A stretch of 56,181 bases of DNA from an uncultured Chlamydiae bacterium. Lineage in GTDB: Bacteria; Chlamydiota; Chlamydiia; Chlamydiales; SM23-39. Within the stretch, counting starts at the first letter, position 1; each line of letters starts with the position of its first letter. A program made the position numbers and the translations under genes. Below, in pieces: positions 1 through 56,181 of the stretch. Below the pieces are notes generated by a model. That model worked only from the letters and a program-made list of their open reading frames with translations, was not told the origin of the DNA and ran no database searches. The DNA is taken from contig CALBPE010000013.1 of assembly GCA_937899275.1 (NCBI GenBank), forward strand, positions 1-56,181. The letters are read 5' to 3'.

Positions 1-2
1 CC

Positions 3-437
3 CATCAAGATGCGCCTGCATGTCCTGCTATTGGATGTAGCGGTAAAATCCTTCCTAGAAAATCCCGCTTTGGAAAAGTATTTTTTTCCTGCAGCACATT
101 TCCCGATTGCGACGTCATCGTCAATCAACTAGAAGATCTACACACAAAATACCCCAACCACCAGCGAACCCCCTACACGAAAAAGGGGAAAAAAGGAGGC
201 TTTGGAGGAAAACAAACCGCATCAAAAGAGCTAAAAGATCTTCTAGGAGAAAAAGAACTATCAAGAGCAGAAGCGACAAAAAAAATCTGGCAGTACATTA
301 AAGAGCACAACCTACAAAATCCAGAAAATAAACGGCTCATTACTCCCGATGAAAAACTCGCGAAAGTCTTTGGATCTTCTGCAGCGGTCGATATGATGCA
401 AATACCAAAAATTTTGAGTCAGCATCTAGGCAAATAA
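3..437 (+). CDS. topA: DNA topoisomerase I, C-terminal fragment (C4 zinc ribbon + SWIB/MDM2 domain); 5' end lies outside the window
   Basis: The frame is open from the window edge to TAA at 435-437. The translation contains CPAIGCSGKI...FFSCSTFPDC (topo I-type zinc ribbon), then KELKDLLGEKELSRAEATKKIWQYIKEHNLQNPENKRLITPDEKLAKVFG (SWIB signature). It is absent from the ORF track because there is no in-window Met. Confidence 0.75.
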   Translation, partial: HQDAPACPAIGCSGKILPRKSRFGKVFFSCSTFPDCDVIVNQLEDLHTKYPNHQRTPYTKKGKKGGFGGKQTASKELKDLLGEKELSRAEATKKIWQYIKEHNLQNPENKRLITPDEKLAKVFGSSAAVDMMQIPKILSQHLGK

Positions 438-441
438 TTCT

Positions 442-1479
442 TCATACAGGGATATTTTCAGAGTTTTTTGGAAAGAGTCGATTTTTTTTCCTATGAGCAC
501 CCTGCTTTTTTTCGGCTATAAAAAAACAGTTTTCCGCATCTACTATCACTAAGTTTTCTACGCCCAAGGTATAAATAGGTTTGTCTTTTGCAAAAATAAG
601 ACAAGAAGAGCTATTTTCTGCGTGTACATTGCCTTGTAAAATATTTTGATTTTCATCCTTTTGTAACGCATCGTAAAGCCTATCCCAAGAACCTACATCT
701 GACCAGTAACAATCTAGCCTTTTGACGATGAGAGAGACATTTTTTTCCAATAAAGCGCAGTCGATCGATTGGGAGGAAAAGCTAGTAAATGCAGCTTCTA
801 GGGCTTTCGTACCTTGCAAAACCCCTTTGTAGAGTAAAGGCGTGTGCTTTTCCATCAGATGGTAGCAGTATGCTACAGGTAAAAGGATCATGCCTGTATT
901 CCAAAGGTATGTTTTAGAAGCAAGATAGTTTTTTGCGTTTTTCAGTGAGGGCTTTTCATGAAATTTCTCCACAGAAAAAAAAGATCCTTCATAACTTAGC
1001 GCATGCTTTAGTTCGATATAACCGTAATCGGTTTCTGGATATAAAGGAGCTGCCCCCAAAAGACCGATGGTATCTTTTGGCAGCTGTTTTTCTAAGGAGA
1101 CAACCGCTTTTTCCAGCTCTTGTATTGGAGATAAAAAATGATCAGAAGGTGTAATAAAAAGAGAGGAGACCGCAATTTTTTGTTCCCGTAAAAAAGCCAG
1201 AACATAAGCTAAAGCGGCCATAGTATTTCTAGATTCAGGCTCTATAATCACCGTGCATTTATCTCTCATATGCTGCGGGATTTGCTTTTCTATAATGCGT
1301 TTGTAGCGCCTATTTGTAGCAATATAAATCCGTTGAAAAAACGGGGAAGAAAAACGGATGAGCGTCTCGGTAAAAAGTGATGCACCTTCGCCTAATGAAA
1401 GAAACTGTTTGGGATAACTTTTTTGAGATAGGGGCCATAATCTAAGACCTTGGCCGCCTGCTAAAATCAATACATCCAT
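442..1479 (-). CDS. manC: Mannose-1-phosphate guanylyltransferase-like nucleotidyltransferase
   Basis: 345-aa ORF. The N-terminal MDVLILAGGQGLRLWPLS...PKQFL matches the sugar-1-P nucleotidyltransferase G-rich loop typical of ManC/CpsB. Confidence 0.7.
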   Translation of the reverse strand: MDVLILAGGQGLRLWPLSQKSYPKQFLSLGEGASLFTETLIRFSSPFFQRIYIATNRRYKRIIEKQIPQHMRDKCTVIIEPESRNTMAALAYVLAFLREQKIAVSSLFITPSDHFLSPIQELEKAVVSLEKQLPKDTIGLLGAAPLYPETDYGYIELKHALSYEGSFFSVEKFHEKPSLKNAKNYLASKTYLWNTGMILLPVAYCYHLMEKHTPLLYKGVLQGTKALEAAFTSFSSQSIDCALLEKNVSLIVKRLDCYWSDVGSWDRLYDALQKDENQNILQGNVHAENSSSCLIFAKDKPIYTLGVENLVIVDAENCFFIAEKKQGAHRKKNRLFPKNSENIPV

Positions 1480-1481
1480 AG

Positions 1482-2606
1482 CTAACTAGAAGAAAATGCG
1501 TTTTTATACGTATCGATTTGCTTTGCAAACTCTTTTTGGAAACGCTCTTTACTAAACTTCTGCGCATGTTGGTGCACAGTTTGATAATCAAAGGAACAGG
1601 TTTCAAAACGCTGGACTGCTTTTTGGATGCTTTCGGGCGTCTGCTCACCAAAAAAGATCCCTGTTTTTCCCTCGACTACTGTTTCTCTTGCGCCCCCTTT
1701 GCCGTAGGCAATAACAGGGGTTCCTGTGCTCATAGCTTCAACAGGAGCAATGCCAAAGTCTTCTAAGGCGGCAAAGATAAACCCTTTTGCTTTTTGCAAA
1801 TAAGTGCGGAGCTTAAGGCGATCTACCCATCCTACAAGAGACACATTAGGCAATTTTTTCCGAAGGACTTTTTTCCTTTCGGGACCTTCACCAATCAAAA
1901 TCAACCTAGCATGAGGTAAATGGCGAAATGCTTCTGCAATCACATCCATTTTTTTATACGGAACAAAACGAGAAGCGCTCACATAGTAGTCCTGTTTTTC
2001 AGGTTCATAGGTGAAGTATTGAGTATCTACCGGGGGATAAATGACAACAGCTTTTCTCTGGTAGGTTTTTTCAATTCTTTTGGCAACATAGTTAGAAATA
2101 GCAATGAAATGATCTACTCTAGAAGATGCGCTATAATCCCATGTCCTTAAGTAGTGTAAAATCAGCATTGCGAAAAACCGTCGAATCGGTTTTTTTGATA
2201 AATAATCATGGATATAATCGTGGTATAAATCCCAAGCATAACGCATAGGCGTAAAGCAGTAACAGATATGCATCTGTCCAGGAAGGGTAAGCGCGCCTTT
2301 GGCGCAGCAGTGGGATACCGATAACACACAATCATAAGAACGGAGATCAAACTGCTCTACTGCAAGGGGAAATAACGGCAAAAGTTTGCCATGTTTTTTA
2401 TAACGAAAAAGGAGCTTTTGCAAAAAAGAGGTGCGCACTTTATCGGGGGAAAGGCTTGTTTTTGCAAGAACTTTTTTATCGGCAAGTAGTGTGTAAATAG
2501 TTGTGGGGTAGATTTCATCAATCGCTTCCACTACTTTTTCGCCGCCGCCCAGTGCAATCAACCAATCGTAGACCATAGCGATTTTCAAAATCGTTCCTTT
2601 GTACAT
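1482..2606 (-). CDS. Glycosyltransferase, GT4 (group 1) family
   Basis: 374-aa ORF. The C-terminal half carries a GT-B/GT4 signature (FIFAALEDFGIAPVEAMSTGTPVIAYGKGGARETV). It lies 2 nt from the manC-like gene. Confidence 0.75.
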   Translation of the reverse strand: MYKGTILKIAMVYDWLIALGGGEKVVEAIDEIYPTTIYTLLADKKVLAKTSLSPDKVRTSFLQKLLFRYKKHGKLLPLFPLAVEQFDLRSYDCVLSVSHCCAKGALTLPGQMHICYCFTPMRYAWDLYHDYIHDYLSKKPIRRFFAMLILHYLRTWDYSASSRVDHFIAISNYVAKRIEKTYQRKAVVIYPPVDTQYFTYEPEKQDYYVSASRFVPYKKMDVIAEAFRHLPHARLILIGEGPERKKVLRKKLPNVSLVGWVDRLKLRTYLQKAKGFIFAALEDFGIAPVEAMSTGTPVIAYGKGGARETVVEGKTGIFFGEQTPESIQKAVQRFETCSFDYQTVHQHAQKFSKERFQKEFAKQIDTYKNAFSSS

Positions 2607-2669
2607 TCTAATGCGATAAAAAACTACTATGCGCGATCGTGGGGAAAATTTCTAGGAAGTTGTGTAGTC

Positions 2670-4454
2670 TTAAGAAAAATAGGGCGTTTTATCTGCCCTA
2701 TTTTGTGAATACCAAAGCGTTTGATACATCCCTTCTTTCATAACAAGCTCTTCGTGCGTTCCTTGCTGTACAACGGTTCCCCCATCCACTACGTAGATCC
2801 TATCTGCATGGGTGATTGTCGATAGCTTATGAGCAATAGCAACCATTGTAATAGAGCCTTTTAATTGCAAAAAAGCGCGCTGTATCCACTCTTCAGAAAG
2901 GGGGTCTAAACTACTGGTAGGCTCATCTAAAAGGAGAATATCTGGTTTTTTCAAAAGAGCTCTTGCAATCGCGATTTTCTGTTTCTCTCCTCCCGATAAA
3001 ACGCTGCCTTTTTCACCTACTCGGGTGTGATATCCCAGAGGAAACTTCTGGATCATTGCATCGATACCAAGGTCTTTACAAAGCGTTTGCACATCGAAGA
3101 TTGTCGCCTGCGTTTCTTCAAAGCAGATATTTTCTTTAATGGTCCCATCAAACAAAATCGGCTGCTGTGATACAACACCGAATCGCTTTTTCCATGAAGA
3201 TAATTGGTAAGACGAGCTTTCTATATGATCTGCTAACACTTTCCCACTTGACGGTTCATACAGGCGGAGAAGAAGATCAAATATCGAGGATTTACCAGCC
3301 CCACTTTTTCCCACGATAGCGGTAAAGCTATTTTGTACAAAAGACATAGAAAGATTCGATAATACCTCTTTTTTCGTTTCAGGATAGGTGAAACGCACCC
3401 GATCCAATCTGAAAGATTGCGGAGGCTCTAAAAGCTTGTTGTCTTTTGCTTTTTGTTTATAAGGATCTTTATCTGAGAAAAATGCGGCAAAGCGCTGTAA
3501 AGAACCTGAAGAAGATACAATCAAAGCAAGCGACTGGGCAATGATCGGTAATTTCTGCGCAAAACGGTAGCTAAGACCAATAAAAGCTGCTAAAAGAGCA
3601 AAAGAGATTGTTCCATGAATACTTGCCGCTAGTACAAGAACACCTACATGCAACATACCGATTAGCTCGAAAGAATACATCAAACAGGCGTTCCAAATGT
3701 TTACCGACTTTAGCTTAGGATAAAGCGCGTCGATATCCCGGTACGCTTTTTCCCGAAAAGAGCGCTCATTTCCCCAGATATGCATTAAGCGAAGTGTATG
3801 TACATGACCTGCAAAAGATGCGTCCATAAAGGCAGATGTTTGGCTATATTCATGCGATTTTTTTCCCGTTTTTTTGCTGACAAAACGGTATAAAACGGCG
3901 ATCAACGAAAAATCGACCAGAGTAACTGCCGTTAAAAAAGGAGATACCTGCAGCATAAACCCTAAAAGGACGAGAAAAAAAACCGCTGCATTGATCAATG
4001 CATGCATATGTATAAACAACTGGGGAAAGGATCGAGAAGGAAAAGAAAGCATCTCTAGGATCTCTCCTGTATTTTTTCTTGCAGCAAACGGAAAAGAAAA
4101 GGAAAAAAACTGGCTAAGAGCCTTTTTATGCTGGTTGGATTGTAGCCGCGCTGCCATTTTAGCAAAAATATAGGCTGAGCTAAACACCCCAATAGCTCGA
4201 AATACCTGCAATAAAATCGAGGTAAAAAGGGGATAAAGAAAAGGGGCTTTTGCACCGTTCCACTGTCCAAAAGAAGGCGCCTCGCTTTCAAATAGCTCCA
4301 TCGCTTTATACACGTATTGAAAACTCATTCCCTCGCAAAACGCCGCAAAAAGCGTACATGTAAAAAATGCTAGACAAAAAGGCCAGTAGATCCGTTTTTG
4401 CATGCAATAGGCAAGCTGACGAAAAAACCCTGTTGATCTTATCTTATCTCGCAT
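2670..4454 (-). CDS. ABC exporter, fused permease/ATPase (MsbA-like)
   Basis: 594-aa ORF. The N-terminal part has about six hydrophobic segments. Walker A GKSGAGKSS, ABC signature LSGGEKQKIAIARAL and Walker B ILLLDEPTS are present. Confidence 0.85.
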   Translation of the reverse strand: MRDKIRSTGFFRQLAYCMQKRIYWPFCLAFFTCTLFAAFCEGMSFQYVYKAMELFESEAPSFGQWNGAKAPFLYPLFTSILLQVFRAIGVFSSAYIFAKMAARLQSNQHKKALSQFFSFSFPFAARKNTGEILEMLSFPSRSFPQLFIHMHALINAAVFFLVLLGFMLQVSPFLTAVTLVDFSLIAVLYRFVSKKTGKKSHEYSQTSAFMDASFAGHVHTLRLMHIWGNERSFREKAYRDIDALYPKLKSVNIWNACLMYSFELIGMLHVGVLVLAASIHGTISFALLAAFIGLSYRFAQKLPIIAQSLALIVSSSGSLQRFAAFFSDKDPYKQKAKDNKLLEPPQSFRLDRVRFTYPETKKEVLSNLSMSFVQNSFTAIVGKSGAGKSSIFDLLLRLYEPSSGKVLADHIESSSYQLSSWKKRFGVVSQQPILFDGTIKENICFEETQATIFDVQTLCKDLGIDAMIQKFPLGYHTRVGEKGSVLSGGEKQKIAIARALLKKPDILLLDEPTSSLDPLSEEWIQRAFLQLKGSITMVAIAHKLSTITHADRIYVVDGGTVVQQGTHEELVMKEGMYQTLWYSQNRADKTPYFS

Positions 4455-4463
4455 ACTTGCCTC

Positions 4464-6449
4464 TCACGATACGATTTCCAAACTCTGGTAATACCGAATC
4501 AAATCCCGAAAGCGGGCTGCATCTTCATAGCGCAGTTCTTTGGCAGCTTTTTGCATTTCTTCTTTACATTCCTGAATTTTCCGTTCAATTTCTTGTATAT
4601 TTCCATGAAAACTAGGAAGTTTTTCCTCGGCAGATAGCTCTTTTGGAGCTACGCCAAAAGTTTCTTCTAAAGAAACCGCTGAGCTTTTGGTCGTGGTTTG
4701 AGGCGTAATACCAAAACGGGCATTGTGCTTTTGCTGCTCTTCTCTTCTTTTATGTGTAATGGAAAGAGCGCTTTCCATCGCTTTTGTCCGTTTATCGCCG
4801 TACATAATCACGCGGCCATCTACGTTTCTTGCCGCCCTTCCACAAGTTTGGATAAGGGCCGTTTCACTGCGTAAAAATCCCTCTTTATCGGCATCTAAAA
4901 TCATCACTAAAGCCACTTCTGGAATATCTAACCCCTCTCTTAAAAGGTTGATGCCGACAAGCACATCAAAAGTGCCGAGTCTAAGGGCTTTAATGATCTC
5001 GATTCTTTCTAAGGTATCGATATCAGAGTGGATGTATTTTGCTTTTACACCAATTTCCAAAAGGTATTTGCTAAGATCTTCCGCTAGTTTTTTTGTCAGG
5101 GTAGTGACAAGAACGCGGCGGTTTTTTGCGGTTTCTTTATGGATTTCTTCTAAAGCGTCATCGACTTGATTTCCCGCTTTACGCACTTCAATGATAGGAT
5201 CTAATAATCCTGTAGGGCGGATGATTTGCTGGACTAATTGCCCCTTTGCCTCTTCGATTTCAAAATTGCCTGGCGTAGCCGATACGTAAATGACATTATG
5301 AAAATGAGAATAGGCTTCTTCAAATTGTAAAGGGCGGTTATCTAAAGCAGAAGGCAGTCGAAAACCAAATTCCACAAGAGATCTTTTCCTGGAGCGGTCT
5401 CCGTTGTACATCGCATGCATTTGAGGAAGCGTTTGATGTGATTCATCGATAAAAAAAAGAAAATCTTTGGGAAAATAGTCTAATAAGCAAGGCGGAGCTT
5501 GCCCTTCTGCCCTCTGGCTAAAGTGGCGGGAATAGTTTTCAATACCTTTACAAAATCCAATTTCTTTAATCATTTCTAGATCGTATTTTGTCCGCTCTAA
5601 AATCCTTTGTTTTTCTAACAGGCGATTTTCTTTTTCGAAATAACCAGCCCTTTCCTGCAGCTCTTTTTCGATGGTATATACGGCTTTTTCTCGGATTTCT
5701 TCTGGCGTCACATAGTGCGATCCAGGATAAATATGCAGCGTTTCTATATTGCCCTTTACCTTGCCCGTTAGGGGATCGATTTCCTGGATTCTTTCGATTT
5801 CATCGCCAAAAAATAAGATGCGGTACGCTGCATCTTCTTCATAAGCAGGCACGATATCTACCATATCCCCCCGCACCCTAAATGTTCCTCTCGCAAGGGT
5901 GTAATCATTTCTTTTATAGTGCATTTCAATGAGGTGAAGGAGCATTTTGTCGCGCATGAGGCGCTTTCCTACCGATAGCTCCAAAAGCATCTTAGCGTAG
6001 TGTTCTGGAGAGCCTAAGCCGTAGATACAAGAAATGGATGCGACAATGATCACATCTTTTCTTTCCATTAAAGAACGCGTAGCGGAAAGGCGCATCCTTT
6101 CCACCTGCTCATTGATCGCTAAATCTTTTTCTATATAGGTATCGGTTCTAGCAATGTAGGCTTCTGGTTGGTAGTAATCGTAATAAGATACAAAATATTC
6201 GACAGCGTTTTCAGGAAAAAACCCAGAAAATTCTTGATAGAGCTGGGCAGCAAGCGTCTTATTATGGGCTAAGATGAGCGTAGGTCTCTGCATTTTTTGT
6301 ATTACATTGGCCATGGTAAAGGTTTTTCCTGACCCGGTAATCCCTAAGAGCACCTGCGCGCTTTTGCCTTCCTTCAATCCTTGGCAAAGAGCTTGGATCG
6401 CTTTTGGCTGATCTCCTTTAGGAGAAAAAGAAGAAGAAAGTTGAAACAT
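4464..6449 (-). CDS. uvrB: Excinuclease ABC subunit B
   Basis: 661-aa ORF with GITGSGKTFT, FVSYYDYYQPEAY and a C-terminal UVR domain (ELRYEDAARFRDLI). Confidence 0.97.
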   Translation of the reverse strand: MFQLSSSFSPKGDQPKAIQALCQGLKEGKSAQVLLGITGSGKTFTMANVIQKMQRPTLILAHNKTLAAQLYQEFSGFFPENAVEYFVSYYDYYQPEAYIARTDTYIEKDLAINEQVERMRLSATRSLMERKDVIIVASISCIYGLGSPEHYAKMLLELSVGKRLMRDKMLLHLIEMHYKRNDYTLARGTFRVRGDMVDIVPAYEEDAAYRILFFGDEIERIQEIDPLTGKVKGNIETLHIYPGSHYVTPEEIREKAVYTIEKELQERAGYFEKENRLLEKQRILERTKYDLEMIKEIGFCKGIENYSRHFSQRAEGQAPPCLLDYFPKDFLFFIDESHQTLPQMHAMYNGDRSRKRSLVEFGFRLPSALDNRPLQFEEAYSHFHNVIYVSATPGNFEIEEAKGQLVQQIIRPTGLLDPIIEVRKAGNQVDDALEEIHKETAKNRRVLVTTLTKKLAEDLSKYLLEIGVKAKYIHSDIDTLERIEIIKALRLGTFDVLVGINLLREGLDIPEVALVMILDADKEGFLRSETALIQTCGRAARNVDGRVIMYGDKRTKAMESALSITHKRREEQQKHNARFGITPQTTTKSSAVSLEETFGVAPKELSAEEKLPSFHGNIQEIERKIQECKEEMQKAAKELRYEDAARFRDLIRYYQSLEIVS

Positions 6450-6450
6450 A

Positions 6451-7662
6451 TTACTGCATATACCTAGTTAGCATCGCTGCAAAATAGCCGTTTTCCTGTA
6501 AAACCGCCAGTACTATGATAGCGGAAAAAACCCCCAAAAGTACAAATAAATAGGCTTTTTTACACAAAGATTGATAAGAGGGAAGCCGAAAAGCCATTAA
6601 GGTGGGATAAATGCCGAGTAAGATCGCAACAAAAATTGCGGCATATTCTAAAGCAGCGATAAACGCTTTAGGATACACTAGGACAAAAAGTAGAGGAGGG
6701 AAAAACGTCAAAAGTAGCGAACAAATTTTTCGATAGGTAGCGCTTTTTAAAGAAAGTCCATCGGATAAAAAGTCGGACAAACTCAAAGACACCCCGAGAA
6801 AAGAGGTCAAAATTGCAAAAAAAGAAAAAGAAAAAGCAGCGATTTTCACCCAAGGGCTTTGTATGATGCTAGAGATGATATTCGTGATCGACTCTGCATG
6901 AATCCAGGCGGTTTGAAAGCTGTTTTTTCCCTGCAAAGGAATGCTTCCTAATGTGACCAATTCCCAAAGAATATAAACAATGAGCGCAAGAAAACTGCCT
7001 AGAAAAATCACCCTTCTTAGCTGCACTTTATCTCCTGACAAATAGGTAGATAAAGTAGGAATCACAATATGAAAACCAAATGAAGTCAAAATCACTGGAA
7101 TCGCTATTGGCATCAGCTGCGCATCTTCGTGCTGTAAAAGCTGCAAATCCATTTCGGGGAAAATTCCCATAAGTAAAGCGATATAACACAAGACTAGAGC
7201 GCTCATAAACACCCTATTGATCCAATCACAAGACCTCGTACCGAAGTAGAGAAAAAAAGAAAATAGCCCGACAAGAACCGAGGCAATCATCTCTTTTTTC
7301 ACGGAAATAGCTAAAAAGCTCTGTAGAAAAAACCCCAAAGTAGAGCTTGCTCCTGCAATATACGCAGCCGTTAAAGAATAGAGAAGCAACAGATAAAGCG
7401 CCCAGCAAAGGATCTTGGCAGGTTTTCCCAGCATTTTTTCTGACATAGTGAGTAAATTCGTCTGCACCCCGGCAAATAGATGAACATCTAAAAAAATCCA
7501 TGCAGTAGATAACATGCACGCCCACACAAAGATCAGCAAAAATAGTATAGGAAAAAAACCAGAAAATGCATTGGTAGTAGGCATAGCTAGCATACCTGCT
7601 CCAATTGTTGTCCCAGCCACAAGAAAACAGGCGCCAAAAAAACGGCTAATAGATGCGCTCAT
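6451..7662 (-). CDS. tyrP: Aromatic amino acid (Tyr/Trp) permease, HAAAP family, copy 2
   Basis: The ORF track starts at 7731, but the likely start is Met24 (MSASISRFFGACFLVAGTTIGAGMLAMP). That start overlaps the upstream stop as ATGA at 7659-7662. The protein is polytopic and paralogous to the adjacent gene. Confidence 0.8.
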   Translation of the reverse strand: MSASISRFFGACFLVAGTTIGAGMLAMPTTNAFSGFFPILFLLIFVWACMLSTAWIFLDVHLFAGVQTNLLTMSEKMLGKPAKILCWALYLLLLYSLTAAYIAGASSTLGFFLQSFLAISVKKEMIASVLVGLFSFFLYFGTRSCDWINRVFMSALVLCYIALLMGIFPEMDLQLLQHEDAQLMPIAIPVILTSFGFHIVIPTLSTYLSGDKVQLRRVIFLGSFLALIVYILWELVTLGSIPLQGKNSFQTAWIHAESITNIISSIIQSPWVKIAAFSFSFFAILTSFLGVSLSLSDFLSDGLSLKSATYRKICSLLLTFFPPLLFVLVYPKAFIAALEYAAIFVAILLGIYPTLMAFRLPSYQSLCKKAYLFVLLGVFSAIIVLAVLQENGYFAAMLTRYMQ

Positions 7663-8858
7663 GAGATAGCGTTCCAAGTAGCATAGATTTGCTGCAACAA
7701 AACAAAAATGGCGAAAAAAGCAGCGAGACATAGAGAAGCTTTACCTCCCCAAACCTGGTAAGAAGAAGATAGCTTATTTTTATAGCGACCAGACCAAACG
7801 GCAAGTATAGGAAATATACCAAATAATATGACGGCGCAGATCCCCCCTGCAAATCCAATTGCCTGATAAAAAATATGGGGGTAGCTAACCGCAAATACTA
7901 AAGGGGGTACAAGAGTTATGAGGGTAAGACAAAACCGCCATAAAGGGGTAAAAGACCATTGCAAACCATCTTCTAGAAAATGCATGAGGGTCAGGCTTTG
8001 CGCTAAAAAAGAGGTAACGATCGCAAAAAAAGCAAAGCCCTTAGCAAAAGGGCCAATAAATGGAAAATTAAGAGCCACACTTGCCTCTTGTCCTTTGGAA
8101 TAGATCGCATAAATGCCGTTTGAACCTGCAAAAGGAACAAGCCCCATCAAAAGAAGCTGCCATAGCGCGTAGACAAAAAACACAAGAGCGCTTCCTCCAA
8201 GGATCGTTTTTCTAACTCTAAGCCAATCTTCGTCTAAATAATCGCTTAAAGAAGGGATCATATTTTGAAACCCAAATGAAAGGACTAAAACAGGAAGAGA
8301 TAACACAAGATACGAAACATCCATGTGTTGCAGATAAGAGAGTTCCACTTGGGGAAGGCCGATACCGACCATAGCGAAAAAACAGACACCTAAGCCTGCC
8401 ATCAAAAACCGATTACATACATCGGCAATCCCTGTTCCTAAAAATACGATGATGCCAAAAAAAAAGACAAAAGATGCGCTCACGAAACTTTCTGGAATCG
8501 GTAGTCCTAAACTGCGATCGAGCCATGTAGATAAGATCTGGCCGCTTGCAGAAATGTAGGCGACTAAAAGCGAGTAAAATAAAAATAGGTAAAAACAAAA
8601 ACAGAGGGTTTTTGCTTTTTTACCAAGAGCTATTTCCATCATAGAGAGTAAATTGACTCTTTTGGAAAACCAAGAATTCATCTCCAAAAGTAAAAGAGAG
8701 GTAAATGTCATAAATGCGCAAGCAAGAGCTAATAGCGCCATAGAGGGGAAAAAACCAGCCAGGCCTGTAACAATAGGAAGAGCTAACATACCTGCGCCAA
8801 TGCAGCTTCCAGAGACAAGGAGCATGCCTCCGAAAAGGCGGTAATGCTGGATTTTCAT
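7659..8858 (-). CDS. tyrP: Aromatic amino acid (Tyr/Trp) permease, HAAAP family, copy 1
   Basis: 399-aa polytopic ORF with LLVSGSCIGAGMLALP, the motif typical of TyrP/Mtr/TnaB. It has an ATGA overlap with the thyX stop at 8855-8858. Confidence 0.8.
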   Translation of the reverse strand: MKIQHYRLFGGMLLVSGSCIGAGMLALPIVTGLAGFFPSMALLALACAFMTFTSLLLLEMNSWFSKRVNLLSMMEIALGKKAKTLCFCFYLFLFYSLLVAYISASGQILSTWLDRSLGLPIPESFVSASFVFFFGIIVFLGTGIADVCNRFLMAGLGVCFFAMVGIGLPQVELSYLQHMDVSYLVLSLPVLVLSFGFQNMIPSLSDYLDEDWLRVRKTILGGSALVFFVYALWQLLLMGLVPFAGSNGIYAIYSKGQEASVALNFPFIGPFAKGFAFFAIVTSFLAQSLTLMHFLEDGLQWSFTPLWRFCLTLITLVPPLVFAVSYPHIFYQAIGFAGGICAVILFGIFPILAVWSGRYKNKLSSSYQVWGGKASLCLAAFFAIFVLLQQIYATWNAIS

Positions 8859-10483
8859 CCGCGATTTTCCGCTTTTTGCTGAATACGAACTTCTTGATCC
8901 AATCTACCAAGTTCGTAGCCTTCATAGTCAACAAATTTAAAAAAGCGCTCAAATTGGGGCTGATGATCACAAATTTGCTTCGCCATTTCTTGAGCAATGT
9001 ACCGGTAGCTAGGGTGTCCTGCAGGAGAGGAGCGGAGCTCGCAAAGCCACTGCAACGCGCGTAAATTGATATGAAAATACCAGCGGACATTATACGCCAT
9101 TGGAACGATATACTGCGCTTCTTCAGGAAGCTCTTGGGCAATCACCTGGTAGGCTTCTTTAGCTGTTTCCATCGCACTGATATACGGCTTTTCTAAATCG
9201 GTGTTTGCAATTTCACTGGGAAGAAAATAGCCGTAGTTACAAGAAAGCAGCTGCCTTTCTTGCGTTAGAAGCCGGTGGCGGTGCAGGTCTCTATATACCC
9301 CGAAATCTGCTACAATTTCAAAAGTAAAGTTTGCATGCTCCAAAGCTCGTGGAGATTTATGACGTCTATTTTCTCTAGGAACAGAGGCGGCATCTAAAAC
9401 GCGCATAAGATCTTCTTGAGGCATCTGCCTGCACATATTTTGCAGCTGGTCTAATGGAGCTGCTGTATATTCAAAAAGAAGAGCGCCAGCCACTTTATAA
9501 AGAGCGTCGGGATCAGACTCGATGAGTTTGACTCCAGGAGAGCTGACCGCTTCTGCATCTACTAAAGAACTTGCGGCTAGAAGTTTCAGCTCTTTTTTCA
9601 CTTCTTCGGTAAAATCGGAAAAACTCTGTTGGTATTTGTGGCCTATCTCTGCTCTTCTGACAAAAGAGGGAATAACTTTTTTTAGTTCGCCTTGCATAGA
9701 CTTACCCAGCTCATTGAGCTCGGCTAAATTTTGCGTATGCATTTTCTGTACTAACGACTCGAAAAAACGGCCGTTACCAAAAACGCCCATATTCGTTAGA
9801 GCAGAAGCGGGTAAAAGCCCCCGCAAACAGTCGAGTACCTTAGCTCTTAAAGAAGCTTTATAGGCTGCTTGCGAAATATGATGATTTTTAGGGAACTTTG
9901 CCTCGATGATCTCGGTTAGTTGAGGAATCATGTCGCTATAAGTCTGAAAAAGATGGTTGCATGTATCTAAGTAAAGATCCCGGTAAGCAGAGGTCATTAA
10001 GATCGGTTCTTGATAAAATGCATACTCTCCACCAACTTTCTGATCGAAGTAGATGTATCTTGTGGATTTTTCTAAGGGAGAGCCGCCAATGCGTGCATCT
10101 TCAATGTGTTTTGCCGCAATCATCGAAACGTTTTCTATTGCGAGATGGGCTCCTCCAAGTTCCCCAATCGAATCATCTCCATAACCGTCCAAAATCCGAT
10201 CGTAAAAACTCTTAGCTTTTATAATAGCAAATAAATGCTCATCATTGTGCGCTTCGCCAAATTGCCCTGCAATTTCTGTAAAAGCTGTATCTTCGCTCAA
10301 GATAAATTCCTTGAGAAGAAGAGAGCGAAGACCCAAAGTCGACCGGGAGTAACGGGAAAAAAGCGCGCCTTTGATCACTTCGGGTAAATTTCTTAATACG
10401 AATACATTGCCAGTTGTACTCGACACAAATTGCTGCAAGATTTTGATCTGACTTTCAGAGAATTCTTCATAATTTGGGGGCAT
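8855..10483 (-). CDS. thyX: FAD-dependent thymidylate synthase, long chlamydial-type form
   Basis: 542-aa ORF. It has a ThyX-type motif YRDLHRHRLLTQERQ (RHRxxS/T). The N-terminus (FVLRNLPEVIKGALFSRYSRS) is as in the long chlamydial ThyX proteins. Confidence 0.7.
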   Translation of the reverse strand: MPPNYEEFSESQIKILQQFVSSTTGNVFVLRNLPEVIKGALFSRYSRSTLGLRSLLLKEFILSEDTAFTEIAGQFGEAHNDEHLFAIIKAKSFYDRILDGYGDDSIGELGGAHLAIENVSMIAAKHIEDARIGGSPLEKSTRYIYFDQKVGGEYAFYQEPILMTSAYRDLYLDTCNHLFQTYSDMIPQLTEIIEAKFPKNHHISQAAYKASLRAKVLDCLRGLLPASALTNMGVFGNGRFFESLVQKMHTQNLAELNELGKSMQGELKKVIPSFVRRAEIGHKYQQSFSDFTEEVKKELKLLAASSLVDAEAVSSPGVKLIESDPDALYKVAGALLFEYTAAPLDQLQNMCRQMPQEDLMRVLDAASVPRENRRHKSPRALEHANFTFEIVADFGVYRDLHRHRLLTQERQLLSCNYGYFLPSEIANTDLEKPYISAMETAKEAYQVIAQELPEEAQYIVPMAYNVRWYFHINLRALQWLCELRSSPAGHPSYRYIAQEMAKQICDHQPQFERFFKFVDYEGYELGRLDQEVRIQQKAENRG

Positions 10484-10620
10484 TTCAAAGACCTCGTCCG
10501 TAAGCTATTTCCTATAAGGTTGCCATAGATAGAAGAGACCAATCAAGGAAAAAGCCATCTAACTGAACAGAAAAGCTTAGAGAAAAAATCTAGCTCAAGG
10601 TAAATAAAGAGCAAGGAAGG

Positions 10621-11637
10621 ATGATTTTGCCCCTATCTTTGACACAAAAACCCTCTTTTTCCATCCCAACAAGGCTGCGTAGGCTGCGCTCTAGCTCCGC
10701 TATTCGAACCTTAGTTGAAGAGACCACCTTGCAGAAAAAAGATTTTGTGCAGCCTCTTTTCCTACAAGAAGGCAAATGTTCCATAGAAGAAATCACATCG
10801 ATGCCCCATGTGTTTCGCTATTCGATAGACGAAGCAAAAAAGAAAATCGCCTTTTGTCTAGAAAAAGGCATTTTCAGCTTCGCGCTTTTTCCTGTCATTT
10901 CCCACGAAAAAAAATCTTTCCATGCTAGAGAAGCTCTTTCTGAAGAAGGGGTGATTCCACAAGCGCTAATCGAGCTAAAAAAAAGCTTTCCCGAAGCGTA
11001 TTTTATCGTAGATATTGCGCTGGATCCCTACACCTCACATGGCCACGACGGCTTGCTGGATGAGAGGGGAGAAGTGGCAAACGATCCCACAATCGACGTC
11101 TTACAAAAAATGTCGATTCTCTACGCTTCTTGTGGAGCTGATATGCTAGCTCCAAGCGATATGATGGATGGAAGAATCGGCTGCATACGAAAAGCGCTCG
11201 ATGATGCAGGATGGCAGGCGGCAGCGCTTTTATCCTACAGCGCAAAATATGCATCTACCTTCTACGGCCCTTTTCGAAATGCGGTAAAAGCGGGGTCTTT
11301 ACAAGGGACAAAAGCCTCTTACCAGCTAAATCCTGCAAATAAAAGAGAAGCGCTTTTAGAAGCAGAGCTTGATGCAAAAGAACATGCCGATATCCTCATG
11401 ATCAAGCCTGCAGGCCATTATGTAGACATCATCTCATCTATCAAATCTCAGACAAAACGGCCTATAGCTGCGTACCACGTCAGCGGCGAGTATGCGATGA
11501 TTTTAGCAGCTGAAGAAAAAGGGATTTTCTCTGCAGAAAAAGCGTTTTTTGAAGTGTTTTTAAGCATCAAAAGGGCGGGAGCTGATCTTATTTTCACCTA
11601 TGCAATTGACTATATCCTGCCTTATTTAGAAAAGTAA
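10621..11637 (+). CDS. hemB: Porphobilinogen synthase (delta-aminolevulinate dehydratase)
   Basis: 338-aa ORF with RLRRLR...IRTLVEET, QPLF and an active-site region (MIKPAGHYVDII, AAYHVSGEYAM). AAGGAAGG lies immediately upstream of the ATG. Confidence 0.93.
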   Translation: MILPLSLTQKPSFSIPTRLRRLRSSSAIRTLVEETTLQKKDFVQPLFLQEGKCSIEEITSMPHVFRYSIDEAKKKIAFCLEKGIFSFALFPVISHEKKSFHAREALSEEGVIPQALIELKKSFPEAYFIVDIALDPYTSHGHDGLLDERGEVANDPTIDVLQKMSILYASCGADMLAPSDMMDGRIGCIRKALDDAGWQAAALLSYSAKYASTFYGPFRNAVKAGSLQGTKASYQLNPANKREALLEAELDAKEHADILMIKPAGHYVDIISSIKSQTKRPIAAYHVSGEYAMILAAEEKGIFSAEKAFFEVFLSIKRAGADLIFTYAIDYILPYLEK

Positions 11638-11643
11638 TGCAGC

Positions 11644-13779
11644 CTAATGCGGCAGAAAAGCCCCGAATCGATCTTCATATAAGGTGTCGTAAAGAGATGT
11701 TCCCGTGGCGGCAACCCCTCCTACATCGCGCAATCTAGCAGGCATCGAGTAGCCCAATTTTTTTCGGCTACTTTTGGTAAGGAAAAAGTCTAAAGGGATC
11801 GAAAAAGAAAATCCTTTATCGAAGTAGCGCTTTCCATAGACCCGGTCATTTCCATTGGTAAATGTCATCCAACGGCCCAGATGAAAGCCTGAAGAAAATG
11901 TTTTTCCAGCTTCCAGTCGAACGCCTATATCTCTCGCCAGAAACTGCCCTATACGCGCTCTACAATCTACTGCATACCGAGCTGCATTATAGTAGATAGA
12001 AAAAAAGTATTGCCTACCTACATAAGGCACATAGAAAGGAGTAAGACCTTGTAATTTCCGGATCTTTTCTTGAAAAGAAAAACCGTGGTAACTTCTTTTC
12101 AGCAGTAAAGCGCCCTCCACTCCAAAAGCCCATCTACTATCAATTGGATTGTAAAGACACTCTGCTGCAACACCTGCATAAGCCGTCTCAAAGTACCCTA
12201 CACTACCTTTGAGAAAAACGCCTTTTCCTACAGTCCAGTTTTTCTGCAAAAACGCTTCATCTAAATGGATAGAGCTCGACTGTTCATAAAGCGCCGCATC
12301 GGAGCGGACATTGATGATCTGAGAGGGGTTTTCTGTATCAATTGCAATCATATCGCTGGCATTGCTCTGCCCTATATAACGGCCCGAAAGTAGGTAGTAT
12401 ACGCTGCCAAGATAACCATCTAATGCACCTTTAATACCTACATTGTACTGAAACTTTCCCGTTGAGCTGCCAAAGTAGGAGCGAAAAATGGGACGAAAGG
12501 TATAGAGCATCAACGGTTTTTTTCTATGATACAAGCGCTGCCCTAGGCTATGCTCTTGGCAGTCTACATCTTGTAAAGGAGACAAAACGGCTAGTTCATA
12601 AGCAGATAAAGCTCCCTCTTTATACCGCTTTAAATCCTCTTTTCTAAAAGTATACTCCTGGGTCAAAAGGCCGCCTGACTCTAAGGTTACCTTGGCAGAT
12701 GCAATTGTTTTGGGAAGAAGATTTGCTAAGATCTCTTCAATACGCTGTCTGACTACTCGCTCTTTTCGGTAAGTGGTGTTGGCCACCTCAATATAAAGGC
12801 GCTCATTTTTCCGTCGAAGCGATAGTAAAGAAAAGCCTTGTTCAGAAAAGGCCGCTTCTACTTCCTGAGGAAAGTCTCTATTTTGCACAGCGCCCAAAGG
12901 TGCGTTTCGATATAAAGGGGGATTTTGCGATTTGGGAAAAAAACCCCTGGCATCTCCCAAATTATATTGCAGAGAGGCAAACGCCTCGATCTGTTGCATA
13001 CCAGCTGCGCTCATCGATAGCTGCAGCTCGTCTATAGGCTTCCAAAAAAATCCCATGTTCCAAGAAGAGCCCTTCTGTAGTTTAGCGACATCATCTGCAT
13101 GGTAGTCTTTGTTGACCCCGCTATATTCTAGGCCTAAAGAAAACGCGTCCATCCAAGAATTTTTCCCTCGAAAAGGAGTCCATAAAGCCGCTGCAAAAGG
13201 CCCATTAATCCTTCCCCATCCCCAGCCTAAAGAGCACTCTAGATCTACCTCTGGAAAAGTTTTTGTAGATACGGTGTAGATAGAAAAAAACCGCCTTTGG
13301 CCAATCACATCCCGAAAACCTATAGCCCAAAAGGGAAAACCGCTTTGCCCATCTTTTTCGTGTAAAAAAGACCATTTTAGGTGCATCGACCTATCGATCC
13401 CTTTTCCGGCATAACCAGATGTTTTTTCTGGAAAAGTCACATAATTGCCTCCCAATTCCAAGCGGGAAAACAATTGCAAAGAGCCGTTATACATCTGATA
13501 AGGAGGAGCGTAGGCTCCTGAAAGAACGACTAGTCCCTCCTTTGCAGGCCTTGCAGAAGGGGCGCTAAAATATCCTGAAGATCCCCACGAATTAAAAAAT
13601 AGAGGCAAATGATCCCGCTTTTTTCGGTCGATATTTTCTACTACAGAAAGATCCTGTAAAAGCCTTTCGGTTGCATCATAAGGCTGGTCCAGCGAAGTAC
13701 AAAAGCAGGCAGGCGCTATAAAAAAAAGACTAAAGGAAAACAAAACAAAGAAAAGTTGCATAATATAAGATGAGCGCAT
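11644..13779 (-). CDS. YjbH/GfcD-family outer-membrane protein (exopolysaccharide-associated beta-barrel)
   Basis: 711-aa ORF with a signal peptide (MQLFFVLFSFSLFFIAPACFC). Blocks resemble E. coli YjbH as I recall it: FPFWAIGFRDVIGQ...LGWGWG, and C-terminal AECLYNPIDSRWAFGVEG...FDKGFSFSIPLDFF. Confidence 0.65.
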   Translation of the reverse strand: MRSSYIMQLFFVLFSFSLFFIAPACFCTSLDQPYDATERLLQDLSVVENIDRKKRDHLPLFFNSWGSSGYFSAPSARPAKEGLVVLSGAYAPPYQMYNGSLQLFSRLELGGNYVTFPEKTSGYAGKGIDRSMHLKWSFLHEKDGQSGFPFWAIGFRDVIGQRRFFSIYTVSTKTFPEVDLECSLGWGWGRINGPFAAALWTPFRGKNSWMDAFSLGLEYSGVNKDYHADDVAKLQKGSSWNMGFFWKPIDELQLSMSAAGMQQIEAFASLQYNLGDARGFFPKSQNPPLYRNAPLGAVQNRDFPQEVEAAFSEQGFSLLSLRRKNERLYIEVANTTYRKERVVRQRIEEILANLLPKTIASAKVTLESGGLLTQEYTFRKEDLKRYKEGALSAYELAVLSPLQDVDCQEHSLGQRLYHRKKPLMLYTFRPIFRSYFGSSTGKFQYNVGIKGALDGYLGSVYYLLSGRYIGQSNASDMIAIDTENPSQIINVRSDAALYEQSSSIHLDEAFLQKNWTVGKGVFLKGSVGYFETAYAGVAAECLYNPIDSRWAFGVEGALLLKRSYHGFSFQEKIRKLQGLTPFYVPYVGRQYFFSIYYNAARYAVDCRARIGQFLARDIGVRLEAGKTFSSGFHLGRWMTFTNGNDRVYGKRYFDKGFSFSIPLDFFLTKSSRKKLGYSMPARLRDVGGVAATGTSLYDTLYEDRFGAFLPH

Positions 13780-13992
13780 GAGTTTGATTTTGCCCGAACA
13801 AATGGGTTTTTTGGCAAAGAATTTATCCCAATTTTCCTAAGAGCCAAAGAGTTCTTTTAAAAATGCATACAAATATATGCACAAAAAACCGTAAAATGGA
13901 TAATTTTTTCTATTTCTATACGCGGAACGTTGAAGGTTTTAGACCTATGCGATACAATTTCCCCATTAAGAAAACTTTTCGGGAATGTACAC

Positions 13993-16137
13993 ATGACTTA
14001 CCTTGGCGATTTCAAAATACGAATAGAAAAAAATGACTATCCCGGTTTTTTAAAATTATGGGAAGAATACTGTTACAGCGACGAATTTGATACAGAAGAG
14101 CTGATTACGATATTAACTTTGAGTATGCACGCGCCTCTTGCCGCATCGTTCGGCACGCATGTGGAAAAAGGGCTGTTGTTATGGGAAAAAATACCCCAGA
14201 AAAAAGAATCACAAAAAGTTCTTAAGCTCATTTTCCAAATACAAAATACCCACTCAGAAAAGCTCTATGAAATTGGCATGCGTTTTTTAGAAGAAATGTA
14301 TCCTAACGACCCTTTGTTTCAGGAAAAAATTCGGATGATCCACTTACGACCTGGCGAGCAGTTTAAAGGTGCTATTGGTAACTACGAGCTACTCACTCAT
14401 ATGAAAAAAGGCAATTTTGTCTTTCATAGTGGAGGATGGGGCGCAAGTGAGATTCTTGAAGTATCGATGATCCGAGAAGAGCTTTCTTTAGAATGTGAAC
14501 ATGTAGTGGGAGTAAAACACCTCTCTTTCGTCAATGCATTTAAAACGCTTATCCCAATAGAACAAGACCATTTTTTAGCTCGACGTTTTGGCGATCCCGA
14601 CTTATTAGAAAAACAAGCGAGAGAAAATCCCGTTGAAGTGCTCCGCACTCTTCTGAAAGATTTAGGCCCCAAAACGGCAGCAGAAATCAAAGAAGAGCTC
14701 ATCGACCTTGTCATCCCCGAATCTTCCTGGAATCGCTGGTGGCAAAATGCTCGAAACAAACTCAAAAAAGACACCAAAGTATCCTGTCCTCAGGCTCTAC
14801 GAGAACCGTTTTCTTTATTGGAAGAAGAGGTGCCCCACGAAGTAGCATTTTATAAAGCGTTAGAGGAAAAACCTTCTGTAGAAGAAACCATCCAAATGGT
14901 TTACAGTTTTCTTCGGGATTTTTCCGAAACCTTGAAAAATAAAGATTTCAAGGCCTCTTTAGAAAAAAGAATCCAAGAACTTTTAGAAGCAAAAGAGCTT
15001 AACGAGGGTCAAAGACTTTCCCTACTGTTCTTTTTAGACGACTTAAAAGCGCTCAAAAAAACCTCTGAGATCAAAGAGCTCATTGAATCGATAGAAGACC
15101 CTCTAGATTTTTTACAAAAAATCGATGTGATCTCCTTGAAAAAACGGACTTTGACATTGATCCGCTCAATCCGAAGCGATTGGGAAAAAATATTCATGGA
15201 CCTTCTTTTCGCTATCGAACAAAACCTTCTTAGAGATTATCTGATTCAAGAATTGAAAAACGCAGCAGGTCTTCTTGAAAAAATCCAAGAGCTTGTATCC
15301 CACCCACTATCGTATCCCGATGTATTTGTTTGGTACTTCCAGAAGATCTTAGATGGAAAAAAGCTTCCCTTTAGCGATAAGGAAGGGCTCCCTCTCTTTT
15401 TTGAAGGGTTTTTAATTCTATTAGACCATACAGAAAAGCGCCAAGAGCTGAAAGACTTGTCTAAGAAAATGCTTTCGCTCCTCTTACACAATCGGTATAA
15501 AATGGTCCGGGATATGATGCAGCTGGCCTCTATTGAACAGGCAGAAGAATTCATCCTTCTTGCGACAAAATGTGCAGCTTTAACCGACCATGATCGAAAA
15601 ATTATCCACTCGCTTGCTGAAGTTGCCTTTCCTGCGCTTGCAAAGGGAAAAAAATCAGAAGAAGAAGAAGAGATCATCTGGACAACGCAGACAGGCTACC
15701 AAAAAATCAAAGAGCGCATTGAAAAAATCGCCACGGTTGAAACAGTAGAAAACGCAAAAGAAATTGAAGAAGCGAGATCGCATGGAGACTTGCGGGAAAA
15801 TTCTGAATTTAAATTTGCCTTAGAAAAAAGAGAGAGACTGCAAGCAGAACTTAAAGCTCTTTCTGATCAGCTCCAATTTTCTAGAATCATCACAAAAGCA
15901 GATGTTCCCGAAGGACGCGTGGGCGTAGGATCGATTGTGGTATGCAAAAATGGAGAAGGAGCCGTTCAAGAGTTTACGATTTTAGGCCCTTGGGACGCCA
16001 ATCCTGAAGAGCGGATTTTATCCTTCCAATCGAAGTTTGCTAAAGCAATGCAAGGCCTAGCTATCAATGAGAGTTTTTCTTTCCAAGGGGAGAAATTCAC
16101 CATCGTAGAGATCCGAAATTATCTAGAGTCCAAGTAA
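13993..16137 (+). CDS. greA: Transcript cleavage factor GreA, long chlamydial form with ~570-aa N-terminal extension
   Basis: The C-terminal ~150 aa are canonical GreA (HGDLRENSEFKFALEKRERLQAEL...VGVGSIV...FTILGP). The ATG at 13993 is preferred over the TTG at 13930 used by the ORF track. Confidence 0.8.
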   Translation: MTYLGDFKIRIEKNDYPGFLKLWEEYCYSDEFDTEELITILTLSMHAPLAASFGTHVEKGLLLWEKIPQKKESQKVLKLIFQIQNTHSEKLYEIGMRFLEEMYPNDPLFQEKIRMIHLRPGEQFKGAIGNYELLTHMKKGNFVFHSGGWGASEILEVSMIREELSLECEHVVGVKHLSFVNAFKTLIPIEQDHFLARRFGDPDLLEKQARENPVEVLRTLLKDLGPKTAAEIKEELIDLVIPESSWNRWWQNARNKLKKDTKVSCPQALREPFSLLEEEVPHEVAFYKALEEKPSVEETIQMVYSFLRDFSETLKNKDFKASLEKRIQELLEAKELNEGQRLSLLFFLDDLKALKKTSEIKELIESIEDPLDFLQKIDVISLKKRTLTLIRSIRSDWEKIFMDLLFAIEQNLLRDYLIQELKNAAGLLEKIQELVSHPLSYPDVFVWYFQKILDGKKLPFSDKEGLPLFFEGFLILLDHTEKRQELKDLSKKMLSLLLHNRYKMVRDMMQLASIEQAEEFILLATKCAALTDHDRKIIHSLAEVAFPALAKGKKSEEEEEIIWTTQTGYQKIKERIEKIATVETVENAKEIEEARSHGDLRENSEFKFALEKRERLQAELKALSDQLQFSRIITKADVPEGRVGVGSIVVCKNGEGAVQEFTILGPWDANPEERILSFQSKFAKAMQGLAINESFSFQGEKFTIVEIRNYLESK

Positions 16138-16204
16138 TCTTTGTTAGGGAATATCTCTTGGAATATTCCCAATGTGTTATAGTGGAACCATAGGAAAAAG
16201 CTCA

Positions 16205-16849
16205 ATGAAAGATCCTACCGACTTTGTCGATACAAAAAACACCCTTTCTACCACCTTGGTGATTGCAAGCGGCAATGTGCATAAAATCCGAGAGTGTAAA
16301 GAGATCCTAAAAACGATTTTCTCTATCGATATCTTAACTCTCCGCGATTTTCCAGCCTATACGCCCCCTGAAGAAACGGGCTCTTCTTTTGAGGAAAATG
16401 CCTCGATTAAAGCGGTACATGCTGCAGAAGCACTAGGAGCATTAGTCATCGCTGATGATTCAGGGCTGGTTGTTCCTGCGCTTAACGGCAAACCAGGCGT
16501 TTTTTCTGCAAGGTACGCAGGAGTAGATGCCACAGATAGGGAAAATAGAAAAAAACTTCTATTAGATATGGAAGATCTAAAAGAAGAAGATAGATTCGCT
16601 TATTATCAATGCTGCATTGCACTTGCCTCTCCAAAAGGGTTAGAAAAATGCGTCGAGGGCAAATGTGAAGGAAAACTACTACGCCAGGAAAAAGGCGGCG
16701 AAGGTTTTGGATACGATCCTCTTTTTGTAAAACACGATTACAACAAAACGTTTGCTGAACTGACAGAGTCGATCAAAAACAGGATCTCCCACCGAAGAAA
16801 AGCCTTAGATAAAATCCTTCCCTTTCTCGAAGATCGGTTATCTAAATGA
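16205..16849 (+). CDS. rdgB: Non-canonical purine NTP pyrophosphatase (dITP/XTP), RdgB/HAM1 family
   Basis: LVIASGNVHKIRE, ADDSGLVVPALNGKPGVFSARY, GFGYDPLF and ISHRRKAL are present. The start is taken at the ATG at 16205 (the track begins at 16172). Confidence 0.85.
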   Translation: MKDPTDFVDTKNTLSTTLVIASGNVHKIRECKEILKTIFSIDILTLRDFPAYTPPEETGSSFEENASIKAVHAAEALGALVIADDSGLVVPALNGKPGVFSARYAGVDATDRENRKKLLLDMEDLKEEDRFAYYQCCIALASPKGLEKCVEGKCEGKLLRQEKGGEGFGYDPLFVKHDYNKTFAELTESIKNRISHRRKALDKILPFLEDRLSK

Positions 16850-17310
16850 AGTACCTTGTAGATGGCTACAATGTACTTTTCCACCTAAAAGAAATAGCCC
16901 ACCTACAAACAAATAGAGAAGAGCTATTAGAGGCTTTTTCTCACTCTCTTTCTTGTTTTAAAGAACGTGTAGAAATCATTTTTGATGGAACCCACTTTCT
17001 AGATGAGCAAAGCGGCCTGCAATACTTCCCTGCATTTCTAGTCGCTTTTTCAAGCCATCAGCAAACAGCAGACGAGTATATAATAGAAAAAATTGCCTAC
17101 AGCAAGTCGCCCAAAAACTTGACCGTCATCACCAATGATCAAGGTCTCGCGAGAAAAGCTAAGGAACTATTGGCCCATGTCCAATCAATTACTTGGTTTT
17201 TAGAAAAAATCCGGAAAAAAAATAAGGTAAAAAAAGAAAAACCGACAGTAGACTCTGATTGGCATATGGAAAGGCTAAAAAAGATTTTCGAACAAAAAGG
17301 TCGAGAATAA
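16846..17310 (+). CDS. YacP-like NYN-domain (predicted RNase) protein
   Basis: 154-aa ORF with MKYLVDGYNVLF...IIFDG...TADEYIIEKI...VITNDQGL, matching the YacP/DUF901 pattern. It has an ATGA overlap with the rdgB stop. Confidence 0.7.
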   Translation: MKYLVDGYNVLFHLKEIAHLQTNREELLEAFSHSLSCFKERVEIIFDGTHFLDEQSGLQYFPAFLVAFSSHQQTADEYIIEKIAYSKSPKNLTVITNDQGLARKAKELLAHVQSITWFLEKIRKKNKVKKEKPTVDSDWHMERLKKIFEQKGRE

Positions 17311-17317
17311 CTATCCA

Positions 17318-18343
17318 TTACCCTACCGTCAAAGGGGAACTCTCTTCAAAAGATTGCCAGTCAAACTCGCGCAACATTTGCAAAACTGCTTCGGGATTTT
17401 TTTCTGATAAAACACTATCTCGAAGTTCCTTAGAGCCGGGAATTGTCCGCAAAAACCAGCTGCCAACGCGGCGCATATCCAACAGAGCTTTCTTGTCGGG
17501 CTGATACTGTACAATTTCTTGAAAGTGCGCTAAAAAATACTCTTTTATCTCTAAAATAGAGCGACTATTCACCTTTCCAGTTGCATAGAAATGCGCAATA
17601 TCTTCTACGATCCAGGGCTGTCCCATTGTGCCTCGTGCAACAAGTATCCCATCTGCTCCAGTTTGGTCAAATAGGTTTTTTGCGCTGATGGGATCAAATA
17701 CGTCGCCATTGGCAAATACAGGAAGAGAGCGGACAGCTTGTTTCGCTTCTCGAATGGGGCTAAAGGCCGCTTTGCCTTTATAGGCTTGCTGCCTTGTGCG
17801 ACCATGAATTGTGATTAAAGAAGCTCCTGCTTCTTCCGCAATCACAGCAATTTCCCTTGCGTTGATTGACTCATCATCCCATCCTGCACGGATTTTTAAG
17901 CTGACTGGCAAGGAAGTAGAAGAAACCATTTTATGTAAGATATCGCCAATTTTTTCTGGATTTCTTAAAAGAGCAGATCCGCTGCCATCTTTTGTGATTT
18001 TATCGACAGGACATCCGCAGTTCAGATCGATCCAGTCAAATCCTAAATCTTCGATCATATGACAAGAGTCTGCCACATAATCGATGTTACTTCCACATAG
18101 CTGCGCTCCAATCGGATGCATAGAAGCATCATAATCGAGAAGGCGGTGCGTTGTAGGCTCGCGCCTAATGAGCGCATCCATTTTTACCATTTCACAAAAA
18201 AAGAGCCCGGGACGAACGGAGGAAAGAGAGCTAATTGCCATTCTACGAAAAGGATAATCGGAGCATCCAGCTAAAGGAGCATAAAAAATGTTATTGTCTA
18301 GTAGGAGGTTTCCTATAGTAAAGGAAGAGGTGTAGCGGCTCAT
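17318..18343 (-). CDS. dus: tRNA-dihydrouridine synthase
   Basis: 341-aa ORF with APLAGCSDYPFRR, DLNCGCP and ITIHGRTRQQ.YKG, the hallmarks of the Dus family. Confidence 0.87.
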   Translation of the reverse strand: MSRYTSSFTIGNLLLDNNIFYAPLAGCSDYPFRRMAISSLSSVRPGLFFCEMVKMDALIRREPTTHRLLDYDASMHPIGAQLCGSNIDYVADSCHMIEDLGFDWIDLNCGCPVDKITKDGSGSALLRNPEKIGDILHKMVSSTSLPVSLKIRAGWDDESINAREIAVIAEEAGASLITIHGRTRQQAYKGKAAFSPIREAKQAVRSLPVFANGDVFDPISAKNLFDQTGADGILVARGTMGQPWIVEDIAHFYATGKVNSRSILEIKEYFLAHFQEIVQYQPDKKALLDMRRVGSWFLRTIPGSKELRDSVLSEKNPEAVLQMLREFDWQSFEESSPLTVG

Positions 18344-18645
18344 AGAAAATTGAGTAGCAAAAACTTGAGAAATCCAAGCGCAAGCATGGCCACAAATACG
18401 CTGATATCTATTACACCTATAGGAGGAATCCTTTCTCTAAAAAATCGAAGATAGGGCTCTGTGTAATGATAGATAAAATGCATGAAAGTATATCTTTGAA
18501 TTTCTGGAATCCAAGACCCCACAATCCGCACAAGAATCATGAAATAATAAACAGTAAACAGAAGATCAATCACTTGAAAGAACATGAAGATAACGCCTTT
18601 TGTAAACGACACGATTATAGCAAAAAAACAGAAAAAATCCAGCAA
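18340..18645 (-). CDS. YggT-family membrane protein
   Basis: 101-aa ORF with LVRIVGSWIPE...YTEPYLRFFRERIPPIGVIDISV, typical of YggT. It has an ATGA overlap with the dus start. The true start may be the internal Met21. Confidence 0.7.
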   Translation of the reverse strand: MLDFFCFFAIIVSFTKGVIFMFFQVIDLLFTVYYFMILVRIVGSWIPEIQRYTFMHFIYHYTEPYLRFFRERIPPIGVIDISVFVAMLALGFLKFLLLNFL

Positions 18646-18732
18646 TTACATTTTTCCAAAAAACGCCTTTACCCTCTCTATTATTAAGGTAAATATTTTT
18701 TTCTAGTTACAGGAAAGGGTGCGTCTTTTAAA

Positions 18733-20274
18733 ATGGATAGGAATGAAAGCGTGCATATGATCGGCATCTATCGAGACGGCAACACCTTTTTTCTAGCGAA
18801 ACTCGCAAGAAAGACAGACACCACCCCCACTCTTTTTTCTTTTTCTGAAACCCATGTAAAGCGCCTTTACAGCGAAGCGCGTGAAGATATAGCAACGGGT
18901 CTAGAGGCAGCTGATGTACTCATCAAACACATCCAACTAAAAGTGCCGCAGAAAAAAGCGCTTTCTCAAATCGCAGCCTACCAAATGAAGTCGTTACATG
19001 TGCTAGACGAAAAAGAAGCGATCACCTTGCCCTTCATCGAAAAAGAAGAAGGAAAAAACACCTATACTCTAACCTGCTTTACAACAGCAAAAAAATCTCT
19101 TAAAAAACACGTAAAAAAATGGCAGCAAGAAGGGATAGACCCAAGCTATGTATCTTCGAGCTCACGCGCACTTTTGCGTTATGCAGAAAAATATGGAACC
19201 GCAAAAAACTCTATGATCCTACTACATCTAGGACTTCGTAAAGTGACGTGCGTACATGTAGATAAGCGCCGCATCAAAAAAGCAAGGACTCTGCGATTAG
19301 GCCTTTCCGATTTGCTAGAAAAAGCGCGTACCTGTGGAAACGCGCCTTTATCTTCCATCCAATTTGAGACCGCCGCCTTAAATCCACCTTCAGGAAAAAA
19401 ACAGGAAATTGCAGAAACAGCGGCTCAAATGAAGGCGGCTATCGTACAAGCAATCCGCTCGTTTTCTTTAGATCGGGCTCTACCACTTTTACTCACAGGT
19501 CATGGTAAACTCACCCCCAACTTCATCGATTATGTCTTCGGAGACGCGCCCGATTTAATAGACCAGATTCTACCCGACTCTCAACAAGAAAAAAACGCTG
19601 CCGACTTAAAGAAATATGCCATCAGTATAGGACTTGCTCTGGACGCCGCTGCAAGCGATGGGACCAACCTGCAATTTAGAACCCAAGAGTTCACCCCAAA
19701 GAAATGGATACAAAGGCGGTTTTGGAAGATGAGCGCCTCTTTGATGACGCTTGTTATAGCAAGTATTGGATCGGCTGTGTTTGCAAGAGCGCTCATCGAA
19801 GAAAAGCAGGAAAAATTTCTAAGAGCGCTGCATACAGCCTATCAAAAAGATTGCATAGAATCTAAGCGCAGTAACATCACAGAGAGGGTAGACAGAAACG
19901 CCGCGGATTTTCTTCACGTATGGAACGAAACACTCGATGCAGAGATGCCTAAAAAAAACTCCCACCTTCGAAAGAGAAATACTGGCCAAGCAATCAAACC
20001 GCTACCCATCATATCTTGGCTTCACACGTTACTCTCTTCCAAAACAGAGGATGTATCGATCGATAGCCTATCGACTTCTTTTACAGAAGATGGGCTTATC
20101 CAAGTCCTTTTATCCTGCGAAATCCCAGAGGATCATGTAGCAGATCTTTTTAAGGAAAAGCTACTTTCCTCCAAACAAAAAGTTGCTGTATCAAAAGGCA
20201 TCTCCTGGAAAAAAACCGATCCCCCAAAAAAATTATACCAAGCTGATTTTTATCTATACCCAGGAGGGTTTTAA
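18733..20274 (+). CDS. Hypothetical bitopic protein: cytoplasmic PilM/GspL-like (degenerate actin-like) domain, one TM segment, then a periplasmic domain (PilM-PilN-type fusion)
   Basis: 513-aa ORF. By eye it aligns blockwise to PilM: IGIYRDGNTFFLAKL vs IGIDISSTSVKLLEL; MILLHLGLRKVTCVHV vs VAVVDIGATMTTLSVL; LLLTGHGKLTPNFIDYV vs IVLAGGTASIQ. This is followed by a PilN-like NLQFRTQEF...RRFWKMSASLMTLVIASIGSAVFA TM helix. The functional call is an inference. Confidence 0.55.
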   Translation: MDRNESVHMIGIYRDGNTFFLAKLARKTDTTPTLFSFSETHVKRLYSEAREDIATGLEAADVLIKHIQLKVPQKKALSQIAAYQMKSLHVLDEKEAITLPFIEKEEGKNTYTLTCFTTAKKSLKKHVKKWQQEGIDPSYVSSSSRALLRYAEKYGTAKNSMILLHLGLRKVTCVHVDKRRIKKARTLRLGLSDLLEKARTCGNAPLSSIQFETAALNPPSGKKQEIAETAAQMKAAIVQAIRSFSLDRALPLLLTGHGKLTPNFIDYVFGDAPDLIDQILPDSQQEKNAADLKKYAISIGLALDAAASDGTNLQFRTQEFTPKKWIQRRFWKMSASLMTLVIASIGSAVFARALIEEKQEKFLRALHTAYQKDCIESKRSNITERVDRNAADFLHVWNETLDAEMPKKNSHLRKRNTGQAIKPLPIISWLHTLLSSKTEDVSIDSLSTSFTEDGLIQVLLSCEIPEDHVADLFKEKLLSSKQKVAVSKGISWKKTDPPKKLYQADFYLYPGGF

Positions 20275-20867
20275 TGAAAAGCCCTCTTTATCTACGATTA
20301 GGCAAGCTTTGGATGAAACCTAGCATCTTTTGGATCACAATCGTATCTGCTTTTTCCATTGGCTTTTTGATCTCTTTCTTCTCTGTATATTCTGTGAAAA
20401 AAAGCGCCGCTTTTTATCAAAAAGCTGCCTACATACTGAAAAAAGCAGAAACGACATACCCTCTTCGTATGCAAGAAAAAAAGAGAAAAAACCAGAGCCA
20501 TTCCTCTACTTTCTTGATCGACGCATTGGAAAAAAAAGATTTTGGTCTAAGAGAAAACCACCCCCTCCTGCAGCTAGCAAATCACCCCATTTTCCAGGCG
20601 CATCCTACAGTAAAAAAAACCAAGATGCTGTTGCAAAAAAAGCGCATGCAGTTTTCTTGCGTAGAAGAAAATGCTTCTGCTCAAACGCGTTACCAGCAAA
20701 AAAAACCGATTTACGCATACCCAGAAGAAATCATCGAAGTGTTTTCTCTTTTAGACAAAGAGCCCTCTTATCAACTTGTCCAAGCTTCTTTACAAAGAGT
20801 AGCTACCCCAGGACTAGAAGATCTTTTTTCCTTTTCTATAGAACTTTTAGAACAAAAAAATAGCTAA
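20274..20867 (+). CDS. Hypothetical bitopic membrane protein (PilO/GspM-like topology)
   Basis: 197-aa ORF with one N-terminal TM helix (IFWITIVSAFSIGFLISFFSVY) and then a ~150-aa soluble domain. Its start overlaps the upstream stop (TAATG). Confidence 0.5.
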   Translation: MKSPLYLRLGKLWMKPSIFWITIVSAFSIGFLISFFSVYSVKKSAAFYQKAAYILKKAETTYPLRMQEKKRKNQSHSSTFLIDALEKKDFGLRENHPLLQLANHPIFQAHPTVKKTKMLLQKKRMQFSCVEENASAQTRYQQKKPIYAYPEEIIEVFSLLDKEPSYQLVQASLQRVATPGLEDLFSFSIELLEQKNS

Positions 20868-20868
20868 T

Positions 20869-22140
20869 ATGAAATCTTTTTTTCCCTTATTCCTTGCATG
20901 CACCGCCTTTTGCTCTTGCAGCTCTTCTTTTGATGAGGAAGGGATCATCTGCATACAAATCAAAGATGCAAGTGGTCGATCAGAAACATTCAACACCAAA
21001 GAGAGAATCGAAAAATTTGCCCAAATCGATTTTTTCCATCCACAGCCGTATACACAGGTCACCAGAATTTTCAATAAAGAACAAAATGATCATAGCCGCT
21101 CCATCATCACTTCGTACCACCCCAACGGCAACATCAAACAATACCTTGAAGGGATCGACTCTGTTGCAAAAGGCTCCTACCAAGAATGGCATGCAAATGG
21201 CGCAAAAAAAATTGATGCTACCGTAGTAGGCGGTCCATTCAATTTGCATTATAGCGCGCAAAAAGATTGGTTATTTGACGGAACATCCAAAGTGTGGGAT
21301 GAGGAAAACCACTTGCTAGCAGAAATTCAGTATGACTTAGGTATGTTAGAGGGAGTTTCCACCTACTACTATAAACAAGGAGAGATCAAAACCAAAATCC
21401 CTTATAAAAAAAACCAAATTGATGGCCTGTTTTTATCTTATTACCCATCGGGAGCTTTAAAAACCCAAGAAAGCTATAAAAAGGGGATAAAACAAGGCAC
21501 ATCAATAGGGTATTGGGAAAATGAACAACCTACTTTTTTAGAAGAATACGAAGAGGGTCTACTACAAACCGCAGTTTACCATGATATCAATGGAGATGTG
21601 TTAGGAGAGATTGCCAACGGATGCGGCGAAAAGATCTTATGGAAGGCAGATTTTCTCGAAAAAAAGATCTCCTACCTTGCAGGAAAGCCCGAGGGTAAAG
21701 TGATCCTTTACGCAAGTTCAGGAGATGTTTCAGGGCAATACGAGCAAAAAGATGGGCAAAAGCAAGGTAAAGAAACGCTTTTTTACCCTAGAAAAACTCT
21801 CGAGGAAAAACTTCAACCAAAACTGCAGGTCGAATGGGATAGAGATATGATCCACGGCTTAGTCAAAACTTGGTATCCTTGCGGTACATTGGAAAGCCAA
21901 AAAGAATATGCGCAAAACAAAAAAAATGGCATGTGCTGCGCTTGGTATAAAAACGGCTCTCTTATGCTATTAGAAAAATACGAAAATGATCTTTTATCAA
22001 GCGGCAGCTACTACCAAAAAGATGACCCTTCTCCCACTTCCAAAGTGAGTAAAGGCTCGGGAATAGCGGTGATATATGATGGAAAATCGGGGCAGTTCCT
22101 AAGAAAAATCGCCTACGAAAACGGAAAACCGCAAGAATAG
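20869..22140 (+). CDS. MORN-repeat (YwqK-type) lipoprotein
   Basis: 423-aa ORF with a lipobox-like N-terminus MKSFFPLFLACTAFCSC. It has repeated Y(Y/H)xNGxxKxxxxYxxGxxxG units (e.g. YYKQGEIKTKIPYKKNQIDGLF, YYPSGALKTQESYKKGIKQG). It starts 2 nt after the preceding gene. Confidence 0.7.
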   Translation: MKSFFPLFLACTAFCSCSSSFDEEGIICIQIKDASGRSETFNTKERIEKFAQIDFFHPQPYTQVTRIFNKEQNDHSRSIITSYHPNGNIKQYLEGIDSVAKGSYQEWHANGAKKIDATVVGGPFNLHYSAQKDWLFDGTSKVWDEENHLLAEIQYDLGMLEGVSTYYYKQGEIKTKIPYKKNQIDGLFLSYYPSGALKTQESYKKGIKQGTSIGYWENEQPTFLEEYEEGLLQTAVYHDINGDVLGEIANGCGEKILWKADFLEKKISYLAGKPEGKVILYASSGDVSGQYEQKDGQKQGKETLFYPRKTLEEKLQPKLQVEWDRDMIHGLVKTWYPCGTLESQKEYAQNKKNGMCCAWYKNGSLMLLEKYENDLLSSGSYYQKDDPSPTSKVSKGSGIAVIYDGKSGQFLRKIAYENGKPQE

Positions 22141-22144
22141 CTCC

Positions 22145-22579
22145 CTACTTTTTTCTATTTTTTCGAGGATTACTAGATTGCGAAGCGTCTTTTTTTTCCT
22201 GTTTTTTTCGAGGACATGTGTAATTACCTGAGCAAGAATTTGCCTGCACGTAAGATCCTGGGTTGACATGGCGGCAAATTGAATACGACGCTCCCTGAGC
22301 GCATTTCCATACTACAATATAGGGCGTAATGGTTTCTTGATACGCATAACCTGGAATAGACAAGGGGATTTTTTTACGCGTAGACTCCCGCATATTACCT
22401 GCAGGGGCAAACGTCTTTTGGGCAACGAATTGTCCCGTTCTTGTCTGCACAATTGCGGTTAATACGTAAGGAGAGTCGTTTACAAGAAAAAGCGCATCGG
22501 CCTGTAGTACACAAGGGCAAATGCCCATGAAAAAAACAAGGCCGAATAGAAAAAACCGATCACATAGCGCAAAGAACAA
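22145..22579 (-). CDS. Small secreted Cys-containing hypothetical protein with a basic tail
   Basis: 144-aa ORF with a signal-like N-terminus (FFLFGLVFFMGICPCVLQA), several mature-region Cys and a C-terminal K/R-rich tail. It uses a TTG start in the track and is convergent with the MORN lipoprotein gene. Confidence 0.45.
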   Translation of the reverse strand: MFFALCDRFFLFGLVFFMGICPCVLQADALFLVNDSPYVLTAIVQTRTGQFVAQKTFAPAGNMRESTRKKIPLSIPGYAYQETITPYIVVWKCAQGASYSICRHVNPGSYVQANSCSGNYTCPRKKQEKKDASQSSNPRKNRKK

Positions 22580-22678
22580 GACAGCCTCCTATACTTTACC
22601 TATAAATTTATTTTGCAAAAAAGGAAAGCTTAGAACTATTCTATATTCGTATCTATCTGAAATAGAAAATGCTTACAT

Positions 22679-23722
22679 ATGAATAAATTATCTGTCTTTC
22701 TTTGCCTCTTTTGTTCCCTCTCTCCTCTTTTTTCCTGGTCAAAAGAGGTAGACTGTTTTGATGATCCCGATCTCTATTCAGAAGAAGTGCAGCTGTCTGG
22801 CTTCAACCACGCAACGAATTTTGATCTTGGTGAATACCGCGCTTTTTTAACGAAAGGGTTGTTCTTTTGGCAAGCGCAACAAGAAAATATGTCGCCAGGA
22901 CTCATCCGCTCTACTTCTAGTAGCGCTCTTAATTCAGAAACAATCGAGCTAAAACAAAGCTATGAGCCCGGTTTTTCCATTGCGGGCGGCTACCGCACCC
23001 ATCATGGAGACTGGCAAATTCAGTTGGGATGTACCTACTTCCGTTCTCATGTGCGCTCTCCCAATACTTCTCTTAGCGCAGACAGCGGAAAAGAAGTTGT
23101 TCCTTTCTGGGCGCATGCTAACCACGGCTTAGGCGCTTTTTTATCGGAAGAGTCCAACTGGAAATTACACAACTACATCTTCGACGGTTTTTTGTATCGC
23201 AGGTATTATGTAGGCGAACTGCTCCTATTTTCTACTCAGATAGGACTGCGCTCTTATCTTTGCAACCAGAAATTCCTGGTGAAATATGCCGGTCCCTCCA
23301 CCACATTAGAATCCTACAACGCAGCAGATTCTTGGAACTTTGGTCCGAGATGGGCAGCTTCTTCCTCTTGGTTTTTAGGATCTGGCCTAAGACTTATTGG
23401 AAAAACAGGTGCAAGCCTTGCTTATGCAAAATACACCCTTTCTCATAACGAAAAAAACTCGACCAATACCACTATCTTCAAAATAAAAGACGACCGCTAT
23501 CGATTAGCCTCTGCAGCTGAACTATCAGCAGGTATTGGCTGGGGCGCCTCTTTTTTTCAACAAACATTTCATCTGGATTTAGAGCTTTCTTATGACCTTC
23601 TTGCTTTATTCGGACAAAATATGATGCAGCCTCTGATCGCACCATTTGCTGTGTCTTTTGAAAAAAGCAGCCAGACACTTTATCTGCAAGGATTTACCTT
23701 TATTATGCGAAGCGATTTTTAA
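22679..23722 (+). CDS. MOMP-like outer-membrane beta-barrel porin, paralog A
   Basis: 347-aa ORF with a signal peptide (MNKLSVFLCLFCSLSPLFS). It has alternating amphipathic strands and a C-terminal aromatic residue (LYLQGFTFIMRSDF). It is clearly paralogous to the next two genes. Confidence 0.7.
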   Translation: MNKLSVFLCLFCSLSPLFSWSKEVDCFDDPDLYSEEVQLSGFNHATNFDLGEYRAFLTKGLFFWQAQQENMSPGLIRSTSSSALNSETIELKQSYEPGFSIAGGYRTHHGDWQIQLGCTYFRSHVRSPNTSLSADSGKEVVPFWAHANHGLGAFLSEESNWKLHNYIFDGFLYRRYYVGELLLFSTQIGLRSYLCNQKFLVKYAGPSTTLESYNAADSWNFGPRWAASSSWFLGSGLRLIGKTGASLAYAKYTLSHNEKNSTNTTIFKIKDDRYRLASAAELSAGIGWGASFFQQTFHLDLELSYDLLALFGQNMMQPLIAPFAVSFEKSSQTLYLQGFTFIMRSDF

Positions 23723-23725
23723 GAG

Positions 23726-24804
23726 TTGATCATGAAATACATCCCCCTTATTCCCTTATGTGTAGCAATTTTCCAATTATGTTTTTCTCCAAACATATTG
23801 GCAGCGTCCGAAGTGGATCTATTTTTTGATCCATTTGATCACTGCAAAGAAGAGCTTCTTCCCGGGTACAATAAACCGGCCAATATTGACGTTTGTAGCA
23901 AAGAGGAAAAGCTATTTTCTTCTTTCTCATTTCTGTACTTAGAAGCGGCAGAAGATGGACTGGAAATAGGATTTTTTAACCCTGATAGCGAGGAGCTATT
24001 TTCTGCAAATAACCCAAACTGATCGTTCATTAAAACCCCTTTTCTTTTAGCCCCGGTTTTCGCATGGCCATAGGTACGCATATCGATGAAGATGATTGGG
24101 ATTTTTCCGCTCAATATACCTGGTTTCATAAGACCACAAAAAAAGAAGCATCGGCTCCACAAAATGCAAGCATTGAACCTCTTTGGCTATATGATATTAG
24201 CGCATCTACCCCTGCCAGGGGCCTGTCTAGCAAATGGCGGCTTACTGTTGATCTACTCGATGCAGAAATGGGTAAGTCCTACTACCTTTCCACAGAAAAC
24301 ATAGTCCGTCCTTTTTGGGGCGCTAGAATTGCGTGGATCGCACAAAAATTTTCCCCTTCATATCAAATTGCAGGGCAAAATATCTCTTCAAAAAACCAGA
24401 TCCGTTCTTGGGGAGCGGGGCTTAGAACGGGATTAAATACCAATTGGATGATCGGTGGGGGATTCACACTTCTTGCCAACATGTCGACAAGCGTTCTATT
24501 TACCCACTACAAAGTCAAGACATCGCAACAAAGTATCGCCAATCCAAGAGAGACTGCTCTAAGTGCATCAGAAACACCTGATTATGTACGGGCAGAAACA
24601 AGCGGCGCTATGGGACTTTCCTGGGGATCGTATCTATTCAATAGTCTACTGCATGTAAACATCTCCGCTTTATATGAACTACAAACATTTTGGAAACAAA
24701 ATCTATTCGGCGCAAGCTTTGGAGGTATTGCCAATCGATCTGCAAAGGGAAGCTCGGACCTACATTTACATGGATTGAACCTCACCATGCGTTTGGATTT
24801 TTAG
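23726..24804 (+). pseudogene. MOMP-like porin paralog B, disrupted (premature TGA plus frame change)
   Basis: The N-terminal 98 aa (signal peptide + EVDLFFDPFD... motif) end at TGA 24020-24022. Conserved sequence resumes in another frame, open from 24034 (NPFSFSPGFRMAIGTH...), and runs to the family C-terminus LNLTMRLDF. The two parts sum to the paralog length. Confidence 0.6.
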
Positions 24805-24825
24805 ATATACATCAGGAAGTATAGC

Positions 24826-25881
24826 ATGCAATATTTACACACCCTCACAAAACCTTTTCTACTTAGCTTATGTTTTTTATCCCCTGTTTTTCTAAGTGGA
24901 AAAGCCCCCATTCTATCTGATGTTTGCGCAGAACACAGCGATTACAATGCGCCTTATCCTGGCGAAGATGCTGCATCATTAGATGCATACATCATAGGAT
25001 CATTCACCTACTGGCAGCCTTTAGAAGAGGGTTTAGAACTAGGTCTAATCACCAATTCTAATGCATTTACCCCCACAACAAACGGCCGGGTAATCCAAAC
25101 AGAATTCCAGTATGAACCAGGATTTAAAACAACGCTGCATTTGGGAGGGTTTCCCGATCACTGGTCTATGCAGATACATTACCTCTATTTTCGCACCTCT
25201 ACGCAAACAGCAGAAACCGTCTCTTCTCAATCTAAGCTATATACAAACCGTCTACAAGAAGCGAATGCGGCTTTTGCAGATAGTGTACGCTCTTCTTGGA
25301 AAGCCCGAATGGAACACATCGATACAGATATTGCCAGAGCCTGCTACACAGGACAAAAGCTGCTATTTACCCCCTATTTTGGAGGTAGGCTATTGCTATT
25401 TCGCCAAACAATCAATACGACATACCAAGGCGGTCAGATCACTGCCGCGAGTAATGAAGCTTCTCAATTTGCCCGATCTCGATCTTGGGGACTTGGTCCG
25501 AAAACAGGGATCCTTTCTTCTTGGAGGCTACCTTTAGGATTTAGTATAGAAGGAGAAAACGCCTTCAGTCTACTCTACACCCGCTATAGAGTGGAGATGG
25601 AGGAAACAACAACATCTTCTGAGCAAAACCGAGGGTTTTCTCTGAACCAAGTGCGCTACGCTTTTCGGCCCCAGTACGAAATGCGCTTGGGCGGTAAATG
25701 GTCTTCTAACTGGGAAGAATCCTACGTACAAATAGGCGTCTGTGCCCTATATGAATTTTTCGTTTTATGGCATCAAAATATGTTTTCTTCTGTGCAAGTA
25801 AACCCGATTACCAGACCATCTGCTCCTTTAAATGACTTTTATCTTCAAGGGTTAACAATCAGCGCTCAGCTAGAGTTTTAA
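24826..25881 (+). CDS. MOMP-like outer-membrane beta-barrel porin, paralog C
   Basis: 351-aa ORF with a signal peptide. It shares YEPGFK, SWGLGPKTG and the C-terminal FYLQGLTISAQLEF with paralogs A and B. Confidence 0.7.
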   Translation: MQYLHTLTKPFLLSLCFLSPVFLSGKAPILSDVCAEHSDYNAPYPGEDAASLDAYIIGSFTYWQPLEEGLELGLITNSNAFTPTTNGRVIQTEFQYEPGFKTTLHLGGFPDHWSMQIHYLYFRTSTQTAETVSSQSKLYTNRLQEANAAFADSVRSSWKARMEHIDTDIARACYTGQKLLFTPYFGGRLLLFRQTINTTYQGGQITAASNEASQFARSRSWGLGPKTGILSSWRLPLGFSIEGENAFSLLYTRYRVEMEETTTSSEQNRGFSLNQVRYAFRPQYEMRLGGKWSSNWEESYVQIGVCALYEFFVLWHQNMFSSVQVNPITRPSAPLNDFYLQGLTISAQLEF

Positions 25882-28508
25882 TCTCCACTTCGGCAGCCTT
25901 CTCGGTAGATCTCATCGAGGACATTTGCGATCAAAGCGGTCCACCCTGTTTGATGGCAGGCGCCTAATCCCTCTCCTGTTTCTGCATGGAAAAATTCATG
26001 AAATACATAATAGGAAGAAAAATGCGGATCTTCCTGTAGTTTTAGATTGTTGCCTAAAAAAGGCTTTTTCCCATTTTTTTCTTGGAAAATAGCAAGCAGC
26101 CTTTTTGCATACATATCTGCCATTTTCTCAAATGTGTAACATGTACCTGCAAAGGTAAAAGAAAATTCTTTTCCCCAAATAGAGGCAAGCCGCCTCAACG
26201 TATCGATCAATAAATACGTCGCAGGAAACCAAACAGGTCCTCTCCAGTTGGAGTTGCCTCCTTTGATCTTAGAAGAAGAGTAGCCAGGCTCATAAAAAAG
26301 GGTATTTCAATCAAAAGAAAAAGGATGTTTTTCATGATATTTTGATAAGCTTCTCAGGCCGTAGGGCGATAAAAATTCTTTTTCATCAACAAGGTAAGAT
26401 AAAAAACGGGGTAGCTCTTTTTGGGTGATCAGAGAAAAAAAATAAAACTCCCCTGAAACAGTAGATACACTCTCTACACAAGTATCGCTAAGGTCTTTAC
26501 GATTACGAATCACCCAAGAAAAACTCGCAAAAAACGTGGGAAACTGTTCGATGTATTTTTTTCCAACAAGCCTACTTGCAAAAAAGGGGATGATTCCCAC
26601 TAAAGAACGGACCTTTAAAGGCAGCTGATTGCCCTCTTTTTTATCCATGACGCTATAAAAAAATCCCTCCTTTGCATCAAACATATCATAAGAGCGCCAG
26701 TACCCTTTCCGTAGAGCCGCCGCAATGTAGACGTAATGCTCAAAAAACTTGATCGCCAAGTTTTCATACGCAGGATTTTTTTCTGCTAATCTTAAAGCGA
26801 TCTCCATTAAATCAAAGCAAAACATAGCCATCCAACCAGCTCCATCTGCTTCATCCAAACGGTAGGCCTCTTCTTTTAAAGAGCGGTCTAGTATGGTGAT
26901 GTTATCGAGACCTAAAAAGCCTCCTTCGAATACGTTTTTTCCCGTAGTATCGACTTTATTTACCCACCAGACAAAGTTGAGTAACAGTTTATGAAAACAC
27001 CGCTCTACAAAAAGATCATCTCTTGTACCATATGTTTTTTCCTCTATAGAGATCAGCTTTAAAAGGGCCCATGCCTGCACAGGAGGGTTGACATCAGAAA
27101 ACTCCCATTCATAGGCAGGTATCTGCCCGTTGGGATGTTGAAACTGATCAAAAAGTAAAGCCCAAAGCTGCTCTTTTGCAAAAGCTAGGTCTACTAACGC
27201 CAAAGCAACTGCATGAAAAGAAAGGTCCCAAGCAGCAAACCAGGGGTATTCCCAAACATCGGGCATAGATAAAATCCGCATGGAATTGAGATGGCGCCAT
27301 TTTTCGTTGCGCACCTCTTTTCTTTCTAAAGGTGGAGGGTTTAAGGGATCGTCTCCTAAAAGCCATACATTGACATCAAAAATATAGCTTTGTAGATTCC
27401 ACAAAAGAGAAGATAGAGCCGACTTCTGCAGTTTTTTCTCTTCAGCACTTGCCCATTTAGGAGCAATTTTCTCATAGTATGCGTTAGATTCTTGTCTCCT
27501 TTTCTTCAGAGTTTTTTCTACTCCTTGAAAAGGTTTTTTCTTCGGAGAATTCGTAAAGCGAAATACCCACGTTCTTTCCTCTTGAGGTTGCAGATCTACT
27601 TGGTAATATAGACAAGCCTTCGTTCCTATTTTTTCTGGAGATACTGCATGAAAATCTCCTTGTATATACCGGTGAAAAGCATCTTTTGTGTAGGTTTCTG
27701 TCCCTTTTGTCGTATTTTCTGTAAATAAAGAGACGCCTCCTAAAGGACCGTAAAGGTAATACGATCCCAATACGTAGTCCATCGAGATTTTTTTTGGGGG
27801 AAGCGTACCTTCGTCGCTTGCCAAAATCCCTAGAACATCTTTTCTTTCATCTTGTTGCAGCTGCGGTTTTTTTCCAATATCACGATTCCAAGACCAACGA
27901 TTTCTAAAAGTAAGCTGAGGAAAGATATGTAAAGGAGCGGACTTAGCGGAACGGTTGATAGCTTTTAGCTCTATCACGATATCTTCAGGTCCGATCTTTG
28001 CATAAGAAATAAACAAATCAAAATAGGTATTGTCTGCAAAAGCATTGGTGTCGATGAGTTCAAATTCAGGCTCATGAGAGGATCTTTTTTGATTTTCATC
28101 CAAAAGAAGATCATAAGGAAAAGCCATAGGATATTTGTAGAGATAAGATAGATAAGAAAAACTAGGAAGGGCCTCTAGTTTATAATAGAGCTCTTTGACA
28201 TCTTCTCCGTGATTGCCCTGAGGTGAGCTAAGTCCAAACAGCCGTTCTTTGATCTCTGGATCATGGCCATTCCAAAAGCCAAAACCAAACACTAAGGTTT
28301 GGTAACGATCGGTGAGGCCAGCAATAGCGTCTTCACCCCACCTGTACGCTCTACTTTTTGCATCTTCATAGGGAAAATAGCGCCATGCATCCCCATCTTT
28401 GCTATAATCTTCTCGTACCGTTCCCCAAGCTCTTTCCGCTACGTAGGGCCCCCATTTTTTCCAAGAAGCGCTATTTAGCCTTTTTTCTTCTTCTGTTTGC
28501 CGTTTCAT
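25878..28508 (-). pseudogene. GH63-type glycoside hydrolase (MGH1/YgjK-like glucosidase) interrupted by a single in-frame TGA
   Basis: The 733-aa and 110-aa ORFs of the track are in the same frame. They are separated only by TGA at 26307-26309. Read-through gives ...[48 protein letters not shown]..., a continuous GH63-like sequence. Confidence 0.75.
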
Positions 28509-29467
28509 AAACCATGCTTTTGTAGCGCATATTCTAAAGCACCTAAAAGAGCGGCTTGATCGTTCAACACAATACGAACAGGAATTTTCTCAAGGAGAGT
28601 GTGAAAGCGCCCCTTATTACAAAAAGCGCGCATAAATGCTCCCTCTTTTATGATATCCACTATATGAGGAACAATACCTCCTCCCAAATACATGCCAGAA
28701 AGAGATAAAAATTTTAACGCAAGATTGCCCGCCTCTGATCCGTAGATAGAGACAAAAATCTGCAGCGCCTCTACGCAGGTAGGAGAAGATTTTTCTTTTG
28801 CAGCTTGGGTAATCTCTTCGGGAAGATTTTTAGAAGAAGCTACTTTTTCTAAAGGCGGCATCGATTTTTTCTCCACTAAAAACCGGTAAATAGTTGCAAG
28901 CCCTGGGCCAGAAAGAACCCGCTGATAAGAAACATGGGAAAATGCGCTGCGAAGGGAGTGTAAAAGCTCTTCTTGAAGCGCATTTGTCGGAGCAAAATCC
29001 ACATGCCCCCCCTCAGAAGCAAAAGGGTGAAATGCGCCGTCTACAAAAATCATTCCTGCCTCTCCCAGCCCCGTTCCTGGTGAAATCAAGGCTTTATTGC
29101 CTTTTTCTGGATCACCTGCATGTAGTGTGAGAAGATCTCCTTCTTGCAACCTAGTGATCCCATAAGCATTGGCTAAAAGGTCGTTGATCAAATGCACGCT
29201 TCCAATGCTATTTTCTTCTTGTAAAATACGACTATCGACAATCCAAGGAAGGTTTGTGGCTCTACACAGCCCTCCCTCAATAGGGCCAGCAATACCAAAG
29301 CAGGCCACATCGACTTTTTCTTCAGAAAGAAATTCTGCAACAATTGTGGAAAGGTTGGGGTAGTTTTTCGAAGGAAACTTTTGTAAAGGACAAAGGAGCC
29401 TTCCATCAGCGTCAAATAAGGCAAGCCTAGTATTTGTACCGCCTATATCTCCCGCTAAAATCCGCAT
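28505..29467 (-). CDS. glk: Glucokinase
   Basis: 320-aa ORF with [18 protein letters not shown] and a ROK/Glk-like core. Its stop has an ATGA overlap with the GH63 start. Confidence 0.85.
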
Positions 29468-29537
29468 GCCTCCTCCCGATTACGTGCGCTCTTATTGTTT
29501 ATACAAACAAAAAGGGATTTCGTTCTCAAGGGGTATT

Positions 29538-29565
29538 TTGCAAAAAGGAGAAAAAAGGGTACACT
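29538..29565 (+). promoter_or_regulatory. Possible sigma-70-type promoter upstream of recA (TTGCAA-N16-TACACT)
   Basis: The hexamers lie at 29538-29543 and 29560-29565, about 40 nt upstream of the recA ATG. This is sequence inspection only. Confidence 0.3.
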
Positions 29566-29603
29566 ACTCTATACAAAGACCGTTACTGGAAGGAGAATGG
29601 CGC

Positions 29604-30644
29604 ATGAAAAACCAAGAACAAGAAGGGAAAAAAAAGGCGTTAGAGCTCGCTGTATCGCAGATCAAAAAACAGTTCGGCGATGGGGCAATTATGTCTTTAG
29701 GAGCGAGGATGATGCATGGTAAAGTACCTGTCATCCCCACAGGAGCCATTGCCTTAGATGCAGCCCTTGGTATCGGAGGGGTGCCTAAAGGAAGAATCAT
29801 AGAAATCTACGGACCAGAATCTTCTGGTAAATCGACTTTAGCAACGCATATTGTAGCCAACGCGCAAAAACAAGGCGGCGTTGCAGCCTACATCGATGCA
29901 GAGCATGCGCTTGATCCCGCTTACGCCGCTAAAATTGGGGTGAACATCAAAGATCTACTCATCTCCCAGCCAGACTCTGGAGAAGAAGCGCTCAATATCG
30001 CAGAAACCCTTGCTAGATCAAATGCAGTAGATGTCATCATCATCGACTCGGTAGCAGCTCTTGTCCCTAAACATGAATTAGAAGGAGAAATTGGCGATCT
30101 TCACGTCGGTTTGCAAGCAAGGATGATGTCGCAGGCGCTTCGCAAGCTTACACCTGCTCTTGCTAGCAGCAATACCTGCGCCGTTTTCATCAACCAGATG
30201 AGAGAGAAAATTGGTGTGATGTTTGGAAATCCGCAAACGACAACAGGTGGAAATGCCTTAAAATACTACGCCTCTGTCCGCCTGGAAATTCGTAGTAGCA
30301 AAATGAAAGGACCTGAAGAAAACGGGATCAAAGGCGTTAGAGCCAAAGTGAAAGTAGTGAAAAACAAAATGGCGCCTCCATTTAGAACAGCAGAATTCGA
30401 TGTCCTTTTTAATGAAGGCATATCCCATATCGGCTCTTTAATCGACTTGGGCGCAGATTTAGAAATCATCGATAAAAAAGGCGCCTGGTTTAGCTACCGA
30501 GAGACAAGGCTTGGTCAAGGAAAAGAAGCGGTTCGAGAAGAGTTCAAGAAAAAACCAGAACTTGCCAAAGAAATCGAAGAGCAAATCTTAGATAGGCTGA
30601 TTCCAGCAAGAAAAGCTGCAGAGTTGCAAGAGGCGCAAAAATAG
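29604..30644 (+). CDS. recA: Recombinase A
   Basis: [19 protein letters not shown], Walker [11 protein letters not shown] and the L1/L2 regions are present. The start is at ATG 29604, preceded by AGGAGA. The 46-aa upstream extension in the track is non-homologous. Confidence 0.97.
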
Positions 30645-30646
30645 AT

Positions 30647-31540
30647 TTACAAATACATGTTCGAAGAAAGCTTTTTTCTACTAGAAAAAAACGCTTCTTC
30701 GAGCATTTCTATTAGAAAAATCAAAGGAGCTGTTTCTATTTTAAGATTCTTTAAAATAGCTCGATAAGAAGCCGTCTCTTGTAAAAAGCGCTCTTCGCTT
30801 TTCTCGATTCCCATAACGCTGACCATAGTATCTGTTTCCTTTAAAAGATCTTCCTGCAAATCATCGAGATCATCAGCAATTTGAAACGCCATACCCATAT
30901 GATAGGCAAGAGACTTCACTTGATCGATCAGGTTTTTGTCGCCGCCACCAAAAAGCCAGCCTAATACAAAAGAGATTTCAAATAGCGTCACCGTTTTTTG
31001 ATATACGATTTTTTCCAATGTTTCTAAAGAAGAATCGGGAGAAAAAAGATCGAAAAACTGCCCACTTGTCGCGCCAAAGATACCGGCAGCATTTGTTACT
31101 GTCTCCATGGCAAGAAGTCCAACTTCTGCAAAAGAGGGATCGGTTTTTTGGATTAGAGAGGTATTTTTCGCCACATACTCATAACCTAGGGAAATCAGCG
31201 TATAGCTCGCAAGAAGCGCAGCGCTTTGTCCATAAAGCGTGTGAGTAGTGGGTTTGCCTCGCCTCATCGATGCGTTATCCATACAAGGAAGATCATCTGC
31301 AATTAAAGAAGCGCTGTGAAAAAATTCTACCGATAAAGCCGCTGGAACCACATCCTGATTTTTTTCTAAAGCCTCAGCTACAAGAAGCACAATAATCGGA
31401 CGGTAGCGTTTTCCTTCGCTGCAAAGAGTGTAGGTAACCGCATCTCTAAGAGGGGTTTTTTCACCTAAACGGTGCTCTAGTGCAGCTAGCTCTAAGTTTA
31501 CTTTAGAGCGAAGAGATTGGATGGTATCAATAGGAAGCAT
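30647..31540 (-). CDS. ispA: Polyprenyl (farnesyl/geranylgeranyl) diphosphate synthase
   Basis: 297-aa ORF with both Asp-rich motifs (LIADDLPCMDN and FQIADDLDD). Confidence 0.85.
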   Translation of the reverse strand: MLPIDTIQSLRSKVNLELAALEHRLGEKTPLRDAVTYTLCSEGKRYRPIIVLLVAEALEKNQDVVPAALSVEFFHSASLIADDLPCMDNASMRRGKPTTHTLYGQSAALLASYTLISLGYEYVAKNTSLIQKTDPSFAEVGLLAMETVTNAAGIFGATSGQFFDLFSPDSSLETLEKIVYQKTVTLFEISFVLGWLFGGGDKNLIDQVKSLAYHMGMAFQIADDLDDLQEDLLKETDTMVSVMGIEKSEERFLQETASYRAILKNLKIETAPLIFLIEMLEEAFFSSRKKLSSNMYL

Positions 31541-32141
31541 AGCTACTTTTTATACAAGAGAGAGGGGGAAATTTCGAGTGTTTTTTTAGAAAAGATCCAG
31601 GATTGATTACGCTATTGCAGCCAATCTGAGAAAAATCTCCCAAAATAGCTCCGAGTTTTTTTCGTCCTGTGGGCTTTCCTTCAAGATGGATTTCTTTTTT
31701 GTCTAACCGGACGTTAGCAAACACTACGCCTGCGCCTAAAAGCGCATTTTTTCCCACAATAGAGTCGCCGATATAGGCAAAATGCGCCGCCTGAACGCCT
31801 TCAAATAAAAAAGAGCCCTTTACCTCAGTGCTATGACCGATCATCGATCCAGGGCCAATAAAACTACCTTCTCGAACGTATGCGCTCTGTCTAATGGTAG
31901 AGCCTTTGCAGATCACACAAGGTCCTTTAATCGTTGTGAATTTTTCTACAACCACTCCTTTTTCGATGTAGATTTCAGATGAATTTTGTAAATCGACTTC
32001 TTCAGGAATAACAGAGGCAATCGTTCCTAAAGGATACTGAGATAAGATTGTATTTAGATGAGAGAGGATATGCCATACAGGAAGATGAGTATCGTAACCT
32101 TTTAGATAAACGGAAGGGGAGAAAAATTCAGAGAAATCCAT
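31527..32141 (-). CDS. Left-handed beta-helix (hexapeptide-repeat) protein, GlmU C-terminal-like
   Basis: 204-aa ORF with imperfect hexapeptide repeats (IGPGSMIGHSTEV, IGDSIVGKNALLGAGVV). It overlaps the ispA start by 14 nt. I recall a glmU-like/ispA pairing in Chlamydia as well. Confidence 0.6.
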   Translation of the reverse strand: MDFSEFFSPSVYLKGYDTHLPVWHILSHLNTILSQYPLGTIASVIPEEVDLQNSSEIYIEKGVVVEKFTTIKGPCVICKGSTIRQSAYVREGSFIGPGSMIGHSTEVKGSFLFEGVQAAHFAYIGDSIVGKNALLGAGVVFANVRLDKKEIHLEGKPTGRKKLGAILGDFSQIGCNSVINPGSFLKKHSKFPPLSCIKSSYASY

Positions 32142-32258
32142 ACCTGAAGTATATAGACAACTCTACTGATACGCAAGAAGATCTACTTTTTGTTTTGAAC
32201 AGCGCATCTCATCTATACTAAAGAAACTCTCTCTTTATACTCTTCTTCTTTTATAGGC

Positions 32259-32414
32259 TGTGGAAGTGTTCATAAGTACCCCATTTCTCTTGATAAAACA
32301 AGGTGTTCATAAACTGTTTATAAGTTGATCATAACCTTCAAGTTATGAACGAACTTTTTTTATGAACAATCTTATGAACAAAGGCCCAGGGGAGCTGTGA
32401 ACAAGTTTTCCACA
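32259..32414. promoter_or_regulatory. Array of DnaA-box-like 9-mers in symmetric arrangement
   Basis: Left half: TGTGGAAG at 32259; TGTTCATAA at 32267 and 32304; TGTTTATAA at 32315; TGATCATAA at 32326. Right half, in the opposite orientation: TTATGAACG at 32343; TTATGAACA at 32360 and 32372. Then the convergent pair TGTGAACAA (32396) and TTTTCCACA (32406, matching the TTWTNCACA consensus). Confidence 0.5.
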
Positions 32415-32430
32415 GTTTTTCCCCTCTTAT

Positions 32431-33663
32431 TTAGCGCACTTTACTTAAATAAAATAGGACAAGAGCGGCTAAAGCGGCAAAAGAGGCAAGTAAAAATGGG
32501 GCGTACAAATACAAAAATGTCAGCACAGCAAATAAAGGCGATATCGCCATAGCAAATGACTGCATCGATTGGCTTACTCCTAGCACTTTTCCCTGCATTG
32601 CATTGCCTGCTTTTTGAGAGATGATGTTTGTGCAAATAGGCCAAGAAACCGCTGAAAACACGATAGCTAAAGAGATATTGAGTACAAGGAGCCATGAGGT
32701 CTTAGCAAATACCACAGTAAAGCAAAGCGCGCTAAATGCGCTTAAACAAATGAGTAGTATGTTTCTTGGAGAAATATAATGCATAGCTAGTTTGCTTATA
32801 ATCCCTGCACCTACTGCCCAAGATACGCCGACAAATGCGATGAACATACCTAGCTCTGATGGAGAAAACGCGAAAGTATTTACCGCAATAACAGGAGCAA
32901 ACTGCATGAGAAGGTTCCAAGCGATCAAAAAAAGGAGGTAGATGAGATAGATTGTTTTGATGTTTTCTGTTTGCAACGCGAGTTTAATCTGATGAAAACT
33001 CTCCAAAAAATGGAAGTGGACATCAGGTTTTTTCTCATAGGATTCTTGAAAAAAACAGGCTACAAAAACCAAATTGACGAGAGTTATCCCTGCACCAATC
33101 CAAAAGGGAAGGGCAAAAGAAAATAAGGGACTTAGAGCCGTATCGGAAAATTTTCCCCCTAAAAACGCGCCTAAAATAAACGCCGTTCCTGCGCATACAG
33201 CAAGAGAGCCAAAATGCTTGACCCGCTCTTTTTCTCCAGTACTTAAATCTGCTGCAGCTGCAAGACAAATGGATAAGTTTCCTGAAAAAAGACCTGATAA
33301 AAGCCTGCTGAAAAACAGCAGGACTAAGGCTTGATATTCCATAGCAAAAGCGGAGAGGAAAAATCCTAAAGAGGTCAGAGATATCGTGCATAAAAGTGCT
33401 TTTCTTCTGCCGTTTTTGTCAGCAAATTCTCCAATGATAGGCGCTCCAAAGAACTGTCCCAAGGGAAACGCGCTTAAAAACACCCCTAAAAGGGCGGTTC
33501 TTGCAGCGACGCTTAAATCTGGAAAATGCAGTACATCGGGATTTAAAAAATACGGCGCAAATACCGGAAAGACGATAGCCCAAGATAGATTATCGACAAA
33601 AAATGTGAAAAAAATAGCCAGTAGCCTTAGCTTGCGGACTTTTTTTTGTAGACGGCGTTCCAT
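32431..33663 (-). CDS. MFS transporter (TetA/drug:H+ antiporter-like)
   Basis: 410-aa ORF with about 12 TM segments. It has an MFS motif-A-like GEFADKNGRRKAL between TM2 and TM3. Confidence 0.8.
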   Translation of the reverse strand: MERRLQKKVRKLRLLAIFFTFFVDNLSWAIVFPVFAPYFLNPDVLHFPDLSVAARTALLGVFLSAFPLGQFFGAPIIGEFADKNGRRKALLCTISLTSLGFFLSAFAMEYQALVLLFFSRLLSGLFSGNLSICLAAAADLSTGEKERVKHFGSLAVCAGTAFILGAFLGGKFSDTALSPLFSFALPFWIGAGITLVNLVFVACFFQESYEKKPDVHFHFLESFHQIKLALQTENIKTIYLIYLLFLIAWNLLMQFAPVIAVNTFAFSPSELGMFIAFVGVSWAVGAGIISKLAMHYISPRNILLICLSAFSALCFTVVFAKTSWLLVLNISLAIVFSAVSWPICTNIISQKAGNAMQGKVLGVSQSMQSFAMAISPLFAVLTFLYLYAPFLLASFAALAALVLFYLSKVR

Positions 33664-33709
33664 GCATTTCTCCCCATAATCTGCAACGTAACATGCTTTT
33701 GAATATATG

Positions 33710-34366
33710 TTAAATGCGCCAGTCGATTTCCGCTAAAGAATGTTCCTTTAAAAACTGATTTGCCTTAGAAAAATGCCTACAGCCAAAAAATCCTGAATGG
33801 GCAGAATAAGGAGATGGATGCGCCGCTTCTAAGCAAAGGTGTGGAGCGTTTACCTTAGCGCATTTTTCTCTTGCCGACTTGCCCCAAAGTAAAAAAACCA
33901 GGGGTTTTTCTCTTGCTGCGAGAAGTTCTACTACCTTATCGGTAAATACTTCCCAGCCTTGGTTGTGGTGGGATTTAGGTTCGTTTTTTCGAACGGTTAA
34001 AATGGTGTTCAAAAGAAGAACGCCCTGCTTGGCCCAAGGATCTAAACACCCCTTACTCGACATGGGAAGAGATAGGTCTTGCCGGATTTCTTCAAAGATG
34101 TTTTTTAAAGAAGGAGGCTGCCTTACGCCGTCTTTTACGCTGAAAGAAAGGCCGTGGGCCTGTCCTTCATTATGGTAGGGATCTTGACCGATGATCACTA
34201 CCGATGTCTCTTGAAATGAGTGAAAACAAAATGCTTGAAACACCTCGCTTTCTTTAGGGTAGATCGTTTTTCCTTCTTCGTGTTCTTGAGCAAGAAATGC
34301 CTGTAAATCTTGCATGTAGGGCTTATCTAACTCTTGTTTGAGTAGCTCTTTCCACGATTTTTCCAT
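33710..34366 (-). CDS. ung: Uracil-DNA glycosylase
   Basis: VVIIGQDPYH, GVLLLN and the HPSP loop (AAHPSPYSA) are present. The start is taken at MEKSWKELL (34366). The 25 upstream codons in the track are likely not translated. Confidence 0.9.
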   Translation of the reverse strand: MEKSWKELLKQELDKPYMQDLQAFLAQEHEEGKTIYPKESEVFQAFCFHSFQETSVVIIGQDPYHNEGQAHGLSFSVKDGVRQPPSLKNIFEEIRQDLSLPMSSKGCLDPWAKQGVLLLNTILTVRKNEPKSHHNQGWEVFTDKVVELLAAREKPLVFLLWGKSAREKCAKVNAPHLCLEAAHPSPYSAHSGFFGCRHFSKANQFLKEHSLAEIDWRI

Positions 34367-34499
34367 GAACATATGTGACTTCCAAGTTACTGGAGATATA
34401 GTATATGCAAGCAGGCGTTTTTTCTGCATCTTTACAGGCACTACTTTGACGAAAACCTTCCAATCGATTACTATGTTAGCTTCAAAGAGGAGTTTTTAC

Positions 34500-34778
34500 A
34501 TGGAAAATTTAGACGAAAATAATGTGATCCGATTTAAAAATATCTCCAAGAAAAAAGAGGGTTTTTTTGCTCATTTCCAAGTAAAAGCAGTGCGCAATGG
34601 CGTGACTATATCCGCCTCTTTATCTGTGGATATCTTATCCCATGAACTGCATTTAGGCGATGTAATGGAAAAAATCATCGCAGAGTGTGCAAAAATTGGT
34701 TTAAGAGAGTTGAAAAGGGCAGATTACACATTAGAAGGCATTGAAGATCTTTCTCTGGGTGTGGCGCAGCTTGGATAG
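34500..34778 (+). CDS. Small hypothetical protein (92 aa)
   Basis: The ATG at 34500 is preceded by AAGAGGAG. I recognise no family. The last 24 nt overlap the 5' half of tRNA-Pro, which lowers confidence. Confidence 0.3.
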   Translation: MENLDENNVIRFKNISKKKEGFFAHFQVKAVRNGVTISASLSVDILSHELHLGDVMEKIIAECAKIGLRELKRADYTLEGIEDLSLGVAQLG

Positions 34779-34829
34779 CGCGCTTGCATGGGGTGCAAGA
34801 GGTCGGAGGTTCAAATCCTCTCACCCAGA
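34755..34829 (+). tRNA. tRNA-Pro (anticodon GGG)
   Basis: The hand-folded cloverleaf is complete. Acceptor CTGGGTG/CACCCAG with C1:G72; D arm GCGC-AGCTTGGATA-GCGC; anticodon arm CTTGC-AT GGG GT-GCAAG; T arm GGAGG-TTCAAAT-CCTCT; discriminator A. No CCA is encoded. Confidence 0.85.
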
Positions 34830-34854
34830 TATTTTTCAGTGGTTTTCAATGAGG

Positions 34855-35613
34855 CTAAGTAATCAGTAGCTTCACTTCTTCTAGTAAGCCTTCAATGGCT
34901 TTTTTTTGTTTGTCTGTTGGCTTGAAATGCCGTTCATTTGCTAAAGAAGATAGCTTTTTCAATAACCGAATAGCGCTAAGAGCTCCATTAGATCCCCGTT
35001 TGTCCGATTCGGTTAGGGGAAATACATTCCGAATAATCATCAAAAGCTCTTCTTTAGATTGACCGGTGTAATATTCAATAATTTCTCTTTTATAGTTTTC
35101 AGCGATCTCTTTGGAAGCGCTTGTCTTACTCGATCTACTAGCGAGTGTATAGACAACTTGCCTTGGCATGGTATCGAGTTTTTCCTGCAGTTCTACAGGT
35201 AAAGAGGTGTAAAACAGATAGTACTGTAAAAAGTTGTAGGGAGTCTGCCGGTTGCCATAAGTGGCAATTAGCCAGGAGGTAAACGCGCCATCTTTATAAG
35301 GTTTTAACAGGTCTTGCGCCTTTTTGATGCGCTCTCCATGAAGCATAATGGCTTGGCTTGTGATCGCTTTTACTTCTGATGTGATTTGAATTAGATCTTG
35401 CAGATCGCTTTCTACGTGGCAGTCTTTTTCTTCTTTGAAGCTTTCTAATAACTCTTCTAACGACTCCTTTTCCTCTGGAAGAAGCTCTTCTATACGGAAT
35501 ACCCCAGAAAAGCTCGATAGGCCTCCATTGGACGTTCTTTTTGCAAGAGCGTTCATTTTTTGTTTATCTTTTGTCTTTAGCCTAAGGCTTAGTAAAGAGT
35601 TAAATTTCGCCAT
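34855..35613 (-). CDS. pGP6-D-related protein (chlamydial plasmid partition-partner homolog)
   Basis: 252-aa ORF. FTSWLIATYGNRQTPYNFLQYYLFYTSLPVELQEKLDTMPRQVVYTLASR aligns with my recollection of C. trachomatis pGP6-D (FSSWIELVFRTKSSAYNALAYYELFINLPNQTLQKEFQSIPYKSAYILAAR). It sits directly downstream of parA. Confidence 0.75.
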   Translation of the reverse strand: MAKFNSLLSLRLKTKDKQKMNALAKRTSNGGLSSFSGVFRIEELLPEEKESLEELLESFKEEKDCHVESDLQDLIQITSEVKAITSQAIMLHGERIKKAQDLLKPYKDGAFTSWLIATYGNRQTPYNFLQYYLFYTSLPVELQEKLDTMPRQVVYTLASRSSKTSASKEIAENYKREIIEYYTGQSKEELLMIIRNVFPLTESDKRGSNGALSAIRLLKKLSSLANERHFKPTDKQKKAIEGLLEEVKLLIT

Positions 35614-35632
35614 GATGCTGCCTTTGTGTTCT

Positions 35633-36394
35633 TTATGGTGATAAGCGGGCTATGATATCGCTTGTCAGTTTTTTGTAATCTTCCGCAGCCTTACTTTTCG
35701 GAGCGGTAGCAAATACAGGCCCTCCGTAAATGGCTGCATCAGAGATGCTGATGTCTCTTCGCACCTTAGGTGAAAAGATTTTTCCTGGAAAGGTATCTTC
35801 AATTACCTCTAAAAAAGATCCATTGCTTTTTCCCCTATCGTTCCAAAAAGAAAGGGAGACGCCCAAAACCTGTAGAAAATGCCTTTCTGCGATATTTTCC
35901 ATGAAGATAGCTAGCCTTTGTAGGCCCTTGATGCTGTAAAACTCAGGGGTGGCGCATACAAGAGAGTTATTCGCTGCAATAAGCGAAGACTCGGTAAGCC
36001 AACATAAAGAAGGGGGCGTATCGATTAAGATGAAATCATAATCTAAAGGATCGAGGATTTTTTTCAGCCTTTCATGAGAATAGCGATCTGCTGCTAATGC
36101 TCCTGTGACTTCCACACGCTCAAGCCAGGTATCTGCTGGCACTAGATCAAGACGTTTTATGGCTGTCGACAAACAGACGGAAGAAAACTCTTTTTCTCCT
36201 TGTAAGACGGGAGCTATACTATCTTGTTCATCGGGATCAAATCCGAGGCCTGTCGTTAGATTGGCCTGCGCATCAAAGTCGATTAGAAGTACTTTTTTCC
36301 TGTGGAATGTAGCCAGGGCCGCACCTACATGCAACGTCGTCGATGTTTTTGCTGTGCCGCCTTTAAAACTGGTGACTGCAATGATTTGTTTCAA
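35633..36394 (-). CDS. parA: ParA/MinD-family partition ATPase
   Basis: 253-aa ORF with the deviant Walker A FKGGTAKTST, plus LIDFDAQAN and LIDTPPS. Confidence 0.87.
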   Translation of the reverse strand: MKQIIAVTSFKGGTAKTSTTLHVGAALATFHRKKVLLIDFDAQANLTTGLGFDPDEQDSIAPVLQGEKEFSSVCLSTAIKRLDLVPADTWLERVEVTGALAADRYSHERLKKILDPLDYDFILIDTPPSLCWLTESSLIAANNSLVCATPEFYSIKGLQRLAIFMENIAERHFLQVLGVSLSFWNDRGKSNGSFLEVIEDTFPGKIFSPKVRRDISISDAAIYGGPVFATAPKSKAAEDYKKLTSDIIARLSP

Positions 36395-36409
36395 TGCTCT
36401 TTACCTCAA

Positions 36410-38335
36410 TCACACTTTGGAAGGGGTGGTGGAAAAAGGGGAAATCAGCTCTTTACCCTCCCGTTCTTGCATCACAGATGTTAAGAAAAGATCAATAGAC
36501 ATCTCTCCATGAACCACGTTATCTCTTGTACGAAGAGATAATGTTTTGTTGGTTTCTTCTTGATCTCCCACGGTGATGATGTAGTTGGTTTTTAGAAGCT
36601 GAGCTTTACGCACCTTTTTGCTTACCGATTCTTTTGTATCATCTATTTCTACTATCAGAGAAGCTTTTTTTAGCTTTTTTGCAAGTTCTTTTGCGTAAGG
36701 AAGGTGGCGATCAGCTACAGGAAGAATTGCTACTTGATAGCTGCTCATCCAAAGGGGAAATTTGCCAGAAAAGTGTTCGATTAAAATCCCCAAAAACCGC
36801 TCAATAGATCCGAAAAGCGCTCTATGAAGCATAATAGGGCGTTTGTGTTCCCCATCACTATCGACATATTCTAGAGAAAATTTTTCAGGTAAAGACAGAT
36901 CTAACTGAATGGTGCCGCACTGCCAAAACCTGCCAATCGCATCCCGAATATGAATATCGATTTTGGGACCGTAAAATGCGCCGTCACCTTCATTTACCGT
37001 ATAAGAGTGTCCCCAGTCATCTAAAGCTTGTTGTAGACCTTGCGTTGCAATCTCCCAGTCTTCATCTGTTCCCATCGACTTTTCTGGTCTTGTGGATAGT
37101 TCAAGCTTATAAGAAAGCCCAAAAGTCATATAGATATAGTCGGCAAGATGTAAGATCTTGACGATCTCTTCTTGGATTTGCTCAGGCCGTAAAAATACAT
37201 GCGCATCATCTTGGTGAAATGCGCGCACTCGAAAAAGTCCGTTTAGTGCGCCTGAAGGCTCGTATCTATGCACATGACCGATTTCTGCTATTCGTAAAGG
37301 AAGCTCGCGGTAGCTGTGTACTGTCGATTGGTAAAAAAGCATGCAGCCAGGGCAGTTCATCGGTTTGATGGCAAATTCTTTTTCTTCCACTTGAGAAAGG
37401 TACATATTTTCTTTGTAATGATTCCAATGCCCCGATTTTTGCCACAGCTCTTTTGACATCATGGTGGGAGTTTTAATTTCTATGTACTCATATTTTTCCA
37501 AACAATCGCGCAAAAACTCCAGAAGGCGGTTCCATATCACTAACCCCTTCGGGTGGATAAATGGCATACCAGGCGCTTCTTCTTTAAATGAAAACAGCTG
37601 CAATTTAGGTCCCAGCACCTTGTGGTCCCGTTTTTTTGCTTCTTCAATTCTTTGTAAGTATTCCTTCAAGGCTTTTCTATCGGGAAAAGATATTCCATAA
37701 ACCCGGGTAAGCATCTCTTTTTTTGCATCGCCTTTCCAGTAGGCGCCTGAGGTTTTAAGAAGTTTAAACGCTTTGATTTTACCTAAGTTTGGGATGTGGG
37801 GTCCTCGACATAAATCGAAGAACTCTCCTTGCTTGTATCCAGAAATTGTTCCTGCAAATCCTTGGATTAACTCTTGTTTATACGGGTTTTTTGCAAATGC
37901 GTTGAGCGCCTCTTCTTTTGAAGAAAATTCTAGCCTTTCAGGTTTGAAGTTTTCTTTGATAATTGATTCCATTTCCCGTTCGATTTTAGGGAAATCCTCT
38001 TCAGAGATTGTGACGTTAGCAAAATCGTAATAAAATCCCTGTTCTATGGGAGGACCTATCGTAGGTTTTGCCTCAGGCCATAGTCTAAGAATTGCCTGGG
38101 CTAATACATGGGCAGAGCTATGCCAAAACACTTCTTTTCCTTCAGGCGTATCAAAATCTTTAATCGTCACTTGATCTTGATCAAATAAAGGATGAGAGGC
38201 GTCTTTTTTTTCTCCATTAATCTCTAGATGTAGGCCATCTTTAGGTGCATTTAAATGTAGAGCCTGCAGTAGATTTTCTGCTGTGCTGCCTTCATTTAGC
38301 TCTACAGATTGTTTTTGATTTACATAAATAATCAT
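36410..38335 (-). CDS. thrS: Threonine--tRNA ligase
   Basis: 641-aa ORF with an N-terminal TGS domain, the editing-domain motif HSSAHVLAQA, class II motifs (FRVRAFHQDDAH, GAFYGPKID) and a C-terminal anticodon-binding domain. Confidence 0.97.
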   Translation of the reverse strand: MIIYVNQKQSVELNEGSTAENLLQALHLNAPKDGLHLEINGEKKDASHPLFDQDQVTIKDFDTPEGKEVFWHSSAHVLAQAILRLWPEAKPTIGPPIEQGFYYDFANVTISEEDFPKIEREMESIIKENFKPERLEFSSKEEALNAFAKNPYKQELIQGFAGTISGYKQGEFFDLCRGPHIPNLGKIKAFKLLKTSGAYWKGDAKKEMLTRVYGISFPDRKALKEYLQRIEEAKKRDHKVLGPKLQLFSFKEEAPGMPFIHPKGLVIWNRLLEFLRDCLEKYEYIEIKTPTMMSKELWQKSGHWNHYKENMYLSQVEEKEFAIKPMNCPGCMLFYQSTVHSYRELPLRIAEIGHVHRYEPSGALNGLFRVRAFHQDDAHVFLRPEQIQEEIVKILHLADYIYMTFGLSYKLELSTRPEKSMGTDEDWEIATQGLQQALDDWGHSYTVNEGDGAFYGPKIDIHIRDAIGRFWQCGTIQLDLSLPEKFSLEYVDSDGEHKRPIMLHRALFGSIERFLGILIEHFSGKFPLWMSSYQVAILPVADRHLPYAKELAKKLKKASLIVEIDDTKESVSKKVRKAQLLKTNYIITVGDQEETNKTLSLRTRDNVVHGEMSIDLFLTSVMQEREGKELISPFSTTPSKV

Positions 38336-38494
38336 AAAAAAGGGGTCAACTCGCTTACTAAATTCGACTTAATCTTACAATATCTTGGAAATCAGAAGAA
38401 GGGGAAAAATAGATGATCCAATCCGCAGGTATTTTCCCCGTGCAAAAAAAACAGAAACCGGTAAGATCTTTTTAACTATATATTTGATGATATT

Positions 38495-39286
38495 ATGTTG
38501 CGCACCGGCTTTTGCTTATTTTTCCTTCCTTTTTCTTTCATATTATCTGCCCCTGTTTCTGATTCCTCTTCACCAGCTGTTTTACAACAAGGGATCTTTC
38601 TAGAAGAAAACAACTGGGGAAATGTGCAGGCGGGCTATGAAGGCAACTTTGTTTTTGACCGAAGGCTAGCGCGTTATGCAGATGGCGAAAAACGCATCGA
38701 TCGCTACGAAATCTACATCCAATCGGGAGATATTCAGTTAGATTGGCAAGATAAGTTCAGTGTTTTCACCACTCTTGGCAGCGGGAAAATTGACACAGAT
38801 TTTCAGATTGTTGCTAACGGATACTGCCGCCGCGCTGTACTCAAATCTGCAGAAGACTTTTCCTGGTCTTTAGGCTTAAAAGCTTTACTTGCTTCTTGGA
38901 AAAACCTACACGTAGGTGCAGGTTGTCGCTACACTACGTTAGAGCCTTTACTTCATTTTTTTTCTTTAGACGGAGAGCTAGTCGATACAAACGGGCAAAG
39001 GCTGCATTTTAGAGAGTGGCAAGTAAACGTAGGCGTTTCCTACGAAGTGGGATTTTTTACTCCTTACATAGGCAGCAAATATACCCAAGCTAGGTCGCAT
39101 GTGGAGCTGCCTACATCTTCAAATGGGATTACCGAAGATGAAAAAAAACAGTTTTTTCGCAGCAGGCAAAATTTCGGTCTTTATCTAGGATGCACCATTA
39201 CCCCTAGAAAGTTATTTTTTGTCACATTAGAAACGCGTTTAATCGATGAAGAAGCCGTAAGTGTATTTGCAACACTACGGCTTTAA
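38495..39286 (+). CDS. Small MOMP-family outer-membrane protein
   Basis: 263-aa ORF with a signal peptide. The N-terminal GYEGNFVFDRRL matches the chlamydial MOMP/PorB motif GYYGDFVFDRVL. It has a beta-strand periodicity. Confidence 0.6.
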   Translation: MLRTGFCLFFLPFSFILSAPVSDSSSPAVLQQGIFLEENNWGNVQAGYEGNFVFDRRLARYADGEKRIDRYEIYIQSGDIQLDWQDKFSVFTTLGSGKIDTDFQIVANGYCRRAVLKSAEDFSWSLGLKALLASWKNLHVGAGCRYTTLEPLLHFFSLDGELVDTNGQRLHFREWQVNVGVSYEVGFFTPYIGSKYTQARSHVELPTSSNGITEDEKKQFFRSRQNFGLYLGCTITPRKLFFVTLETRLIDEEAVSVFATLRL

Positions 39287-39299
39287 TCTTAGACTAAGC

Positions 39300-39715
39300 G
39301 GATCTAGAGTTCTTCGGTTAATCCTCATGAACAGTTGCTTCGCCTACATGAAATGATAAAAATCCGCTAAATTTTCTTGTTAGGTTTTGATCATTTTAGT
39401 TCGATTTTTAAAGCCTTACGCAGATCTTTTCTCAGTGTGTCGTTCGTTGTGTTGTCGGTTCATGTGCTTTTTTTTAGATTCCGAAGTTTCTAGTTTTTGC
39501 GCTAGAGAGTCTTTTCATGGCCACTTTAGCATTTGAGATGTCATTTGGCCATACGCTGTATAGTCTCTTTTACACGTTGTAACAAATGCTTCTGAGATCC
39601 CATTACTCTCTGGACTATAAGCCGGTGTTGTGCAAATCTCTAAGCCCAGGTCTCTACAGAAACAGACGGTTTCTTGAGTTGTATAACAGCTTCCGTAATC
39701 GAGTCGGACTCTAAA
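39300..39715 (-). mobile_element. Decayed IS3-family (IS2-group) transposase OrfB 3' remnant
   Basis: Minus-strand translation from 39715 gives [53 protein letters not shown]. This parallels IS2 OrfB ...[48 protein letters not shown]. Downstream, a frameshifted and stop-ridden trace of the HYNExHPHxALG block remains (QHNERHTEKRSA*GFK). No 5' part and no inverted repeats were found. Confidence 0.65.
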
Positions 39716-39960
39716 CTACTTACTCTAGTGTTTAATTGGGACGTTTCTTTTTTCAAACGACTATTTTCGATCTCTAATGCTGCTAACCTCTTGCCCATAG
39801 ATTTCATCTCGTCTTGCATATTGGATAATAAACGCATTATTGAATCGAGTTGATTATCCTTACTTTCTGGTCGTCTTTCTCCAGGAACTTTGCCAGGAAC
39901 TTTGTGTGGATGATCTTTAGGCAAATGTGGTGGTTGGGTATGGATACTGCTCATTGTCAT
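39640..39960 (-). CDS. Hypothetical coiled-coil ORF, chimeric with the transposase remnant
   Basis: 106-aa ORF. Its central heptad-like segment is [37 protein letters not shown]. The last ~25 codons (39640-39715) are transposase-derived DNA read in a different frame. Expression is unknown. Confidence 0.3.
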
Positions 39961-40573
39961 AAATAATCCTGTTTTTTAAGTGATTTTTAAAATGAAAAAT
40001 AATCTACTCCTGAATGGATTTTTCTAAAAGTGTTTTTTTAATTTTTTTGAGAAAAAGCTTGGAGTTTTTGCATTTATGTTGATGATTTAATAGAACATGT
40101 CAGATGGTGAGTCCTCAAAAATCGATGAGGTGTTTTATTTCCAGCGCTTCTTCTCTTGGTGCAAGCCTTATCACTTCCGGGAATCTTGTAGATTGCTCTT
40201 CTCGCCAGGCGGTTTTGCAAGACGCAACTATAGTAAATATGGTAATGGCATGCGAACGTCTGAATATGAGTCTTATAGTTGAGGTAAAAAAGCGCTGATG
40301 AAAGTATGGGCATCTTTTAGAAAATAGCTTCCGTTTTTGTGCGACAAAATGCAAGAGGCTTATGTCTTAAACGAAATAGGCATATGTAGGAAGTTTTTTG
40401 CTGTTTTCGCGCAAAGGTTTGTCGCTGTTTTTAACCGTTTGCGCTTTTTTTGTAAGTAGGTGATAAAAAACCCAGCCCTTCCTATGTTTACAAGGAAAAG
40501 CCTTCCCTAAAAAAACCCTGAAGCAGTAAGATAATCACATTATTTTCCAAGAAATTTATTATCAGATTATTTT

Positions 40574-41908
40574 ATGAAACACTTATTTTTTGCTTTATCT
40601 TTACTTATATTTTGCCCATTGACTGCAGCTAAGAAAGAGACTTTAGTTGCTCAAGAATCTACCAACGCAGATGAGGTCTTGTTTGAAGACAGTAGACCTG
40701 ATCCCGACATGGAAGCGTTGAAAAAATGGATTCGGGAAAAGCGCCTGATTACTCTTAAAGAAACAGGCGGCGACTTATCTATTAGCGGCAATATGCGCAC
40801 ATCTTTTGCTAGTATTAACGAGAAAAAAGATGGCATACGTCAAAGAGGAGTGAACTCGGCGTCAGGCAGACCGTCTCGTCCCTATAACGTTGATTTTAGC
40901 TTGCTATTAGACTACAGAGCAGAGAGGACTTGGTCTTCTGCCCTTTTGAATTTTAAAAACAAAATGGCTATTCAAGATGGTACGGTCGATAAGATCCGTT
41001 TATACCGCGCTTACCTAGGAGGAAGGGTTATTGCAGGCGATACCTTTACCTTCGATGCAGAGCTTGGAAGGCGGTCTTTAGGCGATGTATTTGACTCAAA
41101 AATTCAGTTTTCCAATTTGTTTGACGGAGCGCTTCTTCGTTTTAGTAAGGCTTTTGAAGATATTGGAGATTACTACACTACCGTTGGCGTATTTTTAATC
41201 AATGCTGCAAAAGATTACTACGGCTACGTAGGAGAAATGGGATTTTTGAACATTGGAAATACAGGCCTTTTCTTAAAGGGCTCTTACATCGATTGGAAAA
41301 AATACCATCCCGATGATCCCTTAGATTTTCAATTTAATTTCCGTGTATCACAGGTTCTTATTGGTTACCAATTTACCCCGAGTTTTTTAGAAAAACTGGT
41401 TAGAGTCTATTCTGCTGCTGCTTATAACGATGCTGCTGATCCTATCAGTAAGGTATTTACGCCAGAAGTTACAGGCACGCCTACAGCAAGCCAGCAACAA
41501 GAGTTAGATCAGATCAATAAAGATCCCGATGCAAAATACAACTGGGCTTGGTATGCGGGCGTATCTATCGGCAAGGCTCGGAAACAAGGCGACTGGGCTA
41601 TCGATACGAATTACCAGTGGGTTAGCGCTCAAGCGATTCCTGATTTCGATGCTTCAGGTATTGGTAGGGGTAATGCAGATGGTGTAGGTACCTACACTAG
41701 AAAATCTGCTGGATCAATTGTGGCTACCAACATCTTAAACTCTGTTGGATCTGGTAACTACCATGGCTGGGTTTTCCGTACCCTATACGCCTTTTCTAAT
41801 AACATCACTCTATCTCAAAAATTTGAGCTTGCAGGCACATTAGATCAAAATATTGGTCCTAACCTCAACTATAAAAAGTTTCAGGTTGAGTTCATCTTTA
41901 CTTTCTAA
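40574..41908 (+). CDS. Outer-membrane beta-barrel porin (hypothetical)
   Basis: 444-aa ORF with a signal peptide (MKHLFFALSLLIFCPLTAA). It has long alternating-hydrophobicity strands and a C-terminal FQVEFIFTF with terminal Phe. Confidence 0.65.
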   Translation: MKHLFFALSLLIFCPLTAAKKETLVAQESTNADEVLFEDSRPDPDMEALKKWIREKRLITLKETGGDLSISGNMRTSFASINEKKDGIRQRGVNSASGRPSRPYNVDFSLLLDYRAERTWSSALLNFKNKMAIQDGTVDKIRLYRAYLGGRVIAGDTFTFDAELGRRSLGDVFDSKIQFSNLFDGALLRFSKAFEDIGDYYTTVGVFLINAAKDYYGYVGEMGFLNIGNTGLFLKGSYIDWKKYHPDDPLDFQFNFRVSQVLIGYQFTPSFLEKLVRVYSAAAYNDAADPISKVFTPEVTGTPTASQQQELDQINKDPDAKYNWAWYAGVSIGKARKQGDWAIDTNYQWVSAQAIPDFDASGIGRGNADGVGTYTRKSAGSIVATNILNSVGSGNYHGWVFRTLYAFSNNITLSQKFELAGTLDQNIGPNLNYKKFQVEFIFTF

Positions 41909-41919
41909 AAAGCTGTTTT

Positions 41920-43608
41920 TTAACGCAGCTCTTGAAAGTTGTATACATAATGCCTTTTTTCTAGGTAATTCCGCTTTTTCTTCTTCTTGCACTGAGCAAG
42001 AAGAAGTTTTGGCGGAGTTTGATGGCCAAAGATGGTATCGTAGGCCTTTAAGATCATTTCATCTTCATAATCTTTTTCCACAAAAATCGCGACAAAGTTG
42101 TCTTTTGTTTTCACCCGTTTTCCTCGGATGAATAACCTCTTGAGTGTGGTATTATGGTTGGTAGCAGGAGAAAGGAAAAATATGGAATTTACAAATCCTG
42201 TAATCCAAGGGAATTTTTTCATCGGTTTTGCTAAGACCACAACATCGAGTTTTTTACAGAAATAAAATAGCAGCAATAGCTCTAAGGGGCGGTACTTTTT
42301 AATCACTAGGTAACAAGGATTTTCTGGTACGTCTCCTTTCATCCTAAGGCGCGTGTAGCGCATGAGGATCTTTTCTGCAAAATAGGGGAAAAAGTAGGAG
42401 CTCATTCTAGCAGATACAATCGTATTGAATACTAAGGTTAAACACCCGATGAGTACAAAACTACCCGCTGCGGAAAACCCCCATCTTTCGTTGAAAAGAT
42501 AGATCGCAAATGAGGCGCAAAGAACGCAGCTAAAGCTTAAAAAATTACTCGCTGCAATGATTTGCCCTCTTCTTCTTTGCGGACTTGCTACTTGAATAAA
42601 CGACTCTAAAGGAATCACAAACAGTCCGCCGAAAATCCCCAATAGCGTCAGAAGAATGACGACCATAGTCAAAGATTGAGCAAAAAATGTGAGGAGAAAA
42701 AAGACTACGACAATGCAAAACCCTGAAAGACAAGAAAGCCCCATTTCAATCCGGTCTTTAGCGAGTTTGCCCGATAGCTTAGCCCCAATGGCGATACCTA
42801 CAGCGGTTGCAGAAAATAGGTAGCCTCCTGTCACAGCGCTTAAATTTAATGATTCCATAGCAAATGGGATGACGTTCAGGTGGACGTAGCCTCCAATAAA
42901 AAGAAAAAATGAGGCTCCTAAAATCGCTGGAAATAAAAAAGGGCGTTTTGCACTTAAAGAAAGCGCTTTGTAGATATCGTAGACAAATAGCGGCGTAATC
43001 TTTCTATCAGAGCCCTGCGCTTCTGTTTTTCCTATACCTAAACTGGTGAGCGTTCCTAAGACTGCGATTACGCAGCAGACAAATGCGATGAAAAGAAAAT
43101 TATTTTGCGATATTTGCATGAGAAAAGACGAAAAAACGCTGCCTAAAATCATGGCCATATACGTTAGGGCCGTAAGGCTTCCATTTGCTTTTGAGACTTT
43201 TTGTGGACTGACAATTTCTGGTATAATCCCATATTTTGAGGGTCCAAAAGCGGCGCTTTGCGCTCCCATTAAAAACAAAAGCGTGTAACAAGAGATTTCT
43301 GAATGGGTATAGATTGCAATAGCTCCAAAAGCCATCACCAAAATTTCTACAGCTTTTGTAACGACAATCACCGTTCTTTTGCTAATTTTATCGGCTAATA
43401 CACCTGCTGCAGAAGAAAAAAGTAAAAAAGGGATGACAAATAAAGAGCCTGCTAATGATAAGATGGTATTTGTGTATTCAGGCCCTTTAATATGAATCAA
43501 AAAGTAGATGATGAGAAGTTTGAAAATGTTATCATTTAATGCCCCGAGAAATTGCGTCGCATTAAGTAGACGAAAAGAACGTTTTTCTGTAGTGGGCATG
43601 AACTTCAT
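41920..43608 (-). CDS. lplT: Lysophospholipid transporter LplT-like MFS protein with C-terminal acyltransferase-like extension
   Basis: 562-aa ORF. TQFLGALNDNIFKL and GPSKYGIIPEIVSPQKVSKANGSLTALTYMAMILGSV parallel E. coli LplT blocks. The last ~150 aa are soluble and PlsC-like in position, but I find no HX4D motif. Confidence 0.75.
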   Translation of the reverse strand: MKFMPTTEKRSFRLLNATQFLGALNDNIFKLLIIYFLIHIKGPEYTNTILSLAGSLFVIPFLLFSSAAGVLADKISKRTVIVVTKAVEILVMAFGAIAIYTHSEISCYTLLFLMGAQSAAFGPSKYGIIPEIVSPQKVSKANGSLTALTYMAMILGSVFSSFLMQISQNNFLFIAFVCCVIAVLGTLTSLGIGKTEAQGSDRKITPLFVYDIYKALSLSAKRPFLFPAILGASFFLFIGGYVHLNVIPFAMESLNLSAVTGGYLFSATAVGIAIGAKLSGKLAKDRIEMGLSCLSGFCIVVVFFLLTFFAQSLTMVVILLTLLGIFGGLFVIPLESFIQVASPQRRRGQIIAASNFLSFSCVLCASFAIYLFNERWGFSAAGSFVLIGCLTLVFNTIVSARMSSYFFPYFAEKILMRYTRLRMKGDVPENPCYLVIKKYRPLELLLLFYFCKKLDVVVLAKPMKKFPWITGFVNSIFFLSPATNHNTTLKRLFIRGKRVKTKDNFVAIFVEKDYEDEMILKAYDTIFGHQTPPKLLLAQCKKKKKRNYLEKRHYVYNFQELR

Positions 43609-43753
43609 AGTTTTCCAGTACTACTAAGGTTATTTGTTTAATCATCATTTTAGATGAATTTATTTTTTTACAATTTTAATTTATTACTAACTATTTTCTA
43701 TAATAACAAAATATTCAGAAAATCAACAGGGAAATTTGATCTAAACCAATAGC

Positions 43754-46700
43754 ATGTATACGCATTTTTTGAGTAATTCTTTTGAGGTACTAGCCGAAGC
43801 GCTCCGCGTATCGCTTTTAAGTACACCCCCCTTGGAAAAAAAATGGATTGTTTTTCCCGCAAAAAACCCTCCTTGTAAGGATTGGTTGATTTTTCATTGG
43901 CTACAACGCTCTCAAGAGGCGGTAACAGGAGTAGAGTGGGTTACTATAAAAGAATTTTTTTCTTTTCTCAAGCAGTCACAAAACGGCTTTTGCCCATCAC
44001 ATCAAAAAAAAGATTTGCAGGAAGACGCCTTATTTTTTTCCTTATTAGACCATTTTGCAAGGGTGAAAAGTGATCCTTCTTTTCAAGAGCTAAATGACTA
44101 TCTTGCCAAAGGAGATGCGCTAAGCTCCCATTTTCTTAGAAAAGAGATAGCAAGGCTATTTATGCGCTACGGCGTATATGGAGAAAGCGAGGTGCGCTCT
44201 TGGAAAAAAACGCCTCCAGCTAAGCTTTCTTGGCAGGAAAAACTCTTTGTCGATGTGTTGGAAAAAGAGGATCTTACCTGTCCTGTACTCGAAGAAGAAA
44301 AGGTAGGGTTTTCTGGTTTTTCGGTGCATCTTTTTGGATTTTCTTATCTTCCTTCGGCGTATTTAGATCGATTATTTTCTCTTGCCAAGACCGTTTTGGT
44401 ATCGCAGTACCAGCTCTCTTTTTCTCCATTTTTTTGGCAGGATATGTTGTCAGACCGAGCCAAAACGCATGCGCCTATGATTTCTTCAGAAGAAGAGACG
44501 CATCACCGGCTCCTTGCGAACTTAGGCGGATTGCAAAAACGTTATTACGCCCAATTAAACCGTTATGATTTTGCCTCAAGAGAAGGTTATGTAGAGCCCC
44601 AGCTTATTGCGAGCGGAAAACGGGGTGAAACGACCCTTTTATCTTCTATTCAACAATCGATTTACCAAGCAGAGCAGCAAAAAGAGGCAAAAGCTGTAGA
44701 TGACTCGATTCATATAGGCGCTTTTGCAGCATCAAAGCTTCGTGAAGTAGAGGGCTTATTCGATGCGATCCAACATTGGAAAAAGAATGATCCCTCTTTA
44801 TCTTTTGCCGATATTATGGTGGTAGCTCCCGATATTGTAGAATATGTCCCTTACATCGAGTTTGTATTTTCTAATCAAGGGATCCCCTTGCATATTGCAG
44901 AGAAAAGCGCGGCATCAAATAGCGCGTTATTGCAGGGTTTTTTACGCTACCTTCGACTGATCCAATCTTCTTTTTTGTTACAAGATGTCGTAGAGTTTCT
45001 CAGGTTAGAGCCGGTATATTCTTGTTTTGGTTTGACAAAAGAAGACGTGGATGTGGTGTCTACCTATTTGGAAAAAGCAGGTATTGTTGCAGGCAAAGAT
45101 GCCCAGCATCTTATGAGTTCAGGTTTTGCTATCAACAAACATCTAGAAAATAGCGCCTGCAAAAGAACGTGGAAAAGCGGATTGCAGCGGATCTTATGGA
45201 GCTTTTTGTATGAGGGAAAACCAGATCAACTGCTCGACTTTGCTACTGAGCCTTTAGATGCCATTTCTTCTGATTGTATCCCAATTTTTTCTCGGTTTCT
45301 GGAGTTTTTCTCCCTCTTAGAAAAAGATGCCGATTTCTTAGAAGAAAAAAAAGAAAGGCCTCTTTACGAGTGGGCAGAGTTTTTGCATTCTTCTTTAGAT
45401 CGTTACTACCGCGTTTCTAAGAAAGGCGCGGATCCTTTATACAGCGAAATCCAAAGTCTGATAGAAAAAACGCAAACATATCGATTAGATGCGCTCCTTT
45501 CTTTTCATGCTTATGCAAAATTTTTAGAAGAGAGGCTCGAAAAAAAGCGGTTGAAAAAAACGCCCGCTTTATCCAAGGCGCTATTTTTTCAAAGTATAGG
45601 AGATGGCAGCTTTTATCCAGTACAAGCTCTTGGTTTTTTAGGCATGCAAGAAGATGCTTTTCCCGTAAAAGAGCGCGCTTCTTCTTTAGACCTTCTCAAA
45701 AGCTATGCACCTAGCCTGCAAGAAAAAAGCCGCATGCAATTTTTAGAGGGGCTACTATCTGTGGAAAAATACTTGTGGATTTCCTATCAAAGACTCTCTT
45801 TTTCTGATGGAAAAGAGCAGCCCTTGTCGTCTTGTGTGCAAGAGCTCATCTCGCATATCGAAGATCAGTATGGCGTTGCAGAAAAAGATTTGATACGAAA
45901 GCATCCTGCAGCGGCTTACCATCCTCAGCTATTCGAAGAAGATAGCCCTTATCCGAGTTTTTCTGCCCCGTTTTTTTCCGCTGCAAAAGCAGCTATTTTA
46001 GGTGGAGCAAAAAAACCAACGTTTACTTTTCGATTTCCGAAGGAGATTCCAGCCATGGTAGAAAGCGCGTCTCTTTTTCAGTTGCGTTCCTTTGCAAAAA
46101 ATCCGGTAAAAACGTATGTAAACGCTTCTTTAGGTGTTTTTTTTGATAGAAAAGAAGAGAAAAATCCCTTTGAGATATCTCCCTTAGATCGTTTTCACTA
46201 CAAACAAAAAGCGCAGCATCTCCCCATGCAAAAAGTGCTGGAAAAAGCAAAAGCCAGTGAAAGGCTTCCCCCAGGTTTATTCCAAGAAAATGCAGCGCTT
46301 AAACTCATCCAAGAAGCGGCGTTATGCGAAAACGCCCTTTCTTATTTCGGGCTGGAGAAAAAAGAGCTGCAAGAGTTGAGTAAACACCTTGTTTTACCTA
46401 TGGGACAAAAACAGATTTCTTTAACCTGCTCTTTTACATCGATACTCGATAAAGGTAGAGGGATATTCATCGATGGGGAGGCAAAAAAAAGTCAGATGAT
46501 TCGTATGTGGCCGGTAGTACTTGCATACCTTTGCTATAGCGACACTTCTTCTTGCAGCATATATTTCACCAATAAAGGAAAACCAAAATCGATGGCTATT
46601 TCCTTAAAAGATCCTGCGGCCGATCTTCTGCATTTTATCGCCTACTATTCTTTAGGAAAAAACCACCTTTCTCCTATGATCCCTTTTGTAGCAGAAGAGC

Positions 46701-46885
46701 TTTTATGGAAGGATGAGGCGGCGTTTTTACAAAAACTAGAGGGATGGCAAAGGCAAAAAGATCCGTATATTACATGGCTTTTTCCGTTTGTTGAGGAAAA
46801 TACCATATTCGATACTACAAGCATTTGGAGGGATTGGAAACCCTATTTAGACAGCGTTTTCTCGTCTTTGAAGGAGATATTTTGA
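43754..46885 (+). CDS. recC: Exodeoxyribonuclease V gamma subunit
   Basis: 1043-aa ORF with a RecC-like N-terminus (FLSNSFEVLAEAL). It lies immediately upstream of recB, and its stop overlaps the recB start (TGATG). Confidence 0.82.
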   Translation: MYTHFLSNSFEVLAEALRVSLLSTPPLEKKWIVFPAKNPPCKDWLIFHWLQRSQEAVTGVEWVTIKEFFSFLKQSQNGFCPSHQKKDLQEDALFFSLLDHFARVKSDPSFQELNDYLAKGDALSSHFLRKEIARLFMRYGVYGESEVRSWKKTPPAKLSWQEKLFVDVLEKEDLTCPVLEEEKVGFSGFSVHLFGFSYLPSAYLDRLFSLAKTVLVSQYQLSFSPFFWQDMLSDRAKTHAPMISSEEETHHRLLANLGGLQKRYYAQLNRYDFASREGYVEPQLIASGKRGETTLLSSIQQSIYQAEQQKEAKAVDDSIHIGAFAASKLREVEGLFDAIQHWKKNDPSLSFADIMVVAPDIVEYVPYIEFVFSNQGIPLHIAEKSAASNSALLQGFLRYLRLIQSSFLLQDVVEFLRLEPVYSCFGLTKEDVDVVSTYLEKAGIVAGKDAQHLMSSGFAINKHLENSACKRTWKSGLQRILWSFLYEGKPDQLLDFATEPLDAISSDCIPIFSRFLEFFSLLEKDADFLEEKKERPLYEWAEFLHSSLDRYYRVSKKGADPLYSEIQSLIEKTQTYRLDALLSFHAYAKFLEERLEKKRLKKTPALSKALFFQSIGDGSFYPVQALGFLGMQEDAFPVKERASSLDLLKSYAPSLQEKSRMQFLEGLLSVEKYLWISYQRLSFSDGKEQPLSSCVQELISHIEDQYGVAEKDLIRKHPAAAYHPQLFEEDSPYPSFSAPFFSAAKAAILGGAKKPTFTFRFPKEIPAMVESASLFQLRSFAKNPVKTYVNASLGVFFDRKEEKNPFEISPLDRFHYKQKAQHLPMQKVLEKAKASERLPPGLFQENAALKLIQEAALCENALSYFGLEKKELQELSKHLVLPMGQKQISLTCSFTSILDKGRGIFIDGEAKKSQMIRMWPVVLAYLCYSDTSSCSIYFTNKGKPKSMAISLKDPAADLLHFIAYYSLGKNHLSPMIPFVAEELLWKDEAAFLQKLEGWQRQKDPYITWLFPFVEENTIFDTTSIWRDWKPYLDSVFSSLKEIF

Positions 46886-49800
46886 TGCGCGCTTTTCACG
46901 TATTAGAAAAAGATCTTTCTATTACAGGCTACCGGGCATTAGAAGCTTCTGCTGGCACGGGAAAAACTTTTTCCATACAACATGTAGCTCTTCGTTTGAT
47001 TTTAGAAGAAAAGATCCCCCTAGAAGAGATTTTACTTGTTACGTTCACCAAAGCATCGACTCGGGAGCTTAAATCGCGCGTTCGCGCCAACATAGAAGAG
47101 GTGTTATCGCATCTTAGAAAGGGAAAATCTCTTTATCCCTACGTAGGTAATTGTGAAAAAAAAGAAGCGATCCATCGATTAGAAAAAGCGCTTTTTACTT
47201 TTGATGAGGCATCTATCTATACGATTCATGGATTTTGCCACCATATTTTAAAAGAGCACGCTTTTATTTCGGGGCTTTGCCTAGAGCAAAAGCTTGTAGA
47301 AGAACAGGAGCTTATTCTTCTACAAGAACAATTTATTCGTAGAGTTTTTTATTCTATTTCAGAAAAACACCTGCACCCTGTAGAGCTAGATTGTTTATGG
47401 AAAAGTTATTCCGACTTTTCTTCGTTGAGTAAAGCTATTTTACATTGTATCGATGAGAAGCGGATGGAGCTTTCTACGGAGCAATCGGAGTTTCACGACT
47501 TTTCCCATTACTACACATCTTTTGTGGAAAAAAGCGTCGACTTTGCCCCATTTTTGTTAGAAGAAAAGGAGCAGTCTACATGGCTACCAAAAATGCAAGA
47601 AGCTTTATTGAGCTACAAAAAGCTGCATAAAACCCCTTTTTCTTTAGAGCAAGAACTGGAGTATTTTTTTGCTTTTCTGAAAGGAGATCTATCAGAAAAA
47701 GACTTTGCTTCTTGGATAGATTTGGGCATTTTACTATTTTCCTGTTTTTCCGAAGACAATCGGAATAAACGAAAAAAATGTTACTACCCCAAATTAGAAG
47801 CTTTAGAGAAAAAAGCAGAGGCTCTACTCACCCCTTTAAAAGAGCTGATTTCTTCTGCACGCATTGTCCAAAAGCTCGCAGTTTTTTTGCGCCCCATCTA
47901 CGAGAAGATGTTGCAGGAGAAAAAAATTATTACCCCAGATGATCTTCTCCATCAAACAAAGGCGCTTCTTGCTAATCCCGCTTTTGTAAAGGGAGTCCAG
48001 AGCAAATACCAAGCCGTCATTATTGATGAATCGCAAGATACAGACCCTATCCAGTGGCAGATTTTCCACCGTTTATTTCAACAAGGTCTTAAAGCATTTT
48101 ATCTTGTAGGCGATCCTAAGCAATCGATTTATGGTTTTAGAAGAGCGGATATCTACACGTACATGCAGGCGTTACAATCGATGGAAGAGCGGTTTTCCCT
48201 TTCCACAAATTACCGCTCAGAAAAATCTCTTGTATCTGCTTTGAACCGGCTATTTTCTTTTCGAAAAAACTGGCTTTACCTACCGAAAAAAAAACAAGTT
48301 TTTTCCTATGAAACAGTAGACCCTTTTTCTGAAGAAGATCCACCAAATCAAGAGCCTCTTTTGCAGTTTTTTCTTGTAGAAGAAAAAAGTGGACGGGGTA
48401 AATGGCCATCTAATGCAGTGGAAGAAAGCTATTTTTTTCCCAAAGTTGCACAAACAGCGCTTCACCTTAGAAAACAGAACAAACATTTTCGTATGGCTGT
48501 GTTGGTGAAAGACCGTTACCAGGGAGCCTCGATCCAAAGTTTTTTTACAAAATGCGGGATCAAATCAAGTCTTAAGTCAAGTCATCCCATCTACAAGCAA
48601 CATGCATATCAAGAAACGATGACCCTTTTGCAAGCAGCTGCCTTTGCAGAAAACCCCGCAAATGTCCGAAAAGCTCTTCTTACCTCATTTTTTGGCTATC
48701 TTCCAAACGATCTTATCGAGATGCCTGTAGAGATATTTCAGGAGCTGCAAGAGAGATTTCTCGAAGGCAAAAAGATACTAGAAGAAAAAGGTCTGGCTCC
48801 ATTTTTTTCCTACTTTTGGAATCAAAAGTGGAATAAAAAAATGCTGCCTTGTCGCTTGGTTGAGCAAGGCGCTTTTTTGCAGGCAAGAGCTGCTGTAGAG
48901 CATCTTTTAGAGGTAGCAAAAACCCACTTTTTTTCTATCGACACCCTAGATGAGCTAATCGACTGCGCGGAAAAACACGCAGAAAAAGCCGCAGCTGTAG
49001 AAGAAGATGCAATCGAGATCATGACGATTCATGCAAGTAAAGGACTAGAATTTGACGTGGTGTTTTCTCTAGGGTTAATGCACCGAACAAAACTGCATCC
49101 GACCGATCAAAAAGAGCTCGATGCAGAGAAATTTCGCCAGCTATATGTCGCTTTAACAAGAGCTAAAACCTATTTATATGTCCCTTTATTAATCGACTCT
49201 TCAAGGCGCATACAAGAGGGTTTTTCTACTTCAAGTATGGAGCTTTTTATATCCCACCTTTTAGGCTTTACTACTGGGTATGAAGGGGTCGAGAAGATGG
49301 AAAAATCGACTGTAGAAAACCTACTTTCTTCATTAGATATTGCTTATGTAGAGCTGGAAAAAAACGGACCTCCTCTAGCTACACCTTCTGTACCTAAAGC
49401 AGATCTTGTACTGCAAAAAGCTGCTGTAGCCGTAGAAAAACCTTTGATGGTGTATTCTTTTAGCTCGCTACAAGAAGGCGCTTTTTCTGCTGCAAAAGAT
49501 GCATCTGAGGATGCTTTTTCTACTGGCGCTCCAGATAAAAATGGACTTCCTTTAGGGGCATCTACCGGAACTCTCTTCCACCAGTTGATTGAATTTGCTT
49601 TTGCGGAGTCCAACTTTTCTGTAGAAGATATCCTCAAAAAACATCTGCCGAAAAGCTGGCTTTCTTATGAAAAAGAGATGGCATCTATTTTAAAAAAGGC
49701 GTTTTTTACTCCGCTATTTAAGGGAGGCCCTACCGCCGCTTCGATTCCACCTTGTAATCGGCAAGTAGAAATGGCGTTTACTTATCGTGAGAAAGATGCC

Positions 49801-50091
49801 TTTTATAAAGGGGTGATCGATCTTGTTTTTTGCCATGAGGAAAAGTATTATATTGTGGATTGGAAAACCAATTATCTGGGGCAAGATCCTGCAGACTACG
49901 CCCCTTCTATACTCGAAGAGTATGCAGAAGAAAAGGGGTATTTTCTGCAAGGAACCATGTATACAAAAGCGTTGCAAAAATACCTCAAGTCTTATGGAAA
50001 AAGCCATTTAGTCGAAAAGGCATTTTTTGTATTTTTACGAGGAGAGCCTGGTATCGTAGCTACCCCGCAACTGGCAATAGGAAGCTCATGA
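46885..50091 (+). CDS. recB: Exodeoxyribonuclease V beta subunit (helicase-nuclease)
   Basis: UvrD-type helicase motifs are present (ASAGTGKTFSI, IDESQDTDPIQW, TIHASKGLEF). The C-terminal PD-(D/E)xK nuclease has GVIDLVF...YIVDWKTN. The ATG at 46885 is preceded by AAGGAG. Confidence 0.92.
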   Translation: MRAFHVLEKDLSITGYRALEASAGTGKTFSIQHVALRLILEEKIPLEEILLVTFTKASTRELKSRVRANIEEVLSHLRKGKSLYPYVGNCEKKEAIHRLEKALFTFDEASIYTIHGFCHHILKEHAFISGLCLEQKLVEEQELILLQEQFIRRVFYSISEKHLHPVELDCLWKSYSDFSSLSKAILHCIDEKRMELSTEQSEFHDFSHYYTSFVEKSVDFAPFLLEEKEQSTWLPKMQEALLSYKKLHKTPFSLEQELEYFFAFLKGDLSEKDFASWIDLGILLFSCFSEDNRNKRKKCYYPKLEALEKKAEALLTPLKELISSARIVQKLAVFLRPIYEKMLQEKKIITPDDLLHQTKALLANPAFVKGVQSKYQAVIIDESQDTDPIQWQIFHRLFQQGLKAFYLVGDPKQSIYGFRRADIYTYMQALQSMEERFSLSTNYRSEKSLVSALNRLFSFRKNWLYLPKKKQVFSYETVDPFSEEDPPNQEPLLQFFLVEEKSGRGKWPSNAVEESYFFPKVAQTALHLRKQNKHFRMAVLVKDRYQGASIQSFFTKCGIKSSLKSSHPIYKQHAYQETMTLLQAAAFAENPANVRKALLTSFFGYLPNDLIEMPVEIFQELQERFLEGKKILEEKGLAPFFSYFWNQKWNKKMLPCRLVEQGAFLQARAAVEHLLEVAKTHFFSIDTLDELIDCAEKHAEKAAAVEEDAIEIMTIHASKGLEFDVVFSLGLMHRTKLHPTDQKELDAEKFRQLYVALTRAKTYLYVPLLIDSSRRIQEGFSTSSMELFISHLLGFTTGYEGVEKMEKSTVENLLSSLDIAYVELEKNGPPLATPSVPKADLVLQKAAVAVEKPLMVYSFSSLQEGAFSAAKDASEDAFSTGAPDKNGLPLGASTGTLFHQLIEFAFAESNFSVEDILKKHLPKSWLSYEKEMASILKKAFFTPLFKGGPTAASIPPCNRQVEMAFTYREKDAFYKGVIDLVFCHEEKYYIVDWKTNYLGQDPADYAPSILEEYAEEKGYFLQGTMYTKALQKYLKSYGKSHLVEKAFFVFLRGEPGIVATPQLAIGSS

Positions 50092-51764
50092 AAGATATAC
50101 CTACTAGGCTTTTACTTGCAGTAGAAGAGGGAGAATTGAGTTTTTTTTCCCTACAGGTTGCACAATCTTTTGATCCCACTTCTTTTGAAGAGGCTCTTTT
50201 TCTTGCCGCTCTTTGGGATCATTCTGCAAGAGGGCATCTATGCTTACATAACGAAAGCAACTTACGCGACTTTGGCAGCTTGGCAAAAGAGATTTCTTTA
50301 GTATTGCAAGAGCCTGCTTTTTTACAAGAAAAGCCCTACATCTGTTTTCCAGAGGAAAATGTTTCCTACCTTTGCCGCCCCGTTGCGATTTGGAATGACC
50401 GGATCTACTGGCAAAAAAACTGGCTATATGAATCGTATATTTTACAAGAGATACAAAGGCTATTTTCCGATGCGTCTTTTAGCTTAGAAAAAAAGGACAC
50501 GTTCTTTGCAAGGGTAGACAGCGATCCTCATTTACGATTGGATCAAAAAAATGCGATAAAAAATGTATGCACCCGCCCTTTTTCCCTAATTTTAGGAGGT
50601 CCTGGGACCGGAAAAACCTTTACGATCACTAAATTAGTCCGCTATTTTGCCGATTGGACTGGTGCAAAGGCGAAGATCTTACTTACAGCGCCTACTGGAA
50701 AAGCCGATTATAACTTAGAGCAAAAAATTGGGGAAAAAAACAAGGAGATATCTTTTTCTTTAGAGGTAAAAACCCTCCATGCAGTTTTAGGAAGAACAAA
50801 AAACCGCTCGTTTTCTTTTGCGAGCTCGCCTTTACCTTATGATCTGATTATTGTAGATGAAGCTGCGATGATTGATGCGGGTTTAATGGCAGAGCTTCTT
50901 CTCAAAGTATCTTCATCTACCCGCCTTGTATTCGTAGGAGATCCCGACCAGCTTCCCGCTATTGAGTCGGGAAGTATTCTTTATGATTTATCACAAGATG
51001 CTTCCTGCGTTTTTTCTTTAGCAAAAGCTACCCGTTTTTCTAATCAAGCGCTCATCGATTTTTCCTATGCAATCAAAGTATGCGATCTGCAATTTATGGA
51101 ACAGTGCTTGAAGGAAGAAAATAGCATTGCATGGAAATGCGCAGAAACAAACGAAGATTTAGAAAAGCAGGTGCTCTTTTCCTTAGAAGAGTATATCCAA
51201 AAGTGGTCGGAGAAAAAGTCGATTGGAGATGCATTAGATTACATGCAAAAAGTGCAGTATATTTGTCCTTGGAAAGAAGGAAAAATAGGGGTACATAGCA
51301 TCAATACCTGGTGCCATACTAGTCTAGTTGCAAAGGAGCGCTCTTCGTACTTTTTTCCTGTGATCATCACAGAAAATCAAAAAGAATATCAAGTATATAA
51401 CGGCATGCAAGGTGTGTTGATGCGCGCGGAACATTCTACAGAAGAGGCGATCTATTTTCCTGGAAAAGATCCGATTGTATTTTCTGCTGTGCAGCCAGAA
51501 AAAAAGCCCTCTTTTGCCTTTGCGTTTTGTCTATCAGTTCATAAAAGCCAGGGAAGTGAATTTGATGAAGTGCGGATGATTTTGCCCGAGAGAAGCGACT
51601 GCTTTGGAAGAAAAATGCTATATAGCGGGGTAACAAGAGCTAAAAAAGATCTCGCTATATTTTCAAGTAAGGATACGCTTTTTGAAGCGGCAAAAAAAGA
51701 TTCCTGGAAGGATTCTTCGATAGCGCTAAGACAAAAGATCAATCAATCTTCGATGTGCACCTAG
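50088..51764 (+). CDS. recD: Exodeoxyribonuclease V alpha subunit
   Basis: GGPGTGKTFTI, IVDEAAMID, VGDPDQLPAI and SVHKSQGSEFDEV are present. The start at 50088 overlaps the recB stop as ATGA. The upstream 76 codons in the track lie inside recB. Confidence 0.92.
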   Translation: MKDIPTRLLLAVEEGELSFFSLQVAQSFDPTSFEEALFLAALWDHSARGHLCLHNESNLRDFGSLAKEISLVLQEPAFLQEKPYICFPEENVSYLCRPVAIWNDRIYWQKNWLYESYILQEIQRLFSDASFSLEKKDTFFARVDSDPHLRLDQKNAIKNVCTRPFSLILGGPGTGKTFTITKLVRYFADWTGAKAKILLTAPTGKADYNLEQKIGEKNKEISFSLEVKTLHAVLGRTKNRSFSFASSPLPYDLIIVDEAAMIDAGLMAELLLKVSSSTRLVFVGDPDQLPAIESGSILYDLSQDASCVFSLAKATRFSNQALIDFSYAIKVCDLQFMEQCLKEENSIAWKCAETNEDLEKQVLFSLEEYIQKWSEKKSIGDALDYMQKVQYICPWKEGKIGVHSINTWCHTSLVAKERSSYFFPVIITENQKEYQVYNGMQGVLMRAEHSTEEAIYFPGKDPIVFSAVQPEKKPSFAFAFCLSVHKSQGSEFDEVRMILPERSDCFGRKMLYSGVTRAKKDLAIFSSKDTLFEAAKKDSWKDSSIALRQKINQSSMCT

Positions 51765-52149
51765 GGCATCTTATAGCTGCTATAGGAATACTAGAGCAGC
51801 AAAAAGGGCAGGTTTTCATTGTTTCTACTTCAGGAGCGTTCGTAGGTATATAGCGTTTTTTAAAGCTATTAAAGGCTTTCACAAAGATAAATACGCTCAT
51901 CGATACGATAAAAAAATCGATCACGCTATTGAGAAATTTACCATATTCTACCACAGCTCCTTCTTGAACTACCCAAGAGAACCGTTGTAGATCGATTCCT
52001 CCCATCACAATACCAATGATGGGGTTGAATAAATAGCTGACAAGAGAGTCGACAATTTTGACAAAAGAAGAGCCGACAATGATCCCTACGGCCATGTCGA
52101 CTACATTTCCTCGATTAATGAAATCTTTGAATTCTTGGGCGATTCCCAT
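51739..52149 (-). CDS. mscL: Large-conductance mechanosensitive channel with C-terminal CxxC...CxxC zinc-ribbon tail
   Basis: MGIAQEFKDFINRGNVVDMAVGIIVG compares with E. coli [26 protein letters not shown]. The tail is KTCPFCCSSIPIAAIRCPRCTS. The 3' end overlaps the recD 3' end by 26 nt (convergent). Confidence 0.88.
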   Translation of the reverse strand: MGIAQEFKDFINRGNVVDMAVGIIVGSSFVKIVDSLVSYLFNPIIGIVMGGIDLQRFSWVVQEGAVVEYGKFLNSVIDFFIVSMSVFIFVKAFNSFKKRYIPTNAPEVETMKTCPFCCSSIPIAAIRCPRCTSKID

Positions 52150-52161
52150 AGATAGACGCAA

Positions 52162-52440
52162 TTACGCGACTTTTGCAGCGTATTTTGCTTTAGTCCTTGC
52201 GGCTTTATTTTTTTTGAAAATGCCTTTTTTTACCCCTTTATCCATTAAGCTGTATAGCGCATTTAGGTGTTTTGCCTTTGTAGAAGCCTCAGCCTTTTCT
52301 TCTAAAGATTTTTCTAAACGGACAAGAGCCGTTTTGGTTTTTGCCTTGAAAGAGCGGTTTTGAAGATTTTTCTTCACGTTTTGCTTATCTCTTTTTTCAG
52401 CGGTAGATAATTTAGGTTTTTTCGGTTGTTCTTCGCTCAT
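52162..52440 (-). CDS. rpsT: 30S ribosomal protein S20
   Basis: The start is at MSEEQPKK (52440). The protein is basic and has MDKGVKKGIFKKNKAARTKAK, matching S20 (..KG.IHKNKAAR.K..). Confidence 0.85.
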   Translation of the reverse strand: MSEEQPKKPKLSTAEKRDKQNVKKNLQNRSFKAKTKTALVRLEKSLEEKAEASTKAKHLNALYSLMDKGVKKGIFKKNKAARTKAKYAAKVA

Positions 52441-52478
52441 GCGTCCTCTATATTGTATCGTCATCTAAAAACAATATA

Positions 52479-52507
52479 AGTATAATTGCCTCAATAAAAG
52501 ATCGCAA
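52479..52507 (-). promoter_or_regulatory. Possible sigma-70-type promoter for rpsT (TTGCGA-N17-TATACT)
   Basis: On the minus strand, the -35 is at 52507-52502 and the -10 at 52484-52479, about 38 nt upstream of the rpsT ATG. A plus-strand TATAAT (52481-52486) overlaps it and faces the divergent gene. Confidence 0.4.
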
Positions 52508-52512
52508 CTATC

Positions 52513-52977
52513 ATGAAAAAAAAGAGACAGATTTTCCTATCTTTGCAGATAGTAACGGCTTTTTTTGCTGTTTATTTTGTGCAAATGTTCTATCAAAAAT
52601 ATCGTATATACACGCATTTCGATACGATCGAAAAAGTGGAGGTAGCCTCTTGGAAGCTATTGGAAGAGTCGGAAAATCGCCACCGAATTGCAATCAAATT
52701 TTTTGTACCCCCTGAAAAAAAGTCTTGCGTAGAGCTGATTCTTCCCGAAGTGTATCCCAATCACCTTGCCGCTGCAATCGATCTAAAGAAAAAAGTCTCT
52801 AGGGCAGAAACCACTTTTTTACCCGTTTGGAAAACGAGCGCAACAGTTCCAGGCGCCGCTCGTTGGACGATCGATAAGACATTTCCTTGGCAAGATTTGC
52901 GAGCTTTTTGTACCGCTTGCTTGCTTTTTGTCTACTTTTGTTTCTCCTATTCTTGGGCAGATAAGCGGTATATTTAA
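52513..52977 (+). CDS. Hypothetical membrane protein
   Basis: 154-aa ORF with N- and C-terminal hydrophobic segments. It occupies the rpsT-hyp-rpoD position seen in Chlamydia. I recognise no family. Confidence 0.5.
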   Translation: MKKKRQIFLSLQIVTAFFAVYFVQMFYQKYRIYTHFDTIEKVEVASWKLLEESENRHRIAIKFFVPPEKKSCVELILPEVYPNHLAAAIDLKKKVSRAETTFLPVWKTSATVPGAARWTIDKTFPWQDLRAFCTACLLFVYFCFSYSWADKRYI

Positions 52978-53361
52978 CTTACTTTGATTTTGTAAGCTCT
53001 TTGCAGGAAGCCAAAAGAGTCTCGAAAGGCGTTGTACTTTTATTCTGAAACATGCGATGATCATGCCAACGGACATAAAGCATTATTTATAAATATCTCT
53101 TGTCTTTTTTCCTAATATCTTTAAAATCGATGCCAAAAACGAGAATTGAACTACTTTTTCCTCCTGCCTACACGAAAAGAAGAAAACCTTTGTACAAGGA
53201 AAGTCTTTTATGTGTATGAGTAAAGGATCCACTATTAGACGATATTTGGTTAAGAAAGTTTTTGTTCGCAGCATCCAAGACACCTTTTCCCGTTCCTCTG
53301 CAATTTTTTTGACCGGGTGTTTTCTTTGTTTTCATTTTCCCGTTAACTTTCGTAGGACCTC

Positions 53362-55032
53362 ATGACCAAAACGACAGAAGAACTTAATAATCTATTCAAT
53401 CCTCAACATCAACAAAAAGTAGAAGAGTTGATTGGGATCGCAAAAGATCAAGGCTACATCACATATGAAGAGATCAATGAAATTCTTCCGATGAGTTTTG
53501 ATTCTCCTGAGCAGATTGATCAAGTGTTGATCTTTCTTAGCGGCATGGATATTCAAGTACTCAACCAAGCTGAAGTAGACCGGCAAAAAGAACGGAAAAA
53601 AGAAGCAAAAGAGCTCGAAGGGTTGCCTAAGCGCTCTGATGGCTCTTCTGACGATCCTGTCCGTATGTATCTTAAGGAAATGGGCTCTGTTCCTCTTTTG
53701 ACAAGAGAAGAAGAAGTAGAAATTTCTAAAAGAATTGAAAAAGCGCAAATTCAAATTCAAAAAATCATCATGCGCTTTCGTTACTCTATTCGAGAAGCCA
53801 TTTCTATTGCAGGCTATTTAGTATCGACAAAAGAGCGCTTTGATAAGGTGGTTGCTGAAAAAGAAATTGCCGATAAACAAACCTACTTAAATCTTCTTCC
53901 AAAACTATGTGAGTTAATGCGTGAAGAAGATGGTTATTTAGAATCGCTTTTGCGCCAAACAATGGATGAAAATACTTCGGCAAAGTCCCAAGTACAGCTT
54001 GCGGAAGATATTGAAAAATCGCGCATTCGCTCTCAGGCGTATCTTCGTAGATTTTCTTGTCGACACAATGTCATTGAAGATTTTGGCGAGGTGATTCTTG
54101 CAGCTTACGACCGTTTCTTACATCTTGAAAAAGAGATCAAAGAACTGACTCCTAGAGCGGAAAAAAATAAGTTCGCTTTAGGCAAGCTTCTTGCCGCAAA
54201 ACGCAAGCTGCATAAAAGAGAGCTTGCCGCCGGCAGGTCTTTAGAAGACTTTAAAAAAGATGTGCGCATGTTGCAAAGGTGGATGGACAAAAGCCAAGAA
54301 GCCAAGAGAGAAATGGTCGAGTCCAACTTGCGTCTTGTGATCTCCATTGCAAAAAAATACACCAACCGCGGCCTTTCTTTCTTAGATCTAATCCAAGAAG
54401 GAAATATGGGCCTTATGAAAGCAGTCGAAAAATTTGAATACCGAAGAGGGTATAAATTTTCCACCTATGCTACTTGGTGGATTCGACAAGCGGTCACCCG
54501 CGCTATCGCCGATCAAGCGAGAACCATCCGTATTCCTGTACACATGATTGAAACCATCAATAAGGTTCTTCGAGGCGCGAAAAAACTGATGATGGAAACG
54601 GGTAAAGAACCTAGCCCAGAAGAACTCGCTGCAGAGCTTGGTCTTACTCCAGAAAAAGTGCGCGAAATTTATAAAATTGCGCAGCACCCTATTTCTCTGC
54701 AAGCTGAAGTAGGCGATGGTGGTGAAAGCCAATTTGGAGACTTTTTAGAAGATACGGGCATTGAATCTCCTGCAGAGGCTACCGGTTATTCAATTTTAAA
54801 AGATAAGATCAATGAAGTTTTAGAGACGTTAACAGAACGAGAGCGGACCGTATTAATCGAGCGCTTTGGCCTTTTAGATGGTAAACCAAAGACTTTAGAT
54901 GAAGTGGGCGTTCGTTTCAAAGTGACTCGAGAAAGAGTGCGGCAAATCGAAGCAAAAGCGCTGAGAAAAATGCGCCATCCTACAAGGGCAAAACAACTGC
55001 AGGCGTTTTTAGATCTTTTAGAATCGGAGTAA
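53362..55032 (+). CDS. rpoD: Primary RNA polymerase sigma factor (sigma-66/sigma-70)
   Basis: 556-aa ORF with region 1.2 [11 protein letters not shown], region 2 [52 protein letters not shown] and region 4 [27 protein letters not shown]. Confidence 0.98.
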
Positions 55033-55105
55033 TGGAGCGTAACGGATTCGAACCGATGGCCTCAACAATGCCATTGTTGCGCTCTACCAACTGAGCTAAC
55101 GCCCC
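55033..55105 (-). tRNA. tRNA-Ala (anticodon GGC)
   Basis: The reverse complement folds as acceptor GGGGCGT/ACGCTCC with the G3:U70 Ala identity pair. D arm GCTC-AGTTGGTA-GAGC; anticodon arm CAACA-AT GGC AT-TGTTG; T arm ATCGG-TTCGAAT-CCGTT with one T:T mismatch. Its 3' end directly abuts the rpoD stop codon. Confidence 0.8.
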
Positions 55106-55146
55106 GATTATGCTTTTTTTGCTGAAAATGAGCATAAGGAAGTTTG

Positions 55147-55175
55147 ATTATAGATAAAAAGGGTCTTTTTCTCAA
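55147..55175 (-). promoter_or_regulatory. Probable sigma-70-type promoter for tRNA-Ala (TTGAGA-N17-TATAAT)
   Basis: On the minus strand, the -35 is at 55175-55170 and the -10 at 55152-55147, 41 nt upstream of the mature tRNA 5' end. The -10 is consensus and the spacing ideal. Confidence 0.45.
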
Positions 55176-55187
55176 TCTATGAGGTGG

Positions 55188-56181
55188 TATGCAGTCGATT
55201 TTTGCTTACGCTTTCTTGGTATTTGCTGTTCTTGCCTTAACGCATATTCCTTTAGGCCTACAAGAAAAAATCCGTTCTTATGCGATAGATGCTTTACTCC
55301 CTTACGAAAAATCCAGCTCTTTGCAGGGGATTTCTCGTAAGGAACAAGCTTTACAAGAGCTAGAAAAAGAAAAAGCGCGTCTTGTCGCAGAAAATTACAA
55401 CTTACAATCTCAACTCAGCTCTGTATACGAGTGGCTTCTTTTTGATGAACGCTTGCAAGAAGAAGCAAAGCGTATGTGCGCGCTTCGGAAAAAACAGGGT
55501 GAGGCGGACCTTTATTGGAAATCCTTTTTTCAAAAACGATCGGAAGAGCTGAAATCTCTGATTGAAATGAAACTCCAAGCTCTGCCCGCAAAAGTGATTT
55601 ACCGCGAGCCTTCTTCTTGGGGAAGTAGCGTCTGGATTAATGTAGGCAAAAGAAATAATGCCGCTTTGGAAAAAGAGATTATCGCAAAAAATAGCCCTGT
55701 TGTTGTTGGGAATCATCTAGTAGGTGTGGTCGAATTTGTAGATACAAGTAAAAGCCGGGTCAGGCTAATTACCGACTCTGGCCTCGCGCCTTCTGTACGC
55801 GCTCTTAGAGGAAAACCTCAAGATGAAGAGCTTCTCAAATGGGTAGATGGTCTTTTGGTCCGTTTGCAGGCAAAACCGTATGCCTATCAAACAACAATTC
55901 AAGAGCTTCTTTCTTTTAAGGAGCATTTTTCCATCCAAAAAGAAGAGCTGTATTTAGCTAAAGGGGAAATACAAGGCAGCTCAAAGCCTCTTTGGTCAAG
56001 TCAGTCAGTCACGCTGTATGGAAGGGGTTTTAACTACGCTTATAGCGACAGCAAAGGACCTTCTAGAGATTTACATACAGGCCTGCCATCTTCTATAGAG
56101 GCTGTTTCTAAGAAAAAAAGAGCCGCTCTTTTACAAGAAGGCGATCTACTTGCAACCACAGGAATGGATGGGGTTTTTCCC
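55188..56181 (+). CDS. mreC: Rod shape-determining protein MreC (3' end outside the window)
   Basis: The frame is open from ATG 55188 to the window edge, so it is not in the ORF track. It has an N-terminal TM segment (FAYAFLVFAVLAL) and a coiled-coil (LQELEKEKARLVAENYNLQSQL). It also has LVGVVEFVDTSKSRVRLITDSG and a terminal ATTGMDGVFP, typical of MreC. Confidence 0.8.

What the first reader, a model, noticed from the sequence alone, without database searches (positions are those of the whole stretch)
18733..22140. Translationally coupled PilM/N-like, PilO/GspM-like and MORN-lipoprotein trio: candidate unannotated secretion/pilus alignment module
Three genes are packed with a 1-nt overlap (TAATG at 20272-20276) and a 2-nt gap. 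Gene 1 (513 aa) aligns by eye, block for block, with the actin-like PilM fold, but its nucleotide-binding residues are replaced (LHLGL for DIGA, TGHG for AGG). It then continues into a PilN-like 'NLxxR...TM helix' and a periplasmic domain, which is the architecture of GspL. Gene 2 (197 aa) is a bitopic protein of PilO/GspM size and topology. Gene 3 is a lipoprotein in the slot where PilP (lipoprotein) or GspC sits, but it is built from MORN/YwqK repeats instead. The M-N-O-P(lipoprotein) order is the canonical inner-membrane alignment subcomplex of type IV pili and T2SS. As far as I know, chlamydial T2SS loci are annotated without GspL/M/C equivalents. This trio could be the missing platform, or a repurposed envelope-spanning module with a novel MORN outer partner.
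Basis: partly seen in the sequence, partly recalled or inferred. Interest (0 to 1): 0.7.

Follow-up and report, generated by a model that had tools for sequence, protein, structure and literature searches.

The report
Chlamydial PilM-like membrane protein operon
Three tightly packed genes, kept together across the whole chlamydial phylum, encode a membrane-anchored relative of the pilus-assembly protein PilM, a small single-pass membrane protein and a MORN-repeat lipoprotein. They are a good but unproven candidate for the inner-membrane platform that the chlamydial type II secretion system appears to lack.

Summary
Three same-strand ORFs of 513, 197 and 423 aa lie at 18733-22140. The first junction is a TAATG overlap; the second is a 1-nt gap, not 2.

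- **Gene 1.** The N-terminal ~310 residues are homologous to type IV pilus PilM. A 100-member family profile hits Thermus PilM at E 1e-17, Foldseek ranks PilM first, and 39 of 80 members hit Pfam PilM_2. ATP-binding motifs are degenerate. A conserved INFRQxEF-type motif, one TM helix and a periplasmic domain predicted as alpha-beta-beta twice follow. This is the fused PilM+PilN layout of GspL.
- **Gene 2.** It is a bitopic orphan of PilO/GspM size and topology. No profile or fold search showed homology, so this part is unproven.
- **Gene 3.** It is a MORN_2-repeat lipoprotein, not a PilP/GspC-type protein.
- **Conservation.** The trio is kept in 59 of 61 informative chlamydial loci, but no locus has T2SS or T4P core genes within ~10 kb.
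- **C. trachomatis.** By synteny and size the trio probably corresponds to CT646-CT648, which are hypothetical and co-induced mid-late.

My best reading (confidence ~0.5) is a T4P-derived assembly platform for the chlamydial T2SS, which published work says lacks GspL and GspM. I class it as a new variant of a known kind.

The parts
18733..20274 (+). Gene 1, 513 aa. It is a PilM-like cytoplasmic domain fused to a TM helix and a periplasmic domain (GspL-like architecture). An alternative start at 18757 (Met9) is possible.
   Evidence: ORF. Family of >600 representatives at E<1e-30. Profile against PDB, PilM at 1e-17. Foldseek, PilM first.
18757..19653 (+). PilM-homologous actin-like domain (aa ~9-307). 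The ATP motifs are degenerate: H165 replaces the phosphate-2 Asp, and T255-G-H-G replaces GGG.
   Evidence: Alignment to Thermus PilM 2ych across the whole domain. Column frequencies. Pfam PilM_2 in 39 of 80 members, T2SSL in 11 of 80.
19669..19692 (+). Conserved juxtamembrane motif L-Q-F-R-T-Q-E-F. The family consensus is [ILV][NQ]FR[QK]x[ED]F, with F and R in more than 95% of members. It resembles the PilM-binding N-terminal motif of PilN and HofN (INLLP / INFLPWR).
   Evidence: HofN sequence. The resemblance is an inference, not a test.
19729..19800 (+). Single TM helix of gene 1 (aa 333-356). The flank charges, +4 on the N side and +1 on the C side, place the N-terminus in the cytoplasm.
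   Evidence: Hydropathy and flank charges. Long helix 323-376 in the AF2 model.
19801..20271 (+). Periplasmic part of gene 1: a coiled helix, then a domain (aa 424-508) predicted as alpha-beta-beta-alpha-beta-beta. This is the two-alpha-beta-beta topology of PilN, PilO and GspM.
   Evidence: AF2 secondary structure, pLDDT 65-86 in this region. No sequence match to PilN, PilO, GspL or GspM.
20272..20276 (+). TAATG stop/start overlap between gene 1 and gene 2 (translational coupling).
   Evidence: Overlaps or gaps of 11 nt or less at this junction in all ten loci with called genes.
20274..20867 (+). Gene 2, 197 aa. It is a bitopic membrane protein with a TM at aa 15-41, a long helix to about aa 73 and a C-terminal alpha/beta domain. 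It is an orphan chlamydial family and a positional and topological analogue of PilO/GspM.
   Evidence: ORF. 849 homologues, all hypothetical and without Pfam. AF2 model. No significant PDB or Foldseek hit, with PilO 5uvr only at E 1.2.
20869..22140 (+). Gene 3, 423 aa. It is a lipoprotein with a signal peptide and invariant Cys15, built from MORN_2 repeats. It is the best conserved of the three (36-56% identity).

Best explanation
The three genes form one operon that encodes an inner-membrane-anchored, envelope-spanning scaffold derived from the PilM-PilN-PilO alignment subcomplex of type IV pili.

- **Gene 1.** A catalytically dead, PilM-type actin-fold domain sits in the cytoplasm. It is fused, as in GspL, through a PilN-like juxtamembrane motif and one TM helix to a periplasmic alpha-beta-beta x2 domain.
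- **Gene 2.** This bitopic protein is its periplasmic and membrane partner, playing the PilO/GspM role.
- **Gene 3.** This MORN-repeat lipoprotein takes the place of the PilP/GspC connector towards the outer membrane or secretin.
- **Function.** Chlamydiae have only one known type IV filament machine, the 'T2SS' (GspD/E/F/G), and it is reported to lack GspL and GspM. The trio most likely serves as that machine's missing assembly platform, docking the GspE ATPase and GspF on the cytoplasmic side.

**Shown here:** PilM homology of gene 1, its fused topology, its degenerate ATP motifs, phylum-wide conservation and coupling of the trio, and the MORN lipoprotein identity of gene 3.

**Inferred:** pairing of gene 1 with gene 2, the connector role of gene 3, and the link to the T2SS.
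For: - **PilM homology.** The family profile hits T. thermophilus PilM at E 1.1e-17 over the entire N-domain, M. xanthus PilM at 3e-14 and P. aeruginosa PilM at 7e-10.
- **Fold.** Foldseek on the AF2 model ranks PilM structures first (2e-9), ahead of FtsA, ParM and MreB.
- **Family models.** Pfam PilM_2 is hit by 39 of 80 members and T2SSL by 11 of 80. NCBIfam pilM, the Amuc_1101-family PilM-like model and GspL are the only consistent hits.
- **Architecture.** One TM follows the PilM domain, then a periplasmic domain predicted a-b-b-a-b-b. GspL is described as a PilM+PilN fusion, GspM as PilO and GspC as the lipoprotein PilP (10.1101/525063).
- **Operon.** The trio is conserved in 59 of 61 loci, with overlapping or near-abutting junctions.
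- **Vacant role.** Chlamydial T2SS 'apparently lack ... the assembly proteins GspLM' and look chimeric, with non-T2SS-like secretin, pilin and platform (PMC6668835; PMC6711533).
- **Sister phylum.** In Verrucomicrobia, the related Amuc_1101 PilM-like protein is encoded next to a secretin, Amuc_1098 (PMC5332112).
- **C. trachomatis.** CT646 (459 aa), CT647 (192 aa) and CT648 sit directly before CT649 (5-FTHF cyclo-ligase) and recA (CT650), as the trio does in L001, L006 and L011. They are co-induced 3.9-4.8-fold as one block.
Against: - **Gene 2.** No homology to PilO, PilN or GspM was detectable by Pfam, two PDB profiles, hhalign against E. coli HofN, HofO and GspM, or Foldseek.
- **No internal paralogy.** The C-terminal region of gene 1 and gene 2 match only through their TM helices.
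- **Gene 3.** It lacks the HR beta-sandwich domain that lets PilP and GspC bind the secretin.
- **No genomic link.** The trio is never within ~10 kb of gspD/E/F/G/O or pilQ-like genes in 93 loci, nor in this 56-kb window.
- **Uninformative co-occurrence.** Both the T2SS and the trio are universal in the phylum, so co-occurrence says nothing.
- **Untested T2SS neighbours.** The uncharacterised genes of the C. trachomatis T2SS neighbourhood (CT565-CT568) could not be examined and might supply L/M-like functions.
- **Model quality.** Both AF2 models are only of moderate confidence (pLDDT 62 and 66).
- **Orthology.** The CT646-648 assignment rests on synteny and length, not on a sequence comparison.
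Confidence: 0.5

Rival explanations
1. The trio is a stand-alone envelope module. A PilM-derived, ATPase-dead cytoplasmic scaffold has been co-opted for a chlamydia-specific process unrelated to the T2SS. Candidates are envelope remodelling during RB-to-EB conversion, cell polarity or division, or tethering of inner and outer membranes through the MORN lipoprotein.
For: - The trio is never linked genomically to T2SS or T4P core genes in 93 loci.
- Gene 2 and gene 3 have no detectable relation to PilO/GspM or PilP/GspC.
- The probable C. trachomatis orthologues belong to the mid-late, indirectly sigma-54-dependent set associated with membrane reorganisation. The core gsp genes are not listed there (PMC7482065).
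- MORN repeats are generally membrane- or protein-tethering modules (general knowledge).
Against: - All characterised PilM, GspL and Amuc_1101-type proteins work in secretin- or pilus-type machines.
- The fused PilM-TM-periplasmic layout followed by a bitopic partner gene is precisely that of GspL-GspM.
- FtsA, the divisome relative, scores far below PilM.
- Chlamydiae have a T2SS with the corresponding roles vacant.
Confidence: 0.28
2. The trio is the PilMNO(P)-like platform of a DNA-uptake (competence) pseudopilus, comparable to Thermus PilMNO or E. coli HofMNOP. This could be the same GspD/E/F/G machine used in a second role.
For: - The best PDB match is the Thermus 'competence protein PilM'.
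- The family resembles T4aP PilM more than GspL.
- The trio frequently lies next to recA, and recBCD is in this window.
- Chlamydia is naturally competent (my own knowledge, not checked here).
Against: - Proximity to recA is weak evidence and may be mere synteny.
- No comEA, comEC or pilin genes are nearby.
- Nothing here distinguishes DNA uptake from protein secretion.
Confidence: 0.12
3. The three genes are functionally unrelated neighbours, and the resemblance to PilM is a generic actin-fold similarity.
For: The window protein itself gives no Pfam or NCBIfam hit.
Against: - Same order, same strand and near-abutting junctions occur in 59 of 61 loci across lineages sharing only 13-40% identity, even where the flanking genes differ.
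- PilM is specifically the top hit by profile and by fold, over FtsA, ParM and MreB.
Confidence: 0.03

Closest known systems
Type IVa pilus PilM (Pfam PF11104 PilM_2, TIGR01175) together with PilN
   Same: The actin-like fold is homologous over the whole domain (E 1e-17 to Thermus PilM). PilM is the best fold match. A conserved I-N-F-R-type motif before the TM recalls the PilN N-terminal peptide that binds PilM. The predicted periplasmic alpha-beta-beta x2 topology matches PilN.
   Different: - PilM and PilN are fused into one polypeptide.
- The ATP-binding residues are lost (Asp to His, GGG to TGxG).
- Scores stay below the TIGR01175 cutoff.
- No pilO, pilP or pilQ genes are adjacent.
- The periplasmic domain has no sequence match to PilN.
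T2SS GspL-GspM(-GspC) assembly platform (PF05134 / TIGR01709; PF04612)
   Same: - The architecture matches: a nucleotide-free actin-like cytoplasmic domain, one TM and a periplasmic domain.
- It is followed by a translationally coupled ~200-aa bitopic partner.
- T2SSL is hit by 11 of 80 members and TIGR01709 at up to 41 bits.
   Different: - It is closer to PilM than to GspL (PDB GspL E 0.9 against PilM 1e-17).
- It is not in a gsp operon.
- Gene 2 has no detectable GspM similarity.
- The third gene is a MORN lipoprotein rather than GspC, which has a TM, an HR domain and a PDZ domain.
Akkermansia Amuc_1101-family PilM-like protein (NCBIfam NF045709) in the Amuc_1098-1102 / MUL2 cluster
   Same: - Both come from the PVC superphylum.
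- Both are long PilM-like proteins, and the match extends past the TM region (P0006 residues 75-399 to model positions 76-419).
- Both are encoded with small signal- or TM-bearing partner proteins.
   Different: - The match is only 17-47 bits against a 650-bit cutoff, so the chlamydial family is not a member.
- The Akkermansia cluster includes a secretin (Amuc_1098) and a pilin-like protein. The chlamydial trio has neither nearby.
- Gene 2 shows no PDB match at all at E≤10. I did not check that Amuc_1100 is in the PDB copy.
PilP (T4aP lipoprotein) / GspC connector
   Same: It occupies the third position after the M/N- and O-like genes. It is a lipoprotein, like PilP.
   Different: The fold is entirely different. 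It is a MORN_2 beta-hairpin repeat protein of ~420 aa rather than a ~170-aa HR beta-sandwich. Its Cys+2 residue is Ser, Ala or Thr, which is compatible with outer-membrane sorting.

Membership tests
PilM (PF11104 / TIGR01175) | Actin-like (FtsA-type) fold homologous to PilM over the full domain | tested here: met
   Family profile against PDB: 2ych 1.1e-17, 3jc8 3e-14, 5eox 7e-10. Foldseek ranks PilM first at 2e-9.
PilM (PF11104 / TIGR01175) | Score above the curated family threshold | tested here: not met
   The window protein has no hit. The relative P0006 passes the Pfam gathering score (43.6 against 27), and 39 of 80 members hit at E<0.01. TIGR01175 scores are 20-62 bits against a cutoff of 133.
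PilM (PF11104 / TIGR01175) | Intact ATP-binding motifs (phosphate-1, phosphate-2, adenosine) | tested here: not met
   The phosphate-2 Asp is His in 112 of 151 members and Asp in only 11. The adenosine motif GGG is T-G-x-G. The window has Y13, H165 and TGHG.
PilM (PF11104 / TIGR01175) | Soluble protein encoded with separate pilN, pilO, pilP and pilQ | tested here: not met
   It is fused to a TM and a periplasmic domain. No HofN, HofO, HofP or HofQ-like genes occur in 93 loci.
GspL (PF05134 / TIGR01709) | Cytoplasmic actin-like domain, single TM and periplasmic domain in one polypeptide | tested here: met
GspL (PF05134 / TIGR01709) | Sequence match above the family threshold | tested here: not met
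   T2SSL is hit by 11 of 80 members, best 5.4e-7. TIGR01709 reaches at most 41 bits against a cutoff of 65. PDB GspL 4pht scores E 0.9.
GspL (PF05134 / TIGR01709) | Encoded inside a gsp operon next to gspM; binds the GspE N1 domain | tested here: not met
   The operon context is absent. Binding to GspE is not testable with these tools.
PilO / GspM (gene 2) | Bitopic N-in protein of ~150-210 aa with TM, coiled coil and periplasmic domain | tested here: met
   TM at 15-41. Helix 5-73, then an alpha/beta C-terminal region.
PilO / GspM (gene 2) | Sequence or profile similarity to PilO, PilN or GspM | tested here: not met
   Pfam on 9 members found nothing. PDB profiles of 9 and 47 sequences found nothing. 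hhalign against HofN, HofO and GspM gave probabilities below 1%.
PilO / GspM (gene 2) | Ferredoxin-like alpha-beta-beta x2 periplasmic fold | tested here: inconclusive
   The AF2 model (pLDDT 66) shows the second alpha-beta-beta unit (150-193), but region 124-143 is unresolved. Foldseek's best hit is E 0.36. PilO 5uvr scores E 1.2 with TM 0.40.
PilP / GspC (gene 3) | HR beta-sandwich domain that binds the secretin N0 domain | tested here: not met
   The whole protein is MORN_2 repeats. The best PDB match is the SET7/9 MORN region.
MORN_2 repeat proteins (PF07661) (gene 3) | Score above the Pfam gathering threshold | tested here: met
   59.2 bits against 29.6. All 9 of 9 orthologues hit.
Bacterial lipoprotein (gene 3) | Signal peptide ending in a lipobox L-x-[GAS]-C | tested here: inconclusive
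   The Cys is invariant in 9 of 9 sequences and sits in a canonical box in most homologues (LTSC, LAGC, LIGC, LTAC, LSSC, LTGC). The window has TAF-C with a second Cys at 17. No dedicated predictor was run.
Amuc_1101 family (NF045709) | Equivalog score of at least 650 bits | tested here: not met
   17-47 bits.

The most novel reading that the evidence does not exclude
The trio, probably CT646-CT648 in C. trachomatis, is the long-missing inner-membrane assembly platform of the chlamydial type II secretion system. On this reading it is built from a T4aP-type PilM-PilN fusion, a partner so diverged that it is unrecognisable as PilO/GspM, and a new MORN-repeat lipoprotein that replaces PilP/GspC as the link to the secretin. 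It is encoded away from gspD/E/F. This would explain why the system looks incomplete and chimeric in comparative genomics.
Probability: 0.45. Interest if true: 0.75.

Novelty: new variant of a known kind. Interest (0 to 1): 0.6.

Why it matters
**The gap.** The chlamydial T2SS exports virulence and metabolic proteins. Yet comparative genomics classifies it as an incomplete, chimeric 'generic' system because no GspL, GspM or minor pseudopilins are found (PMC6668835).

**What this offers.** A phylum-wide, tightly coupled operon whose first product is a demonstrable PilM/GspL-type scaffold gives a concrete candidate for the missing platform. [quoted passage not shown] They can be tested with existing genetics such as CRISPRi and conditional expression.

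**If confirmed.** It would show that a MORN-repeat lipoprotein can replace the PilP/GspC connector, and that the platform genes of a type IV filament machine can be dispersed in the genome.

**If not.** A PilM-derived scaffold working outside any pilus or secretion machine would be unusual in its own right.

Tried and rejected
- **Direct family scans.** Pfam and NCBIfam scans of the three window proteins gave only chance-level hits for genes 1 and 2.
- **Gene 2, single-sequence search.** It found only itself. I needed locus-derived homologues and a profile search to reach the family.
- **Gene 2, homology tests.** All were negative or insignificant: PDB profiles A2 and A4, Pfam per member, hhalign against E. 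coli HofN, HofO, HofP, GspM, GspC and GspL, hhalign against the C-terminal region of gene 1, and Foldseek.
- **Gene 1 against E. coli proteins.** hhalign of the N- and C-parts against single E. coli HofM and GspL sequences was too weak to be informative (probability at most 11%).
- **Structure prediction.** I used A4 instead.
- **Genome-collection scan.** It used an over-specific pattern and returned only one locus, already known. As a result I could not obtain Chlamydiaceae sequences, and CT646-648 orthology is not confirmed by sequence.
- **Sigma-54 promoter.** A -24/-12 search found no site upstream of gene 1, and the overall count was below the shuffle mean. The sigma-70 and terminator scans were also at or below chance.
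- **FtsA/divisome reading.** Rejected because PilM scores far better.
- **Literature.** I found no paper describing this trio, CT646 as PilM-like, or MORN proteins in Chlamydia.

Full report
**1. Observation**

The stated region holds three + strand ORFs: 18733-20274 (513 aa), 20274-20867 (197 aa) and 20869-22140 (423 aa).

- The first junction is TAATG at 20272-20276, a one-base stop/start overlap.
- At the second junction, TAA ends at 20867 and ATG starts at 20869.
- A purine-rich AGGAAAGGG lies 13-21 nt before the first ATG.
- Homologues begin at the equivalent of Met9, so 18757 is a possible alternative start.
- The window is chlamydial. It has a 735-aa GreA, a double ThyX, a UPF0137/pGP6-D-like gene and a MOMP-like fragment. 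It is identical to a 56,181-nt contig present in NCBI, ENA and Logan.

**2. Gene 1 is a PilM homologue with GspL-like architecture**

The window protein alone hits nothing in Pfam or NCBIfam. Homology emerges only through its relatives.

- A word-indexed search found only five relatives. One of them, P0006 (25% identity), passes the Pfam gathering score for PilM_2 (43.6 bits).
- An exhaustive profile search found a large family: 614 representatives at E<1e-30, all full length.
- A 100-member profile matches solved PilM structures over the whole N-terminal domain:
  - Thermus thermophilus 2ych, E 1.1e-17 (profile 8-318 to PilM 14-373).
  - Myxococcus, 3e-14.
  - Pseudomonas, 7e-10.
  - Vibrio GspL reaches only E 0.9.
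- Individually, 39 of 80 members hit PilM_2 and 11 of 80 hit T2SSL.
- NCBIfam gives pilM (TIGR01175), the Akkermansia Amuc_1101-family PilM-like model and GspL (TIGR01709). All are below their curated cutoffs.
- An AlphaFold2 model of moderate quality (pLDDT 62) retrieves PilM structures first (E 2e-9), ahead of FtsA, ParM and MreB.

The nucleotide-binding motifs are degenerate across the family.

- The phosphate-2 Asp is His in 112 of 151 members (window LHLGL).
- The adenosine GGG is T-G-x-G (window TGHG).

After the last actin-fold helix (YA[IV][PS]IGLAL) comes a nearly invariant motif, [ILV][NQ]-F-R-[QK]-x-[ED]-F. It resembles the PilM-binding N-terminus of PilN (E. coli HofN: INFLPWR).

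- A single TM follows at aa 333-356, with positive charge on the N side.
- After a long helix, the C-terminal domain is predicted as alpha-beta-beta-alpha-beta-beta (aa 424-508, pLDDT 65-86).
- To my knowledge this two-alpha-beta-beta topology is that of PilN, PilO and GspM.
- No sequence similarity to those families was detectable.
- A PilM+PilN fusion is how GspL is described in the literature (10.1101/525063).

**3. Gene 2**

Gene 2 belongs to a family of at least 849 proteins. All are hypothetical and without Pfam domains, and those that carry a name are chlamydial. It evolves fast, with 13-26% identity among the loci I examined.

- It has one TM (aa 15-41) and a long helix to about residue 73.
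- The C-terminal region has helices at 96-122, an unresolved segment and a beta-alpha-beta-beta unit at 146-193.
- No homology test was significant:
  - Profiles of 9 and 47 sequences against PDB found nothing.
  - hhalign against E. coli HofN, HofO and GspM, and against the C-terminal part of gene 1, matched only TM helices.
  - Foldseek's best hit was E 0.36. PilO 5uvr appears only at E 1.2 with TM 0.40.
- Gene 2 is therefore PilO/GspM-like in size, topology and position only.

**4. Gene 3**

- It hits MORN_2 above threshold (59.2 bits), as do all nine orthologues tested.
- The best PDB match is the MORN region of SET7/9.
- An invariant Cys (C15) follows a short hydrophobic leader and sits in a canonical lipobox in most orthologues. 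The window's own box is atypical.
- It is the most conserved of the three proteins (36-56% identity).
- It is not a PilP/GspC-type protein.

**5. Conservation and context**

- The same three families occur in the same order and strand, with overlaps or gaps of a few bases, in ten loci with called genes. This holds even where the upstream genes differ.
- With 80 further metagenomic loci, 59 of 61 loci that have at least 2.1 kb downstream keep both partners directly after the PilM-like gene. One exception, L041, has a helicase-containing insertion.
- tblastn with E. coli GspC/D/E/F/G/L/M/O and HofM/N/O/P/Q found nothing at E≤1e-3 in 1.04 Mb from 93 loci.
- The window itself encodes no T2SS or T4P core gene.

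**6. Relation to C. trachomatis**

- In several loci the trio is followed by a 5-formyltetrahydrofolate cyclo-ligase gene and recA.
- In C. trachomatis, CT649 and CT650 are those two genes.
- CT646 (459 aa) and CT647 (192 aa) are 'Chlamydiaceae-specific' hypotheticals of matching size.
- CT646-CT648 are induced together 3.9-4.8-fold on sigma-54 over-activation, without a sigma-54 promoter of their own, as mid-late genes.
- I could not obtain the sequences, so this orthology is an inference.
- No -24/-12 element precedes gene 1 in the window.

**7. Interpretation**

[quoted passage not shown] It also describes them as chimeric, with secretin, pilin and platform not clustering with true T2SS (PMC6668835; PMC6711533).

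A conserved PilM-type scaffold with GspL architecture and a coupled bitopic partner fits the vacant role. Its greater similarity to T4aP PilM than to GspL fits the chimeric picture. In the sister phylum Verrucomicrobia, the related Amuc_1101 protein is encoded with a secretin.

I therefore favour a dispersed, T4P-derived assembly platform for the chlamydial T2SS, with confidence about 0.5. The MORN lipoprotein would be a novel connector. The rivals are:

- A stand-alone envelope module tied to late development (0.28).
- A competence-pseudopilus platform (0.12).
- Unrelated neighbours (0.03, effectively excluded).

**8. Novelty and score**

- Less divergent members are already auto-annotated as 'pilus assembly protein PilM'. 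The PilM resemblance is therefore not new in databases.
- I found no paper describing the trio, its MORN partner or a link to the T2SS.
- It is best classed as a new variant of a known kind.
- Interest is 0.6. It makes an acknowledged gap in chlamydial secretion biology directly testable, but the functional link is still inferential and two of the three components have no demonstrated homology to the proposed counterparts.

Noticed in passing
window 22145-22579 (-): A 144-aa ORF with an N-terminal hydrophobic segment and no Pfam match runs convergent to the trio. Small ORFs of similar size sit at the same position in L003, L008, L009 and L011, so it is probably a real conserved exported protein of unknown function.
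   Followed up: partly
window 22679-25881 (+): There are three tandem paralogues of Legionella_OMP-family (PF05150) beta-barrel proteins. The middle copy is split into 23726-24022 (N-terminal 98 aa) and 24064-24804 (profile starts at position 62), which lie in different frames. This suggests a frameshifted pseudogene or an assembly error.
   Followed up: partly
window 8855-10483 (-): A ThyX of 542 aa has two Thy1 stretches, so it looks like a tandem-duplicated flavin-dependent thymidylate synthase. The same long form is present in L003.
   Followed up: no
window 34855-36394 (-): A UPF0137 (pGP6-D-like) gene sits directly next to a ParA/MinD-type ATPase gene. This is a chromosomal copy of a pair resembling chlamydial plasmid partition genes.
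   Followed up: no
window 38495-39286 (+): A 263-aa ORF has only a short match to Chlam_OMP (MOMP, profile 264-300) plus a weak OMP_b-brl match. It may be a small MOMP-related barrel or a remnant.
   Followed up: no
window 6451-8858 (-) and 46825-51764 (+): Two tandem Trp/Tyr permease paralogues are present, and the mechanical ORFs overlap by about 70 nt. The recB and recD ORFs overlap by about 230 nt. The true starts are probably downstream of the first in-frame start codons.
   Followed up: no
L041 11922-18854: In one metagenomic relative, the PilM-like gene is followed by a 307-aa unknown ORF and a convergent 1898-aa helicase-like ORF instead of the usual two partners. This looks like an inserted defence or mobile island that disrupts the operon.
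   Followed up: partly
window 19879 region (gene 1 residue ~383): The ENA copy of the protein (P0001) differs from the window translation by one residue (…SNIPERV… against …SNITERV…). A near-identical strain or assembly therefore exists.
   Followed up: no

What the first reader, a model, noticed from the sequence alone, without database searches (positions are those of the whole stretch)
32259..32414. Symmetric array of about ten DnaA-box-like 9-mers in one intergenic region: candidate oriC, DnaA-titration site or centromere
Within 156 bp the motif TGTTCATAA (or a one-off variant) occurs four times on the left (32267, 32304, 32315, 32326). Its complement TTATGAACA/G occurs three times on the right (32343, 32360, 32372), giving nested inverted symmetry about ~32338. 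A head-to-head pair follows: TGTGAACAA (= TTGTTCACA on the other strand) and TTTTCCACA. TTTTCCACA fits the DnaA-box consensus TTWTNCACA exactly, while TTGTTCACA and TTATGAACA are each one mismatch away. TGTGGAAG at 32259 is a further half-match. No other intergenic region in the window shows anything comparable. The array lies between the 3' end of an MFS gene and the promoter side of the glmU-like/ispA operon. It is 2.4 kb from the parA/pGP6-D pair. It is 21 kb from hemB, the gene next to which, as I recall, several Chlamydiaceae annotations placed the putative origin. The alternatives are a replication origin or DnaA reservoir, an operator array for an unknown regulator, or a parS-like centromere for the non-canonical ParA partner.
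Basis: partly seen in the sequence, partly recalled or inferred. Interest (0 to 1): 0.6.

Follow-up and report, generated by a model that had tools for sequence, protein, structure and literature searches.

The report
Chromosomal replication origin of a chlamydial genome
The cluster of 9-letter repeats is almost certainly the place where this chlamydia-like bacterium starts copying its chromosome, and its core is conserved across the whole chlamydial phylum but differs in one respect from the textbook bacterial origin.

Summary
The 289-bp spacer 32142-32430 holds 12 DnaA-box-like 9-mers. It is the densest such cluster in the 1.47-Mb assembly: 6 strict matches in 200 bp against 0.066 expected.

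The oriC reading is strongly supported:
- The contig's GC skew switches from -0.036 to +0.024 at 30-32 kb (p = 2e-5).
- A 65-nt core lies at 32221-32276 (- strand): TTATGAACA-CTTCCACAG, a spacer, AAGAAGAAG, then an AT-rich stretch.
- A model of this core matches 143 of 151 chlamydial genomes, usually at one locus.
- In complete genomes the core sits at the skew switch (9 of 10), within 24-188 bp of the cumulative minimum in four.
- In Chlamydiaceae-sized genomes it lies about 150 bp from hemB, where DoriC/Ori-Finder place the chlamydial origin.

The genome has two DnaA paralogues, no ParB and no canonical parS.

As an origin this is a new member of a known kind. The tandem boxes copy Bacillus subtilis boxes 6/7. 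The adjoining 3-nt repeat, (GAA)3-4, lies on the opposite strand from canonical DnaA-trios. I found no description of this.

No binding or replication experiment exists. The mechanism is inferred.

The parts
32193..32414 (.). Whole predicted oriC: DnaA-box cluster plus unwinding core. It fills most of the 289-bp spacer between the glmU-like (LbH) gene start at 32141 and the MFS gene stop at 32431.
32193..32201 (+). TTTTGAACA, a DnaA-box-like 9-mer. It converges on the tandem boxes and bounds the AT-rich core on the glmU side.
   Evidence: An inverted box (TGTGGR or TGTTNAWAA) lies at the same fixed offset, about 39-41 nt after the purine repeat, in about half or more of 43 related modules. TGTGGR alone occurs in 22 of 43 against 3% expected by chance.
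32202..32239 (.). AT-rich core and presumed DNA-unwinding element. The - strand reads TATAAAGAGAGAGTTTCTTTAGTATAGATGAGATGCGC. It is 60-73% A+T here and more AT-rich (TATATA-type) in relatives.
32240..32252 (-). Purine trinucleotide repeat AAAAGAAGAAGAG, of (GAA)n type. It lies on the same strand as the 5'-TTATGAACA-3' box, in fixed register with it.
   Evidence: Alignment A2 columns 28-37 are 84-100% conserved as AAGAAGAAGA. 33 of 43 modules have at least 3 perfect units.
32253..32258 (-). Short spacer (GCCTAT on the - strand) between the tandem boxes and the purine repeat.
32259..32266 (-). Box '7': CTTCCACA. Its CCACA core is 93-100% conserved, and it abuts box '6'.
32267..32275 (-). Box '6': TTATGAACA. 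The phylum consensus is TTAT[C/G/A]AACA.
   Evidence: DoriC uses TTATCAACA as the standard box for Parachlamydia and Simkania (supplement of PMC8287927).
32304..32334 (-). Three boxes in one helical phase, 11-bp spacing. On the - strand they read TTATGAACA (32304-32312), TTATAAACA (32315-32323) and TTATGATCA (32326-32334).
   Evidence: The same arrangement, TTNTAAACA-nn-TTATSAACA followed about 28 nt later by boxes 6/7, is seen in relatives.
32343..32380 (+). Three boxes in the opposite orientation: TTATGAACG (32343-32351), TTATGAACA (32360-32368) and TTATGAACA (32372-32380).
32396..32414 (.). Head-to-head pair: TTGTTCACA (- strand, 32396-32404) and TTTTCCACA (+ strand, 32406-32414). The latter is the box Ori-Finder proposes for Chlamydiae.
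   Evidence: PMC2275245. A TGTGGAAAA box at the distal end of the array recurs in relatives.

Best explanation
This is the chromosomal replication origin (oriC) of a chlamydial genome.

Shown:
- A unique cluster of DnaA-box-like 9-mers of two classes: TTAT[C/G/A]AACA and (T)TCCACA.
- A conserved core in which two boxes in tandem (TTATGAACA-CTTCCACA) are followed by a 6-7 nt spacer, a (GAA)3-4 repeat in fixed register, and about 35-40 bp of AT-rich DNA closed by a convergent box.
- Position at the GC-skew switch, here and in relatives.

Inferred:
- DnaA binds the boxes. The genome has two paralogues, encoded on other contigs.
- The tandem pair next to the AT-rich core nucleates a DnaA oligomer that melts the AT-rich core.
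- The distal boxes, some in 11-bp phase and in both orientations, load further DnaA and may loop onto the core, as in Bacillus subtilis incC.
- The replicative helicase is then loaded on both strands.

Open question: which strand of the (GAA)n/(TTC)n element DnaA engages.
For: 1. Densest box cluster in the genome: 6 per 200 bp against 0.066 expected. The box+GAA module is unique in 1.47 Mb.

2. Contig GC skew is -0.036 on the left and +0.024 on the right (t-test p = 2.4e-5). The best split is at 30-32 kb. It is the strongest V-shape among contigs of at least 15 kb.

3. The core is found upstream of the glmU-like gene in 26 of 30 genomes from many families.

4. A sequence model of the core (R1) matches 143 of 151 and 98 of 101 chlamydial genomes, mostly at one locus each.

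5. In 10 complete genomes of 7 families, mean skew switches from - to + at the module in 9. The cumulative minimum lies within 24-188 bp in G138, G094, G205 and G066.

6. Where the module is 3.6-7.5 kb from the glmU-like gene (f35 genomes, L065), the skew minimum follows the module.

7. In f35 genomes, which are Chlamydiaceae-sized, the module is about 150 bp from hemB. That matches the published prediction that chlamydial oriCs adjoin hemB (PMC4009838).

8. Several complete genomes start their numbering at the module, at bases 45-230.

9. The tandem boxes reproduce B. subtilis DnaA-box 6/7: TTATCCACA-AATCCACA-GGCC against TTATCAACA-AATCCACAG-C.

10. Two dnaA paralogues are present here and in 12 of 12 relatives tested.
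Against: - There is no experimental evidence. No DnaA binding, unwinding or marker-frequency data exist for this or any chlamydial origin in the papers I could search. DnaA ChIP-seq in Waddlia failed (PMC4989314).
- The assembly is fragmented into 122 contigs, so the skew test is local. The cumulative minimum on the contig (29.5 kb) is 2.7 kb from the core, on a flat plateau.
- Two other contigs (C26, C11) also show weaker V-shapes.
- In one complete relative (G113) there is no skew switch at the module, and in another (G040) it is noisy.
- The AT-rich core of this genome is only 60-73% A+T.
- The purine repeat lies on the opposite strand from canonical DnaA-trios, so the textbook unwinding mechanism cannot simply be transferred.
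Confidence: 0.88

Rival explanations
1. Centromere (parS-like site) for the nearby non-canonical partition pair, ParA plus the UPF0137/pGP6-D-like protein. The TTATGAACA repeats would be bound by the pGP6-D-like protein rather than, or as well as, by DnaA.
For: - The genome lacks ParB (PF02195) and has no canonical parS even at 2 mismatches, so the ParA/UPF0137 pair needs some other site.
- The pair lies 2.4 kb away here and 5-17 kb from the module in six complete relatives.
- Phased 11-bp direct repeats in two opposed groups resemble some plasmid centromeres (my knowledge of R1 parC).
Against: - The box directly abutting CTTCCACA has the exact geometry of DnaA boxes 6/7 of B. subtilis.
- TTATCAACA is already used as the DnaA box for Parachlamydia and Simkania in DoriC.
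- The ParA/CT583 operon on the Simkania plasmid pSn has no TTATNAACA cluster within 4 kb on either side: 1 match in 8.4 kb.
- In f35 genomes no UPF0137/ParA homologue was found within 40 kb of the module.
Confidence: 0.05
2. Operator/promoter array for an unknown transcription factor controlling the glmU-like/ispA operon. The skew change would be a by-product of gene orientation.
For: - The array lies on the promoter side of the operon here and in most environmental chlamydiae.
- Phased direct and inverted repeats are typical of operators.
Against: - In Chlamydiaceae-sized genomes and in L065 the element is 3.6-7.5 kb away from the operon, next to hemB, and still marks the skew minimum.
- No sigma-70-like promoter is detected in the spacer.
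- Known chlamydial TF motifs (HrcA CIRCE, PhoB, Euo; PMC4989314) do not resemble the boxes.
- Conservation of a non-coding 65-mer across a phylum is unusual for an operator of a biosynthetic operon.
Confidence: 0.04
3. DnaA reservoir or titration site (datA/DARS-like), or a DnaA-regulated promoter, rather than the site of initiation.
For: A cluster of DnaA boxes does not by itself define an origin. DnaA-box clusters with regulatory roles exist in E. coli and B. subtilis (established knowledge).
Against: - It coincides with skew switches in many genomes.
- A conserved AT-rich core bracketed by convergent boxes is attached.
- No second comparable cluster in the genome could serve as the real origin.
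Confidence: 0.03

Closest known systems
Predicted chlamydial oriC of DoriC/Ori-Finder, adjacent to hemB (PMC2275245, PMC4009838)
   Same: - Same conserved core: in Chlamydiaceae-sized genomes the module found here lies about 150 bp from hemB, at the skew minimum.
- Same proposed boxes: TTTTCCACA for Chlamydiae and TTATCAACA for Parachlamydia and Simkania.
   Different: - In this genome hemB is 21 kb away. The origin keeps the glmU-like/ispA/recA neighbourhood instead, as in most environmental chlamydiae.
- Those predictions rest on skew plus box counts. I found no description of the conserved core architecture.
Bacillus subtilis oriC incC basal unwinding system: DnaA-boxes 6/7, GC spacer, DnaA-trios, AT-rich region (PMC6669920, PMC8287927)
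   Same: - Two tandem boxes, with the upstream one closer to consensus and directly abutting the second: TTATCCACA-AATCCACA against TTATSAACA-WWTCCACA.
- A short G/C-containing spacer.
- A 3-nt-periodic repeat in fixed register, followed by an AT-rich stretch.
- Additional distal boxes in either orientation.
   Different: - In B. subtilis the trios (3'-GAT-5') are on the strand complementary to 5'-TTATCCACA-3'. Here that strand reads 3'-CTT-5', and the purine repeat 5'-GAA-3' is on the box strand.
- The spacer is about 7 nt, not 4.
- A convergent box closes the core about 60 bp away.
- The published BUS-finding program returned only low-scoring, different sites for chlamydiae: trio scores of 3-10 against 25 for B. 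subtilis.
E. coli oriC, R1 box plus DUE (single-strand DUE recruitment)
   Same: From my knowledge of Ozaki and Katayama's work: the strand that carries 5'-TGTGGATAA-3' is the pyrimidine/T-rich DUE strand that DnaA binds. In chlamydiae the equivalent strand is 5'-TTCTTCTTC-3'.
   Different: - E. coli has no tandem box 6/7 pair abutting the DUE.
- It uses 13-mers and IHF.
- It has no 3-nt purine repeat.
- The comparison is from memory and was not tested here.
ParB/parS chromosomal centromere
   Same: Origin-proximal position; short repeats with inverted symmetry.
   Different: - No 16-bp TGTTNCACGTGAAACA palindrome at up to 2 mismatches in the genome.
- No ParB N-terminal domain gene.

Membership tests
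DnaA-dependent bacterial chromosomal origin (oriC) | Cluster of DnaA boxes beyond chance | tested here: met
   6 TTWTNMACA matches in 200 bp against 0.066 expected. It is the top window of the genome. 12 box-like 9-mers lie in 222 bp.
DnaA-dependent bacterial chromosomal origin (oriC) | Adjacent AT-rich unwinding element | tested here: inconclusive
   A conserved AT-rich stretch follows the tandem boxes in 43 aligned modules. In this genome it is only 60-73% A+T. Unwinding was not tested.
DnaA-dependent bacterial chromosomal origin (oriC) | Location at the leading/lagging strand switch (GC-skew minimum) | tested here: met
   - Contig: -0.036 on the left, +0.024 on the right, p = 2.4e-5, split at 30-32 kb.
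- Relatives: the switch is at the module in 9 of 10 complete genomes, within 24-188 bp in four.
- The whole-genome skew of this assembly cannot be computed, because it has 122 contigs.
DnaA-dependent bacterial chromosomal origin (oriC) | Genome encodes DnaA | tested here: met
   Two PF00308 genes, on C113 (444 aa) and C87 (416 aa).
DnaA-dependent bacterial chromosomal origin (oriC) | DnaA binding, origin unwinding, initiation in vivo | not testable with these tools
   No experimental data found. Waddlia DnaA ChIP-seq was of too poor quality to call targets (PMC4989314).
Basal unwinding system (BUS) as defined by Richardson/Pelliciari/Murray | One or two DnaA boxes immediately upstream of the repeat, in tandem, with the upstream one nearer consensus | tested here: met
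   TTATGAACA-CTTCCACA at 32275-32259 (- strand). The CCACA core is 93-100% invariant over 43 modules.
Basal unwinding system (BUS) as defined by Richardson/Pelliciari/Murray | At least three DnaA-trios (3'-NAN-5', typically 3'-GAT-5') within 16 bp of the box, on the strand complementary to 5'-TTATCCACA-3' | tested here: not met
   On that strand the repeat reads 3'-CTTCTTCTT-5', with no central A in any frame. The A-centred repeat (GAA) is on the box strand. It works like a BUS in layout but fails this defining feature.
Chlamydial oriC as predicted in DoriC (next to hemB) | Orthology of the core sequence with the hemB-adjacent element of Chlamydiaceae | tested here: met
   Model R1 hits f35 genomes at E of about 1e-12, about 150 bp from hemB and at the skew minimum.
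Chlamydial oriC as predicted in DoriC (next to hemB) | Adjacency to hemB | tested here: not met
   hemB is at 10621-11637, 20.6 kb away. No module lies next to it.
ParB/parS centromere | parS palindrome and a ParB gene | tested here: not met

The most novel reading that the evidence does not exclude
Chlamydial origins may use a phylum-wide variant of the bacterial origin-unwinding module.

- Next to the tandem DnaA boxes, the 3-nt-periodic element is (GAA)3-4 on the box strand. That places 3'-CTT-5' where canonical DnaA-trios 3'-GAT-5' sit.
- The roughly 60-bp core is closed by a convergent box and is often mirror-symmetric: box>, GAA, AT-rich, TTC, <box.
- The two box classes, TTATSAACA and TTCCACA, may be read by the two DnaA paralogues that every chlamydial genome tested carries.
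- The recognition helices of the paralogues differ from the canonical R-D-H-T-T-V-L-H in different ways. DnaA-a has K-T-H-S-T-L-L-H, losing Asp433. DnaA-b has R-D-H-S-T-V-M-S, losing His439.

That would make it a dual-initiator origin with reversed or altered single-strand recognition.
Probability: 0.25. Interest if true: 0.7.

Novelty: new member of a known kind. Interest (0 to 1): 0.4.

Why it matters
**Annotation.** This fixes the origin of an uncultured chlamydial genome. It also gives a simple, portable marker for oriC in chlamydial MAGs: a 65-nt core found in about 95% of genomes. Fragmentation prevents whole-genome skew analysis in such assemblies. The origin is linked to glmU-like/ispA/recA in environmental lineages and to hemB in Chlamydiaceae.

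**Replication biology.** Chlamydiae have two DnaA paralogues, their dnaA genes lie far from oriC, and no origin has been characterised experimentally. A precisely delimited, phylum-conserved core makes two questions directly testable with short oligonucleotides and recombinant proteins:
- how a developmental-cycle bacterium fires its origin;
- what each DnaA paralogue does.

The core offers defined box classes and a repeat of non-canonical strand polarity to work with.

Tried and rejected
- **Rfam scan** of 31900-32700: no RNA family.
- **Promoter/terminator scan:** no promoter-like site. There is one weak terminator-like hairpin at 32389-32411, formed by the head-to-head box pair.
- **Single-strand fold** of the core: no more stable than shuffles, z = -0.06, so there is no hairpin or cruciform signal in this genome.
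- **parS and ParB searches:** negative.
- **Known chlamydial regulator motifs** (HrcA, PhoB, Euo): no resemblance.
- **A hand-made regular expression** for the module missed real copies, for example in G066. It also hit many coding GAA-rich stretches, so it was replaced by the calibrated model R1.
- **The glmU-like protein is not chlamydia-specific.** The named-genome scan returned many Firmicutes and Verrucomicrobia loci without the module.
- **Two Thermodesulfobacterium loci** showed a skew change near their homologue but have no box cluster. This was dismissed as a gene-orientation effect.
- **Marker-frequency analysis from public reads:** not attempted. A 56-kb contig spans about 4% of the chromosome, too little for a measurable depth gradient, and the terminus contig is unknown.
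- **Literature searches**: no experimental study of a chlamydial oriC and no description of the GAA core. The library lacks most subscription journals, so this absence is not proof.

Full report
**What is in the sequence**

The finding lies in the 289-bp spacer 32142-32430. On one side is the start of a 204-aa left-handed-beta-helix (glmU-like) gene, followed by ispA; both are on the - strand. On the other side is the stop of an MFS transporter gene, also on the - strand. recA, glucokinase, UDG, tRNA-Pro(GGG), a UPF0137/pGP6-D-like gene, ParA and thrS lie around it. hemB is at 10621-11637.

Counting one-mismatch variants, there are 12 DnaA-box-like 9-mers between 32193 and 32414:
- TTTTGAACA (+) at 32193.
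- CTTCCACA and TTATGAACA (-) at 32259-32275.
- Three - strand boxes at 32304, 32315 and 32326, 11 bp apart.
- Three + strand boxes at 32343, 32360 and 32372.
- A head-to-head pair, TTGTTCACA (-) and TTTTCCACA (+), at 32396-32414.

**Is it more than chance?**

The window is the whole of contig C13 of a 1.47-Mb, 40% G+C assembly in 122 contigs.

TTATGAACA is not enriched genome-wide. There are 22 copies, against about 25 expected from base composition. But 4 of the 22 lie within 114 bp here.

A 200-bp window here holds 6 matches to TTWTNMACA against a genomic density of 0.066 per 200 bp. The next best window in the genome has 3. The clustering is therefore highly non-random.

**Local strand asymmetry**

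The cumulative GC skew of the contig is V-shaped, with a flat minimum between 29.5 and 33 kb. In 1-kb bins the skew is -0.036 ± 0.010 left of 32.26 kb and +0.024 ± 0.008 right of it (Welch t-test p = 2.4e-5). The best two-mean split is at 30-32 kb. This is the strongest V among all contigs of at least 15 kb, although C26 and C11 show weaker ones.

Gene orientation agrees modestly. From the ORF list, I count about 59% of coding bases co-oriented with a leftward fork on the left and about 63% with a rightward fork on the right.

**Conservation**

The spacer DNA itself found short matches upstream of the glmU-like gene in other families. I collected the upstream 400 nt of that gene from 30 genomes of many families. 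In 26 of them the same architecture appears:
- arrays of TTATNAACA-type boxes in both orientations;
- then a tightly conserved core: TTAT[C/G/A]AACA, WWT, CCACA(G), a roughly 7-nt spacer, (GAA)3-4, and an AT-rich stretch.

An alignment of 43 such modules needs almost no gaps. The box positions and the AAGAAGAAGA block are 84-100% conserved in fixed register. These 43 were picked with a pattern, so they are partly ascertained.

The unbiased test is the calibrated sequence model R1 built from them. It matches 143 of 151 genomes of the order and 98 of 101 in a second draw, usually at a single locus. In the window it matches only 32221-32276 on the - strand (E = 3.9e-10). The box+GAA module is unique in the whole assembly.

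**The module marks the origin in complete genomes**

I fetched 40 kb on either side of the module in ten complete or near-complete genomes of seven families.
- In nine, the mean GC skew changes from negative to positive at the module.
- The cumulative minimum lies 24, 24, 34 and 188 bp from it in G138, G094, G205 and G066, the genomes with strong skew.
- It lies 2.4-6 kb away in four others.
- G040 is noisy, and G113 shows no switch.

In the 1.0-1.2-Mb genomes of family f35 (Chlamydiaceae by size and contig number), the module is 3.6-3.7 kb from the glmU-like gene and about 150 bp from hemB. The skew minimum follows the module, not the operon. The same holds for locus L065.

This agrees with the published statements that chlamydial oriCs are predicted next to hemB (PMC4009838) and that TTTTCCACA is the proposed chlamydial DnaA box (PMC2275245). 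The supplement of PMC8287927 shows that DoriC uses TTATCAACA as the standard box for Parachlamydia and Simkania.

In several deposited complete genomes the module sits at bases 45-230 of contig 1, which is where depositors place a predicted origin.

In this genome, and in the environmental lineages tested, the origin is instead linked to glmU-like/ispA/recA, with ParA/UPF0137 2-17 kb away.

**Comparison with the known unwinding module**

The supplement of PMC8287927 lists the B. subtilis basal unwinding system as 3'-AATAGGTGT-TTAGGTGT-CCGG-GATGATAATGAAGATGAT-5'. On the other strand that is 5'-TTATCCACA-AATCCACA-GGCC-CTACTATTAC...-3'.

The chlamydial consensus is 5'-TTATSAACA-WWTCCACAG-CnTCT-GAAGAAGAAG-3'. 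The tandem box 6/7 arrangement is thus almost letter for letter the same. The 3-nt repeat, however, is purine-rich on the box strand. The strand that should carry 3'-NAN-5' trios reads 3'-CTT-5'.

In B. subtilis, reversing boxes 6/7 relative to the trios inactivates the origin (PMC6669920), so this is not a trivial difference. The published BUS-finding program returned other, low-scoring sites for chlamydiae: trio scores of 3-10 against 25 for B. subtilis.

There is a second regularity. About 39-41 nt after the purine block there is a convergent box. It is TGTGGR in 22 of 43 modules against 3% expected, 21 of them within a 33-43 nt window, and a TGTTNAWAA-type box in several others, including TGTTCAAAA at 32193-32201 here. 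24 of 43 modules also have a (TTC)n block mirroring the (GAA)n.

In Chlamydiaceae-sized genomes the model matches both strands at overlapping positions, so the core there is mirror-symmetric.

From memory (not tested here): in E. coli the DUE strand bound by DnaA is the T-rich strand that carries 5'-TGTGGATAA-3'. The equivalent chlamydial strand is 5'-TTCTTCTTC-3'. The element may therefore be closer to that mode than to A-centred trios.

**The initiators**

The genome has two dnaA genes on other contigs, 444 aa on C113 and 416 aa on C87. All 12 relatives tested have exactly one orthologue of each, far from the module.

I aligned them to E. coli domain IV (1J1V) and the M. tuberculosis domain (3PVP). 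The base-contacting helix, R432-D433-H434-T435-T436-V437-L438-H439, reads as follows (residue roles from PMC5043019):
- K-T-H-S-T-L-L-H in paralogue a. Position 433 is T in 12 of 14 sequences, counting this genome's own, and never D.
- R-D-H-S-T-V-M-S in paralogue b. Position 439 is S in all nine orthologues in which the motif was located.

That the two paralogues prefer the two box classes is my speculation.

**Rivals**

- Centromere for ParA/UPF0137. This cannot be excluded as an additional function, because the genome has neither ParB nor a canonical parS. However, the ParA/CT583 operon of the Simkania plasmid pSn has no such boxes, and the boxes have DnaA-box geometry.
- Operator for the glmU-like/ispA operon. 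This is contradicted by the element's independence from that operon in three lineages.
- Pure DnaA reservoir. This is contradicted by the skew data and by the lack of any other candidate origin.
- An RNA. None was found.
- A promoter. No promoter-like site was found.
- A stable hairpin. The core folds no better than shuffles.

**Verdict**

As an origin it is a new member of a known, computationally predicted kind. Its location relative to hemB differs from Chlamydiaceae.

What I could not find described is the phylum-wide core, with B. subtilis-like tandem boxes but a (GAA)n repeat of opposite strand polarity and a convergent closing box.

All mechanistic steps (DnaA binding, melting of 32202-32250, helicase loading) are inferred, not shown.

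Noticed in passing
G211:C1:747041-747101 and 756427-756485 (loci L150/L151). Similar pairs occur in G133, G089, G185 and G169.: Genomes of one family (f29) carry two origin-like modules about 9.4-10 kb apart. In G211 one has its own box array about 140 bp upstream of hemB. The other lies next to tRNA and the glmU-like gene. The cumulative GC-skew minimum falls between them. This may be a duplicated or bipartite origin. It could also be the ancestral state from which Chlamydiaceae kept the hemB copy and other lineages kept the glmU copy.
   Followed up: partly
Loci L013, L014, L016, L019, L024, L028, L029; window 34754-34830: In many relatives a tRNA gene ends immediately at the distal TGTGGAAAA box of the origin array. 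In the window the only nearby tRNA is tRNA-Pro(GGG), which lies 2.3 kb away with the MFS and UDG genes in between. This suggests an insertion or rearrangement next to the origin in this lineage. I did not check whether the relatives' tRNA is also tRNA-Pro.
   Followed up: no
G000 contigs C113 (about 50 kb) and C87 (about 6.4 kb); loci L059, L060, L162-L185: The two DnaA paralogues have paralogue-specific substitutions in the DNA-recognition helix, conserved across about 10 genera. Asp433 is replaced (mostly by Thr) in one, and His439 by Ser in the other. Pro423 is Thr in both paralogues of this genome.
   Followed up: partly
G000 contig C5:32380-33020: This is the second-ranked box cluster of the genome: 3 TTWTNMACA matches in 200 bp, in an AT-rich non-coding-looking stretch. 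A weak CCCAC...GAAGAAGAA match lies about 400 bp further on. Model R1 gave no hit there at the thresholds used.
   Followed up: no
G000 contigs C26 (about 20.9 kb) and C11 (about 13.5 kb): Two other contigs show weaker V-shaped GC-skew changes. They have no box cluster or origin module. They may reflect inversions, local gene orientation or contamination (the assembly is rated 5.95% contaminated).
   Followed up: no
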